Assembly: GCA_977030845.1 (NCBI GenBank)
Contig: OZ365115.1
Coordinates: 31,186,001 to 31,250,000 of the forward strand
Direction: 5' to 3'
Source: Fimbriosthenelais zetlandica
Lineage: Eukaryota
Length of the DNA stretch: 64,000 nt
In this document: positions 1 to 64,000 of the stretch, one piece after another
Layout: the number at the start of each line of letters is the position of its first letter
Position numbering within the stretch: position 1 is the first letter of the stretch
The notes under the pieces: generated by a model
What the model saw: only the letters and a program-made list of their open reading frames with translations
What the model was told of the DNA's origin: nothing
Databases searched by the model: none
Made by a program: the position numbers and the translations under genes

Positions 1-364
1 ATAAACAGATAAACTGTCTAAGTTAATGTGAATAATATATAATACCTCAGGTAGTGGTTATTATATAATTATGCCATTACGAACCTACCTTAGTGTGGCC
101 ATGGGGTATTTTTGTATTACTTTTGTATACAACTTATTTCATGTGTACTTCATGGACTAAACATGGGCTAAGGGGGCTAGATTAAGAAATCACCCCAAAC
201 TTCCTTTCTAACTTCCATAATTATCTATCAAGGGGATCGGGATTGATACTATGATAGAATGTGATGAAAAGGGGTTCCCAATTGCATATATCGGTGTTGT
301 GGTATAAATTTCAGTAAATGATCATACGAAAACCGAAACTGAAAGAAAAGTAAGAGAATGGTAC

Positions 365-489
365 CTCAGGATCCGCTTGCAATGGGTACACTTGAAACAC
401 ATCTTGTGATAGATGTTTTTGTCGGCGATCATTTTTTCCATCTCGTAGACACGCTTGTCACAGAGGGCACAACGGTTATCCCCAGCTCC
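365..489 (-). CDS. LIM-domain exon (first zinc knuckle and start of second), EPLIN/LIMD2-type
   Basis: Acceptor tgttgttttcag, donor GAG|gtacca, 125 nt, phase 0 to 2. Encodes GAGDNRCALCDKRVYEMEKMIADKNIYHKMCFKCTHCKRIL(S) = C-x2-C-x17-H-x2-C-x2-C-x2-C, six of eight LIM ligands. VY.ME..IADK..YH..CF.C..C resembles LIMD2/LIMA1 LIMs as I recall them. Missed by the ORF track. Confidence 0.92.
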
Positions 490-3400
490 CTGAAAACAAC
501 AGTCGAAACATCGTTATGAACTACATAGAAATTAAAATAATAGTTACATAGTTTGTAGTCAAGGCTAGAGGCATGATTATCTCGCTGAAAAATTATAAAG
601 TATTGTAAAGTTATGTTGAGATTTAAAGGTAAAACATTTATGATTCTCACAGATTAAAATCAGGTAAATCATTTTTATTATTAAAAATTCTGTAATAAAA
701 ATAAAAAGGTACTATCTCTCTAGAATAGAAAGAACTGAAAATATGTTTATACTTATGTTATTTTTGGTAGAATTGGAAAATAGTCTGTCAAAGAATTTTA
801 TCAATTTGTATGAATTTATATCATATAAATCATGTACAGGATTTAAGGCTTTATGATCTATTTCATCTTGAAATTTAAATCATTACTACACGAGAGAGGT
901 ATATTATAATTCCATACAAAAAGCAATTATTTACAAAATGAAATGGCCTGATTAAACCATTCAAAAAGATTTCCGAATGTTTGTATATATTAATTCAGCC
1001 TTGTTTTTTTTGCTTGCATTCAAAATAATAAACATGCAACAGTTCTGTTTTGAGACATTGACCCATGCTTTCCCTGAAGCTTTTTGCGTCGAGACTGAAG
1101 AGCCCCAAAGATCATCCCATAGCAATATTATATATGACAACTTTACAAATACCATAGTACAACTGGTAAATTACTATTACACATTTTAGCAATACCATGG
1201 TACACATTTCTTGAGTAACTAATAGTCTTTCCTATACCCATTAATATTAAGATCTAACCTATCAAATTCTAACCCTATATAGCTAACCCAAGATAATGCA
1301 CTACTTTTCCTCCAGAAATTATCACTAGATTCACTACACAATATTTTTACAAGCTTAATTCAATATCACTGCTCTATAACACATTTTACTTCTCAGAAAC
1401 CGATCTAAAGTGCATTAAGTTTGAGGCTAAATGCTTATTCCGTCATAAAGGTTTTGTATCTAGAGAAGGAATTGTTAGTGTTAGTACAGAGGCCTGCCCG
1501 TATCGTGCCTTAATTGTATATTGTTAGATGAACCATGTTCATTTCAATGCTTAATGATCAAGTTTCAATTCCACTCTGGTGTCCACCATTCCCAGTTCCT
1601 GAGTGATAAACATATTCAATTCTCAAAAGTCAATTATTGATTCCTAAAAAAACTTTCAATTTACAGAATTCAAATATCTGACGTTTTGTCAGAACTACTC
1701 GCATTTATTTCAGAATTTAAAATGGAATTTGGAATGAATTAACTAAAATAATTTTGATAAAGCAATTGATATAGCTGTGACAATTGAACATGTCATCATA
1801 TCAGAAATGGGTGAAGCCAATGGTGAACGACCAATGTGCAATACTGTGAAGGGAAATATCCCAGATTGAGCAGCAGCGTGTAGGAGTCACAACCTGTGAA
1901 GGCCCATAGATTAGTACAAACTGCATGATTTATATATATACAATATGACAACAGAAAGCTGGTGTCTAGTTATGTGTCAATCTGGCAGCTTGAGAAAGCC
2001 TTAAGGTTGAAAATAACTCAGTCTATACCGCTTGCGACTGCAACGTGAAAGGAATTATACAACTATTAGAGTGAACAAAGGGTGGCAGAATATAAAACCT
2101 TCCCTACATATAACATTGTAAAATCATTAACATGATTTTATAAGAGTTATGATTAATAAAACATCTTATAATCAAGAACTTTGACTCATGGGATCAGCTT
2201 AGGGTATAAAAGAAGCTTGGGATGGCTGAGCGATGGAGTGGGGCAAGGGAACGAGGGGAGGGTTGGAATGAAATTTTATGGAGAATATAAGAACTGAAAA
2301 CGGTTTTAGAATATTTAAGTGAATTTCTGGTAAATTATGCTTGTTTCTGAGTTGTATAGTTTTGTATGGAATATTGTGTGGGAATAAGAATGAGAAAGCC
2401 CAAACTGGAAGGACACCTAGTGATATGGGCATGAACTATTCAACAGGTTTCACTGCCTACATTTGCCTGACTGCAGGTGCCACAAAAGTGAATCGCCTAG
2501 TTGACCTTGACGTTTGTCAAACGAATTGCCTATGCAATCCAACAGCATCGCATCAACTGTCAGGAAAATGTAGACAACTCAAAAAGGGGGAAAGACTAAT
2601 CCTCTGAGGCTTTCAGTTGACCTTTGAGCTTGCATCCCATACAAAGGGATGTTATGTGGAATTCTGTCATTTTTGACAGGACATCATACACAGGGTCAGA
2701 GAAGGATTGAAAAAAATGGCCAAATCATGGAAGAATATACAAAAGTACACTTTCCATGTGTTGAAGTGTCTACATTTGCTTGACAGAAAAAGGCTGGATT
2801 GCAGAAACAATTCAGTCGATCACTTTGCAGCTTCCGTCGATCAAATGTGGATACCTCATGAGAATCACAACAACCTGAGTCCAGACAAGAAATGGCCAAG
2901 AAAGAAAAGGGAATTTATTTCGAAATGTATGATAGCAGGGCAAGATATACAAAGGCATGCAAGAATGTGTTAGTGGCATTCTCCTTGGCAGAATCAGGTG
3001 AATTAATTCTTTTCCTTATTTTCGTTTTAGATTCTTTCAATATTATCAATATGGGCGAGGGCATTTGCTTATCTTTAGAAACCATATTATTCTAAAATCA
3101 GTCTTGATGCTTTAAAGCTGCTTTGATTATTTAATCTCCTTAAAAATTAAATCAAGTAAGTAAGACTAAACAAGGGACTGAGATCGTGGTTCGCAGCAAC
3201 TCAACTGAGTTGAGTTAGAAGTAATGAGGAACCAAGAGCTCCTTAAGGTCATTCTTAATCTTCTTTCGATGAAAGATTTCTGAGGGAAGAATCTTTATTA
3301 CTTTGGCCAAAAAGATTGCTATCAGCTTAGAGATATGTGTGTGCAGAGCACATAGTAAGCCAGAGCATCACGAAGTAACACTGTAAGCATATCACAACGT

Positions 3401-3552
3401 ATGTACAGCGACACACGTGTTCAACCCTTGCCACCTAAGCTATAGTACAGTGTTGATGATTAACCAATTATTCATCAATCCAGTCCATGGTTTTGTCTCT
3501 CACTAACCATGGGGGATCTGTTTAAGGTGTGGGAGGCAGGGTTTGACTCTAC

Positions 3553-3765
3553 CTGTGGCAAGCTGAAGGTGGGCTTTTTGGTGGAGGTGGATGAGGAGGA
3601 AGAGAAGGTGGATGAAGAGCTGGTCCCTTTATCCGTATTCCAGATAGCAAGCAGTGAGCCGAAGGGTTTGGATGGTTTAATGGCCAGCTCAGGTGCTGGG
3701 TCAGATGCCCGTGCAGCCACCTCCACGACTCGCGGCTGCTGCTGCTCAACAGAGCCATCTTCCGG
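3553..3765 (-). CDS. Candidate Ser-rich cassette exon (phase 0-0), or terminal exon ending at TGA 3475
   Basis: 213 nt open: PEDGSVEQQQPRVVEVAARASDPAPELAIKPSKPFGSLLAIWNTDKGTSSSSTFSSSSSTSTKKPTFSLPQ. Donor CAG|gtagag; acceptor weak (ttttacctgaag). The plus strand is also open here. Confidence 0.35.
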
Positions 3766-5004
3766 CTTCAGGTAAAACCATCGAAAACCATTTCAATCAT
3801 GGTGATGCGGAATTCATATATTATTATACTGCTTAGGCTTGTTTTTATTAGGACTAAATGAAAACATTTAGAAAAAAATGAGGACTAGAAATCATCTCAC
3901 CATCTCTCAAAATTTACAAGTGAGTTAAAAAGGCCATTAAAACTTGTTTGTTAATCTTTTGATGAATATTCACTACATTGCAGATTAGGACATTAAAGAA
4001 GAGCTCCTAAAATAATGAGTTATTATTTCGTTCGAAAAAAGTCGGTCGAAAAGATTCTGTGATCACTATATATATTGCACAAAGTATATAAATCATAGTA
4101 CCAAAAACTGTACATCTTTTGTATTTTAAATAAATAATAAAATGAAATCCTCACTTCCTATATAGTGATGACTGCAAATTAAACATATCTGTTAAGTTGC
4201 ATGCTGGTGTATACTCTTTGATATTAGGAACTTAGGCCTTGTGTCGTTAATTTACAGGTGTGTAGGAAATGAGAGAGATGTGTGTATAGTCATGCAGCTT
4301 GGAGAATTATATTTTACTCAACCCTAGTTCACATTTTTCCTGCCTGGGGAGAGAGTGTGCTCTCACTCGGCCCACTAATGGTGCTTTGGCATTTTAAAAC
4401 CCTAGTAGGGGTTCCTGAGGAAGATTTGGGCAAGATCAGGGGGCTGAGGTCAAAGAGAAGGTCAATGGAAGGACTAGGTCATGCTAAGGGCAATGAAGGT
4501 ATAGTAAAAGACATCCATTTTACATTTCCATCCTCAGTCATCAAGTGGAAATGCCATCTAGCCATATAGATTCTCACACATATAAATACAAATAAATGTT
4601 AAGAAATTAAGTCAAATCTAAACATCGACATTTCTTTCTATTCAGTAAACAAAAAATATTGGTTTCAAGTTTCCAAATTAATAACGACAATGATAAGCAG
4701 ATAACTGCCAAACAAAATTGCAAAAGTTTTAACATAAAACCATGCGTATCTAACATTCATTAAAAAGAGAATTTTAACTTCAAAATTCATAAAGATGCTT
4801 CTCGTTAAAAAAAAACATGCGAAAACTGATTCCGAAAACGAACGAAAAAATTGTAAAAAAAATACATGCAAATAATCCTTTTCCTTAAACTTAAGTTCTT
4901 CCAATGCAATAAAACTAAAGATGCTAGCATAATGTGCTGAAGTGAAGTCATGATGTTAATGGTTGCTGGTCGTTTAATGGCTTTGTTATATAGTGATCAC
5001 TTAC

Positions 5005-5141
5005 CATGATGATAACGCCGGGAGCGTGCTTACTCTCTCGTTTTTCTTCTGGTTTGACATAACGCTTGGGCTGCTGGAAAGTAGGCAGGGTGTCCTCCAG
5101 CCGAGAAGGAGATGTAATCTCCTCACCACTCTCATAATTAC
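5005..5141 (-). CDS. Internal exon directly upstream of the LIM exon
   Basis: Acceptor attaattattcag, consensus donor ATG|gtaagt, 137 nt, phase 1 to 0: (G)NYESGEEITSPSRLEDTLPTFQQPKRYVKPEEKRESKHAPGVIIM, in frame with the LIM exon. Confidence 0.75.
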
Positions 5142-7183
5142 CTGAATAATTAATAACATCAACAATCAATAATCATTCATAATCCATCTAATTAAATATA
5201 CAATGTACGTTCGATCAACTACAGTGTACAACAGAAACATTATAAGAGTGAATCAGGTACTTGAAACCTACTCCTTTGTAATAATTACCATCTCTGGTAA
5301 CACTGATATCATTGCTTTATTGGGAATAGTTATTTGAATATTTATTAAATATTCAACGTGGGGAGGGGGACTGCAGGGATGGATGAGGATATAGTGGGGA
5401 AGGTAATCAGGAGATCAGGAAGGGAGGTGGTTTGTATGACAGGGCTAAAGTAAATTATTCTGAAAATAGAAAGTTCTCTTGTGGAAGCTTTGTGAATCAA
5501 AACTTGATGAGGTGCATTTTAACTAATCTTTTAATAACCATTTTTTAGAGGGGGGTGTCAACTATAAAGGGTTGATCTGGGTGTTCATGGATACATAACC
5601 TACCAGCGATAAGACTTGAATGGTGGTCTATTCTGTCCAGACTTCATCCCTTCATTGACCAATAAGGCCAGACTCGTGAGTGGTGGGTTAGTGACTATTA
5701 GTTTTATCAAAATCAAAAACTTTGCAATTGGAGGAACATCAACTCCAGACCATTCTCATAGCCAGGGAACTTCCATAGGATGAACAAACTACAGTGTTGC
5801 TAAGGGAATTATGTTCTCAAAACTCTGCCATAATTTATATCTATTATAGATTATTTATCCCTTAGTTTTCAAGGAAAAGCACAGACATTTTATCTAAGCT
5901 TTCTATGCCAAAACATCATCTATAATAGTCTAAATTGATCCCAACGGTCCTAAGTGCTTTCCTAGTATCCATACTTTTTAAAGGGGAACTGAAAACTGTC
6001 CAATGCACAAGAGATGCAACCTCACACTGAGTGAATTTTGTTAGGTTTAAAAGCAATGGATTTAACTGAACACGGTTAGTTTGCTAAGATAGATCACCTG
6101 AGAAGTGGGGCCCACTGTGAAGGGGGTTTGAGGGATAGTAGGAGGGAGGTATGGGGAATATATAGGTAGAGGTAATGGATGATGGAGGAGATATCATGCT
6201 GAGTGAAACGCGTATCAAGTATTAGGTCAGGTTCAAATATTTCAAAGATGCAAAAAAAAATCTAAACATAGTTTGAAAATTAAATCTACATGCCACATAA
6301 CCAGACAAAAATCAAATACATAACACAATGCAAACATGAACAATTTAGGTTACATTCTAAACAAGGTAGACTTCATACTGCATTTAATTGTGAACCAATT
6401 CCAATACATAACACAAAGAAAGTTTTCACACAAAACAACCAACTGGTTTACATTCAAAAGCAGTATAAAGAAGACCGTTCATTTTCACCGTGAAACATCC
6501 ACAACACAAGCATCCATCAGTCACTCATTCAATTCACATCAAGCATTCTTCCACAATTATGTCTTCAGTTTCTGGTCGCTCAGTGTCACATGAGGGGATA
6601 TACAAAATAGCTTTGGTAGAGGCCAGTATGGAAGTGTTCTTCAATTGAAAGTAATCTCTTCAGAAAGAAAGTCTGATCTTTGAACCAGGCTGCATCCTTT
6701 TCAAAAATGTCTCAGATTTAAATTTTGAGAGATGTCGATGGCCTTGAGTTTATATGACCGGAATTAACAATGCAATGTACAAAAAATATCACAAGGAAGA
6801 AATAAACTACACATTTATGCAACCTGGTTCCGTCTGAAATCAACGAGGGCATTTATTATTAGGGCTTCTTTGAGATGTTATATCAACAACATGTAAATAC
6901 TCTAGCAGGATATTCATTGCTAATTTTATACAAATTCTAGATTAAATTTCTTCAAATTCAATATTACTTGAAAGTGAAATTGTACTGTGCACAGTTGATA
7001 TATCATCACCAAAAACGCCATCAACCAGAGCAAGTGCTTACCTGAAAAACTGAACACAAAACCCCTGAGAGCACTTACTTAGTCTATTTGTAAAGTATAA
7101 TACACGAGTAAACCGTCGTTTTTTCTTGCTTTATTCAAAAGAACTTATAGCATAGAACAATTAAGATAGCACGTTACATGGGC

Positions 7184-7210
7184 GTTGTCATGATAACCAA
7201 TGGGCAATGA
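7184..7210. promoter_or_regulatory. X-box-like palindrome plus CCAAT box; candidate internal promoter
   Basis: GTTGTCATGATAAC (7184-7197) abutting CCAAT (7197-7201) in a locally CpG-richer patch. A consensus minus-strand donor CAG|gtaagc lies ~140 nt downstream at 7041. Confidence 0.45.
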
Positions 7211-10200
7211 GGAAGCGCCCGAACCAGCAAAGCGGCCCTATGCCCAGGACTCGACACACGGACTCCGAACAAGGTCATTGAACCACAAACAGAAACAGAT
7301 GAATCTTTACCTATCTGACATAGAACTGACATTCTGTCCTCCGGAACGAAACCAATTAAGATCTACACTCCCTTCTTTGTCTGTCAACAACATAATTTCT
7401 ATAACTGACCGTTTTTTACAGATCTCAAAATTACATGGTTACATCAGTGAACATTAAACAGTTAGATTTAGTCCTTTCTCAACATATCCGATATTTTTTC
7501 TCAACTGCACACGGACCTTCTGTTATTATCTGCACAGGTCTGATGGAAATGAAATATACAATTATAAATGATCTTTGAGCACCTTTGAGCACCTTTTCTA
7601 AAATTAAACTAGACATTTAAACAACTGCGAAGCCATGAGAGATGTATTTTGACCATTAGATAAAACAATTTGAAAGAAATAAAAGAAGCTAAAAACTTTA
7701 ACTGCAATTTACAATTTGTGTAATCTAAATCTGCAATGTCTATCTAAGCACTGGAGTAACATCAAGACTATCTACAGAGGCATGGGAGGGAGAATCTGAA
7801 CGAACATGAGACATATTTTACATATATAAATAATCATATATAAAAATGATAAAAAAAAACAAAATAACTGATCTGTTGTTCCCTACACGTTAGAAAAAAA
7901 TGAGCTTGCCATAAACAGCTGGCATGTAGAATGGGAAACACATACACTGAGAAAATACTGTTCTTCTGCACAATAAAATCATTGAACTTTTACAGGTGAC
8001 AGACATTTTGAATTTCCTTAAAAATCAACGAGATCTTTGAAAACACTTTGATATCTTGTTAACATGACCACTTCCAGATAATATCACTTCCCTGATTTCA
8101 TCACATAATGATGCATCATACTCTTTCACACTTGACTACACCATCACAAGAGGATTTGAAGCTACAGCTTGGACGACTGCACAAGCCATATCTTTTACAT
8201 TACGCTCAATAGAATCATGTAGTCCATGAATTTCCAATTCAATATCAACAAGACTTTTCCATTGGACAGGATTGCTCTGTTCCTCGTCACGTGGTCAGAT
8301 CTGCTCACCCATAGCCACAACGAATGAACAGATCAGCTCAGTGGTCGACAGAAAAAACCGGTGTATGAAACCAACCCTTGTTTGAAACCACCAAGAAAAC
8401 CACTGCCGACAACGTGCTGCCTACCATTTGGTAGATGGTTTCACTCTGTTTTTTTTTTAAACGCGGTCAGACCCACTCGAACATAGCCACAATGAGAGCG
8501 CGGGTCAGCTCAACGGCCAACTGGGTGAAACAATGAACGAAATAACGCCGTGAACATCCCAATGGAAATGGCACATACATTAAAAAAGGTGCCAAGAGGT
8601 CAAACCAACCCTCCATAGGATATGAGGAGCTTGTGCTCTAAAATTTAAATGCAGGATGTCTCCGACAGCTGTCAAACCCACAGAAGCGTCTCAGACAGCC
8701 TGCGACATTGGATGAAAAGAACACGACTCATTTGCATCCGACTCCCCAGGGTACCTCGGTTGGACGGCCGGGGTGGGATCCCCTGGATCTGCAGGGTCTT
8801 TATCTTACACAGATATAATTAACAAATCCTCCAAATCAGACCGTTATCTCACTAACTCCTGGCATACGTCATGATAGTGCAATTTCCAGTCATTTGTCAT
8901 TGATTAGCTCTGAATCAAGTGGCATCCGGTTAACCCAACCTAACTGACATTTTGAGAACGTAATTGGTTGGATCCCAGGCACCATTGGCTTGTGTTTGTT
9001 CATCTCTTATCTGGGCAATAAAACTGATTAAATACATCAGTTGAAACAGTGCAGGTGTCTTTCCTTGAAAAAAACCCATACACTCAAAGATCTTTCACAT
9101 AGTCAGATTTCAATCTTGCAGTATATGAACAAAGCAAGTCAAAGCTTTCTTCAACTTTGATCAAAGTCTGGGCCATGATGGAGCTGGTCGTATACATCTT
9201 CGTCAAGTACCAGCAGCTCTCAGACTTTTTGTATTGTTTGTAGTATTCTCTGTTTCTGCTTCCATCTGGTCTGGATTTATCTCTGTCAGACCCCAGAGTT
9301 TGGCATTTAGAATCTCTGGTCTAACTCACCATCCGTGAATAGTTTCCAAGAACTATTCTTCAGAGGTACAATTAGCCCCTTTTACATAAAACTGACACCA
9401 CCAACACCTGGGCTGTGAGGTGTACAGCAAATGTTTAAAATGTTTTGGTGAGAACTATTCCAGCCTATCCTTCATCAACGTCTGATGGTTTATCCCTGAA
9501 TTATTTGGATCACCCAAAGCAAGTGGACGGCTCAATGTACAGGGACCATTTGAGTGTAATGCCTAGATAACATCAGTGTAAGGGAGGAGGCAAGCTCGAG
9601 GAGCATACAACATGCGCGGCTCAGGTCATCAGCATCGTCTTTGACCTTAGGGGTGATATGGAAGGGGAAGAAATCGTTTGCTTTTAGTTTTTAGTTCAAC
9701 CCAAACCTCACACTTGTTCTGTTAAAAACTGCCTCACCATTTCAGGATCCCATCATTCGACCTTCAAATCAACTGGGCCACCAACCATGTGTGAAGAAGC
9801 TATATCCTTAAAAACTACAAATACGAAGGTGCATCTAAAACTAATAAAACTACGACTAAATGTACTAACCCTACTTTAACAATACTCAACAGTGCAGCCA
9901 AAACAAGTGTCCAAAGGGATTTGACAATTTGGGGCTTGTTTTGCCTATGAAAAACATAAAACAAGTCACAAAAATTCCAGAAATAACTATCTAGATGATA
10001 TACGGTACCTAACTGTAACGGGAATATAGCTAGTTCATACTGATGACCCAGGAATAGAACTAATTGTAAGTTGCATCCAGAATTGTAATTGATGCCAATC
10101 CATAACAGGACTAAACGTTGAATCTTAAATTTAAATGGAAAATTTCCATTTCGAAGGTTATCAACTTCATGCTAGTTTGCTGAATATTTAGTCAGCTAAA

Positions 10201-10475
10201 GCTGAATATGTATTCTGCTAAAGGATCCCAAATCTGCATCCACAAGATGGTCAAGATTAGTGAATAACGTTCGTAAAGACAGTTGGAAATGGTGGAAGGT
10301 GTTATAGATTAGATTTTACTGCAGTTAAATTGGCAGAGGTAGTGAGGGGGCAGGGTGTGGAATACGTTGTATGGTGTTTAGGATATGGCCCAGACAGTGG
10401 TGTATAACTGAGCAACTCATGGCTGGGGCGAGCTTCTCAAATGCTCACCATCCTACCTTAGAGCTGTTTGTTTAC

Positions 10476-10599
10476 CTAGAGCAGAACATATCTGCTCTTT
10501 TTTGTTGCCTTTTTTCACGCTAGGAGACTTGGCAAAGCCTCCTGCTCCTTGGGCCCCTGTCTGTGTACCGGGGGTTGTCTCAGCAGTAACCCGTGATGC
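10476..10599 (-). CDS. Candidate internal exon bridging phase 0 to phase 1
   Basis: Acceptor tcccccctgcctggtag, donor TAG|gtaaac, 124 nt: ASRVTAETTPGTQTGAQGAGGFAKSPSVKKGNKKEQICSAL(G). Supplies the phase required by exon 5141. Confidence 0.45.
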
Positions 10600-12552
10600 C
10601 TACCAGGCAGGGGGGACTTCTCAAAACATGCAAAAGAGCCGAATCAAAGATCTATTCGAAAACCTAGAGAAAAGCAAAAAAAGTTCCTCCTCGAATGAAT
10701 TAGATCTTTTAACTCGAGTTGTTTGGTCCGAAAATGTGCAAGAGGCACTCTTACTGATCCAAATAATTTAGGGTTGACTACATCAGACGAGAAAAGCAAA
10801 ATTCAGATTAGCAATGCATAAAAGTTGTTGTGACCAATGAGAAAGAAAAATGTTGGCATTTTACAGATTAAAATTCTTTTCTAAGAAGTATAGTGGGAGT
10901 GGAGGGGAGGGTACTGCAGAAGGCATGGCTAGACTGGTATTAGATTTTTTAACCTGCTCTGAAGAAACTGGCATTGGGGCTGCTACAGCGCTTCCACACA
11001 TTCCCTAGTCATTGAGATGAATACGAAAGATCCGGTGGAAGAAAGAAATCATTCCTCACACTTGACTGAAACCATCTATTCAACTTGACCTCAATGGAGG
11101 CCAAGGTCATTGCTAGGGAAACACCATGCCTGGGCCCCAGTGCCCTCCCCCAAACATTCACCCCTCTGGCCAACGCCTCCGACTATGGCACTCCCTTGGT
11201 ATTATCTTTCACTTTATCGTCTTGATTTATACTATTGCTAATCTTTTTCACTTTTCATTGCTGCTGTTATCACTGGTGGTCTGCCATGTAGGCTTGCTAG
11301 GCATTTCTTTTACTCTGCTGCGCTCACTGACTAGCGTCCTGATGCCAGAAAGTCTTGGGGAATCTTTTTAGAAAGTATTTCCCCTTTCTTAAGCTTCAGG
11401 AATATTATTTTAGTTTGAGGTGCTGGCATCGCCTCACTCCTCAAACAAAATCCTTCTGGAGTTTCTCTCTGACAAACTCAGCAGACTGCTTCGATATCAG
11501 AGTGAAAACCATTGTGTTTGTCCCAGTCAGGATACACAGGAAGGTGGGACAAAGTTAGTCTGAGAATAGTCTCTTAAAGTGTCAAAACATTTTTTTTCAT
11601 GCCGAATTGGTATTTCTGGAGGTTTTCTCGCTCATCTCAGTTCAATAGGTGAAGTTGTCTATGACATTGAGAAGCTGTTTTAGGTCTTAATTACATGAGG
11701 TCTCGAGGCATAATTTGGTAAGGAATGAGAGTATGGTTATGCACGGTAAGGTGTCAGGGTCGGGGTGGGCAGAATCCAGCCGGATGATCAAAACGGTGGC
11801 ATTCACCACCAAAACGACCAATGTAGACCGGCAGGACTCTTGCATCAACAATATATGATAAATATAGATATATAATATATGGGGAGCACACAGGGTTATA
11901 AAACAATCCAGGGTTGAAGCAGAATCTGCCCTGTGCCCCAACCCGCCGAACTGTACATGAAACCATAGGGTATGCACCCTGACATGGCCACATTCCCTCA
12001 CCCTTGGAAGAGCCTCTAGTCATTCAAAGTGGAATCATGGGATCATCACTTCTTTATTTGACACTGGTGCGGAGAAAGATGTCTGTGCTGTTCTGGCAAC
12101 ACAGATTGCATCTTTCACCAGCCTGTTCATGGGAGAATGGGTACATCGGTAGAGGCATGGCATCTTCCAGATTTCTGGTTTTGGGAAATTGTATTTTCAA
12201 CCCAAACAGATGGGAACATGCATCGCTGATTAGAACTTCAATTGCACTTCACTCAGTATGCCTAACTTTCTTGTGAGAATGTATTGATTTAATTTGATTA
12301 TGTACAATCACGGTCTGTCCTTTCCAGCAAAGTGGCATCCTCCAGCTGAGGGAGACATCCATGGTAGTTAAAGAAAAACAAGGACCGGGGCGGACCGGAC
12401 GATGAGGTTGATTGATAATAGGAAAGTAAACACTTGTATTTAACTTGGTGATACATGTAGAAAACCTATTGCTTTGGAGGGCTGATGAAGGTGAGAAGAA
12501 GGCGTAGGCAGGCCTAAGGCATGCCAACTATCTCATTGGTATTTCACTGGCA

Positions 12553-12565
12553 GTTGCTAGGCAAC
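12553..12565. promoter_or_regulatory. RFX X-box-like site
   Basis: GTTGCTAGGCAAC, with an inverted CCAAT (attgg) ~15 nt to the left. Confidence 0.45.
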
Positions 12566-14271
12566 ACATCTGGATCATGACTCAGCAGAATCTTCCAGTT
12601 TCTTTCTGCCACACTCGACAGATTCAAGATGGATCCAGGGTTGAAAACAGTGATTCTCTTCATGGTTTGCTACGTTCAACTTCTTAAAATTTTGGTGAAA
12701 TATGATTTAGGTAATCGCCTATACACTACAATATTCAATGTCATCATACTTGTCAGTATAGCTAGACAATTCGTGAGTAATTGAATATTGTAATGTATAA
12801 ATGTCCTAAAGAGAAATTTTCAGTCGTCTGTATAAACTTTGATCTTCAAAATGTAATGAATTTTCCAAAAACTTTTGGTGTTACAATGCGTGCAGCAATA
12901 GTGTGAAAATCCTTTCTTGCCAATTCAATTCCAGCTTTACTAATTTTCTCAGAATATCTATGGCAGTACTAAACAGATCTTTCAAGTTAACTTCCCTCTT
13001 TCTTTTTCATAAATAAAGGTTAGTCGAACTAAGAGAAGAAAGCTGGATGGTTTTTAGTATGAACATTTTTTTGTAAACTTTTTCCTCTAATTGCATAAAA
13101 GCATAAAAAGTCTAGAAATAAATAACCGACTGAAGCTTGAATATAATATTGAGAAACGTTGAACAATTGAAAAAAATAATACAAAAGTAATTACAAGTAT
13201 AAAATTGACCCATGCACGATGCCTGCTTCCAAACTTTTTTCATCAAGAACACGTGGGACCCAGTTTTGCCCGGGGATCCCTGGGGTTAATTTCAATCTAT
13301 TAAAAACATCCTTCAATTTCTCATCTCTCACACCCATTTTTCACTCCCAATTTATTTAGGAACATCTAATTTGAGGGGTTCTTCAGGTTCGGAAGGGCCA
13401 AGTGTCTAGATATTTAAAGCAAAGTTACCCCAGGAACCCGTCCATGGCCAGAAAGGGTCTTAACCACTGTGTCCAGCTAAAGGTTTCAGTTTCACTTTTT
13501 TCCACAATAAATGTACAAAATATGCAGGCGTCCCGAAAAGCCATAAGTGGCACTCTGTTTTGTTTGTAATTCAAGGCCACGCAAAATTATATACCGACCC
13601 CCAAAGGAACAGAAGTGATCATGGATTTTCTTTCTCTCTGAAATGTCAATGAAAGGATGGGGCTACAATGGAAAGATGAATGAAACATATGCAGTCTACC
13701 CATATATATAATATGAATCAAGGTCCAATTTCTGTGCAAAAAATGCAAATGATATTTTTGACATAGAATGATGTCACGTAACGCAGTATCCATTTGCAAT
13801 ATGGCCCAAAATGAACTTTTCGATGGAAGTTTTTCGGGAAGCCTGTTTAGGAGATATACATATTATGTTTCCTCTTAGTTTGTCCTAAAGTCACTCCAGA
13901 TTGACGGAGAATCGATCAAAAGCCAGCTCACCTTTGATCAGAATATTAAACCCATCATTTTTAAGATAATTTTTCCATTTAATAATACTGTCACTTTTTT
14001 TTTACACAAACCCCTGAGGTATGGTAAAAGGCTTATCTAGTGTGGCAATCCTAAGTCTATGGGAACTCGGGAAAACAATGGAATCTTTTGGAAAACAATG
14101 AAAACTTGAAACAGCTGATGTTAGAAGCTGTGATGGTACGGATCTTGGCAGATAGATGTCTGATGTTACTGACAAAATGTTCATCTCGATGATACTAGTC
14201 CCCACAGGTTTCACATGCCACATCTAAGTCAACCCTTCCCTCCTCAACTTCCTCCTCGCCCGGTAACATAC

Positions 14272-14304
14272 CTTTAACCAAAAGACAGTGCTTGGACCAG
14301 TTTT
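14272..14304 (-). CDS. Candidate 33-nt microexon KTGPSTVFWLK (phase 0-0)
   Basis: Tandem NAGNAG acceptor tttcaatagtag and strong donor AAG|gtatgt. The donor could instead serve a 3'UTR intron of the 14427 terminal form. Confidence 0.3.
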
Positions 14305-14426
14305 CTACTATTGAAACCAAATCAAATCAAAAATGAAGGGAGTCCATCTGGAATGACTTTGAGAACAGCACACATTGCTTTACATAACTGAGAAAAAAGC
14401 TGTATTTTTTGGGTCAGTTAAGGTCT

Positions 14427-14696
14427 TTATGTGAAGACAAGAGTCGCAGAGGACTTTACACTCTGCGACTTAGGAGCAGGTTGTGGAGCGACCTTTCTTC
14501 TTTCGGTTCTTTGTGCACGCTTCTCAGTTTTCTGGGGGGTGCCCTGCGACAGAGAAATGGTTTCAGATGTATCGAAAGATGCTGAAGCATCTACATCATT
14601 TGCTGGTGGTTCCGAGAGCGTGATACTTTGGTAAGACTGCGTTGTTTCCCCATGAGGGGGTGGGGAGTAATCACGTGGGGGAGTGAATCTAATAGG
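14427..14696 (-). CDS. Pro/Ser-rich exon: terminal to TAA 14427, or internal via donor at 14460
   Basis: Strong acceptor gtttaatttttacag; 89 open codons PIRFTPPRDYSPPPHGETTQSYQSITLSEPPANDVDASASFDTSETISLSQGTPQKTEKRAQRTERRKVAPQPAPKSQSVKSSATLVFT*. Weak phase-0 donor AGT|gtaaag. Not in the ORF track. Confidence 0.7.
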   Translation of the reverse strand, partial: PIRFTPPRDYSPPPHGETTQSYQSITLSEPPANDVDASASFDTSETISLSQGTPQKTEKRAQRTERRKVAPQPAPKSQSVKSSATLVFT

Positions 14697-17660
14697 CTGT
14701 AAAAATTAAACAAAGACAACTTTTATTATCATCAGTTCAATGAAATAACCAACACCAAACGCAGGTATAAACAAGTTTGTGTAATCATTTTATTTGAATC
14801 ATGAAAAATGGATACTCGCTATTATCCACATTATTTAGAAGATTATTTCACATGGCGACAATTTGAAATAAAATTGGTATCATAAGAAAAAAATCAAAAA
14901 ACTTACAAGAAGGGTTACAATAAATGAAGCAAAAATCGTGAAATGACAGAAACGCTACATAGAACGGTACACATAAATCATTACGAATAAATAATGAAAA
15001 AAGAGCCATCGGACGCAAACGGTAGGAAGAAATGCATTACATGGCTAGTACATACCCAGGTATACTAGTACTCTATGTCCCCTTATGTTCAAGGTAAACT
15101 TCCATAGGAAAGCCTCAGTGAACAGAAGCGGGTACAGAGTATAGGTTAATGGTACCACAAGATATATGCCCTATACATCATCCCCTATAAACGGCTCCAG
15201 CCGTATCCAGGTGAATTACCTCAATCTCTTCAATTGTGACTCAAGTTTGGTCCGATCAATAAACAAAGCCTCCACTGAAAGCTTTGCTTTAGCTTCTTTG
15301 ATAATAGAGCTCAAAAGTGGCATAAATAGCCAGCGTGGGACAAGATGTTTAAGGTGTGGCGGGTGCTTGATAGTTTATAACTGCTGCGTGCACAAGCGTA
15401 GGCAAATAGGCTATACATTTTGCAATTACATTTGGTAACATTGCATGGTTTTCGGGTCAAAATGACAACTTTAGGGTCACCAAAATGACAATGTTGATTG
15501 CAACATTTCACTTAAATTCAGTTTGGATTCTGTGCAAGGTGCAAGGACTATGGCAATAGATACATTGGTCTAATACTTTTGCATTAAAGCATTTCCAAAA
15601 CAATCCGATGTTTTATATCTGATAATGATCTGATAATAACCTAATCTCTCTTCTATAGGTATTCCGGGTCACACTATCACAGTCCTCTCTGGACGAAATT
15701 ACCAACGATTCTACCGTTTTGAATATTGTATGCTCTTCCAACTTTGACTTGAAAAAGTTCAAATTTTCAATAGTGTGTGGGCCCTAATCAGGCTCCCATC
15801 GGAATTTTTTAAAACATAGATTTATAATTTTGTTCAGATATCAGTACTTCAGTAAGCATACAATCTCCAAAACGATGGAACCCTCCTCTACATCACCCAA
15901 TAAATCAATATAGAATGACATGTATACCCATTAAAATCAAAGCTACTCAAGCATCAGTTGGGGCCCTCCAATACTAAAATTAATAACATTCTAATTGATA
16001 TATTTGCAATGGTTAGGTTATTTCGGAATAAATAGCAAGGGGTATCTCAGGCATCCTAAGGAGATAGCAAAGCAATTAAACATAGATATGAATTAAATAG
16101 AATTTCGGATTATCCAAGCTCCTAGTCATTTGTTAGATTGTTTAGATCATGATCCAAAGAATACTAGTTCAACAATGCTAAATAGTAATTCATCTATTTA
16201 AGCAGCCAAATACTTGTAATTTTTCAGAAATTTTGAATATTAAGATAGAACATTACAATAGAGATCAGCGGAATTTCAAAACGATGTCAATACTGGTAGA
16301 TTAGAAGCGAGATGTCTGAAAAGTTGTAACATTAATATTTAACAATAGAATTACAATAAATATTTTGAGATCTACCACAGCAGATTACCGCTTTCAGGGC
16401 ACATACACGTGATCATCAAATAGAAATTTTTAAATCACTTGATTATTTTGGGAGTAAATAAGTTCCATTTACATATATAATTTCAATTTTCTGTTCAAAA
16501 TCATAATTACTGACAAAATTCCTGAAGTTTCATTATCGAATATCTGGATATCATTCTTACACTTCAAATGTCGCTTTAAATAATATACAAATTGTCAGCC
16601 TATGGTCTAAAATAGATATAATGTGAGACAATTCTAAAAATGAAGCTAAAGCACGATAACACCAACTGATTCAGTTCATCCATTTGATACTGACACTATA
16701 ATAGAAGTTCCAGTCAACAAGGATCGATTGTTGTGAACGTTCTAGTCTTAAGCGTCATTCTGGAAGACCGTTCAATATGGCAGTTACAGTTGGTTAATAT
16801 TTCACATGATATAAATTCATTTTCATTTGTAATGCAGCCAATGATTTTCCACAAAATATTATCCACGCTTTGATTATTATGTCAGAAAATCACCGTTCTT
16901 GTATAGCACAGGTAGTCAAATGTTTGTTTCTCATATTTGCACTTTAAATCCTTCATGTTGAAGTTGCAGCAACAACAGATCTATTTGCTCTGGCCTAGCT
17001 TATGCATTGCCCGCAAAGTCTTGAGCATAATGGCATAAAATAATGGAGCAAATAAAAGTCACAATAAGTCCCATAAATAATAAATAAAAATCACATTAAT
17101 AAAACGGTTGCTAGAAGGCAGCTGGCAAAAGTGGTGCCATAAAAGAAATCAATAATTGCTCAAATAAACGAAAAGGTCATCGCCCCATACATAAATGGTT
17201 CTTCTAAACAGATAATAGTATGAAGAAAGACCATTAACAAATAGACGGCAATACTGACAGCTGAGTGAGCTTAGGCTGCACAGAACGGTACATAATCCCA
17301 TTCATATCTACACTTCTAGACTAATTTGTCAGATGCATGGCACAATGATCAGATTTGATCGTTTCTGCAACTTAGTTACTTCTCTTCCTTTGTTATTAAA
17401 GCCAAATTTTACATTTGCTAACAAAACAAGAAGGAGCGGATGGGTTGTAAACCAGGATGGGATATCAGTCCATTTTTTACTTTTTGCGCTTCATGTTCCT
17501 GTATCCCCATCAATATTATCATTCTACCAAATCTGATTGCTTAATTATTGGCCATGCTGACAGGTGCACCATAGCAGCTAGAAGAGATGCTCTGTGATAC
17601 AACAGACCAGACATCTAGCAGATCTTCTCAATGACTCATTTCAGCTTGATCAGTAGCCTT

Positions 17661-19532
17661 CTATCTGAACAATGACACCTTTGGCTTATTGCCAGGTGTA
17701 TTCATCTTATTGCCAGGAGTATTCATTTTCCCTGCTGGCTGTGCCTTCTTCTTACGAATATTCATCCTTCTAGATTCTTTTTCTTTCTGTTCTTCTGCCT
17801 GTTTCTTTTTTAATTCAGCTTCTTCCCTTTCCCTCTTTTCTATATCTGCCCTTTCCAGTTTAGACTTCCTTTCTCTCTCAAACTTTTGCTTAGGGGTTTC
17901 ATTGGGATTGTAATGCACATCTTTCTCCGCCGCGCGGATGGCACGTTTCAGTTCACCTCCACCTTTGCGTACCTCAGGTATATATCTGCGTTTTTCCTGT
18001 AGTTCTCTCTCAAGTTGTTCCTCCCGGGTCAGCCACATGGTTTTCAATTGCCTGGACATGTTGGAGGGAATAAGCTCTTCCTGGGCCTCATCTGGAGCAA
18101 TATCAGCCTCACGGATGACGCCTTCACGGTACTCTGGCTCATTCTCATACACCCCACCATTACCCTGGCTTTCAATTTCTTTGATCCATGTTGGGACATC
18201 TCCTTGGAAGTCCATTGTGGTTCTGATCTTCTGGTGATCCTCTTCATGTTTGCGCCATCTCTGGTGAAGGTTGCGAGCAGCTCCCTCTTCCACACGCACC
18301 TCACACTGATCTGGTGTGAATTCATCACAGCGGATTATATCTGCACTGCGTTCAGCAGGCGTGTTCTCCACCACGCCAGCTTCACTCGCCATTTCAATCT
18401 CGATCATGCCCTTACGCTGACCGTCATCACCCCTAGAGGGACTGACGAACCTACCGGCAATGCTCTTGATTCTTCCGGGAGCACCTGGAAGCATTACGTC
18501 CTCCGTTGGTGCATCACAACGGATGACGTCATCCAGAATGACCGGCTCATTCTCAAGCACACCTGCCTCTGGTGCAAGATCCATTTGGAACGGCCCCTTT
18601 CTTGGTCCGTCATCTTTCATGTTCTGCCATCGGCTGGCAAGGTTGCGGGTGCGGCCCTGTTCAAGTGCCAGTTGAGCATCCACATCTTGCACATCCGACT
18701 CACGCACAACATCTTCCCTGGTGGTGGGTTCACTCTCAAGCACGGTAACGTTGCTACGATCAATGACAATAGGAGCTTTTTCTTTCCTAGTGTCGTCTGA
18801 TACTCCAGCAAAGAAACCTGCCACGTTGCGAATGTATCCTGGTTCATAACTCATCTGCTCCTCCTCGAAGTCTGACCTGACCACATCTGGCCTTGGTGCA
18901 GTAGGTGCGTTCTCGTAGACGACTGGTTCATTTTCATTCTCTACTAGTTTGATTGGACCTCTCTCTAGTTTCTTCTCCTCTGGATACAGGAACTTGAAGC
19001 GCAGTTTATCAGTGTGACCATCTTCTGGAGCCCGGACTTCTTCCATGACATCCTGCTCACGGATGACATTGTCAAGACGAATGGGCTGGTTCTCAGACTC
19101 AGCTGGACCACTCTGGCTGGTATCGATCTTGATTGTAGACATCTTGGCTTCTGTTATTCTACCAGCTGTGATGTCCTTCCAAGCATGTACAATGTTCTTT
19201 GTGGTGCCCTCTTCTAGAACCTCGCCAGTAGTAACCTCATCTGACTCACGTACAACATTGTCTCTCTGGGTGGGCTCGTTTTCATACACTCCAGCTTCTG
19301 GGGCGTCGTCGCGGATGATCTCGATCTTATTTGGTCTCTTCTGTAGATCTGGTAGTTGACCTGTCTCGAAAAGCTGTCTCATAGACGACGCAACTTTAGG
19401 GGCCTGAAGTTTCTCTACAATTACTTTGTTGATAGGTGTCCCCACAGGAACTCCGTAGCGGTTTACGGGTCCACGTGGGGCATATTCCCCTTGTAGGTGG
19501 GTGTAATCAGAACCAACTTGGAAGTATTCAGC
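17661..19532 (-). CDS. Large repeat-encoding composite exon (internal to 17973, or terminal to TAG 17661)
   Basis: 627-aa ORF whose real start is the acceptor cttgtcttttcag|GCT at 19532 (phase 0). In-frame donor GAG|gtacgc at 17973 gives 1560 nt = 520 codons. Read-through adds a 103-aa K/E/R-rich tail. Confidence 0.92.
   Translation of the reverse strand, partial: AEYFQVGSDYTHLQGEYAPRGPVNRYGVPVGTPINKVIVEKLQAPKVASSMRQLFETGQLPDLQKRPNKIEIIRDDAPEAGVYENEPTQRDNVVRESDEVTTGEVLEEGTTKNIVHAWKDITAGRITEAKMSTIKIDTSQSGPAESENQPIRLDNVIREQDVMEEVRAPEDGHTDKLRFKFLYPEEKKLERGPIKLVENENEPVVYENAPTAPRPDVVRSDFEEEQMSYEPGYIRNVAGFFAGVSDDTRKEKAPIVIDRSNVTVLESEPTTREDVVRESDVQDVDAQLALEQGRTRNLASRWQNMKDDGPRKGPFQMDLAPEAGVLENEPVILDDVIRCDAPTEDVMLPGAPGRIKSIAGRFVSPSRGDDGQRKGMIEIEMASEAGVVENTPAERSADIIRCDEFTPDQCEVRVEEGAARNLHQRWRKHEEDHQKIRTTMDFQGDVPTWIKEIESQGNGGVYENEPEYREGVIREADIAPDEAQEELIPSNMSRQLKTMWLTREEQLERELQEKRRYIPEVRKGGGELKRAIRAAEKDVHYNPNETPKQKFERERKSKLERADIEKREREEAELKKKQAEEQKEKESRRMNIRKKKAQPAGKMNTPGNKMNTPGNKPKVSLFR
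17685..17726 (-). repeat. 21-nt in-frame tandem duplication (MNTPGNK x2)
   Basis: cttattgccaggtgtattcat / cttattgccaggagtattcat, one mismatch. Confidence 0.9.
18033..19295 (-). repeat. Seven degenerate ~60-aa protein repeats
   Basis: E(N/S)xP motif at ORF residues 88, 151, 211, 270, 331, 393, 467, each followed by (R)x(D/N/G)(V/I)(V/I)R(E/C/S)xD and a G-x2-(R/K)(N/S)(L/I/V)-x2-(R/A/F)(W/F) element. Confidence 0.88.
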
Positions 19533-20647
19533 CTGAAAAGACAAGAAAATTCACACATAAGTCTTTGAATAAATTGCAATAATATATTATGTAAATATCT
19601 ATAATTTATTTCCAAACTTATATTTAATAAGACAACCAAACAATAGAATAAGAATTAAAAGTATAAACCTATTAATTAAAAGAGGCAGCCTGGTATTAAA
19701 GACTTCAGACACTCGATCAAAAGTTTATATTAACAGTTCAATTGTTCAGGTATAATTCTTTAATATCACACCCACAGCCGAATGTTTATTTAGGGGGCTA
19801 CAATAATCAAGGATCATTTGTATGTTACTGACATTGATAAGCATCTGTAGAGCTGCTCAAAATTAAATTTACTCAGCCTTAAAGCATGATAGAATTTGGC
19901 CTACTTAATGAGAGTGGGTCAGAGCCATTACTCAAATCCTGAATGGTATAATTGATCATGCCTCATCCTCATTACCCCCTCCCTCCCCCACCACCCCGAC
20001 CCCTATCCTTTGCTGAGTGGAGAGAACAATATGGGAGACAAGCACTGGCATAGACTTTTGGCAAAAACATTAGCTCTTGACCCTTAAATTCACTAGGTTA
20101 CAAGTAGTGAGTGAATCAGTGATGCTTTCATTTCCAGCTGGCCTCAACTGCCTACAATATACCAGCACAAACCGCCTCAAACCGGAGTACTTATATGTGG
20201 ATGTGTAACTAAAAACTTCCAGGAGGCTGGCTATTTTTAGAGTATCTGCGTTGCACAGGAGGAGCGAGGTAGAACTGGTCCGGGGAAGAGCTACTCACAG
20301 ATGGTGGTGGGGAAATGGGAGAACACGCCAGCTACGACCAAGAGCTAGGGAAATTTCTAAGTTTCCCTGGATTTTAATCACGGAAACCTAACACTTGCAT
20401 GGCGATTTCTATTTGAATATTTACTAACTAATGTCTAAGAAGTCCTGGTGGCATATCTGATGTGTATTGGTGCGAGTGAACTGATTTTAATTGGTGTGAT
20501 AGCTAAGTTAAGAAGTGCGTCTGAAGTCTTTGGTACCGGCATGGCTTTGGTAGCCATGCCTCCTCATTCATTCCCACTTTAGAAATCATTCCAAATCAGT
20601 GTTGATTCTAGAGAAAATGGTGGAAAATAGTGAAGATAAACACTTAC

Positions 20648-20672
20648 CGGGTTATATTCTCTTGCTTCGCCG
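20648..20672 (-). CDS. 25-nt microexon (S)GEAREYNP
   Basis: Acceptor ttgtcttttctacag, donor CCG|gtaagt, phase 2 to 0; exactly joins exon 22568 to exon 19532. Confidence 0.82.
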
Positions 20673-20807
20673 CTGTAGAAAAGACAATAATGATTGAATA
20701 TCAAGAGATTGAGATTGTTTGCGAGTCAAGTGGGGGAATGAGTAGTCTATGCTGGTGTTATAGAGTGAGTGAGACTGAGTGACTGCTGGAGGGAGCTGCT
20801 GAGAGGG

Positions 20808-20831
20808 GGAGGAGGAGGAGGAGGAGGAGGA
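20808..20831 (+). repeat. (GGA)8 microsatellite
   Basis: Direct reading of the sequence. Confidence 0.9.
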
Positions 20832-22124
20832 AGGAGGAGCAAGCTCAGGGCCTGCTACTGCCTGTTGGCTCGAGTTGGAGCAACTCAGCTTGACCTAGAT
20901 AGACTGGAGGTGCTCACTCCGGAGGTACTGCTTCTTCTAGCAGTGAGAGGGAGATCGCCTAGGGTTAGAGCAGTTGATGCACAACAAGCATGAACCGCGG
21001 GAGGCTGGAAGCCCGACTAGTCTTGGCATGCCTGCTTTGAATCACTCAGCTATGTACAGTGGAGGGGATCGCAATGAGCAAATGAGCAACTCAAATGCCT
21101 GCCACCGATGGGAGGGGGCAAGGCTGAGGAAGGAAGTATGAGGTGGAAGAACTCGAGTGTTTAGATTCGCCCTTTTAGTTTGGATCCCATCTACTTCCAA
21201 CTCCTGCCCACCTTCAGAAGTTCACCCCATACCCCCACCCACCCACCCTTCAACCTACTCACTTTTCCTGCCCTCCTCATAACAAATGATTCCCCCTGTA
21301 ACTCCAGACTGACTTGATACCTGACACGTGGGAGATGAAAAGCGAGATCCAACCCATGAGGTCCAGCTCATTCCCTCCCACCCGCCATTCATGGCCTAAA
21401 AACTCCACTCTAACTCATACAAAGTTACTAAGCTACCCATACCCACCTACCCATAGCTATAAAACAAAAGTAATATTCAAAATTCTTTGGTCCTAAGCCA
21501 AAGGAACTCTGGCAACAGCGGCTTATCTGAGAAGCTTCTAGATCTAGGACCTTCTAGAACTTCTGATCCCTTCACTAAAGATGCTCTGGATCTTGGGTTT
21601 AAATTACCAGGTGGGAGGTTAAACTTTTGCTTATAGCAGACAAGTCCCCACGTATTTGCAAGTAAACAAGCCATTGTCAAGCATCTATTGCGATGAGGAG
21701 CATGGGATGGTCAATAATAACCTTGTTATTGTTCACAAGGAGGTGTTTATAGGCCTGAATGCCAAGGTTATGCTGACAAATATAACAGATGAGGAGTGGT
21801 GCCAGGCAATGGGGTGAAATGGAGGGGAAATTCAAGGTGGTACCAGTATGTGGGCAAGCTTTGAACTGGAGTAAACAGGCTTCTGCTAGAATAAGAATGC
21901 TCAAGACATCCCTCAGAATTTTACCCTAGAATTTTTATTATTTGAAATATAAAAAATAACATCCTAAGACCTTAGGGATGGGAAGGAGGAATATTCTGGA
22001 TATTTTCTGCATTAAATTACACAACGATTTCCCAGTATGAAGTTTCCCTATCCTCGAAAATAAATTGTTTACCTGAGTCAAGCTAGTAGGGATTGGGGGG
22101 TGGGTGGGTGTAGGTGGGAGACTC

Positions 22125-22175
22125 TGTGGGTGGTGTGGGTGGTGTGGGTGGTGTGGGTGGTGTGGGTGGTGTGGG
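22125..22175 (+). repeat. (TGTGGGTGG)5.7 tandem repeat
   Basis: Five perfect 9-mers plus a partial unit; source of the VVW-repeat ORF. Confidence 0.92.
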
Positions 22176-22567
22176 GTATGAGGGATGGTGGGTGGTGGGA
22201 GAGGTGTGGTGGAACGTCTCAGGTATGTCAGAGCGTTGATCTGACCCCCAGCCTTGGGTCACAGACAGCAGCGGGAATGTAATGTTTACACTAGCTTCTC
22301 AAGACTAATGCTTACATTGGGACCTTTCCAATGCTCACATCCAAGTCAGTCTCACTCAATTAGGGCAATTTAATGATATACTCAATTATTTACTCTTCGT
22401 TAGACGATTACATATTGTTACAGACCAACCATTTAATTATATACAGCAAAAATCAAGATCAGGATGGTGAATATCTTCTAAGGGGTCAAAGTACTACTGT
22501 TGAATGTAAAACAAGTTCCAAAAATGTGTAATTAAGGAAAGAAAAATATCAATTTAAGGGAACTTAC

Positions 22568-22640
22568 GAGTGGGTCTTGGTGACGGTGGTCACCTGCCTC
22601 CCACCCTCGTCAATTTGCGTCGTCATGATTTGAGTCGTCC
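22568..22640 (-). CDS. 73-nt Thr-rich exon (G)TTQIMTTQIDEGGRQVTTVTKTH(S)
   Basis: Acceptor catgttgcttttcag, donor CTC|gtaagt, phase 1 to 2. Confidence 0.85.
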
Positions 22641-24831
22641 CTGAAAAGCAACATGTCAAGAGAAATGTTAATATCTTTAATTCCCGTACCCCTCCTAACT
22701 CCTGTAGAAGTTCGGCTCCGGAGAAGGAGGATTTGTTAAAATGGTGTCAGTAAACTTTTATCTTTAGAAAAGGTTATGGCCCAAAGACCTTGGAAATTAA
22801 ATAAATTTGAAGGAAAAAACAGAATAAGATGGTTGAAGGGAGTGATGTCTCATTCCATTCAGAGTAAGTCTTGACAGTCCATATAGAAACATATGAATAT
22901 GGAATAAACATGCATTACATATTCGTTTCAATATGAGTATCATCTTGAAATTTATGGCTTTTGGAATTATAATCAATTACGTTTCCTTGAATTCATCAAT
23001 TCAACTGAATTTTGAAATTTGAAAAAATGAATTATATAAAATGAATTTTGTTTATGCCTTCAACCAATCAATTCTGTTAAAATTAAAATAGATGCCGACC
23101 ATTTTCAGGGTTCTGCGCATTCCTCGTCTTGACTACAGCTGTAGATTGCTCCCTCAAAAAGAAACAAAGACACGCGATACGGCGCCATGCTTCTGCCCTG
23201 TGCACAACAGAAACATGAGAAAAAATCCATACGATGCATTCAAGTGTAAATTCTTGTCTGTCTCCTATGCCATTGATTGTGTTTCCCTTTAGGCATTTAA
23301 GCAGAATCCAGTTCCTGTTTGCGAAGATATGTGTTATCATTGTTTCCCTTCCTGTGACAATTGGTTTTTCCTTTTCCATATTTGTTTTCCTTATGTTTGT
23401 TTTCCATTTTGTTTCCTGTTCCATGTGTTTCAATTCCTCCTTGGTTTTAAGCAGTTTAAGTATGGCAATGTCATGAGACAGTTGGTTGGCAATATCATGA
23501 TCATGGGGACTTGTAAGTTAGTGAAGTCCACCCATAAGACAGCATTGTCAACCCCTCACCTAGACATGACCCACCATAACAAGACCTGCTAGTCCAGTCC
23601 CCAACCAACCGTCCAGTCACCCTGCCTCCTCACCAACCACCTCCAGCCATCACAAAATTGACTATCACTAAACCAGAGGAGGGAGATGTGGAGACAGAAT
23701 GACGGACCATTGAGATGATGGCTGAAACGGTGGATGATCCACAAAGCACAGTTCACGACGCAGCTTATCAGTGATAAAAGGAACTATGATATAACACGAG
23801 GGGAAAGGGAACTTAATCTGGGAGGAAACATTTTCACTCATCGACTTACACTTAGAGGATGGGCAAAATTTGAAAATTTCTATTGTTAGTTTTGTATACA
23901 ACACATGGATTGTTGTATTTGAAGATATGAGTAAAAAGAATAACAGGCTAGCCCTGTGAAGATCTGTGAAAATTGCCAAAATTTTGAGGATATAAAGTGT
24001 CACTATTTGGGAAATGGCTGTGATAAAATTATTATCTAGACTATTTCTAAAACGTCTAGTAAAATAGGAAACATGTTAAAGTAACTGGGTGTCCTTTTAT
24101 CACATAATAAGTAATGATACGGTTACGTCGCAGTGACAGCGGTTTAGATGCGCACGATTTTATATTTCAGACACGGTAGATCAGACTTTCCTTCTTAAAA
24201 AGTTATTCAATTAAGAAGTTTGTTTTGTATATTTGTCCTTTTTCGCCAAAGATGAATTTCGTTCAAATGTCCGAGGGTGATTGTCCAGGGAATCAAATAT
24301 TGGTAATCACCCTAATTTTGTTATTATTTTCAACCATTACACTTTCATCAAAGAACCACACTTGGGTTCAAATCAACTCATCATCGAATTTCAAACATGA
24401 TCTATGTTTGAATAAATAAAATCCGGAGTCTTTACAACAATCAAATTAAATCTACACATAAATCATAGTGAAGATTTTCACCCATACCAATGTTGGTCTC
24501 AATAAAGAGAAGACCTTTACAAGAAACTGAAGTGTTTTCACAATATACAGTTTCCTTCCATACTGACCTCCAGAGCATAGAGTAGGGTAAAATCCAAGCA
24601 TCGCTGGTCATGTGAAGTTTTCCCCAAACTTCAGAAGAAACTGCTGAGTTGGCACGTTTAACAACGACACTGATCCATCATTCACTCTCACCTCACACAC
24701 CACACACATACACATTGAACATTGTGTGACAATAATATTATACAGTTTGAATCAGATTTCAACTTAAAGATGATCAAGAAAGAAATCGAAATGAAAAGAA
24801 ATTAAGTGTTTAGAAATAGTTTTGAACTTAC

Positions 24832-24874
24832 CTCCCTCACCAGTGGTAACAACGCGGTCGCCGCCTGTGTGGGT
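24832..24874 (-). CDS. 43-nt exon THTGGDRVVTTGEG(G)
   Basis: Acceptor atttgtttttcag, donor GAG|gtaagt, phase 0 to 1. Confidence 0.85.
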
Positions 24875-27800
24875 CTGAAAAACAAATCGGCAAATATAAT
24901 TTATTTTTTCAGTCAAATCTCTTAATTCTTCACATTCAATGGTCATTTTTTGTTCATAGGTATCCACTGGATTCTCCGTTGGCCTTCATTTCACCTATAG
25001 GCATAACAATCGGTAAGAATAATCTTAACATTAATTCAATTTAATTAAAAAGTGTTCAAAACAACACATTGGGTTGCATTATGAGATTAATTTTTGGTAT
25101 ATATATTAGTGTTGCAAGTTGATTTTAAACTACGTACTTTACATAAATAATGGTTAGGCCTATACAATTTTAGAAGTGCTAAAGAAAAAGTTACACTTTT
25201 ACACTTATACTTATAAACAAATTATCGGCCAAGTTAATCTAGAAGCTTCTAACGGTTGACATAAAGAAAAATATACATCATCCATGCAGCAGTATATATA
25301 CACATAATGACACATACATGGAGAGACATAATTCAATGTTCTCAGTACACATACAAGAGTTTATACAAGGTACTGAGGATGAACATCGGTCATTATACAG
25401 CATTTCCTTACAAGGACATAGTGGGCGTGGCTAATTACAAATGATGGGGCGTGTCCTAGTACTAATCATTGGGGATTCTCATCATGTCTATTGGCAATTT
25501 GTTTCATAAAGCAAGGTTATGTTTCCCTGCGACACATATGGATGGATTTAAGTGATTTGAGGAAGCTGAAAGCGCGCAAGGAATTTTTTGAAGGAAGTCA
25601 AGAGTGAAAATATGTCCAAGATATGAATGAGGAGAATTTCTTAATGAACGAATAGTCGTATCAGACAGATAGCAGATAGTTCAATTTTCCGGTGAAATAT
25701 GAAACAAGTAAAAATTGTCCTTAGAAAGGGCAAAGGCGAGGTAATAACCTAATATAAGGGTTTTAAGGACTTGATAGTTGATTAAAAGGTGAAATTGATA
25801 TTCTCAAGAAAAAATACATTTGCCTATGTTTGGCTAAGTCTTTCATTTCCAAGGTTATAACGGAGCATACGGAAAACCGGAAGATATATAATACAAAAGA
25901 TTAGGCTATATTCTGAAGGTGATCAAGCATATAAGGTTCGGATGGACAGGTATGTTGTTTCTTTTTAGATAGTCCTAAATAGCTCCATGAATGTACAAAA
26001 GAGGGGAAATATAATTGAAAAGAGTTTTGTGAAAATTTCCTAAGATCCCAAACACAAATTGTTTGAAATTTTAGAAGCAATCTAAAATAATTTCTTACAT
26101 AACTGACTTCACAAGACAAAGAGACTTTAATAGATTTGTATTTATGATTTGCAAAAAGATCTGTTCACGTAATTTGAAGGAAATGCAAACAGTCACATAT
26201 TGACAACTGAGCACCAACTTTAGTTAATATGACAGACATTTAAATGACATTCTCAAGTATTTCATAATACTGAGAGTTTCGGTGTTCATGCAGATTATAG
26301 AAGGATATGTATATAGTAGATGTGTTTGAAATTTTAGAAGGACTTTTGCCTATGAGCCTACTGCACAAACAGGAGGGCTAGCTTGACAGTGCTTCAACCA
26401 AGGCCTTGTTAGAGGGAATCAGAAACTCTGGTGCGAAAATATCCATAGTTGTATATCCTTAATTTACTGACAAAGGTTTTCATCTGTTGTGAAATAAAAT
26501 GTGTTTTCCTGTGAAATTGCCTTAGAGACATTTCTTGTGCAATAAAAACAAGTGTTTCTAAGAAATTATTGGTAGCATTCCATAATATTTCTGCTGTCAA
26601 AAAATGATTACAATTCAAATATATGTCAAGAAAAATATTGTTCATATTCTTGAAATCAGTTGTAATTTATGGTTTCGTTTTCTTGTCAAATTATCAAGTT
26701 TTTGTGTTCAGCACCACAGTGGAACCCTAAGATCATCGAATGAATTAGTATGTTAAGGGCTCCAGGACCAAAGGTCACTCTTTGAGGCCCTTGTTGAACC
26801 ACTGAGGGAGGAGAGAGATATACAGAGCAGGTTACATGAAACGACAAACCTTCTGGTTAAGGCCCAGAAACGCTTTATATTCGGAGGGGGACAACCTACT
26901 TTTCTTTTTTTGAGTGAGAAAAAAAATGTAACATTGTTAGTTAAATTCCTAGAATTAATATTGTCAATGGAGGCTGAAGATAGGGCACTACCCTCTTGTT
27001 AGTTATGGCAGATGAAAATATGTATATTGATAATTCATAGTACAAACATTATAATGAATATTTATGTCATATGGAACAAGAGATGAAAGGAACCTACAAA
27101 TGGAGAAATGAAATATTATGCTGGCATGAAGAAATATCTGTCCGAAATCATTGCACGTGTAATAATATCTTAGGACTAAATGTTCCCATAAAGGACAACA
27201 GCAATCTTACATGATAAATGATTAATAGATCATGATATCACAGATATTTCATAAGATATTTTTGTATAAGCAAATTGTATGTACAGATGTTTCATGTTGT
27301 AATTAGTTACATTTGAAGGATGTAATATGTAAATGGTTTCACCTAAAGGTTAAAGCACATCATTCTAAGGGGTCAAACGCCTTTTTATAATCATCTGAGG
27401 AATAAGGGTGATGGTTGACCAATCAAATATATTCTACAACAGGGAAAAATCAAGGTTGATAAAATGTACAAGTTGCAGATAATACTACTGAGTCTGGATA
27501 TTTCAATTGACAAGTCCCACAGAATTGCTGTGAACCTGGAGAAATTAAGTATTCAAAGATGGCAGACAACAGGCATATGATTGACCGATCAGAGATCAAT
27601 CATAACTATCTAAATCCAATCTATTTTCGCCACCAGATCAGGAAAAACTAAAATGTTTATAAACATGAAACCTAAGACCACACCTACACCAATGAGCCAA
27701 CCCTGACGCGCATTTTTGGAGGATAAGTTTTCAACGTGGACTTCACTGATATTTCTAGGCTGGGTGAAAAAAACTCATGTGAAATATGACCATTCCCAAT

Positions 27801-28100
27801 AACACAGCCTAGCTCTGAGGGGAACCTGGATGCCATGTTTTCTCTGCCTAACACCAGGGGGCCACCGGCGTCTGTGAAAGCAGGCACTATGTTTTGCCAC
27901 TCTTATCCAGAAGGCCCTCACTGTGCCAAAGGAAGTTGTGTATATGTCTCTAAATATTATCACCCAGTATTAGGTACTGCTGACATAAAATGACAGTTTT
28001 CAGTGAAGACAAAGGATTCAGTTTCGATGCTTACAACATGTTGATACATGATCATCAGAGGGTCAGGTTGTTGTTCCATCCACCTGAGGTAGATTTGTTT

Positions 28101-28369
28101 ATGGAAACTGGAAATGACTTCCAAGACCCAATAGTAATTGGGAACTTAAGAGTTCCATGACCATGCTGCAGCATGTGAAGTATTCAAGATAAAAATATGA
28201 GAGATTGCATTATAATCTATAGGGGATATTTTGTTAGGTTTATTCAATGGAAACTTGAAAAAACGTCCAAGTCCAATAGTACTTGGGAACTTAAGAGTTC
28301 CATGACCATGCTGCAGTATGTGAAGTATTCAAGATAAAATATGAGAGATTGCATTATAATCTATAGGGG
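28101..28369. repeat. Local direct duplication, ~125-bp unit with 146-bp period
   Basis: 28101-28226 and 28247-28369 share caatagta.ttgggaacttaagagttccatgaccatgctgcag.atgtgaagtattcaagataaaa(a)tatgagagattgcattataatctatagggga. Confidence 0.9.
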
Positions 28370-29253
28370 AGGAGTAGATAGAGACTGATTGCTCAGGTAG
28401 GGGGCTGCAGTTTATGTCAAACAGAGACATAAAACACATTATAGTGCCTCCTCAATGTAAATCAGGTGCTAGTTAGGTCGACTCAGACAACTCCAGGAAT
28501 TTCAGCATCATCAGCTTATACCTTACTTATACTCAGACAATGGAAGCAACTAACTATAGACATAGGGTAGCCATCAGCATTTATATTGCTGAGGATGGTA
28601 AGATAGGAAACAACTATGTCAGTGAATAGGTTGCTGTTCAATTCTCTCAAAAAACTTTTTATCAAACTTGCATCGTTTGCAGTTGAAGAGATGGAACTAT
28701 ATACATTGCATACTTGTTCAAAAAGAGAATGTCTGGGACAAATATGGAGGAAAGGCATTGGGACGGAAACAAAAATGTAAAAATGTCTTAGGTTTGAGTG
28801 AGGAAAAACCTGTGGCTTCTGCCAGGGACATAAGAAAAATAGAAGTAAAGTATGACAGGTGTTGTCGCTTGGTAAAGTGGTTCTTTCAGGCAAATACAAG
28901 GAAGCCATGGGTTAAAAGGGGAAAAAGGGGAGAAAACAAGGGTGAATCCAGAAAGACACCTGGTGTCAAAAGGTAGAACATGTCCATGGTGATTCAAAGA
29001 TATAAGAATATATATGAATGGAAATATAGAAATTTACAAAAGGGCAAGAAGTCAGGGATAAAATTAATTGCTTTGGATGTGAACATTGTGGAAAAAGACA
29101 AATTTGACAGTCAAAAGACATTTTGTCAATTAGCCAGAAGATAATTCTAAGCAATTCTAAAATTAGAACATGACCTAATGAACTGATTGAGTAGTCCATT
29201 CACCCGGGCGGAAATACGGGGAAATACCATAGTCTGAGGGAGATGAGACGCTC

Positions 29254-29297
29254 TGACGTCATGCTTGTCTATGGAGTAACTCGCGGCCTATATATAG
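29254..29297 (-). promoter_or_regulatory. Candidate internal TATA promoter with CRE
   Basis: CTATATATAG (TATA/MEF2-like, 29288-29297) ~30 nt upstream of a perfect CRE TGACGTCA (29254-29261) overlapping an Inr-like TCAG on the minus strand. Possible donor CGG|gtgaat near 29203. Confidence 0.35.
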
Positions 29298-29702
29298 CCA
29301 CAATGTGGCTGGATTTAGGTCGAGTAGGAGGCTACGTCTCGACCTCCCAATACCTCAGTCTGGATCGTTAATAACACCAACCCCCCGCCCCCCAGCTGCT
29401 TCTAGATTCCAGCCCATTTCAATAGATTTTTTTAATCTAACCACTTGGGTCTACCTCAACCAAAATATTTCTCAATTATAATTAGCTGTTTTACCTGAGA
29501 TATATTCTAGGACTTTTCTGACTCATTTAACAATTTAAATTTCCGAGCTACTTCTTGAACAAAAAGGTGTTACTTCAAGACACCAAATAATATGTACAAA
29601 AATAAATGACCATAATAAAAGACCTACATACGGGACCTTTACTGGGTTATGTCTCAGGGGCAGTGGAATATAGGATATGAATTCAGGGAAGTATAGCATT
29701 AC

Positions 29703-29759
29703 CTGTGCTCTATCCCAGTCAAACATCTGGCCAAATAGCATGAATAACATGTAACACAT
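29703..29759 (-). CDS. Candidate alternative first coding exon MCYMLFMLFGQMFDWDRAQ
   Basis: ATG-initiated, phase-0 donor CAG|gtaatg, compatible with exon 24874. Confidence 0.3.
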
Positions 29760-30956
29760 GATTCAGCTTTACCTAGTGGGGAGTGGGCGAATGGGGGGAG
29801 TGGGTGTGAGAGTGGGAGTGAGAGTGAATTTGTTGGGGGCTGGGGTAAAGGGGGGGGGGGGCGTTGGGGGGGGGCAATGATTGGGCAGGCTTGGATGTGG
29901 GCGCCAAGCCATATGCTTGGAGCAAGAAGGATTTGGCAGTATAGATGGGAAAATAGTTGTTTTCCCAATAAAATTATACTTTTTTCAAACCCTAAGACAA
30001 ATATTTCCATCTCCAATACGAAAATTAGATTTACCTAGCTAGCATAGGGTCACAATGCCCATACTTATAAAGTTTTAAGGGTAGGCCTGTATCATGGGAA
30101 ACACAATGCCTTGTAAAAACATGGCAATGTATACTTGTTTGCAATTGTTTGATGAAATATAGTTATCTATAAGAGTTGAAATGGGATAGGGCTCCAATGG
30201 TAGATATGGGCAGTTGACAATAGCATGGGGTATCAGAATCAAAGAAGCTCAAATAAGGAACGGAAGAGGCTTTACAAAGATATTTGTAATGAAAGTTTTG
30301 AGAAGAAAGAAGAGAAATGAATTGAGACGCACCTACCGTGATAGGTGGAGGTATTATAGTTCCACCTACTTTGATATACCACCAACCAAAAGCTACAACC
30401 ACAAAATGAGTAGCTGCACCAGAAGGATCGGGAATGTAACTGGGGGGACTAGCTAGGTGGAAAAACACAGATTGCCAAGGTAACGTCTGGATAAGGCAGA
30501 GGTGCACTGGGGGATGATTATTGTCGATTCTTAGATTTGGGTCAGGGGGATTATCCTGGATCTACTTATAAAATAGAGGTCGAATAGCAAGATGACTAGT
30601 CTCCACTTTTAAGGCAATTCTAATTTTTGTAAAGAAAAAAATCTAAAAGATTTGTGTTAATCGTCTAAAAAAAATCGTATACAAAAAGTTCATTTATACA
30701 TGTACCAGAATGTAAGAACAAAAATATCCATATTCAGGATAAAATAAATGATTTCCAAATGGAATGTTCTAAATAATATTTACAGAAAAAGAAAAAAAAA
30801 CAGTCGAGACTTCTCAACATGGAGTTGCTCCATCAAATGACCCCAAGCATTGACCTCCAACTCATTGCTCAGATTTCCACTTGAAAGCACTAACTGCTCA
30901 AGCAGGGTACCCCCACCCCCTTCACACCCACCCACATAATGCCAAGCCAAGCCTAC

Positions 30957-31085
30957 ACGCCACAACATACCCCTGTCACTGGTGTAGAGGGGGTGGGGCT
31001 TAGAGGCAGCAGGAGGAAGTGGGGTTGTGGGTGGGGCATGGTGGAAGTAAAGTGAAATAACCCTTCCACTGTCTTGCTCAGGCAT
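30957..31085 (-). CDS. Weak candidate alternative first exon MPEQDSG...RGMLWR
   Basis: 43 open codons from ATG, phase-0 donor CGT|gtaggc. Confidence 0.18.
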
Positions 31086-32243
31086 TTCTACATGAAAAAA
31101 GACATTCACTGAGACAGGACCCCCTCAGGCTTGAACAGATGGTTGTATCGAAGATGGGGTAAGGTACATGGGGTATGGGGGATAGGTCAGGTTATTTTCT
31201 GATCATTTGGCAGGTTCAAATCCAAGTCATGGTTCAGAATAGGTTCCATTCTTGGCTATTTGACCCATGTCAGCTCTATTTTCCCTGTGGTTATTCTATG
31301 ACAGAATGCTATTTCATACGTGATTATCAACCTACCACTAACATTGATTAATTTGTGCACATTCATTGCTTTCCACTGAGAAATTCTTCTACCAATTCCC
31401 CTAATCTAAATCTCGATATAGGCTAAATATACAGTCCATCCTATTCAGGCATTTAATTCTCTATCCAGACACCACATTTGACAAGGGGCCAGTCCCCCAG
31501 ACATTATACCCAAAACAAGAAACCATTCTGACCTCAACCGATTGGTTTACTTTTCACAAGACACTGATTATGACACTGAGACACGGGTGATCAAAACACT
31601 AAATGTGATAGAGTGAAGGAGGAGAGAGACACTAAAAGATGGATCCTTGTAGAAGAGAAAACTAAAATCATTCTCCACAGCAAACCACCTCTAGGAGGAC
31701 TGATCCACTGAGCAAAACCCACAGAATATACCTGGCCCTCATCTGAAGGTAGTGGAGTTCCTAGCTCGCTTCTGGAACTCAAGTGCCGACCTCCATCACT
31801 GCTTCCATACCTTAACACTGCAGCTTTTTGTCTGCTATCTTTCTGGTACGGTATCAGCTTAAATGGTATGACACGGCTTGGGTATAATCCATTGGCGGCT
31901 TCATCCCCATAGATCACACCTTTGCTTGACAGCAAAGGATGACTTCGAAAGCACTTTGATCTTTCATATTTTAAGCACTTAATCCTCTGGTAGCATCTTC
32001 TTCAGGGGTTGATCCATGCACCGGTTGCTTGAGTGAGGTTACAGCACAACTTTGGTAGGTGGGCGTTACGACCAGCCGGGAACCAAACCCCAACCAAAAC
32101 CGGTAGGCATAATCCAAAGGAAGAAGAAAAGAGGGGGCTGCTTCTGGAGTGATTTTATACGTTGCGTGATGAGTGTATATATGTAATACCTGTAGGGAGG
32201 TATATAGATGTTAAGATATATACACTGGTTACCTTGATCAAAC

Positions 32244-32426
32244 CTGGATGGTGGTGTGATGATGATGACACGAGATGGAGGAGGATGAGGAGGAGGAGGG
32301 GACTGGAGTGGTAGGATGTTGATGGTCCAAAACTCCAGTGGGGAAGGAAGAAGATGGAGCTTGATGGTTCTTAGCACTGGAGGAGCCGGAGGTGCTGGAG
32401 GAGGAGGTACTGGAGGTGGAAAAGGC
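32244..32426 (-). CDS. Candidate Ser/His-rich cassette exon (phase 0-0)
   Basis: Acceptor ttgtacattcag, donor CAG|gtttga, 183 nt: AFSTSSTSSSSTSGSSSAKNHQAPSSSFPTGVLDHQHPTTPVPSSSSSSSISCHHHHTTIQ. Low complexity weakens the ORF evidence. Confidence 0.3.
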
Positions 32427-33972
32427 CTGAATGTACAAGCTACTCCAGCAGCTCCACAACTGGTCAGATTAGCCCACTACCAGGAGACTCTCTCACTGTG
32501 CCTGGAGGGCGGTGGTGGTTCTGTGGAAGGAGGGTGGAACTGGAATGGGGGGGGGGGGGGTGAGATGAGATGAGGGAGGGTGGTGATGGTGAGGGGGGAG
32601 GGAGGAGGGAGGAGGGAGGGGGTGGGCTGAGTTACGTGAAGATGCATGGGGAGTCGGGAGGTAAGACAGGGAAGATAATGTGAAATGGATATAATTCCAG
32701 CAGAGGGATATTCCGAGGTGTTCGTTAAAAAACCTGGAACCAATGGTGTGGTATGTGGATTTGGAATGGATAATTAAATTGAGAATTAAATAAAGAATTT
32801 CAATTCATGATATAATACGAATTCATTAAATATCAATTACAAAGTGTTACTTAATGAACATAAGCTATCATTTATCTTTAGTTTCTGCAGGCCTCAATCA
32901 ATTTCTAAAATATGGATCAATTCCTCATTGATTGATTTGCCAACAAACTATAAGGATAATATGAAACATTATTGTCTTGAAATTATCCATATGAATACAC
33001 ACCCACTTGGTAGGGCAAATGGTATCTATAGAATACCCATCATCGCCTCCAGTAGAGAGCCTGGAGAAAGGGGCGGGGGGGGGGGGGTGAGAGAGCTGGA
33101 GGAGAGAATGCCTGGACCGTGGAGAGAAGAGAGCCTGGTCAGCAAGAATAGGGATTTTTTCATGTAAGCCTACACTGTGGTTGTAATAGGGTTATCCCTT
33201 CAGGGAGTCCAGACTACTCCAGGTGGGGGCAAATCAGGTAGGTGTGCACCTGTCCCCCATGGGGAGTACAGTACATGGGTTTGTATATCCAACAAGGGGA
33301 CAGTTAACCCTAAATCATCAGTCAAATTAGGACCACGTTTCCACCATGAATTTTGTTAGTTCAAAGGAATTCCCATAACTTGTATAAAAATTCCCATAAT
33401 TCCCATAAAATGTGGGGAATTAGAACGGGCAGGATGGTTTTGGACCAAAAATAAATAAAATATTTAGGTAAACAATAATGGTATTCATTAAGAGATCTGG
33501 GCCTCCCTGGGATTAAATTCCCGACTATCACTAAATGATAATCTTTATAGAAACAAACTATTATCAGCATTCCTCAACCAGGGGAGCTGATAGTCCACAA
33601 GGGGGTCGATGGATGATCCCTAGGAATAACATTCCTGGCAGGAGACCCCAGGAGAAGACACCTTTACATTATTAGGCCTGGCTATTGGGGGCAGTCGGCC
33701 ATGCTTACAATTATAGGTGAGTGGCCTCTTGAAGTAAAGTTCAATGTGTCAGGGAAATATTCTCTGTGAAAGTGTGTGTAAAATGAATACTTTACTAAAT
33801 TTACACACCTATAGTTCCCTCAAGGTCAGAAGCATTGTAGACCTGTATTCTGCAGGGGTATACTAGCTAATGTATAGAGCGGTAGGATGAGTGGTGGGGT
33901 AAGCAGTAGAGAGGAGGGGTAAAGATATAGAAGGTGGAATGGATGGGGGGTAGGTAGACTGTTTATCATTAC

Positions 33973-34063
33973 CTTGCTGTCTGAGGAACCAAGGGGGAGA
34001 ACTACCTCTGAGAAGAGTAAGTCCATCATGACCAGGTACCCAAGAAAAATATACAACAGCCAT
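33973..34063 (-). CDS. Weak candidate alternative first exon MAVVYFSW...FLRQQ(G)
   Basis: ATG start, donor AAG|gtaatg at phase 1 (compatible with exon 22640). Confidence 0.22.
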
Positions 34064-35644
34064 GTGTCTTCCCTTGACTATGAGCGAGAAGGGGAAAATA
34101 CAGAGAAAAATGCTAAGACATCTATGTATGGACTGCTTTCAGACAAAATACACAGCTATGTCACAGTACACCTTAAAACTGGCCTGAGATTTGTGTTGAG
34201 TGGCTTTGAAACAACAGATTTTGTTTGTTATTATAATACAACGAAGCTAGAGACTCGCTACCTTAGATCAGTGATAACTGATGCAGAAACCAGTTATTAT
34301 TTGATTTTCATTCCATGTTCTTTCTGATCATATTATATGACTATTTTCCTATCAAGCTGGTGGGAATTGAGAGGAACAACAAATAAAAAGACTTGTACTG
34401 GCAATTCCTGTAAACAAGTTTAACTATTAAACCGTTTGTACACTGGGGAGGAATTCTGCTGAGGTAAAATTCTGGGGAGATGAAATGCTAGTGTATGTTT
34501 TAGGGAAAGTCTTAGGGATCTATACTGAAAGATTTATAAATTCTATTTTCAGCACCTTACGAAAGAAAAACTGCACAGGTGTGGTGCAAAAAAAAATGAA
34601 GTGAAGAGTAATGTGTGTTTTAATGATGACCTGAGGGAAAATACACTGCAAAGCACTTGGGTGTTACAGGTGGATAAATATTAAATCTTTTCTGGGTATT
34701 TATATTTTACTTAGGCGAAGGTTCTTCACTCAGTGCAGGAACACAGAATAATATTGTGTATTTCAAGGAAAATGAGTAAAATTTTGTGAGAAAATAATAT
34801 ACCAAGAAGCGATATATTTGACGGATTTTGTGAGTATTTGCAATTGAAAATATGAATACGTATGTAAACTTACATAGTGCTAATTTGATGCATTTAAAAA
34901 TGAAAGTCAATATTAGCATGTATGGATGGGTATGACTGAAAATTGTTGTCCTATAATATTGCTAGCAGGGGTTTATTTATAAGCTTTCTACGTTCTCCAT
35001 ATTTTACGTAAACACTTGAAACCAAATTCATCCACATAACATAAAATGTTCTAATCATTTTGATAAAATTCCTTTCCATAAAATTGTAAGAAAGATTAAA
35101 ATAAAAATCTTAAAAAATCAGCCCTTAAAACCGAAAGCCTAACTTGAGTAAGGGTTCTACTTAAAGGGTTGAAAGCTAGCCTTGCCTCTAGGTTTATATA
35201 CCTTGTTCTGGCGAGGACTGCCCGGTTCCGAGATTGTCAAAGGTGGTGGTCTAAGGGGACCACTTTTTGGAAACTCCAAAACAGGTCTTTTAGGATTTTC
35301 CTCTTTCTGTTTCACAGAAAATCAAAATTAATTCTAAGTAATACAGTGAAAAGTGATAAAAAATGTTACCAACAATTACTGAAATGTTTTGTTACAATGT
35401 ATGTTAGCATTAAAATTAAATGCAAAGTTTTATCTCAGATGATTAAAGAATTGAATGATCAAAAGCTGAACTATTTATGTCAAACTTAATTTCTTCAAAT
35501 TTTCTTCAAATAAGGCTTATTATATCGGTCATCAACTTAAATAATTATATTACATTTTCATAACTCTTACTTCAGGGCTATCTTAAAAACAATTGGTAAA
35601 AATGAGTAAAATGTGTGATTTATCTGCTCTGAGTTGTAGCCTAC

Positions 35645-36688
35645 CTCTTTAGAGGGACAATCATCATCTGCCCACCAAGCTCTCTGAGGCTTTGGGTGGT
35701 CCCACTTATCCCCTTCATCACTTTGGTCTTGTGTAAATTGATCAGGGTCACATGACAGCACTGCAGAGTCTCTGGGAGTTGTCATATTCTCGTTTTCTTC
35801 ATTGTTCTGAAGTGCAGAATGACTTGCATCCTGATTTTCATCAGAATCAAGTTCTAACTTAGATTTTTCATTTCGCACTTTATCTTTCAGAAGGTTATCA
35901 TTGCCATTATGAGCTTCTAATTTCCTATCTCCAACATTTTCCATCTGAGATTTCTTTTCCTTTACTTCAACTACCTGACCCTCCTCTTCAGAAGCGATCT
36001 TTTCTACAGTAACACTTGCAACTGAAACACCAGGTACTGTAGTATCAGAGGCAGCATTTTGAGTGTCAATGTCATTTGAATCTTTAACCAAAGGATCTGA
36101 TGACACCAATAACGAACCGGCATCTACAGTGTAGGTCCCACCAAATATCTTACTCCTATTAACCGATGCTTCAGCCTCGTCATCTGAAGACTCAGACATT
36201 GAATGATTAGAATGTAAAAATTTAAAAGAAGGCGTATGTGGTCTAAAATGCTTTGAACTGCTTTGGTTTGAACCCGCGGCAATATTGTACTCTCCATCTG
36301 TGGAAGATGGCGTGATGGATTGCTCACTTTCGGTTTCACTATCGCCGTTATTGAGCACAGCCTTTGGTGGAACCGCAAAGGAAGCATCATCAACGGGCAA
36401 CTGACTGTCTGTACCCAACCCGTCACTTAGGTCAGAACACTGACTAGATGTTTTAGATCTACGCTTTGATTCATCAAAATTGGTAGCTTCAGTTGGAGGC
36501 ATTCTGCCTGCTGGCCCTATGTGAAACACTGCAGTGCTGACTTGATTGTGAGAGCCTGTCATGTCTCTAGTTACATGGGTTCCTTCAGGGACTGTTGGGT
36601 GATTTACTTGTGGAGTGTATTGTGTGGATGATGTTGGTTTGTGTAGTTTGTTTGTGTTGGTCTCAAGTAAATGGGTGTTGCTCCCAGG
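35645..36688 (-). CDS. Large Ser/Asp/Glu-rich cassette exon (348 codons, phase 0-0)
   Basis: 375-aa ORF in AT-rich DNA; acceptor ttttctttctctgcatgcag|CCT, donor GAG|gtaggc. Flanking exons join in frame without it. Confidence 0.78.
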
Positions 36689-37922
36689 CTGCATGCAGAG
36701 AAAGAAAAGGCCAATAATGATGTCAATATGATGGGTGATTAGGATGTAGGATGTAGTTTTAACCCTTATGATCTTAAATAAATACTTGTTACAAGTTATC
36801 AGTTAAAATCTACAGATACATCACTGGGGAGAGTATACATATAAATACAATATACGGTTATGTGTTATGGGTAAGAATCCTGAAGGGTATATTAAATTCT
36901 TATTTGTTGCAAGACAAGACTCCACAGACAAGAAAGGGTGGGAAATGACAGAAGGAAATCTGTACAGGAACAGGTAGAGGATAGTACACAAATCTGTAGA
37001 CATTTAAAACATTTGTATAAAAGAATTCTGTTCCTGGAACAGTTTGCATTGAGTATATATATCATAATCAACATATTTAAAGCCAGTGATTTTCACTATA
37101 AATACAAGATGGAAGGCTTAAGAAGCATATATAATTTGCTGAGATCATGAAGCATTAACTTAGCGATGGCTATATTGTAAGTATAATACAACGCATCACA
37201 AAGCAATATATATGGGAAAGGTTGAAATGTGCAAGTTAATCAATTACCAACTTCTTCAAACTAGCAAGATTGAAGAAGCAGCCTATAGAAAAGGTGTGTT
37301 CATTAAACAACGTATCATTGCCCAAGCATCTTACTGGTGTGTGCCATTAACTTATGGTGTTAAAACCAGAAACTAGTATTTTCATTTTACCAACTGGCAG
37401 GCACCCTTGCTTTCAAAATCCAATGCTTACCTAAAAATTCAAGTGGTTGATTGCATTGTATCAGTATATTATCAAAATTGTTCTCTGTGTGAGAGAAAAA
37501 AGTCATGGCAAATGGCTATAGCCAACAGTGGTCAATATAGAAGGAACAAGAATTGTGAAAAACCTGAACGCATCATCATCCCTAATGCGCGGGATGATGG
37601 AAAGAGGGGAAATATGGAAATGTGAAGCCGTCAACAGTCAGGCTCCATCTTCTGCATTGACCAACATATTCTACTGTGTAAATCCTAGTTGATATGTTTA
37701 TTATTGAACGACACTATCCAGGCCCGCTTTGGAGGGACTGGATATCATTCAAACGTTGGTTACTTTAGCGTGTTTTTGAAACTATTATTACGGTCAAATG
37801 CATCAGAATGAGAGCCATGTTTTGCGTTCCGTCCATGTAAGTTGGATTAATATAACAAGTCATAGTATTAATCTGAGTAAAGAGGTATTGAACCGGGGGC
37901 TGCAGGTTCTTGCTTTCTGTAC

Positions 37923-38066
37923 CTCTACTATGGTCTTGGTTCCCACTGGACCAGTTTTCGTAACTTTCTTTGTTACTTTCTTCTTACCAGCAGGAGTCTT
38001 TTTCGCAGCTCTGCGCGTGGTGGTGGTAGTTGTAGTGGTTTTAGGGACGGGGGCAGGCGCAGCGAC
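37923..38066 (-). CDS. 144-nt Thr/Lys-rich exon VAAPAPVPKTTTTTTTRRAAKKTPAGKKKVTKKVTKTGPVGTKTIVE
   Basis: Acceptor aaccgtag, donor GAG|gtacag, phase 0-0, coding-like composition. Confidence 0.82.
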
Positions 38067-39961
38067 CTACGGTTCATATCGATACATAGGGTTAACATTT
38101 TATCATAGGTGTCATTGACAGTGACAGTGTATCAATTCTCCTGTGACATTAGTTCATTGAAATAAAATGTTCCTTGTCAGGTCACACAATCTGATTAGTA
38201 ATTGGAATAATCAGGGTCTAAGACCCTTCCTTTGGGTAGGGGATTTATGTGAAATTTAACAATCCTGAAATGAATTAACAATATGACAAGGTTCTATGCT
38301 GATCACACACATCATTGAGGTGTTCAGGAAAAATCCACTCCGAAGAGCTGAGAGAAAAATCTAGACACACATTAGTGAAAACCGTGGGTCACACCGTCAC
38401 ACTGCAGTTACTTACATCATCTAATGTACGCATGCCATTTCCCTGATTACAGTATTTCCAAGGAAAATAGGGAGATCACGCTAGGTGTGTGGACATTGGC
38501 TATCACAGCTGATCAAGAAAGTAAATTAGTTTCATTTTGTCTGATGTGGTCACACTCATGGTAAAAAACACATGGTTCTGATTCTGCATTGTGATGCAGA
38601 TCATGTTGAGGGAGTTTCGGATTCACATCTGGAGAATGGGTACAGATCTTGGTCACTCTGGAATTGGGCTATAGAAGGAAGAGGACTGACGGAATTTCCA
38701 GGATGAATGGATGATTTCGAGGGGAAATGGGGGCTGTGTCAATCTTTCCTAACCTTTGTTGTTTTGCGTACAACTGTAACAGTTCGTCGACTCCACTGAT
38801 CCCCTGAGGGGGCTTGAGGGGGTATAGGCCCCTGGCTCTGAGAGGTAAAGTTAACACAAGATTAACAATTATTTCTATTCATACTTTAACATTAAAAGAC
38901 ATCAATGTAAAAGAGAATGGGAAAGAGAGGAGAGCAGAGGACACACTGCATCCATCGGTACTCTAGGGTAGCAGTTATATTGAAGAGAATTATTGTGACT
39001 ACATCAAGACAAGATAGGGCATAGTTCATCCTCAGTTTCTGCTGTTCATCAAAAAGATGAATGACAGTAGATTCAGCTAAATATGTAACTTCATCACATG
39101 AAACCGACAAAACTGAACATGCAATCTGAGAGCTAAACACCAACGATGACAGCATGCAAAACACTAAAGTACCGACAAGCATGAAAATATCTCAAAGCAA
39201 TTAAGACTCATCAATGAATGATAATGTAACAACAATTTGGCAATGAAAACAAAATAATAGCAAAACAGTGATAACGGTATATTGATATGGACAACACCTG
39301 AAATTAAATGAAAAGGAAAGAATAAGTTGATTAGCATCTATAATCACAGATAATTATTTTTTTTCACCATGAATATCCGCAGAAAAATATAGCAAACAGC
39401 AAGAGAGACAACACTGAGAAAAAGAAAAGAAACTCCACGACAATGAAAGCAAATTCTAAGACGAAAGAGATGCAATTCACCATCACGTTTTAAATTGAGT
39501 CACACCATAGATTTAGCTAGCTAAATTCATTCTGAAAACATGTAACATTTACTAGTAAGTCTGCTATCCCTAATTAATTCTCACAAAGGAACTGAATAAA
39601 ATGTGAAGGAAATCAATGATTTTCTATGAGAAAGCATTGATATTTTTAGTGGCTAGCTAAACCCATGATGTAGAAGTGATGGCTATGCCAGGTGATTAAA
39701 TAAAGATCCAGACATATCCATGGACAAGAGGTGCAGAGAGATGATATAAATGGACACAAAGAGGACTGAAGCAAGAGCAGGCACACAATCTGCACGATGG
39801 TCGCCATTACAATACCAAAGATGACGAGGAATAGAAGCAGCAGAGAGATGTGCATGAGAAGGACTAGAGGAACCAGTATCAGGGTTACCAAGATACCAGT
39901 ATTCAAGCTACCAGCATCCTAGTTCTGACCCTTCAACTTCATGTTGACAGCTTCCACATAC

Positions 39962-40792
39962 CGGTTTGATGGTTCGAGATGGGGTACCTTCTGGAGAACG
40001 AGCGTAATCATAACCAGTGATCTTGTGACCGATCGCGACTGGGGATCTCTTGGGTGGTTCTTCTGGGGAAGGTGATTGTTCAGCCTGGGGTTCAAACCTC
40101 GAGGGTTGTGAAGGTGTCACTGATTCTACCCTAGCTTCTGGTTCAGGTTCAGGTTCTGAGTCTGATTCCGTGGCTGGATTCTCAGCCTCTAGATCTGATT
40201 CTATATCAGGTTGATTGTCTATATCGTCATATTGATGGTCAGGGCTGGGTGTCCTGGGGATCGGGTTGGCAGGGCGTTCTGGCTCAGGTTCGTATTGTCC
40301 ACCTTGCCGCTGTGCAACAAGTTTTTCCCTCTCTTCATCTATTCTCTCTTGTTCTTCGTCTAACTGAGCAGTGTGCATCTCTACCATCATCTGAAGCTGG
40401 CTGATCTGAGACATGGGAGATAAGTCAAATTCAGCGTCCTCCATTTCTGCTCTTGGTGCTTGTGCTTCACCAAAATCAGCCAGCATGTCTTCATAGGCAG
40501 CTTCAGCAGTGCTATGTCTCTCACTGGGGGGTGAGCCAGAGGCAGATAGACTGAGACTTGTTCTCGACGTGTGAGTGCCATTCTCCCCCTGTTGACTGGA
40601 CAGATCACCTTCCATTGCTTCACGGTCACCTTTCTCTTTATACTCGTCATCGTCGTCATCCTCAACGACGTCTTCGACGTCAGAGTTGGGGGAAGCGGGA
40701 GAGTATGTGATGACAGCGTCAGTGGTGGTGTTTGTGACGTCAGAGTGGGTAGCTACAGAGGAGGCAGCAGCGGCGACAGCAGCAGCAGCAGC
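39962..40792 (-). CDS. Acidic/Pro-rich exon with a short coiled-coil-like stretch (277 codons)
   Basis: 325-aa ORF; strong donor CCG|gtatgt at 39962. Acceptor either ccacag (40792) or attcag (40876), both phase 0. Confidence 0.85.
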
Positions 40793-43603
40793 CTGTGGAT
40801 CCAGACATTGGTGCACATGCTCAACAGATACATACAGAAACCAGAAACACAAGGCCTCACACAGCAATCCAAACACCTGAATCACTGCTAAACAATTTCA
40901 TCAACTTCCAGAATACAAACTTTTTGAGGACTACTGAAGATTTAACTCGGACTGAAATATCCTTCCGAAAAAGTGTCCAACAGTTTTGTGAGATCCAATC
41001 TAAAGTTTAAAATTATTCAACAGTGATTCACTTGGATTGTCAGAGACGGTGGGAGCAGATTTTATCCTTAAATTTGTAGTCAGAAAACATGGAGAAGGAA
41101 GAGAGATGTACATTTATATTGTCATCTATTTTGAGTTCTGCAACTGAAAATACAGTGGCTACTATTTAACACCTAACCATTGCAATCAAATTAAAACCAC
41201 TTAATGACTAAGAGACAAAAAGATCTTTTATCAATTAAGAAAATGTGCACCACCAGACAACAACATTATAGAATTCAAAATTCAAAAATATAGGAGTATT
41301 CTTCGTCTAAACAAAGGTTCTTAAAAGGGTTTATACTTGATTGCACTAGCCACGTTTTATACCTGAAAGGAAAGTATATAAATTAAAGGCTGTCCTTTGC
41401 GTCCAACATGGGAAATGAACCCTCTAGATTTGGATGGAATACTATTTGATTAAACATACCAGAAACCATGCCATTGATAGAAACCTATGCTGAAAATGAA
41501 AATGAAATGATTGAAACACAAGAACTTGAATGGCTTCGGGCTAAGATATGTACCTTTGAAGGTTATCCTCTGTTGGAAACTTGGCTCTGAATTTTCGTTC
41601 AGGCAATCAAATTGATGTTAGTTTTCAAGTTTAGCTATTATTGCAAGGATGAGGAAAGGACTAGCTGCAAAAAGTAGCTTCGCTGCAGCACGCCACTCAC
41701 AAACAATGTTAACACCCGCTTCTTTTTCACAGTTGAGAAAAATCCCAGTACATGTACACTGGAGAAAGTGCCCAACTCAGCAAATATTCCACATGGCCCT
41801 GGGGATGTGTAAAGTGGGATATATCTCAAAAAATCTGTTACAATCTAAGCATTTACTAGACTAAACTCAAGAGGTCCTGCCATGAAAATGTAGGCATCCA
41901 ATCCCTACTGTGTATAGGATATACCCCACCAGAGATAATTTAAAGAACAAAGGTGCATGGACTTGTAATGCTATGATGAAATTATTGTCTATCTGCACCT
42001 GTGGCAGGGTAAAAATAACCTGCAGTTATTCTACGATTCCTCATATTGTGGCCATATGCTGAATGGCATAAAACAAACAAGACACGTACAATGTACCCTC
42101 CACCTATTTATGTTGCAGATATGAAGTCTTTCCATACTGGATGGATTAAACATGGGATCAACGGGATTTCAATTTTCCAAATTCAGAGGATTGGAGATTT
42201 GTTATTTTGCTACAACAGCATATATCTTTTAAGGGAAAAATCTACTAGCAACTTTATATTTCTTGGGTCTAACATTTAACCCTAAGTTTTGCCAACTCCC
42301 ACGAGCCTAGATACAGATACTCTCTATATTATAGGCCAATAATCCATGCCAGTCAATGTTCACAACAGCCCATAGACCTATTGCAATCTAAGCTTGATGA
42401 GGAGGTTACCCTGAACACAGGGAGGTAGAGAGTATAATGAAATAGCAGTCAGTGTGTTGTAAGCCACACAGGCCACGTGCCAGCACATGGTAAGAGCGCA
42501 TGGTCAAGCATGTTGTTTACATTAGGTGAGTTACTCACACTCTCACTCACTTCTTTATGTATACCCTCAACGTTACACTCACCATACCACGGTGCTTACC
42601 TCAACCTCTACCATAGGATCATCCTCTAAATTAACATCCACCCAAGGCTATGTTTTTTCAGTCAGTCACAATGGCCTTGGAGATAACTAACTCAGGAAAG
42701 AGGTTGGGAAAGAGAAAAGTGGCCAGAAAACAAGAGTGTCGGTTGTGTATATGAAAGGTGATCATGGGAGGGTCAGGGTTTGACTTGGGGTGTAGGGTCT
42801 CCTGTAGAACCCTATTGATAGCCAGTGAATCACACTCCAGCCATGTTAAAGCCGGCCTGAATCATGTTACCAATGTATCCAATGTCAATCATTTCACCCC
42901 GGCTTATGTTACAGGTGAACGCTACTAAACACCCCAGATACAAGCTATCAACCTGTCTATGAATTTACAAATATTTAAAGGTCACCTTAATGTTTAAGAA
43001 TAAGTGAAATTAAACATTATAGGATTTCATTGCATCCATAAATATTTATCAAGAAATAAGAGATAACTTGATAAAAATAGTTCCAGTGCAGTGAATGATA
43101 TTTTCAAAAAAGTATATTGAACTTTTTTGAACATAATCTGTCCTGTTATGTGCAAATGATTATCTTTGAGACACACGTGTTACAAGTATAAAACATGGAG
43201 GTGTATCACATGTTACTTTCACATGATTTCGTCCACCTGGAGAGAGAGAGTCATACGTGTGTAGACTCAGCTGTAGTAGGCAATAGTATGACCCACAAAA
43301 AATAGTGCAGCAGTGCAGTCTTGACCATGAACGGTCAATTTCTTTCAAATTATCTAAAATCTAAAGGTCACAGAATAAGCAAGAATCGTATGAAAATTAT
43401 CTCATATAGATAACGGTATTTTCCCCTGCATTATTTGGAATTACATGCCCTTCCAATTTTTGTTAGATTACACATAATTCATTTTCATATTTTCCATAAA
43501 ATTATTTTTATAAATATCTTCTCACCTCTGTTATGATATAGACAATTCCATTGATGCCGGGGTTGGGGCGGTAACTCAGGTGATTGGTATAATTATAGGG
43601 TAC

Positions 43604-43732
43604 CTTCCGCCACTGACCCTGGCTGTATGTCCAGGCCATTGTCTGTCCTAGCTTGACCACTGAGAGAGGGGTACTGTTGGCAACCAGGCTGACCAGGTGC
43701 TGGGGTAAAGACTGGTCAATATAATGGACCAT
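43604..43732 (-). CDS. Candidate alternative first exon (MVHYIDQ.../MAWTYSQGQWRK)
   Basis: Two in-frame ATGs (43732, 43639), phase-0 donor AAG|gtaccc. Confidence 0.3.
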
Positions 43733-46700
43733 GCCTCAAATGGTCGTTGACCATTGATGGACCGAAATGTGATCGATTCAATAGTATGGAAGTCCGTATG
43801 CAATTTTTTTCAACTCAATGAATTTCACTTGAATCAGATATTGATAAGATTACATATTAAAAAATTCAAATGAAAACTGTCTGCATGGGACCAATAAAGG
43901 CACACAAGTATTCTGACCGGATATTGATAATATTATGGGAAAAGACATATTTCTTTCAAATTAACATGAAACTCTTGTTTATTAATTATCAAACCAGATC
44001 CTGTTAGAGGTATTTCTGCCTCCCATAGGGCCTGCCTGTCAGACTCCCAGCTGTGGAGGGCATGGTGGGTGGCAGGGATGAAAATTTCATGTCACACCTG
44101 ACTCCAAACCATAGGTGACTACCACTGCATGATCCAGCCTATTATATAGGTCATGAACAGACACCAATGCTTTCAAGCCATGTTGGTGTAATAAGCACAT
44201 TGGTTTTTTGTAATGTCTATTCATAAAAAAGTATTCTTGAAATAGTGAAAATATTGTCATCTCAGATTAAGTCAAAATCTCTTGAGAAGGAACACAACAT
44301 GTCTGGCCAGTCTCTCCCAATATTCAAGCCACGCGAGATTATTATTTCAAAGGAAACATAAGAAGTGATGAGATAGTCTTTTAGATATAGCCAGAAGTGA
44401 GAAAGCTTCCTTCTTGTATCTAGCTGTAGAGAGCAGTGCCAGGCATCTGGTCATGATCCTGCACCCTGCTAAGATTAAACATATCAAACCTCTGCTCTAT
44501 CAGAAGCATAAGAAAACCCTAGACTAGGAGGATCACTCACTGACTGATATATGATGTATGTCAGTGAAAGATCAGCTCAGGTCTGAATTCTTGTTTTATA
44601 CACACGTTTTTATCACTCTTGACAGCTTTGGAAAGCACTTGTTAGAAAGCCACTGGAGCAAAGTGAAAAAGAAATCTGAGACCCATGGCTAAATGCCATA
44701 CATATAAAAAAATACAGAGCAGTTACTGATGATGAGCATTAAAAATAGTTAGGTTCCAAAATGTTAAATATGTACAGGAGACTATATTATATTACACTCA
44801 AAGTTTTTTCAGGTTGAAAAAATAATCAAAGAGTGACTTCACGCAGTATATAATTTACCTTGAAGGTTAAATTCAACTAAAACATAGAAGGCCTAGTCTA
44901 TGTAGACTATTCCTTTGCCTACATTCCCTTGTTTAAAAAGTGACTAGCCTATCTATCTGGGGTATTATCTAAACACAACAGTTTATATTTGCTGGCTTTA
45001 GTGGTAACAGGAGCTTCTGATACACAGTATCCTCACTCACTGCGTTTTTAAACAGCTTGTATGGTCGAAATGTAGACCAGTTTTTTGTAAGCTAACAAAT
45101 GTTGTTTTTCAATCTGTTTTGGCAATATGATCATTTTCAGCAGGCACATAAAAAGTTGTGTGTATCTCAGAAGAAGGGTGTTGGAAAGTTATATACATCT
45201 TATCATACGGTAGTTGTGAAGACAGACAGTGAAATAGCTGAGTTAGCAGGAGATTGAAGGAACACATACCACTGTCAGCACTGACATGGATGACAGCAAG
45301 ATGATAACAAGCGTTATTTTCCATTTGTATACTGCTAATACGTATCTCAGAGACATGAGAAAAGTTCTGAGAAGTAAGGAGTATTCATTCTAATTCGTTG
45401 GAAGTAACTATTGTCTTAAAGGTGAACCCATCCAATAATGCATTGAAATATTAAAAAATATTCAATTGTGTTTTCATAATGTTCTGGATAACCTTTCGTT
45501 ATTGAATATAGCTCATGTTAAGAGTCCATCAATTGACGTTCACCCATCCCTCATCTCATGCCGTGACATTTTGTCTGCAGTTTTTTATCAGGAGTAATAA
45601 TAAGCTGGTCTACGCACCTCCCACCTCTAGTCTATAATGAGAGGTATTAGTCATCAGAGTTCATGCTCAGAATTCATATCATTTACCTCGAGCTGGTATA
45701 GTCATTAGGAAATGATTCGTCCATTCTGAATGGGCGGACATTATACTGCATAGAAATCAGTCATAAAATTTACAACTGACAAGGGAATTAAGATTCCTTG
45801 ATCAGGGTTAATATGTGTTCAATTTATGTATGATGCGTATACCGTTCACCCAGACACTGACAACCAAAAGGTTGTACCTTTGAATTGAATACTCTTATAC
45901 TGAAGTCAAAGAGTACCCTACTACACTCATTGTTAACATACCCAAAGATTTTACTATATATGAAAGTGGTGCAATGCTCAAAGTAAGGGACAGGATCTGA
46001 GACTGTCAACTTCTGAAGAAACCCGCTTTCTTCATTAAGCATATCTTCAGCTGTGTGCCCCCATTTTTACCACTTTGTGACATGAGACTAATGGGAGGGG
46101 TAAGTAAATGTTAGTGTAGTAATGTCATCCACATAGTTTGCCAATGATGTAACCTCAGTAGTCATGTCATTAGGACTCCCGGTGACTGGAGAAATGGGCG
46201 ACCAGCGGGAGTCACTCACGAGCAGATGAAAAACTCAAATCATCCCAGCTTCTTTATGGCAAAACGGTGGTTGAAGTGGTAGCAGATTTAACACGACAAT
46301 AATATGGAAAGAAATATGTTTCGTCTTGTCACAAATAGGCAAATGAAAATGCCTTCTAAAACTAAAACATATTTTTTGTATAATCCATCATAAGATATGT
46401 ATCTGCAATTACACGCTGCAATTATTCTTGATTGTCCATACCCAGTCACATGATCATTTGACCCAGATAGATCGTATCACATGATTGAAATTGACCTCTA
46501 TCATAGCCAAAGCTCCCATATGCGGACACAAAGTTACCAGTGTGTGTGCATGGTGCATGGAAAGCAATTAGTTCAGCCATTACTTTAATTAACATAACTT
46601 GGTAATTAACATGGCCAGTGACCCAATTAAACATAATAATTATTATTATTTCTCCCATAAAGCAAGGATCCTAACCCTGAAAAGACTCTTTTGATTCTAA

Positions 46701-47394
46701 AGGTGAGACAGGTAAAATTGATGTACCTGATACCGAGATATTAATAGTCATTTTCAACTGAACTATCTCAATTCATCTAACACCAATAATCAGGGCCTAT
46801 AATAGTCTAAGATTTAAATCTTTCCAACCCAGACATCATTTAAACTGCATAAAAACCCTGCATTTTTCCCAAAACTAAAAATAGCATTTCCTGGAAGTGA
46901 AATACAGCCCCAAGCACGGATCAGATGTCAGTAACCCATAAAAATGCACCGAGAAATATTTGTGGTTAATGTCTCGGCTGATTTTCTTGGATCCCCTGGG
47001 ATCCTAGTTCCTGTTCCGGGCAGGGGAAGGGGCAGGAGGTTGGGGAGGAAGGGGAGGGGTACAGTGTAGTTAAGGGGCACGAGGTTATCCTAGAAAGAGA
47101 CCCATTTCTAGGCATCCAGGAACCGAGAGGCAATAAAACTATCAGTAAGTGGAGGAATGTCAAATGGGGACCAGGTGATGGTCTGGTCAACCATTTTACA
47201 TAGACTTGTCTTGTGTCTCAGTCTCAAAACCACTCAGGAAGTGAAATGTGGCCCATTATGTGGCTAAGCTACTCTGAATTTTCACCCTATTTTCCATATT
47301 AAATATGATTAATTTCTCCAGGGATATTCACCATGAAAGAGTGATGGCTGGACCAGAGGTGAAAGTTAAATGTTGATTGAACAAATAACAAAAA

Positions 47395-47562
47395 TCAGGG
47401 TGATTGGCAACTCGATAGGTTAAGAGAGTGGGATGGTTCAGTTGAGGTGAATGAATCATGGAATCTGGGTGAGAGGCTCTTTGAGGTCTTGGCCTCGTGC
47501 ACTTCCTCAAAGGTGTGTTTATGATTTGTATCTTTATCAATCACAGGTGTAATTTTTTCTCT
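47395..47562 (-). CDS. Weak candidate terminal exon REKITPVIDKDTNHKH...SCQSP*
   Basis: Acceptor gggtatttttcag; only the phase-0 frame is open (55 codons); no donor seen. Confidence 0.22.
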   Translation of the reverse strand, partial: REKITPVIDKDTNHKHTFEEVHEAKTSKSLSPRFHDSFTSTEPSHSLNLSSCQSP

Positions 47563-49076
47563 CTGAAAAATACCCAAAATATCTTGTTTCCATCATACTT
47601 CACTTTCATCATAAATCAAGACATTTTCCATGAAGCATTTTTCTAACCTTACCTCAAGACACATACACGTACATATTATATTCCAGAATCGGAATTACCT
47701 AATTTAAACATTATGTTGCAGAGACATAACAAGTATTTCAAAGAGTGAAGCCAGACTATTCATGGGATTATATTTCATGAAGTCTTCTAGGAAAACATTT
47801 CCTTTTAGCAGAGACATAACAATTCCTGGTTCTACGGATGTGAACTTATTGTAAACTTTAGGATGTCATTGGCTTCTTGAGACAGAATACCAGGTGGTAT
47901 AACCCTCTGGTGCACGCGTCCAGTGCAAGGGTATAAACCCTGAGAGGGGTCTGATAGAAGTAGGGGTATTTATTCCCCTACTCTCTAACCCTACTTCTAA
48001 TCTTAATGTATAGACTCCACAGACATTGGAGTACCCTAGGCTTTCTTATCACCAGGTACATATAACACAACCCATATCCTAGACTTGCTCCTCTCACGCT
48101 CTCAACACTAAGTGAGGAGTTCAGATTAGTTTCTTGAAACAATTATAATCCATTCGTGGAAAATTATATTCCATTTGTGGAATGGCAACATGCAATATTT
48201 TCAACCTTCCAAATGCAATTAAATACTTTTCCTCAGAATGCAAAACTATTTATCAAGAGAGTGCCATTTTCATTCTGAAAGCCAATTTTCTGGCAATGGG
48301 AAAATATACCAATTTCACGATTGTAAATCTTAGAGACTTTGTGATGCAATATGACTTCTCACAAAGAATTTACCTAAGTCTATTTACAACCAAAACTAAG
48401 GTCCACAAGCTTGGAAAAACACTAATAAAACACCCAAGATTTACTCGCAATCGTAAATCTTTCTCTTTTCCACATCTCCTCTCTGACACAAACAAACGAG
48501 GTGTAAACAAATGAGAGAGATAAGACCCTGCATTAGTGGAATTTATTTCAATATGACGGACCTCAGCTATCTATACTGAGCTACTTTTCTCAATCTGAGC
48601 TCGTTTTCTGGGATTTACAATGACAGGCAGTGGATATAGTATGTACAGGTAAGCATATTTCTACCTGCGGATTTAAAAATACTGCAATAGTGAATACCAC
48701 CCTGACATTCATTCATATCTTGTAGGTTAAGTCGAAATCATTGTAACCATGAAAAAGTTAATGCACCTTACCACTATTACTAATGCCTCTCCTCAGGACT
48801 TCTCATAAACAAATTACTCATATCTTGTATCATATCTCTATACATTTTGATCAGAATACCCAATACTTTAAGGGTTATATATCAGGATTTTGTAGTAATT
48901 TCTGTATTTTTCTTTCATTAAGCCGCTTATTTACACTGATCAGTGATGGATGCCTCACACTGTGAGGTGTATAGGAGGTCTGTCTATTGCTGCCTCACCT
49001 GGTGATGAGTAAGGAGGCATCTAGTACAGCCTCACTCTACCAGGTGGCACGACAGGCGGCCAGCCATTCCTCGCGT

Positions 49077-49110
49077 CTATAAATAGTAACCGTCTGATCA
49101 TCAGTTGTTG
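49077..49110 (+). promoter_or_regulatory. Candidate antisense TATA + Inr core promoter (also a MEF2-type site)
   Basis: CTATAAATAG 49077-49086, TCAGTT 49101-49106, GC/E-box-rich upstream flank, donor-like CAG|gtagtt near 49196. Confidence 0.25.
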
Positions 49111-50479
49111 GGAGGCTGAGTGAGGAGTCACCAGAACCAGTCATTCATACACATTTGGCCTACAACTTTTTAAGTTCCTACCTTCTCTGTGTACAGGTAG
49201 TTGAAATGTTTTTCACCAAGCAATTAGTCTAAGTACTCAGAGCCATTAATTATTTCAAACCAAGTTATTAAATGACAACAAGGCAACGTTAACAGATGCC
49301 TAGAGAGGTACTTTTTTAAAACAGTTTCCTTTGGAATTTTAGGAGCTTGGTGAAGAAAGTTGGTGTGAAAATATATGTAGAAGAAGGGGTAAGAGGACAG
49401 GTTATTTTGAGGGTAACCTTTGGCCTGAAAACCGGGGGCTTAGACTCCTGGAGAATGTCACAGAATGCTAAGAGCTGGTAACATGAAGTATGGTTACACA
49501 GCTAAGATAGGCAGATAAGGACGAAGAGGGGGAAGAAAATGGTAGTTCACAGTGGAACCTAAATTTATTCTCATATTCTGTCTTCGGGTATTTCCATGAA
49601 AGATACGTTACAAATTCATCCAAGGCAATTAAGTAAATGGTCCACAAACATATTTCTCACCAAATTCCCATGTGCTGAGGTTGAAAAACACTTTCATGTC
49701 ATTTCATGTTGGTCATCGTATATTATGATATCATTGATACACCTTGTTCAGAAAAGGAATTTGAAGACAGAGAGATGAGGTGCTATAGGACAAACAGCAA
49801 GCAAGTGAAGGGTCAGTAAATCTAGCCCAGGCCACCAGGTGTCCAGCATGTTCTCTTGGTTACTCTAACACTTACAGGCCTGCCACTAATCCAGCCTAAT
49901 CCCTGCTTAATCCCCCCTCTGTCAGTAGTATGGTTAGAACCTTGCCAAGATAGTTCCTGCAATAAATGCTTAAACCAAGGTGTTGGTTCAAACAGGGTCA
50001 TTGAAAGCACTGAGGCAGAGGATAGGAAGTTTCACCTCAGCAACATTTCAGTAAACGGGGAAAGCTTGTGAGACCATTTAAATGCATCAACCAAGGCGTT
50101 AATGAGTTCAGACAGGGTCATGTAGGGCCATGGACCCTGTGGACCTCAGTACAGGTCCCTAATGAATTTTAACCGAACTTGTGAAGTGAAAGAATATGAT
50201 GCGGAAGGGCAGACAGAAGAGCAAGAGATGGAATGAGGAAGAAGAATAGAAAAGAGTTAAAGAAAGATTCCGTGTGAGGAATAAGTAGGTCAACTTGAGG
50301 GTAAGATTACAGGATCAACATCCTCCCAGCCACCACTTCCTCCTCCTGATCCTCCTCCACCCTCCACCACTACACCACCTGGCATAAACAGGATCCAAAC
50401 CTTACCAATCTCATCATAGTGTCATTGTCTTAGAACTGAACACCCTGCAGACTACACTGCTCACTTCCTGTATACATAG

Positions 50480-50690
50480 GGCTTTACGATAGCAGTTTGG
50501 GGTGCAGGCCTCAACTGGGCTTTTATAACAGGCCTGGAAGCCTAAATTGGGCTTTTACAAAGGCAGTTCTGTTTGTCTGGATTGTGCTTTTTTAAAACAA
50601 AGGCAGTTTTTGGATGCCTCAATTGGTCTTTCATAATAGCAGTTCTGGAATCTTGAATTTGGCTTTTACAATGACATTTTCGGATGTTCT
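50480..50690. repeat. Degenerate ~35-bp minisatellite, about 5-6 units
   Basis: Recurrent cct(c/a)aa(c/t)tgg(g/t)cttt...a(a/t)(a/g)gcagtt(c/t)tg units. Confidence 0.7.
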
Positions 50691-51708
50691 GAGAGCATAA
50701 TACCTGGGAGTGCAAACCAGGGTAAGGTTTTTGACGGAGAGTTAAGCCACCTACTAAACTAACTTAGGAAGAGAGATAATGACAAAACGTTTTCCGTCCA
50801 CTTAACATACAACTACCCAAGACATTTCTTTCAACTAGTCTGTAAAAGATCTCAGCAGAAAATGAGCATTTGCGAGGGGCGGTTTGGCTCCGGAAGCTGG
50901 AGCGATTGTTTGGACACCTTGAGCCCATCTATGTGTAGAAAAGCTTGGCAGGCAACCAGCGGTTAACCTCTCTTTAAAGGTGCCTTTGAATCGCACCTCC
51001 CCGACCCGTATGGAGGCTATTAGGAGAGTAGTTTTTGACCAAACTTTCCTTCTTGAAGACATAATGGTTCTAAATAAACTACATCCGGAGGCGTGTATAC
51101 GTGGGAAATTGAGTGAAAGTAATTTTTTCCAATCGTTTTCTTCCCGTGAAAGGACTGTAAAGAGTTTACACTCGGATCTGGTACATTTTGGAAATTGGTT
51201 GTCTGGACAAAGACGTCAAAACATTGAGAGTAAAAGTCAAAATGTTTAAATCCAAGAAAAAAAGTTCATGGGAGAGTGAAAGCCCTACGTACTGCCCTTT
51301 AAAATGACAGACTGCATGGCAAACAGCCCAGTAACTATTCTATTCTTGAAACAGTAAAGGAGAATAACGTGGGGAATTATACTGAGAAATACTACTGACA
51401 ATAAGAAATTCAGATGACATATCTGAGATGACCACCTACTTTTATATCGAAGGAGAGATCCCGAAGAATCTGTGAGATTTTGCTCTGAGGTCGATACACA
51501 ACTAACATTGGAAGTGGTAGTGTTAGTAATCCATGTAATATAATCCATACAACAATGAGGCAACAAGTGACAGTCTTATCCCCCAAATCTGCCAGCTCAG
51601 AAAGAAAATCCCCAGAATATGTCATAAAATGTTCAATTCAGGTTCACCATTTACCTGTCATTTTTACACATTCTCACAGATGTTGCACTGGCCAGCCGTG
51701 ACCATTGG

Positions 51709-51752
51709 GTTTCCAAGGCAACGCCCCTAACAACAAGCAGTTGCCTGGAAAC
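51709..51752. promoter_or_regulatory. Pair of RFX X-box-like sites
   Basis: GTTTCCAAGGCAAC (51709-51722) and GTTGCCTGGAAAC (51740-51752); minus-strand donor ATGACAG|gtaaat ~55 nt downstream. Confidence 0.5.
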
Positions 51753-53564
51753 AACTGAAAGACAAATGACAATAGTACCGACCTTAGTGAAGCTATGTCA
51801 TCTTAGTGACGTTTCTTGCCAATCACAGTGAGGGGACAGGACCATGACAAGTCTCAGTATGACACCATCTGTCAATCCGAACACTTTTTTGGACACTTAG
51901 CCTCTGGCCCAATTAATTAGCGGTCAATTGAGTTATTTCATTATTGCCTGAAGGGGAATAGAACTGGCACGCCGTTTCATTCTTTCATCATGCACACATT
52001 TGAGTGACCCCGAAGCACAGTCCTAAGTTTTTCTATTTGTTTTAAAACAATAGGTCATCTTCCTTACTCGTGATCATTTCATCAGTAAAATACATAGAAT
52101 GTATAAAATATAAATTTAAAGGACATTATAGAATCAAAAGGACCAAGATATATGGTCCAGATATGGGTTCATCTCTCAAGAATCTTTTATTCACTTTCTT
52201 TAAAACGAAATGAATCATTTTCAAACAATAATATTGAAGTTTGGATTATTATGTAACACCTCCGGGACCTATAATAACACTTGAAAAGACCTCTGGGCAA
52301 TACCATAGCAGTGAGGGTGTGTGAATGGTCAGAGGGTGGAGGATAAACACCGCCCCAGTAATGGACGACCACTACAATTACTAATGTTTGTGACACGGAC
52401 ACTGAGAAACGGTCCACCTCCTTGTCAAAGTCTTGTCAAACTGCTGCCTTTGTTGGGACTTACGAAACATACAGCTTCAGCTTACAAATCACTCCAGGGT
52501 CAGCGATCTTAGCTGGAGCTGCAGTCATCTTCAAGTCTGTCCATAGCAGCCATATATTCACAGACTTAGCTTTGACTATTCCTTTGGGGTGTTTTTAAGG
52601 GAAAGGAAGGGTGTGGCTATTGAAACTATCAAAAAGCCACCGACTCTAGTTTTCTTACACTCACTGAAACAACGTGTATCCTCCAAAACACTTCCTAGAA
52701 GTGCAGCGTTTGTTGGTCAAAACTCTGTATAAATGTTTTAGCAGGCTTGTGACAAAAAATGACATCACTCATAGATGTATTTGACTATGTCTATAGGCCC
52801 ATTGCACATTCAACTATCGGTCTATAGATGTAAACTCAATAGACAACAGTTGGCTATGAAATGGGATGATTCCTTTCATACTGTATACAACTGTAAATAA
52901 CATCAAGTGGCTGAGGTTGGCCTGAACGATATGCCAGTCCACCTTGATGTACAGCCAAAATAGCCCATGAATTGCTCGGCTGTACTGGCTAAATCACTCA
53001 CAACTAGCTCTACTGGTCATATACCTGTCCTATAGCTGGAGATGAGGTACTCCTCAAATATGTCTGATTATCAAGGGTTGAGCAATTGTGTACTGCTCGT
53101 TTGTTCTTATCTTAATCAACTCACCTGGGGACCAGGGGAATGGAGGAGTCAATTTCAGCTAGTGTGGATCATTTGTCATTTGATCTCAGAAACAAAATGC
53201 AAGATACTATAAGTACTGCATAAACAAAGTTTTTGTCCGATTCATTCAGTGAAAAATAATGTATTCAATATGTTTCTGCACATTTCTGCACATGGAATTA
53301 TATGTGCAGCGATTGAGGGGAGATAGCAATATAATGGAAGACCAGATTTTGAGAAGGAATACAGAAATGTCTTCTTTATTGCTTCCGACAGCGGCGGACA
53401 TTGCAATAAATGAAGTATTGTGCAAAACAGGTGTAACTTTTGTTTAATGGCAGGGACTATCAGTGTTAATAAAGAAGTCACTTCCACCTGTGCCACTGTT
53501 CATTCTGAACATAAAGCCACCACACTACCAGACAGAATGGCTCTAGACATATAGCATGTGAGGC

Positions 53565-53995
53565 GTCACTGATGACTAGCAAACATTCACAAAAGTAATA
53601 ACAGTAAATTTTCATTAAAAAAAATCAGGAATAACTAATTTGCTCTCGGTAAAATATTCAGGGAAGGCAGCTTAGTGTCTAGTCTGTGCTAACAATCTAG
53701 GTCCACTGTTTTCATAGGCTAGAAGAGTGATAATCTGGGAGGAGTTTAAGCAGGGAGTGAATGTACTATAAAAAATAGATCCTCTGCTCAGTCACTGATG
53801 ACTTTCAAACATTCACAAAAGTAATAACAGTAAATTTTCATTAAAAAAATCAGGAATAACTAATTTGCTCTTCAGGGAAGACAGCTTAGTGTCTAGTCTG
53901 TGCTAACAATCTGGGTCCACTGTTCAAAGGCTAGAAGAGTGATAATCTGGGAGGAGTTTAAGCAGGGAGAGACTGTACTAGTAGATCCTCTGCTC
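53565..53995. repeat. Head-to-tail tandem duplication of ~210-225 bp
   Basis: 53565-53790 and 53791-53995 both begin gtcactgatgact..caaacattcacaaaagtaataacag and end tagatcctctgctc, differing by small indels. Confidence 0.93.
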
Positions 53996-55582
53996 CAGCG
54001 TTTTACCCAGCTAACATAGATCACCTACACACACCTTCTGGCTCTCTGTCAGTATGTGTTACAAACATAAAGGTGGTCAGTGAGGAATAACAGAGGTAGC
54101 TTTAACTTAGCACAAACACTGCCTCTCACATTACAACTCTAGGTTGTGAAGGTATAGGTGTAAAGGGTAGCTCCCCTTGTTCCTATTACCCCCTTTACAC
54201 ATTGTGAAGGCCACAAAACAGTGTCATCTATTTTCAGATCCATGATACAACAAATGCTTGCCTACCTACAGGGTTGGGTAAGTATTATTTGAGTGGGTCA
54301 CAATGGGCAAGCTAAAGCACATGAGGCAATGGATGGTCTGAACTGATGCAGCATGTAAGTATAATGGTAAAAAGATTCAATGTATATGCTGGTAGAATAT
54401 ATTCAGCCAGTGTTGCAGAAGGTGCGAGTGAATCATGGTCTACTTTAGTGTGAAAGAATGGCCATATTGTAAGACATAAACCTGCCATACTCCAGTAATG
54501 AGGAGGAATGTGATGACGTGCACAAATATACACATCCAGATATTCATCATACGTACAGAATGCATGTATTAGTAGATGATACTTGTCATCTTCATCATTT
54601 AAATTTCGTATCTTGGCCAGTTCCGGAGAAGAATATAATTGCTTCTCAGACCTGACTAACAAGGTCCTGATTAATCCCAGATGCAGACAGGAGTAAAAGT
54701 CATGATTTATCTGACAGGCAGGTATAGTTTCCTAGGATAAAGATAAGACAGCTGATGGTTGCCGGTTCAACCTGCGGAGAGATCAATTTCTAACTGAAGA
54801 TGCTTAGTTCCTGTATCCCGTCACATTAACTTGACAAGAGGGTCAGAATTTAAGACAAGAGTCAAGCATTGAAGTACCATAGAATAGGTTCAGGTAATAG
54901 CCTTTGTAATTTCACCAGAGCCATGGAAAATGTTAAGTTGTCCCATCAAGGAAAGTGACACACATAAACCAACAGGATAATGATAGGGGTTAATGTGAAC
55001 CCCTCCCTATAGATATGGATATATGGGGCAGTACAGGAGATACAAGTAGAAATAGCCTACATACCATCAAGTGGGCTATGAGAGGCTCACTATCTGGTAC
55101 AGACCACCTACCTGTCCCATCTGAGAAGCTATAAAATTATTTTTTATAAAGGTTCATACTTTCACACCATGTTGTGGTTTATGTACAATAGCCATGAAGC
55201 AGAATACAGGGAAGTGTGGATGGAGGATATTGCAGCAAATTATGGCTTGTTGATGGACATAGTTGGATTTGGCCCAATACCCATAGCAAAAACAAGGATT
55301 GCTTGGCTTATTGACCGGTACCTGAATTCTCCCTTAGAAATATCCCTCTCTCCAAGGGAATTTAAATGGTTCTAGCTTTGTTTGGATCAAACGTTTTGAT
55401 TTTGTTTTATTTCACATTAGTGACAATCTAGATCTACTGATCCCATAAAGCCCATCAAACTATGTACCTGAACCAATATCTGTAATATATTATCTTTGAT
55501 AATGGCCTTTATTCATATAAACATGAAGTTTGATCAAATATCTCTAAGGCATTTACTTCTTCGCTACTTTTCTCAATGAGGC

Positions 55583-55710
55583 GTAACTATGGGCAACGCC
55601 TCCATGAAGCTACATCATTTGCTATGGTGACAACCCATTTTCATACACATATACACCCATTGAGTTACCATGGAAACACCCCCTTCCTGGCATGTATTTA
55701 CCATGGTGAC
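55583..55710. promoter_or_regulatory. Cluster of four X-box-like sites
   Basis: GTTACCATGGAAAC (55664-55677, near-perfect), GTAACTATGGGCAAC, TTTGCTATGGTGAC, TTTACCATGGTGAC. Confidence 0.55.
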
Positions 55711-57473
55711 ACCTTATCTTGTTGACAGGAATGGTTGCACTGTCTGGATTGTAATAACCCTTGAGGGGCGTCCAGGGTAGAGGAGAAGGGTTGGGGAGTG
55801 ATAGGATAACACCCCACTTATCAACATCCAGCTCCCGGTGCCATGCATGAGATACCAGCTACCATCAGGCTGGCATGCTCCATCCTAAACAAATCCACGC
55901 TCCTGCCATCTCAAACAGGTGTCACTGCTCTGCTCTGCACTGTCAGCAGATACTATCGCTGTCACATCTAATAGGAGCCATATTTAATCAGAGATTTATA
56001 GTCATTGAAACCATTTCAATATTGGAATCTTGAGTACATATCATTGGTATTCTGTGCAATGGTATGATCACAATGCATTTCTGAGACCGTTCTGGGGCAG
56101 AACAGAAAGTAATATACTTTATGAAGAATTTGGGCAGATTACATGGCTCATCCATAAAGTATGGAATTACAGACCCTTTTCTTAACGAATTTCCTTGATC
56201 TCCACATCAGATCATATACTACAAGACAGTTATATGATCAGATCAAGTCGGGTATACCATAGAACCAAGGGCCAAGAAGTACAGGGTGGAAGATTAACTT
56301 GACGGGTACATTTTCTGGACTTTTAAGATTGACAAGCTAGCTTTCTGATCTAAAACTTCATCCAGGATAGAGGAGTTAAATGCCATGACTTGGCTTCCAC
56401 CAGACACCATGCCAACATTTGGGGGGCCTTGTAGGCAGCACTTAGTGAAATGTGCCATATCATAAAGTGTCCGTACTTTCTGCTGACATTCTCAGACCCA
56501 GTCTGGCGAGAGCCAATAAAAAGGGTAATTTACAGAAAGTTGCAAGAAGCCCCCATCGGCAGGAGAAGAAGATGCAGAAGCAGAAGGAAGGGGGGCTAGT
56601 CTGTGTGTATAGGTATAGGTAGGTAGATAGGAGGGAAGGGAAGGTATCGGGTGCTGGAGCTGTACTAATATGGCAGCCAAGTTTCCACTCGGATCCCAAC
56701 TTTCCACCTCTCTCTATCCTACAACAGGGATCTACACCATCAACCTGTGATCATCAGGTTCATACTTAAACACCGAAGCCAAAGAAAATCTTGAGTTAAC
56801 AAACAGTGGGAAATAAAGAATGATTAATGAATTGGGATGAGTACACTGATTGTCTCTGGGGCTATTTATAGCGGCCGTCTGGGCTTGGACCAGAGGCATC
56901 CAGTGTACTTACATACCTGAAATATCAGACAAGGTAAAACACAGCAGGGATGAACTGCTGTTTTTGTTTTTTAGCAAAGAAAAACAAATATTAATCAGTG
57001 AACTAAACATGTCAGGTAAGAAAAATACATCATAAATTAGCAGGCAATGATTCATGGTATATATATTCAGAGATGTGAAGAAGTAGGGAAACATAGGAGT
57101 AACTCTCACGCTGAGCTTCTAATCCTAGATGAAAAATTCAATTATTGAATCTGGAAGTTATAATTGATAATTAAGAAAAAATAATTTAAATCTATCATTC
57201 AGGGAGAATATATATACAAGCCACTTATTTATATACAGATTTTAGTGAAATAAAACTATAAATATGTAAGAAATGACAGAAAATAATCTTTGAAATGAAA
57301 TGACACTCTGGGGAAAGCAAAGACGGGGTGGAGAGATAGAGAGGGTGTAGAGTGGAGGGTACAGTAACCATGGTTCCACTGGTATCCAAGCACCAGTTAA
57401 CATGGCAGAGAGAGGTTGAGATGATGGATGACTTGGCGCTCCAGGAACAACTCCAGGTGCATTTCACGCCGCT

Positions 57474-57525
57474 GCCACCATAGCAACCAAAATGGGTTAC
57501 CTTGGCAACGCGTTTCTATGGAAAT
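57474..57525. promoter_or_regulatory. Cluster of three X-box-like sites
   Basis: GCCACCATAGCAAC, GTTACCTTGGCAAC (57496-57509), GTTTCTATGGAAAT. Confidence 0.55.
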
Positions 57526-58244
57526 AATTCCTCTAAGAGCCTCAAATGCACGCCTCCGCCATCCACCCACCCCTATGTGATTAAGGGGAAATCATGAGGG
57601 ATTAGGGTAATCATGAGGGATTTTTCTGGGGGAAAGGATCAATTTTTTTCAAATTAAAACTTACTTGGCCCTCGTCTACACTTGAGCTCGACACCACAGT
57701 GTACCCACTCATGATTTGACTCATCATCTTGGTCGTTACTACGATATTTCCTCCTTAATGAACCTTTTCCAAATCGACAATATTTTTTCTCAGGTACTCA
57801 ACACCACGGCACGTAGAATCAATCAGAGTATTATTTTCCGTTCCCGCTCCAGTGGATCTTGTCGATTTGGATTGATGACGAGTTTTTTTTCACTTGTTCC
57901 GCCCGGTTACACTTGGTTGGTTCGGCGGCTGTGGTGGTGACTAAAGCCTGGAGCCAACAATCGGGACTTGTGTGTGAGTGAGAGAGAAGTCCAGGGAGAT
58001 GAGGAGGAGGAGCAGGAGCAGTGAATCCCTTGTTTCCTTGACGACGCCTGGAGGACTGATGGGATGAAGCTTTGGGTGCTCTGGCGACCCTCGCCCAGCC
58101 TGGAGGAGGATGGATGAGCAGGAGGTGGAGGACTGGGGTGGTGGCTGGTGGTTGGTGGTGGTGGGTGGTGGTGGTGGTAGGGGTACAGGTCTTACCCACG
58201 GATGTACTCACATACACACCATAGGATCTGTCCTCTCTACCTAC

Positions 58245-58355
58245 CCTCCACTCCTCCAGTGGCCATGAATCAGGGATGTGGGGCGGGGTAACTTTATACT
58301 GCAGTGTCTCCTCCTGGGTGTCAGAGGGGGGAGTGGGGTGTTCACGTGGGCTGGG
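58245..58355 (-). CDS. Candidate upstream exon PSPREHPTPPSDTQEETLQYKVTPPHIPDSWPLEEWR
   Basis: Acceptor tttgtatgcaatacag, donor AGG|gtaggt (phase 0). Alternative donors at 58212 and 58196; frame stays open to a stop at 57831. Confidence 0.5.
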
Positions 58356-59070
58356 CTGTATTGCATACAAACAGATAAATCCCTGGTAAAGAGCGTTTAA
58401 CTATTGCTCTGGATACCGTCTGCACTATTGGGAAACCTGCCAATTTTTTATTCATAAAAAGTGATTATGATCCCAAAGTTAGATGTCATTATTAAGCAAA
58501 GTCTCCCGAATGTCTATGAATCAGGCTTCGCAGCAAACAGCCTCACTTGTACAATTACAGAACTGAACAAACTAGCAATGCCTATAATCTCCAATTATGA
58601 AATGATCGGATGGATGAGGCAATGGCAGGTGGTGGGCGGTGGCCCCAGAAATGGACAAGGAGACATAAATATAGCAAATCCTTGTACTGCTGAGGTCTAC
58701 TGCCTAGGAAACGGCTGAATTGTCTTCAGAAGTCTTTTTCAAGCTCTCCCATCTCCGGCAGACATGGTCACCCAAGCTCCAAACAACCAGCTAAGCATAC
58801 TTTCCTGGCACAAAAATCCACCAACGATTATGAAAAATAATTTGAGGTTGCGGGTCAAGTTTCACAGGAGACATCTGACACACCTGGGAAAAACATCCAG
58901 CTAAGCATCTTCTCTCTATACAAGAGCAAAAGCCAAGCAAATCGCCAGGAAGCAGTATGAGGGGACAAGTGAGTCATGTCAGACTTTAGACGAGGAAGCT
59001 CATGGATAGTGAAATGTATAATCAGCATGGTATTCCTTCCAACAGATTAGGGACTTAGCATCGCTGATAA

Positions 59071-59244
59071 TTGATTGTCAAAGTTGTCAACCTGCACATA
59101 ATCTGTAGCAGCAACGCTTCTATTGTCCGAAAAACTAAGATTTCGTCGGACAAGACAGGTTGTCCAACCTGTAAAAAGTATTTAGCACCAACGCTGGAGG
59201 TAGAAGAGATGGTCAAGTGCAACAGATGTCGGTTTGCCTTTTAA
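59071..59244 (+). pseudogene. Antisense coding fragment with C-x2-C-x15-C-x2-C motif
   Basis: ...SSDKTGCPTCKKYLAPTLEVEEMVKCNRCRFAF* with AATAAA overlapping the stop; upstream 58740-59070 has interrupted coding-like frames. Confidence 0.3.
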
Positions 59245-61990
59245 TAAATGCAAAGCCTGCAGGGCAGAAACCAATTGAATGCCAGATGAAACCATTTTGA
59301 CCACAGCAAATGCACAACCTTCCTAAATTCAGTCATTTTCTTTATTTTCAATATAGTTGAAAATTCATTATACAAAGGCAGTTTCTAGACCCACATCCAG
59401 CCAAGACAAATATTCAGCAAGAGACATACTTTGTAGACCAGGAATGTGAGTACAAGCTCCATGATTCACCCATTCACTACCATCTGCTGAAACTGCCATG
59501 AAAAAATCATTTGAGATGAACCCTAAATGTCTGGAAGCAGTCTTGAACTCTGCTCGAGTACATGTTGTTCTTGGTTACTCTTACACTCCCGCCCATCATG
59601 TAGTTGACTCCCCTTGGGTTCTCCCTCTTCATTCTATACCAAGACTAACCTTTACGGCAGGCTTATCTCTGGGGTTTTAAAAAGATCATGAAAGGTCTGA
59701 AGGAATACAGACTGGTTCCAGGGGATCCCTTCAGTCGGAACACACATGTTCCATAATTTAATTTGTACAAATACAAACCATTTCTAACAGAATCGATGAA
59801 CAAATTGAAGAAAGATTTTCAGAAGTATCTCATACAGTATCGGATTTCTTTTCATAGTCTGTGGTTCGCAAAATGCTGTCAAAGTATGGCTAAGCAACCT
59901 GATTACTTAAAGAAGTCTTCGAAAAGAAAGTTGAGTACATTCAGATATCGTATAGATAAGGTCTAAATTAAACTCTAAATCCATATTAGTCTAGTCTGCA
60001 AAAGATGCAGGCCATGATGGCATCTGAACCGATCGCCTAAAATAACACATCAGCATGAATCAAATGAAATATACATGCTCCTGTGGCTTTCATCCATCTG
60101 TATTGAAACCCTCCAGTAGACAGGAGTCGAGGCACGTGTGGACTGTGAGAGAGTGTATGAACTGTCACTTTGGTCTGTGAGGGATCCTATATAGTTCTCT
60201 ACACACGATGAACAAGAGGAACAGACGGAGGAGAAGAGAGGAAGAGGAAGAGGGAAATACTGGTAGAATCTGCTGACATTAGAGACAGTGACAGATCTGG
60301 GTCAGGACCTCTGGATCATCCTTCTTACCCCACACTAAGTTCAACCCTAGATCTGACAGCCTTTAGGATGGAATCACATTTGTTACACTTCAAAATAGAT
60401 GTTTCCTACTGTTTCTCAATGGACTCGATAAGTTTCTAAATTGAACGAAGAACAGTTGCAATGTATTATGTAGTACCAATGGTTCGACAACTTTCATTTC
60501 TGCTCCTCCAGATCTGAATCTGATGACTTGGAGAATTATTCTACCATCAAAAATTCTGCGATTATTGATGCCATGCAGGGATGTTTTAGGCTCTGACCAT
60601 TTTATTTTGCCATTCTTGGTTTCCTGATCTCAACATCAGTAACCAAGGGAACCTAGGTCGATTATACCAAGACAAAAAGCATTAATGGGAAAACGATGAA
60701 CATGATTGTTCTGGTATATTGCCCATCATGAAGGGTCATTATATCTCGGTCCTCCAATAAACCTCCCACTAATCCACTTTACCAGGTACTCCAATTTCAC
60801 CTCCAGGGGTGAATTACAAGGCACTAATTCACAATAATTATTAATATTCTATAAAGTTACTCCTTGTAATTATGTAAATATTAAGTTTCTAGGCTTATCA
60901 TTTATGAGATATAATAAATTTTATGACTCTTGAGACATTATCTGTTTGATAACCAAGAAGTATCTACATAAATTCAAGAAATGTCAGAAGGCTAAGTTTA
61001 AGCCACTGGGCATGATTCAGTGTTCTACACCTAGCTAGGCTATGTGGAATATGTCCCTATATTTATCAATGATACTGGGGTGGCATATTTTGATATTGCT
61101 GAAAGACAGGACTAGGCATCCACAAAGAAAAAGAGATAGGCCGACAAGAAAACTTAGCTTGAGACTTTTTTGATCAGAAAGTATATATATTTTACACGTC
61201 TAAGAAATCTCTGTTTCTGCCTGACAGGGGGACTGCCCCCACCCCCACTGGGAAAAATCCATGTACCCCCCTTCTGCCCCCAGTGGGAAGGATGGGATGA
61301 TCTAAGCCTGCCAGCTGGGGATGGCATGGGGAGCATATCTGGCCCTGAAATCATAGTGAAAACAGACAAACTTAATCTGTTTGTATAGAATGGCAGAACC
61401 TGGCTAAAGGTTGTGCATATGGTTAGGGCTCGGGCTTGGATCGAAAATATGCACCGACGTGGCCTAAAATTAATTATATTAACCTCTATAAACTATCTGT
61501 CATTTTTCTGGGGCTATAATGTAGATTTTGGTACTTTAAGTAATAAAGTCCGGATAAGGATAAGGACTAAATACACACCAAACCAAAGCATGAACTCATA
61601 AAGCATTACCACATTCCATTTATTCGGTATAGATGCATAAATATAGTTCTTGTGACATAAAAATGTGTATATTTATAGCATAATATACCAATGGAAGTAG
61701 AGGCTGGCCAGGTTACTTACATTAATATATGGAGCTTGTAACATAGCGCAGCCCCATCCTAAGTGCAACATGGTTGCTTAATTATTTCACACACACAAAC
61801 CATCCCCGGGCAGCTCGGTGGAATCTCTGTTATAGGTTAGTGTAGTTAGTGTGTATGAATGTAAATGTAGAGCGTTTTTAACCTCTAGTATACGGAATGC
61901 TATGGAAGAAAACGACTGGAGGAAGGTTAGACACTGGAGGGATCCAGCCCCTTCTAGCATGTTAAAGAACATGTACAGGGTCACCTATAC

Positions 61991-62118
61991 CTGCCTCCAG
62001 ACTGACTCTTGCTGGAGAGATTCTCCAGCAAATGTTGGTATTGGAACAGGGTCAGGAGTGGACATTTGAGCCAGGTCAGATGGGTAGGGATACCTAGTGG
62101 GTATACTGGATGGCGCAT
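61991..62118 (-). CDS. Candidate upstream exon APSSIPTRYPYPSDLAQMSTPDPVPIPTFAGESLQQESVWRQ
   Basis: Acceptor gttttcgcggggttcag, donor CAG|gtatag, 128 nt, phase 1 to 0; Pro/Ser-rich like other exons of the gene. Confidence 0.38.
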
Positions 62119-62520
62119 CTGAACCCCGCGAAAACCCTTAGATTTTACAATATTCATTGCTGCAAATGCTATGCCTCATGAGGTAACCCAGTGTCAAATA
62201 TACATAATTGGGAAATACATGGAAAGGACATAAACATGATTCTATGAAAGTATTTACTTAACATACTAAGAGACCTACCACTGTTACACTATATTATGTC
62301 AGATATATCCATCTTAGATCATCAGTGTCAGTGGTAATTATTAAGGGGTAATTACATGAACTAAGCCATGGAACCGTTTAAACGGTCCCAGGTAATAAGT
62401 TTGATTTGGATCACGAGTACACTCATCCGGTGGCATGGTAAAACTGGGCATACACACCTCTTAAACTTCTACCCAAGCCAAGCATATGTGAGCTGTACCT
62501 GGATTTTTTGTTTGGTATAG

Positions 62521-62534
62521 GTTACCTAGGAAAC
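62521..62534. promoter_or_regulatory. RFX X-box-like site
   Basis: GTTACCTAGGAAAC, ~400 nt upstream of the 62118 candidate exon. Confidence 0.45.
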
Positions 62535-64000
62535 GTGCTAGTTGGCAGGGGAAGAGGAAGATAATAGATCCAAATCATTTCGTCCATACCAAATTGACAT
62601 CATTGAATTAAATTAATGACATTTTCAACAAAAAATTGCATTGTTTACTCTCATAACTCTGGACTGAGTTATATTCAAGAACATTATTGCTCTTTCTGTT
62701 GAATTCGTGTCTCGATGTCATTTCTTTAAGAGTATTTCCTTTGCCCATTTTGTAAACTTGGTAGATGTAGGATAGTTGTACATTAATCCATTAGAAATTG
62801 TTATAATTAAGAATTGGATTTTGAGCAAGTAATGGGAGGGAAAGTTGATAATTAATTGTTGATTACAGTCTGCTCTCTGAGGCATATAATTACTCAATTT
62901 GACAATAAAAACTGTCCAGAAGATTGCAGATCACTCTGTACAAGACATACCATTGTAAGTAACCCCTCAGCCGAGCTTAACCTACCAGGCTGAAGAATGA
63001 CATTTTGTTCAGGGTATTAAAGTTTACCCGGTACAGAAAGATCATTAAACCCTAAAATCCTTTGTGAACAACGAGGTTTATGTTCATTGGATTCCCGCAG
63101 GTAAAGGGAAGATGCAGTAAAGGTGTGGAAAGGCATCGGGCATGTGAATGCACTTAGCGTCACCATATATTATCCAATACTGTCTTCAACAAAGATCCAT
63201 GGCTAAATCTTCAAATAACCCAGGGACAGTAGGGCGCCAAGCCTTCAAATGCTTGACCAATTTTTGACCATTTTCAAACACCTTAGGCAAAATACAACCA
63301 TTATCATACATTTGCTCTAAAAGTAATTTGGGACTGTAAACTATGGGTGCTTCAAATAATGGTAGCCTAAAATAGCTTCGTGAGGAGGAAAGTTGAAAAT
63401 GTGGGCATATAAAATTTCTACGTGAACGTTTATTGTTGAAAGGTGCTCTTATATACAGGCCTGGCAGAGGTATAGTATGTGCACCAATACATCTCGAGTG
63501 TTAGGCGAAATTCAGGCTTGGAATGTTCCCAATGCCTGTTTCAAAGGCTGTTGGAGGAAATTCAATTCCTCTGCGTGTCAATCATACAGACAGTGACACA
63601 GGTTTGCCAATCCTTGCTCAATTAACCCGCTTTTCAATGTTTTACATCCATACTGGTAGATCATACATGCATTACATGATAAAATTTCCCAGCAGAGGTA
63701 ACTGCAGGCGATGGGGATATAGGGGTTGTAGGAAGGAATGGTAGTTCCCACCATATCAAATATTCATTGAGTTATGCCAGTCTAATCTTTTGTGTTTACA
63801 TGCAATGTATTCAGAACACCGAATATATTTCAACATCCTTACTTATTTAAGGCATGGAGATAATACATTGCAATGTCGAAGACTGTGTGTCTACATCGAT
63901 ACATTCTGAATAGTTATAAATAATTATATAGTATACATATTGTATTTCAACATCATGACTCATCTAAGGGATAGAGAAAATGAAGAAAAAATGACAATCT

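What the first reader, a model, noticed from the sequence alone, without database searches (positions are those of the whole stretch)
18033..19295. Seven-copy ~60-aa repeat I cannot match to a named domain, in an EPLIN/Xin-class protein
Each unit has three parts: G/P-V-(Y/L/V)-E-N-x-P...(R)-x-D-V-V-R-E-x-D; an amphipathic G-x2-RNL-x2-RW helix; and a K-x-P-I-x-I linker. Spacing is 59-63 aa except the last (74). A lone helix copy (VASSMRQLFE) precedes unit 1. Known: vertebrate Xin proteins bind F-actin through short tandem repeats, and EPLIN bundles actin. Inference: this is an analogous, distinct actin-binding or filament-spacing repeat.
Basis: partly seen in the sequence, partly recalled or inferred. 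Interest (0 to 1): 0.7.

Follow-up and report, generated by a model that had tools for sequence, protein, structure and literature searches.

The report
Unnamed seven-unit repeat in invertebrate EPLIN
One exon of an invertebrate (probably annelid) EPLIN/LIMA1-type LIM gene encodes seven copies of a ~60-residue, mostly disordered repeat that is conserved in at least nine animal phyla, matches no catalogued domain, and most likely binds actin filaments, which is untested.

Summary
The minus-strand exon 19532..17973 encodes seven tandem units (window 19295..17976) with spacings of 63, 60, 59, 61, 62 and 74 aa. Each unit scores 23-45 bits against a profile of the other six; 1000 shuffles reach at most 12.6 bits.

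Each unit has three parts:
- motif A, G-V-phi-E-N-x-P-x2-R-x-D-V-V-R, with E and P nearly invariant in 1187 units;
- an acidic spacer followed by an amphipathic helix, G-x-A/T-K/R-N-L-x2-K/R-W/F;
- a K/R-x-P-I-x-I linker.

A unit profile finds 483 protein clusters. Named members come from annelids, molluscs, brachiopods, nemerteans, bryozoans, flatworms, rotifers, hemichordates and a crinoid. Full-length members carry one EPLIN-class LIM domain, and all are annotated as uncharacterised or misnamed ("titin-like").

There is no Pfam match (Xin and nebulin included), no PDB sequence match and no Foldseek match. AlphaFold predicts one helix per unit and disorder elsewhere. Against a 70%-identical orthologue the array has pN 0.16 and pS 0.80.

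So this is a real, uncatalogued repeat family in the invertebrate EPLIN orthologue. Actin binding is inferred from gene family, array architecture and a Lifeact-like helix register. Homology to Xin repeats was tested and not supported. The same stretch was noted once more by this scan (s1-184642), with no follow-up.

The parts
17973..19532 (-). Repeat exon, constitutive part: 520 codons, phase 0 at both ends. Acceptor ttttcag|GCT at 19532; internal donor GAG|gtacgc with GT at 17972-17971.
   Evidence: Sequence read. The acceptor and the coding frame are conserved in orthologue locus L001. Whole-exon pN is 0.18 against pS 0.78.
19335..19412 (-). The family consensus is EKVAPPEI-T-K-N-V-R-x-M-F-E-S/T-G.
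   Evidence: Conserved just before unit 1 in annelid-like, molluscan and hemichordate homologues. AlphaFold predicts a helix at exon aa 46-57. The unit profile aligns it only weakly (-1.9 bits).
19107..19295 (-). Unit 1 (exon aa 80-142); helix at aa 110-123.
   Evidence: Family profile 60.1 bits, i-E 2e-17. Leave-one-out 40.8 bits against at most 9.0 in shuffles. Helix.
18927..19106 (-). Unit 2 (aa 143-202), the most degenerate copy (AESENQP; helix TDKLRFKF); helix at aa 173-182.
   Evidence: 45.1 bits, i-E 1e-12. Leave-one-out 23.2 against at most 7.9.
18750..18926 (-). Unit 3 (aa 203-261); helix at aa 233-243.
   Evidence: 43.8 bits. Leave-one-out 30.8 against at most 6.8. Its best partner is unit 3 in all 8 annelid-like orthologues compared.
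18567..18749 (-). Unit 4 (aa 262-322); helix at aa 294-303 (GRTRNLASRW).
   Evidence: 55.9 bits. Leave-one-out 45.4 against at most 12.6.
18381..18566 (-). Unit 5 (aa 323-384); helix at aa 355-363.
   Evidence: 42.6 bits. Leave-one-out 36.7 against at most 8.6.
18159..18380 (-). Unit 6 (aa 385-458), the long copy with a 12-aa insertion in the linker; helix at aa 418-434.
   Evidence: 49.0 bits. Leave-one-out 32.7 against at most 11.4.
17976..18158 (-). Unit 7 (aa 459-519). Its helix (aa 490-516) runs on to the exon's internal donor.
   Evidence: 47.5 bits. Leave-one-out 27.2 against at most 10.1. Helix H461-487 of the model.
17661..17972 (-). Read-through tail: Lys/Glu-rich, 103 aa plus the stop at 17661-17663. 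It would give a LIM-less isoform if the internal donor is skipped.
   Evidence: Open frame. It is 56% identical to the orthologue, with the last ten residues and the stop conserved; pN 0.28 against pS 0.72. No RNA data could be examined.
14460..14696 (-). Next downstream exon (PIRFTPPRDY...), acceptor tttttacag|CCT. The 3' end is approximate.
   Evidence: Sequence. It is phase-compatible with the donor at 17973. It matches the region after the array in P0031 and P0013 and is collinear and conserved in L001.
365..489 (-). Exon for the first half of the EPLIN-class LIM domain (GAGDNRCALCDKRVYEMEK...CTHCKRIL). The rest of the gene lies beyond the window start.
   Evidence: LIM pattern scan; splice sites read. 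tblastn gives 41-59% identity to the LIM regions of Mercenaria, Owenia, Ptychodera, Tubulanus and Anneissia homologues.

Best explanation
**What it is (shown).** An old, protein-level tandem repeat in the invertebrate orthologue of EPLIN/LIMA1. One exon encodes seven units of about 60 residues. The units are intrinsically disordered and net acidic. Each is a string of three short linear motifs:
- motif A: G-V-phi-E-N-x-P-x2-R-x-D-V-V-R-E-x-D;
- motif B, after an acidic spacer: a 10-14 residue amphipathic helix, G-x-A/T-K/R-N/S-L-x-x-K/R-W/F;
- motif C: a basic K/R-x-P-I-x-I linker.

The array sits upstream of a single EPLIN-class LIM domain. It can also end in a conserved Lys/Glu-rich tail without the LIM.

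**How it probably works (inferred).** The array is a multivalent side-binding module for actin filaments.
- Each helix would dock its hydrophobic face (A/T32, L35, x36, W/F39, x42) into the groove between two actin subunits of one strand, as Lifeact does.
- Motif A and the linker would make extended contacts that set the register.
- Many weak sites in series would give avidity, so the protein would decorate and stabilise filaments.
- Together with the LIM domain or a second array it could bundle filaments or tether them to junctions, as vertebrate EPLIN and Xin proteins do.
- Seven units may span seven actin subunits of one strand, but that is speculation.
For: **Repeat reality and anatomy.** establish the units. 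The logo from 1187 unique units shows E5 at 100%, P8 at 99%, V/I3 at 93%, N/S6 at 99%, V/I14 at 94%, G30 at 79% and W/F39 at 92%.

**Selection.** In the array pN is 0.16 and pS 0.80 against a 70%-identical orthologue. Unit order is conserved for units 3-7 among 30-38% identical orthologues.

**Family range.** There are 77 homologues of the exon. The unit profile finds 483 clusters at E<=1e-3 and 107 at E<=1e-30. Named members span nine phyla.

**EPLIN class.** Full-length members carry one LIM domain and the window has a LIM exon. [quoted passage not shown] Koch et al. 2012 (PMC3305314) define the EPLIN class as Lima1, Xirp2 and Limd2, and describe its members as actin-bundling.

**Structure.** AlphaFold predicts one helix per unit and low confidence elsewhere (pLDDT 53, pTM 0.18). 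With 108 aligned units the single-unit model reaches pLDDT 77, with a helix at residues 31-50.

**Helix register.** The hydrophobic positions i, i+3, i+4, i+7, i+10 are the same as Lifeact V3, L6, I7, F10, I13. Those residues bind the F-actin groove, and F10A or L6K abolish binding (PMC7717565).

**Weak support.** The language-model neighbours of the exon include several actin-associated disordered families: Xin, CRACD/DUF4592, DUF4757, Phostensin and Espin WH2. All score below 0.9.
Against: - No experiment or co-fold with actin was possible, so binding is purely inferred.
- Every unit is net acidic (-4 to -6) and actin is acidic too. Nebulin, Xin and tau-type side-binders are basic.
- The most conserved element, phi-E-N-x-P...D-V-V-R, resembles no actin-binding motif I know. 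Its near-invariant E and P look more like a peptide recognised by a folded domain.
- The i, i+3, i+4, i+7 register is generic for amphipathic helices.
- No significant similarity to Xin, to nebulin or to any other Pfam family.
- Copy number is not fixed at seven: 6-8 in hemichordates, 4-6 in flatworms and 12-26 in other members.
Confidence: 0.45

Rival explanations
1. The array is a scaffold of docking peptides for a partner other than actin. Motif A (G-V-phi-E-N-x-P...D-V-V-R) would be recognised by a folded domain of a junctional, muscle dense-body, myosin or signalling protein. The array would recruit up to seven copies of that partner to actin structures, which the protein reaches through other regions or through the LIM domain.
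For: Motif A is the most conserved part of the unit, with E at 100% and P at 99% in 1187 units. That pattern is typical of peptide-domain recognition. In the single-unit AlphaFold model, residues 1-20 reach pLDDT 85-87 without regular secondary structure, as is often seen for conserved binding peptides. The units are acidic, which argues against simple electrostatic binding to acidic actin.
Against: No known linear-motif class matches motif A. This was checked from memory only (NPF, NPxY, pYxN, LD, PxxP and FPPPP motifs). The phi position is Y in only 18% of units, so a phosphotyrosine motif is unlikely. The helix and the linker are also conserved, and this idea leaves them unexplained. No partner was identified.
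Confidence: 0.3
2. The array is mainly an elastic or entropic spacer: an acidic, disordered, PEVK-like spring that sets the distance between the N-terminal region and the LIM domain. The conserved residues would only tune stiffness.
For: The array is predicted mostly disordered and rich in charged residues: 95 Asp+Glu and 58 Lys+Arg in 440 aa. NCBI's automatic names for homologues are 'titin-like' and 'titin homolog'. Copy number varies from 4 to 26 between lineages.
Against: A spacer does not need near-invariant residues at fixed positions in more than 1000 units across nine phyla. It also does not need unit-by-unit orthology or pN/pS of about 0.2 with saturated pS. The 'titin' names are composition-driven; no titin domain is found.
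Confidence: 0.08
3. The repeat is the ancestral form of the vertebrate Xin repeat and of the short G-x-L-x2-L-K-x2-W/F-E motifs of EPLIN. On this view it is a divergent member of the Xin family, not a separate family.
For: XIRP2 belongs to the EPLIN LIM class (PMC3305314), and a hemichordate LIM region of this family matches a bird XIRP2 at 45% identity. In ambulacrarian members the helices read G-G-L/A-K-S-L-K-D/N-R/K-F-E-K-G-E-V, and the pre-array motif reads K-N-V-R-x-M-F-E-T/S-G. These line up with the published consensus GDV(K/Q/R/S)xx(R/K/T)WLFET(Q/R/K/T)PLD (PMC2478706) at G1, hydrophobic 3, K4, basic 7, F10 and E11. The best-scoring register puts Xin F10 on the unit's W/F in 47% of units.
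Against: Pfam Xin (PF08043) does not match at E<=10, even in proteins with 17-26 units or in ambulacrarian members. The sliding score against the Xin consensus is 10.7 +/- 5.2 in real units and 9.9 +/- 5.1 in shuffled ones. The unit profile finds nothing in 119 bird XIRP2 C-terminal fragments. Xin units lack motif A. Grosskurth et al. found no Xin repeats outside vertebrates. No sequence containing real Xin repeats, and no vertebrate LIMA1, could be fetched for a profile-profile test.
Confidence: 0.15

Closest known systems
[quoted passage not shown] 2012)
   Same: It has one EPLIN-type LIM domain followed by the GNYDEGFG 'Eplin motif' in full-length homologues and long disordered flanks. NCBI names one crinoid isoform LIMA1-like, and the Atlas places that protein nearest arthropod LIMA1 clusters. 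From memory, vertebrate EPLIN has single motifs such as G-T-L-x2-L-K-K-K-W-E that resemble helix B; this was not tested.
   Different: No repeat array of this kind is described for vertebrate EPLIN. Here the flank is a regular array of 6-8 (up to 26) units with motif A, which I could not look for in vertebrate sequences. The LIM lies C-terminal to the array here and in molluscs, but N-terminal in Owenia, hemichordates and the crinoid.
Xin repeats of XIRP1/XIRP2 (Pfam PF08043)
   Same: Both are tandem arrays of short, unstructured units in an actin-associated protein whose LIM domain (XIRP2) is of the EPLIN class. The helix part shows a loose pattern match, G-x-phi-K-x2-K/R-x2-F/W-E.
   Different: The Xin motif is 16 aa. 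Arrays of 15-28 units span roughly 650-1000 residues (PMC2478706), which is about 36-44 aa per unit by my arithmetic. Xin repeats are reported only in vertebrates. This unit is about 60 aa, has motif A and linker C, is acidic, and is found in Spiralia and Ambulacraria. The Pfam Xin model does not match, and the consensus score equals that of shuffled units.
Nebulin repeats (PF00880) and other filament-ruler repeats
   Same: Many short units in series. A count of seven would echo the seven-repeat nebulin super-repeat and the seven actins per tropomyosin (textbook knowledge).
   Different: There is no sequence similarity and no Pfam match. Nebulin units are 35 aa, basic and helical throughout. 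The count of seven is modal here but not universal.
Lifeact / F-tractin-type F-actin-binding helices
   Same: A single short amphipathic helix with hydrophobic positions at i, i+3, i+4, i+7, i+10 and a central aromatic residue, corresponding to Lifeact V3, L6, I7, F10, I13 (one search compared).
   Different: Lifeact is a single 17-aa peptide from yeast Abp140, and homology is neither claimed nor tested. The register is generic for amphipathic helices.

Membership tests
EPLIN class LIM proteins (Koch et al. 2012) | A single LIM domain of the EPLIN type | tested here: met
   The first half of a LIM domain lies on the same strand downstream (window 489..365). It is 41-59% identical to the LIM regions of family members. 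Pfam LIM scores E 1e-8 to 1e-13 in full-length homologues. The second half lies outside the window.
EPLIN class LIM proteins (Koch et al. 2012) | Conserved 22-aa 'Eplin motif' directly C-terminal to the LIM | tested here: inconclusive
   ...F-K/A-S/R-K-G-N-Y-D-E-G-F-G... follows the LIM in the Mercenaria and Owenia homologues and in bird XIRP2. For this gene that part lies beyond the window start.
Xin repeat (Pfam PF08043) | Match to the 16-aa motif GDV(K/Q/R/S)xx(R/K/T)WLFET(Q/R/K/T)PLD or to the Pfam model | tested here: not met
   PF08043 does not match at E<=1 in the window exon or at E<=10 in relatives with 17-26 units and in ambulacrarian members. The consensus sliding score is 10.7 in real units against 9.9 in shuffled ones.
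Xin repeat (Pfam PF08043) | F-actin binding that needs at least three repeats | not testable with these tools
   A biochemical property. The threshold of three repeats is from my memory of the Xin literature.
Nebulin repeat (PF00880) | 35-aa unit with the SDxxYK motif or a Pfam match | tested here: not met
   No Pfam match. No SDxxYK in the unit logo.
Any catalogued protein domain (Pfam-A copy, newest models 2025) | Score above a family's gathering threshold, explained by real homology | tested here: not met
   The window exon gives only sub-threshold noise. In the 26-unit relative P0078, PSP94 (28.1 bits, cutoff 22) and CIDE-N (26.1 bits, cutoff 23.5) pass on the summed score of many weak hits, with at most one stretch significant on its own. 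These are artefacts.
Solved or predicted folds | Sequence match in the PDB or a Foldseek match | tested here: not met
   Profile against PDB sequences: best E 1.1. Foldseek against the PDB: no match at E<=10. Against AFDB Swiss-Prot: best E 5.7 and TM below 0.5.
Lifeact-like F-actin-binding helix (functional analogy only) | Amphipathic helix with a hydrophobic face at i, i+3, i+4, i+7, i+10 and a central aromatic residue | tested here: inconclusive
   The pattern is present: A/T32, L/M/I35, 36, W/F39, 42, and the helix is predicted. The register is generic, and binding is untested.

The most novel reading that the evidence does not exclude
This repeat is the ancestral bilaterian actin-binding repeat of the EPLIN class. 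Vertebrate Xin repeats, and the isolated G-x-L-x2-L-K-x2-W/F-E motifs of EPLIN, would be shortened descendants of its helix motif. If so, Xin repeats were not a vertebrate invention tied to the chambered heart, as Grosskurth et al. 2008 proposed. [quoted passage not shown] A second reading is that the seven-unit array acts as a ruler matched to the seven-actin period of the thin filament.
Probability: 0.15. Interest if true: 0.75.

Novelty: new variant of a known kind. Interest (0 to 1): 0.55.

Why it matters
EPLIN and Xin proteins link actin to cadherin junctions, stress fibres and intercalated discs. How their disordered flanks bind filaments is poorly understood, and almost all work is on vertebrates.

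This family gives a regular, strongly conserved repeat with three well-defined motifs and an easy mutational handle (E5/P8, L35, W/F39). It occurs in at least nine invertebrate phyla. Databases currently label its members 'uncharacterized', 'titin-like' or even 'serine-rich adhesin'.

Defining it as a domain family would correct hundreds of annotations. It would make the actin-binding mode of the EPLIN class testable with a simple modular construct. It would also allow a proper test of where Xin repeats came from.

Tried and rejected
1. **Pfam.** I scanned the exon, eight full-length homologues, five relatives with 16-26 units and five ambulacrarian members, up to E<=10. Only LIM is real. The PSP94 and CIDE-N hits in the 26-unit protein are summed noise.
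2. **PDB and folds.** The profile against PDB sequences and Foldseek of the unit model against the PDB and AFDB Swiss-Prot found nothing.
3. **Xin hypothesis.** The Pfam model is negative and a consensus sliding test equals shuffles. It is rejected as a membership claim and kept only as a low-probability evolutionary lead.
4. **Vertebrate sequences.** I tried to fetch vertebrate LIMA1 or Xin-repeat sequences for a profile-profile test. The LIM-region search gave 4 hits. The follow-up search with a bird XIRP2 fragment listed only bird XIRP2 C-terminal fragments without Xin repeats. The unit profile does not hit them. The question stays open.
5. **DNA-level repeat.** Rejected.
7. **Literature.** Full-text searches for the motif strings and for invertebrate EPLIN found no description of this repeat.
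8. **Phosphotyrosine (pYxN) reading of YENEP.** Rejected because Y occupies that position in only 18% of units.
9. **Unit-by-unit orthology with molluscs.** Not supported. Whether seven units is ancestral or convergent between annelids and molluscs is unresolved.
Full report
**Observation**

The window is AT-rich animal DNA with long introns. On the minus strand a 1.87-kb open frame starts right after a good splice acceptor (ttttcag|GCT, exon start 19532) and runs to a stop at 17661-17663. Its translation holds seven E-[NS]-x-P motifs at residues 84, 147, 207, 266, 327, 389 and 463.

Aligning the seven units shows three parts:
- G/P-V-phi-E-N-x-P-x2-R-x-D-V-V-R-E-x-D;
- an acidic stretch followed by G-x2-K/R-N-L-x2-K/R-W;
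- a K-x-P-I-x-I linker.

The repeat is far beyond chance. A profile of any six units scores the seventh at 23-45 bits, while 1000 shuffles of that unit reach at most 12.6 bits. The family profile finds these seven units and nothing else in the six-frame translation of the window. There is no DNA-level tandem repeat, so the copies are old.

**Gene context**

- Inside the open frame, a strong donor (GAG|gtacgc, GT at 17972-17971) closes a 520-codon, phase-0 exon just after unit 7.
- The next exon (14696.., PIRFTPPRDY) is phase-compatible. It matches the sequence that follows the array in related transcripts and is conserved in the orthologous locus.
- Further downstream lie an exon at about 5141-5006 and the first half of a LIM domain at 489..365.
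- The read-through tail (17972..17664) is Lys/Glu-rich and also conserved as coding, stop codon included. A LIM-less isoform is therefore plausible, as another note of this scan proposed (s1-184664).

**Family**

The exon has 77 homologues in the 5.8-billion protein set. A profile of 108 units from diverse members (alignment A1) finds 483 cluster representatives at E<=1e-3 among 1.84 billion, and 107 at E<=1e-30.

Named members come from nine phyla:
- Annelida: Helobdella, Capitella, Owenia
- Mollusca: Haliotis, Gigantopelta, Babylonia, Magallana, Saccostrea, Mizuhopecten, Mercenaria, Mactra, Mytilus, Liolophura
- Brachiopoda: Lingula
- Nemertea: Tubulanus
- Bryozoa: Watersipora
- Platyhelminthes: Schistosoma, Trichobilharzia, Macrostomum, Cichlidogyrus
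- Rotifera: Seison
- Hemichordata: Ptychodera, Saccoglossus, Glandiceps
- Echinodermata: Anneissia

No chordate, ecdysozoan or cnidarian was among the 30 clusters I could name, but the 333 weaker hits were not listed.

All names are 'uncharacterized' or composition-driven misnomers: titin-like, serine-rich adhesin for platelets-like, abhydrolase domain-containing protein DDB_G0269086-like. [quoted passage not shown]

Full-length members carry one LIM domain followed by the GNYDEGFG motif that Koch et al. 2012 call the Eplin motif. A hemichordate LIM region matches a bird XIRP2 at 45% identity, the only vertebrate among four hits. The Atlas places the crinoid protein nearest arthropod LIMA1 clusters (0.91).

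The LIM is C-terminal to the array here and in molluscs, but N-terminal in Owenia, hemichordates and the crinoid. Some members have no LIM in the model, for example Helobdella with 20 units and metagenomic proteins with up to 26.

The modal copy number is seven: 71 of the 219 family proteins and fragments then in hand that carried at least two significant units, isoforms included. Spacing peaks at 60 aa, at about 67-70 aa, and at about 83 aa in bivalves.

**Conservation**

A logo from 1187 unique units shows:

| Position | Residues |
|---|---|
| 3 | V/I 93% |
| 5 | E 100% |
| 6 | N/S 99% |
| 8 | P 99% |
| 11 | R 56% |
| 13 | D 63% |
| 14 | V/I 94% |
| 15 | V/I 81% |
| 16 | R/K 84% |
| 30 | G 79% |
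| 32 | A/T 86% |
| 33 | K/R 86% |
| 35 | L/M/I 85% |
| 39 | W/F 92% |
| 52-57 | [RK]-x-P-[IV]-x-[ILV] |

Against a 70%-identical orthologue fetched as locus L001, the array has pN 0.16 and pS 0.80, the latter saturated. Among 30-38% identical orthologues, units 3-7 mostly find their best partner at the same index. That signal is absent against molluscs.

**Structure**

AlphaFold on the array with 37 orthologues gives mean pLDDT 53 and pTM 0.18. It predicts one 9-17 residue helix per unit at motif B (27 residues in unit 7, where it runs on into the tail), one at the pre-array motif, and a few extra short helices.

With the 108-unit alignment, a single unit reaches pLDDT 77: a helix at residues 31-50, and pLDDT 85-87 over motif A with no regular secondary structure. 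Foldseek finds nothing, and the profile has no relative among PDB sequences. The units are net acidic, -4 to -6 each.

**What it is not**

No Pfam family matches, Xin (PF08043) and nebulin included, even at E<=10 and in proteins with 17-26 units. I also tested the Xin idea directly with the published consensus (PMC2478706).
- The best-scoring register does put Xin G1 and F10 on the unit's G30 and W/F39 in 47% of units.
- The score itself (10.7 +/- 5.2) equals that of shuffled units (9.9 +/- 5.1).
- Ambulacrarian helices (G-G-L-K-S-L-K-D-R-F-E-K-G-E-V) and the pre-array motif look more Xin- and EPLIN-like by eye, but this is a lead and not a result.
- I could not obtain vertebrate LIMA1 or Xin-repeat sequences for a profile-profile test.

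**Mechanism**

*Shown:* a conserved, selected, disordered tandem array of three linear motifs in the invertebrate EPLIN-class protein.

*Inferred:* multivalent binding along actin filaments. The grounds are:
- the gene family; EPLIN-class proteins bundle and stabilise actin (PMC3305314), and XIRP2 carries tandem actin-binding Xin repeats (protein name; PMC2478706);
- the serial architecture;
- a helix whose hydrophobic face has the same register as Lifeact's V3/L6/I7/F10/I13, the residues that bind the groove between two actin subunits (PMC7717565);
- weakly, actin-associated disordered families among the language-model neighbours.

*Against:* the units are acidic, the best-conserved element (motif A) resembles no known actin-binding motif, and the helix register is generic.

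A scaffold for another partner is therefore a serious rival (0.3). A pure spacer is unlikely given the positional conservation.

**Verdict**

It is best described as a new repeat family, a new variant of the known kind 'tandem short repeats in actin-associated proteins', with a wide and previously unremarked phylogenetic range.

Noticed in passing
window 17661-17972 (-): The Lys/Glu-rich read-through tail after the internal donor is conserved as coding in the 70%-identical orthologue. It is 56% identical, with the last ten residues and the stop the same. This supports a LIM-less isoform.
   Followed up: partly
window 17685-17726: A 21-nt unit is repeated twice, giving GNKMNTP twice in the tail. 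The orthologue L001 has a different, shorter Thr-rich stretch at that place.
   Followed up: partly
window 14460-14696 (-) and homologues P0103, P0065: The motif K/R-F/I-T-P-P-R-D/E opens the next exon here. It also recurs inside the inter-unit linkers of the Owenia and bivalve homologues, where it seems to replace the K-x-P-I-x-I linker of this gene.
   Followed up: no
homologues P0065, P0096, P0097, P0103: Bivalve and Owenia arrays have a second, shorter phi-E-x-x-P half-motif between full units (for example KVEYESQP, GEFENQP). This accounts for their spacing of about 83 aa.
   Followed up: no
homologues P0069, P0070, P0077, P0103, P0234 versus P0065, P0092, P0098 and this window: Domain order is flipped between lineages. 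The LIM comes before the array in hemichordates, the crinoid and Owenia, and after the array in molluscs and in this gene. These could be two paralogues, a rearrangement or gene-model errors.
   Followed up: no
P0078 (26-unit relative): Pfam PSP94 (28.1 bits, cutoff 22) and CIDE-N (26.1 bits, cutoff 23.5) pass their gathering scores only because many weak per-repeat hits add up. This is a trap for automatic annotation.
   Followed up: partly
window 26844-26906, 22568-22645, 20171-20237, 12543-12605 (-): Short blocks are collinear with the orthologous locus L001 and 50-87% identical at the translated level. They may be micro-exons or conserved intronic elements.
   Followed up: no
window 39911-40897 and 35570-36802 (-): Two long stop-free stretches (329 and 411 aa, Ser/Thr/Asp/Glu-rich) lie upstream on the same strand. 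They may be 5' exons of the same gene. They have no match to the N-termini of the homologues tried.
   Followed up: no
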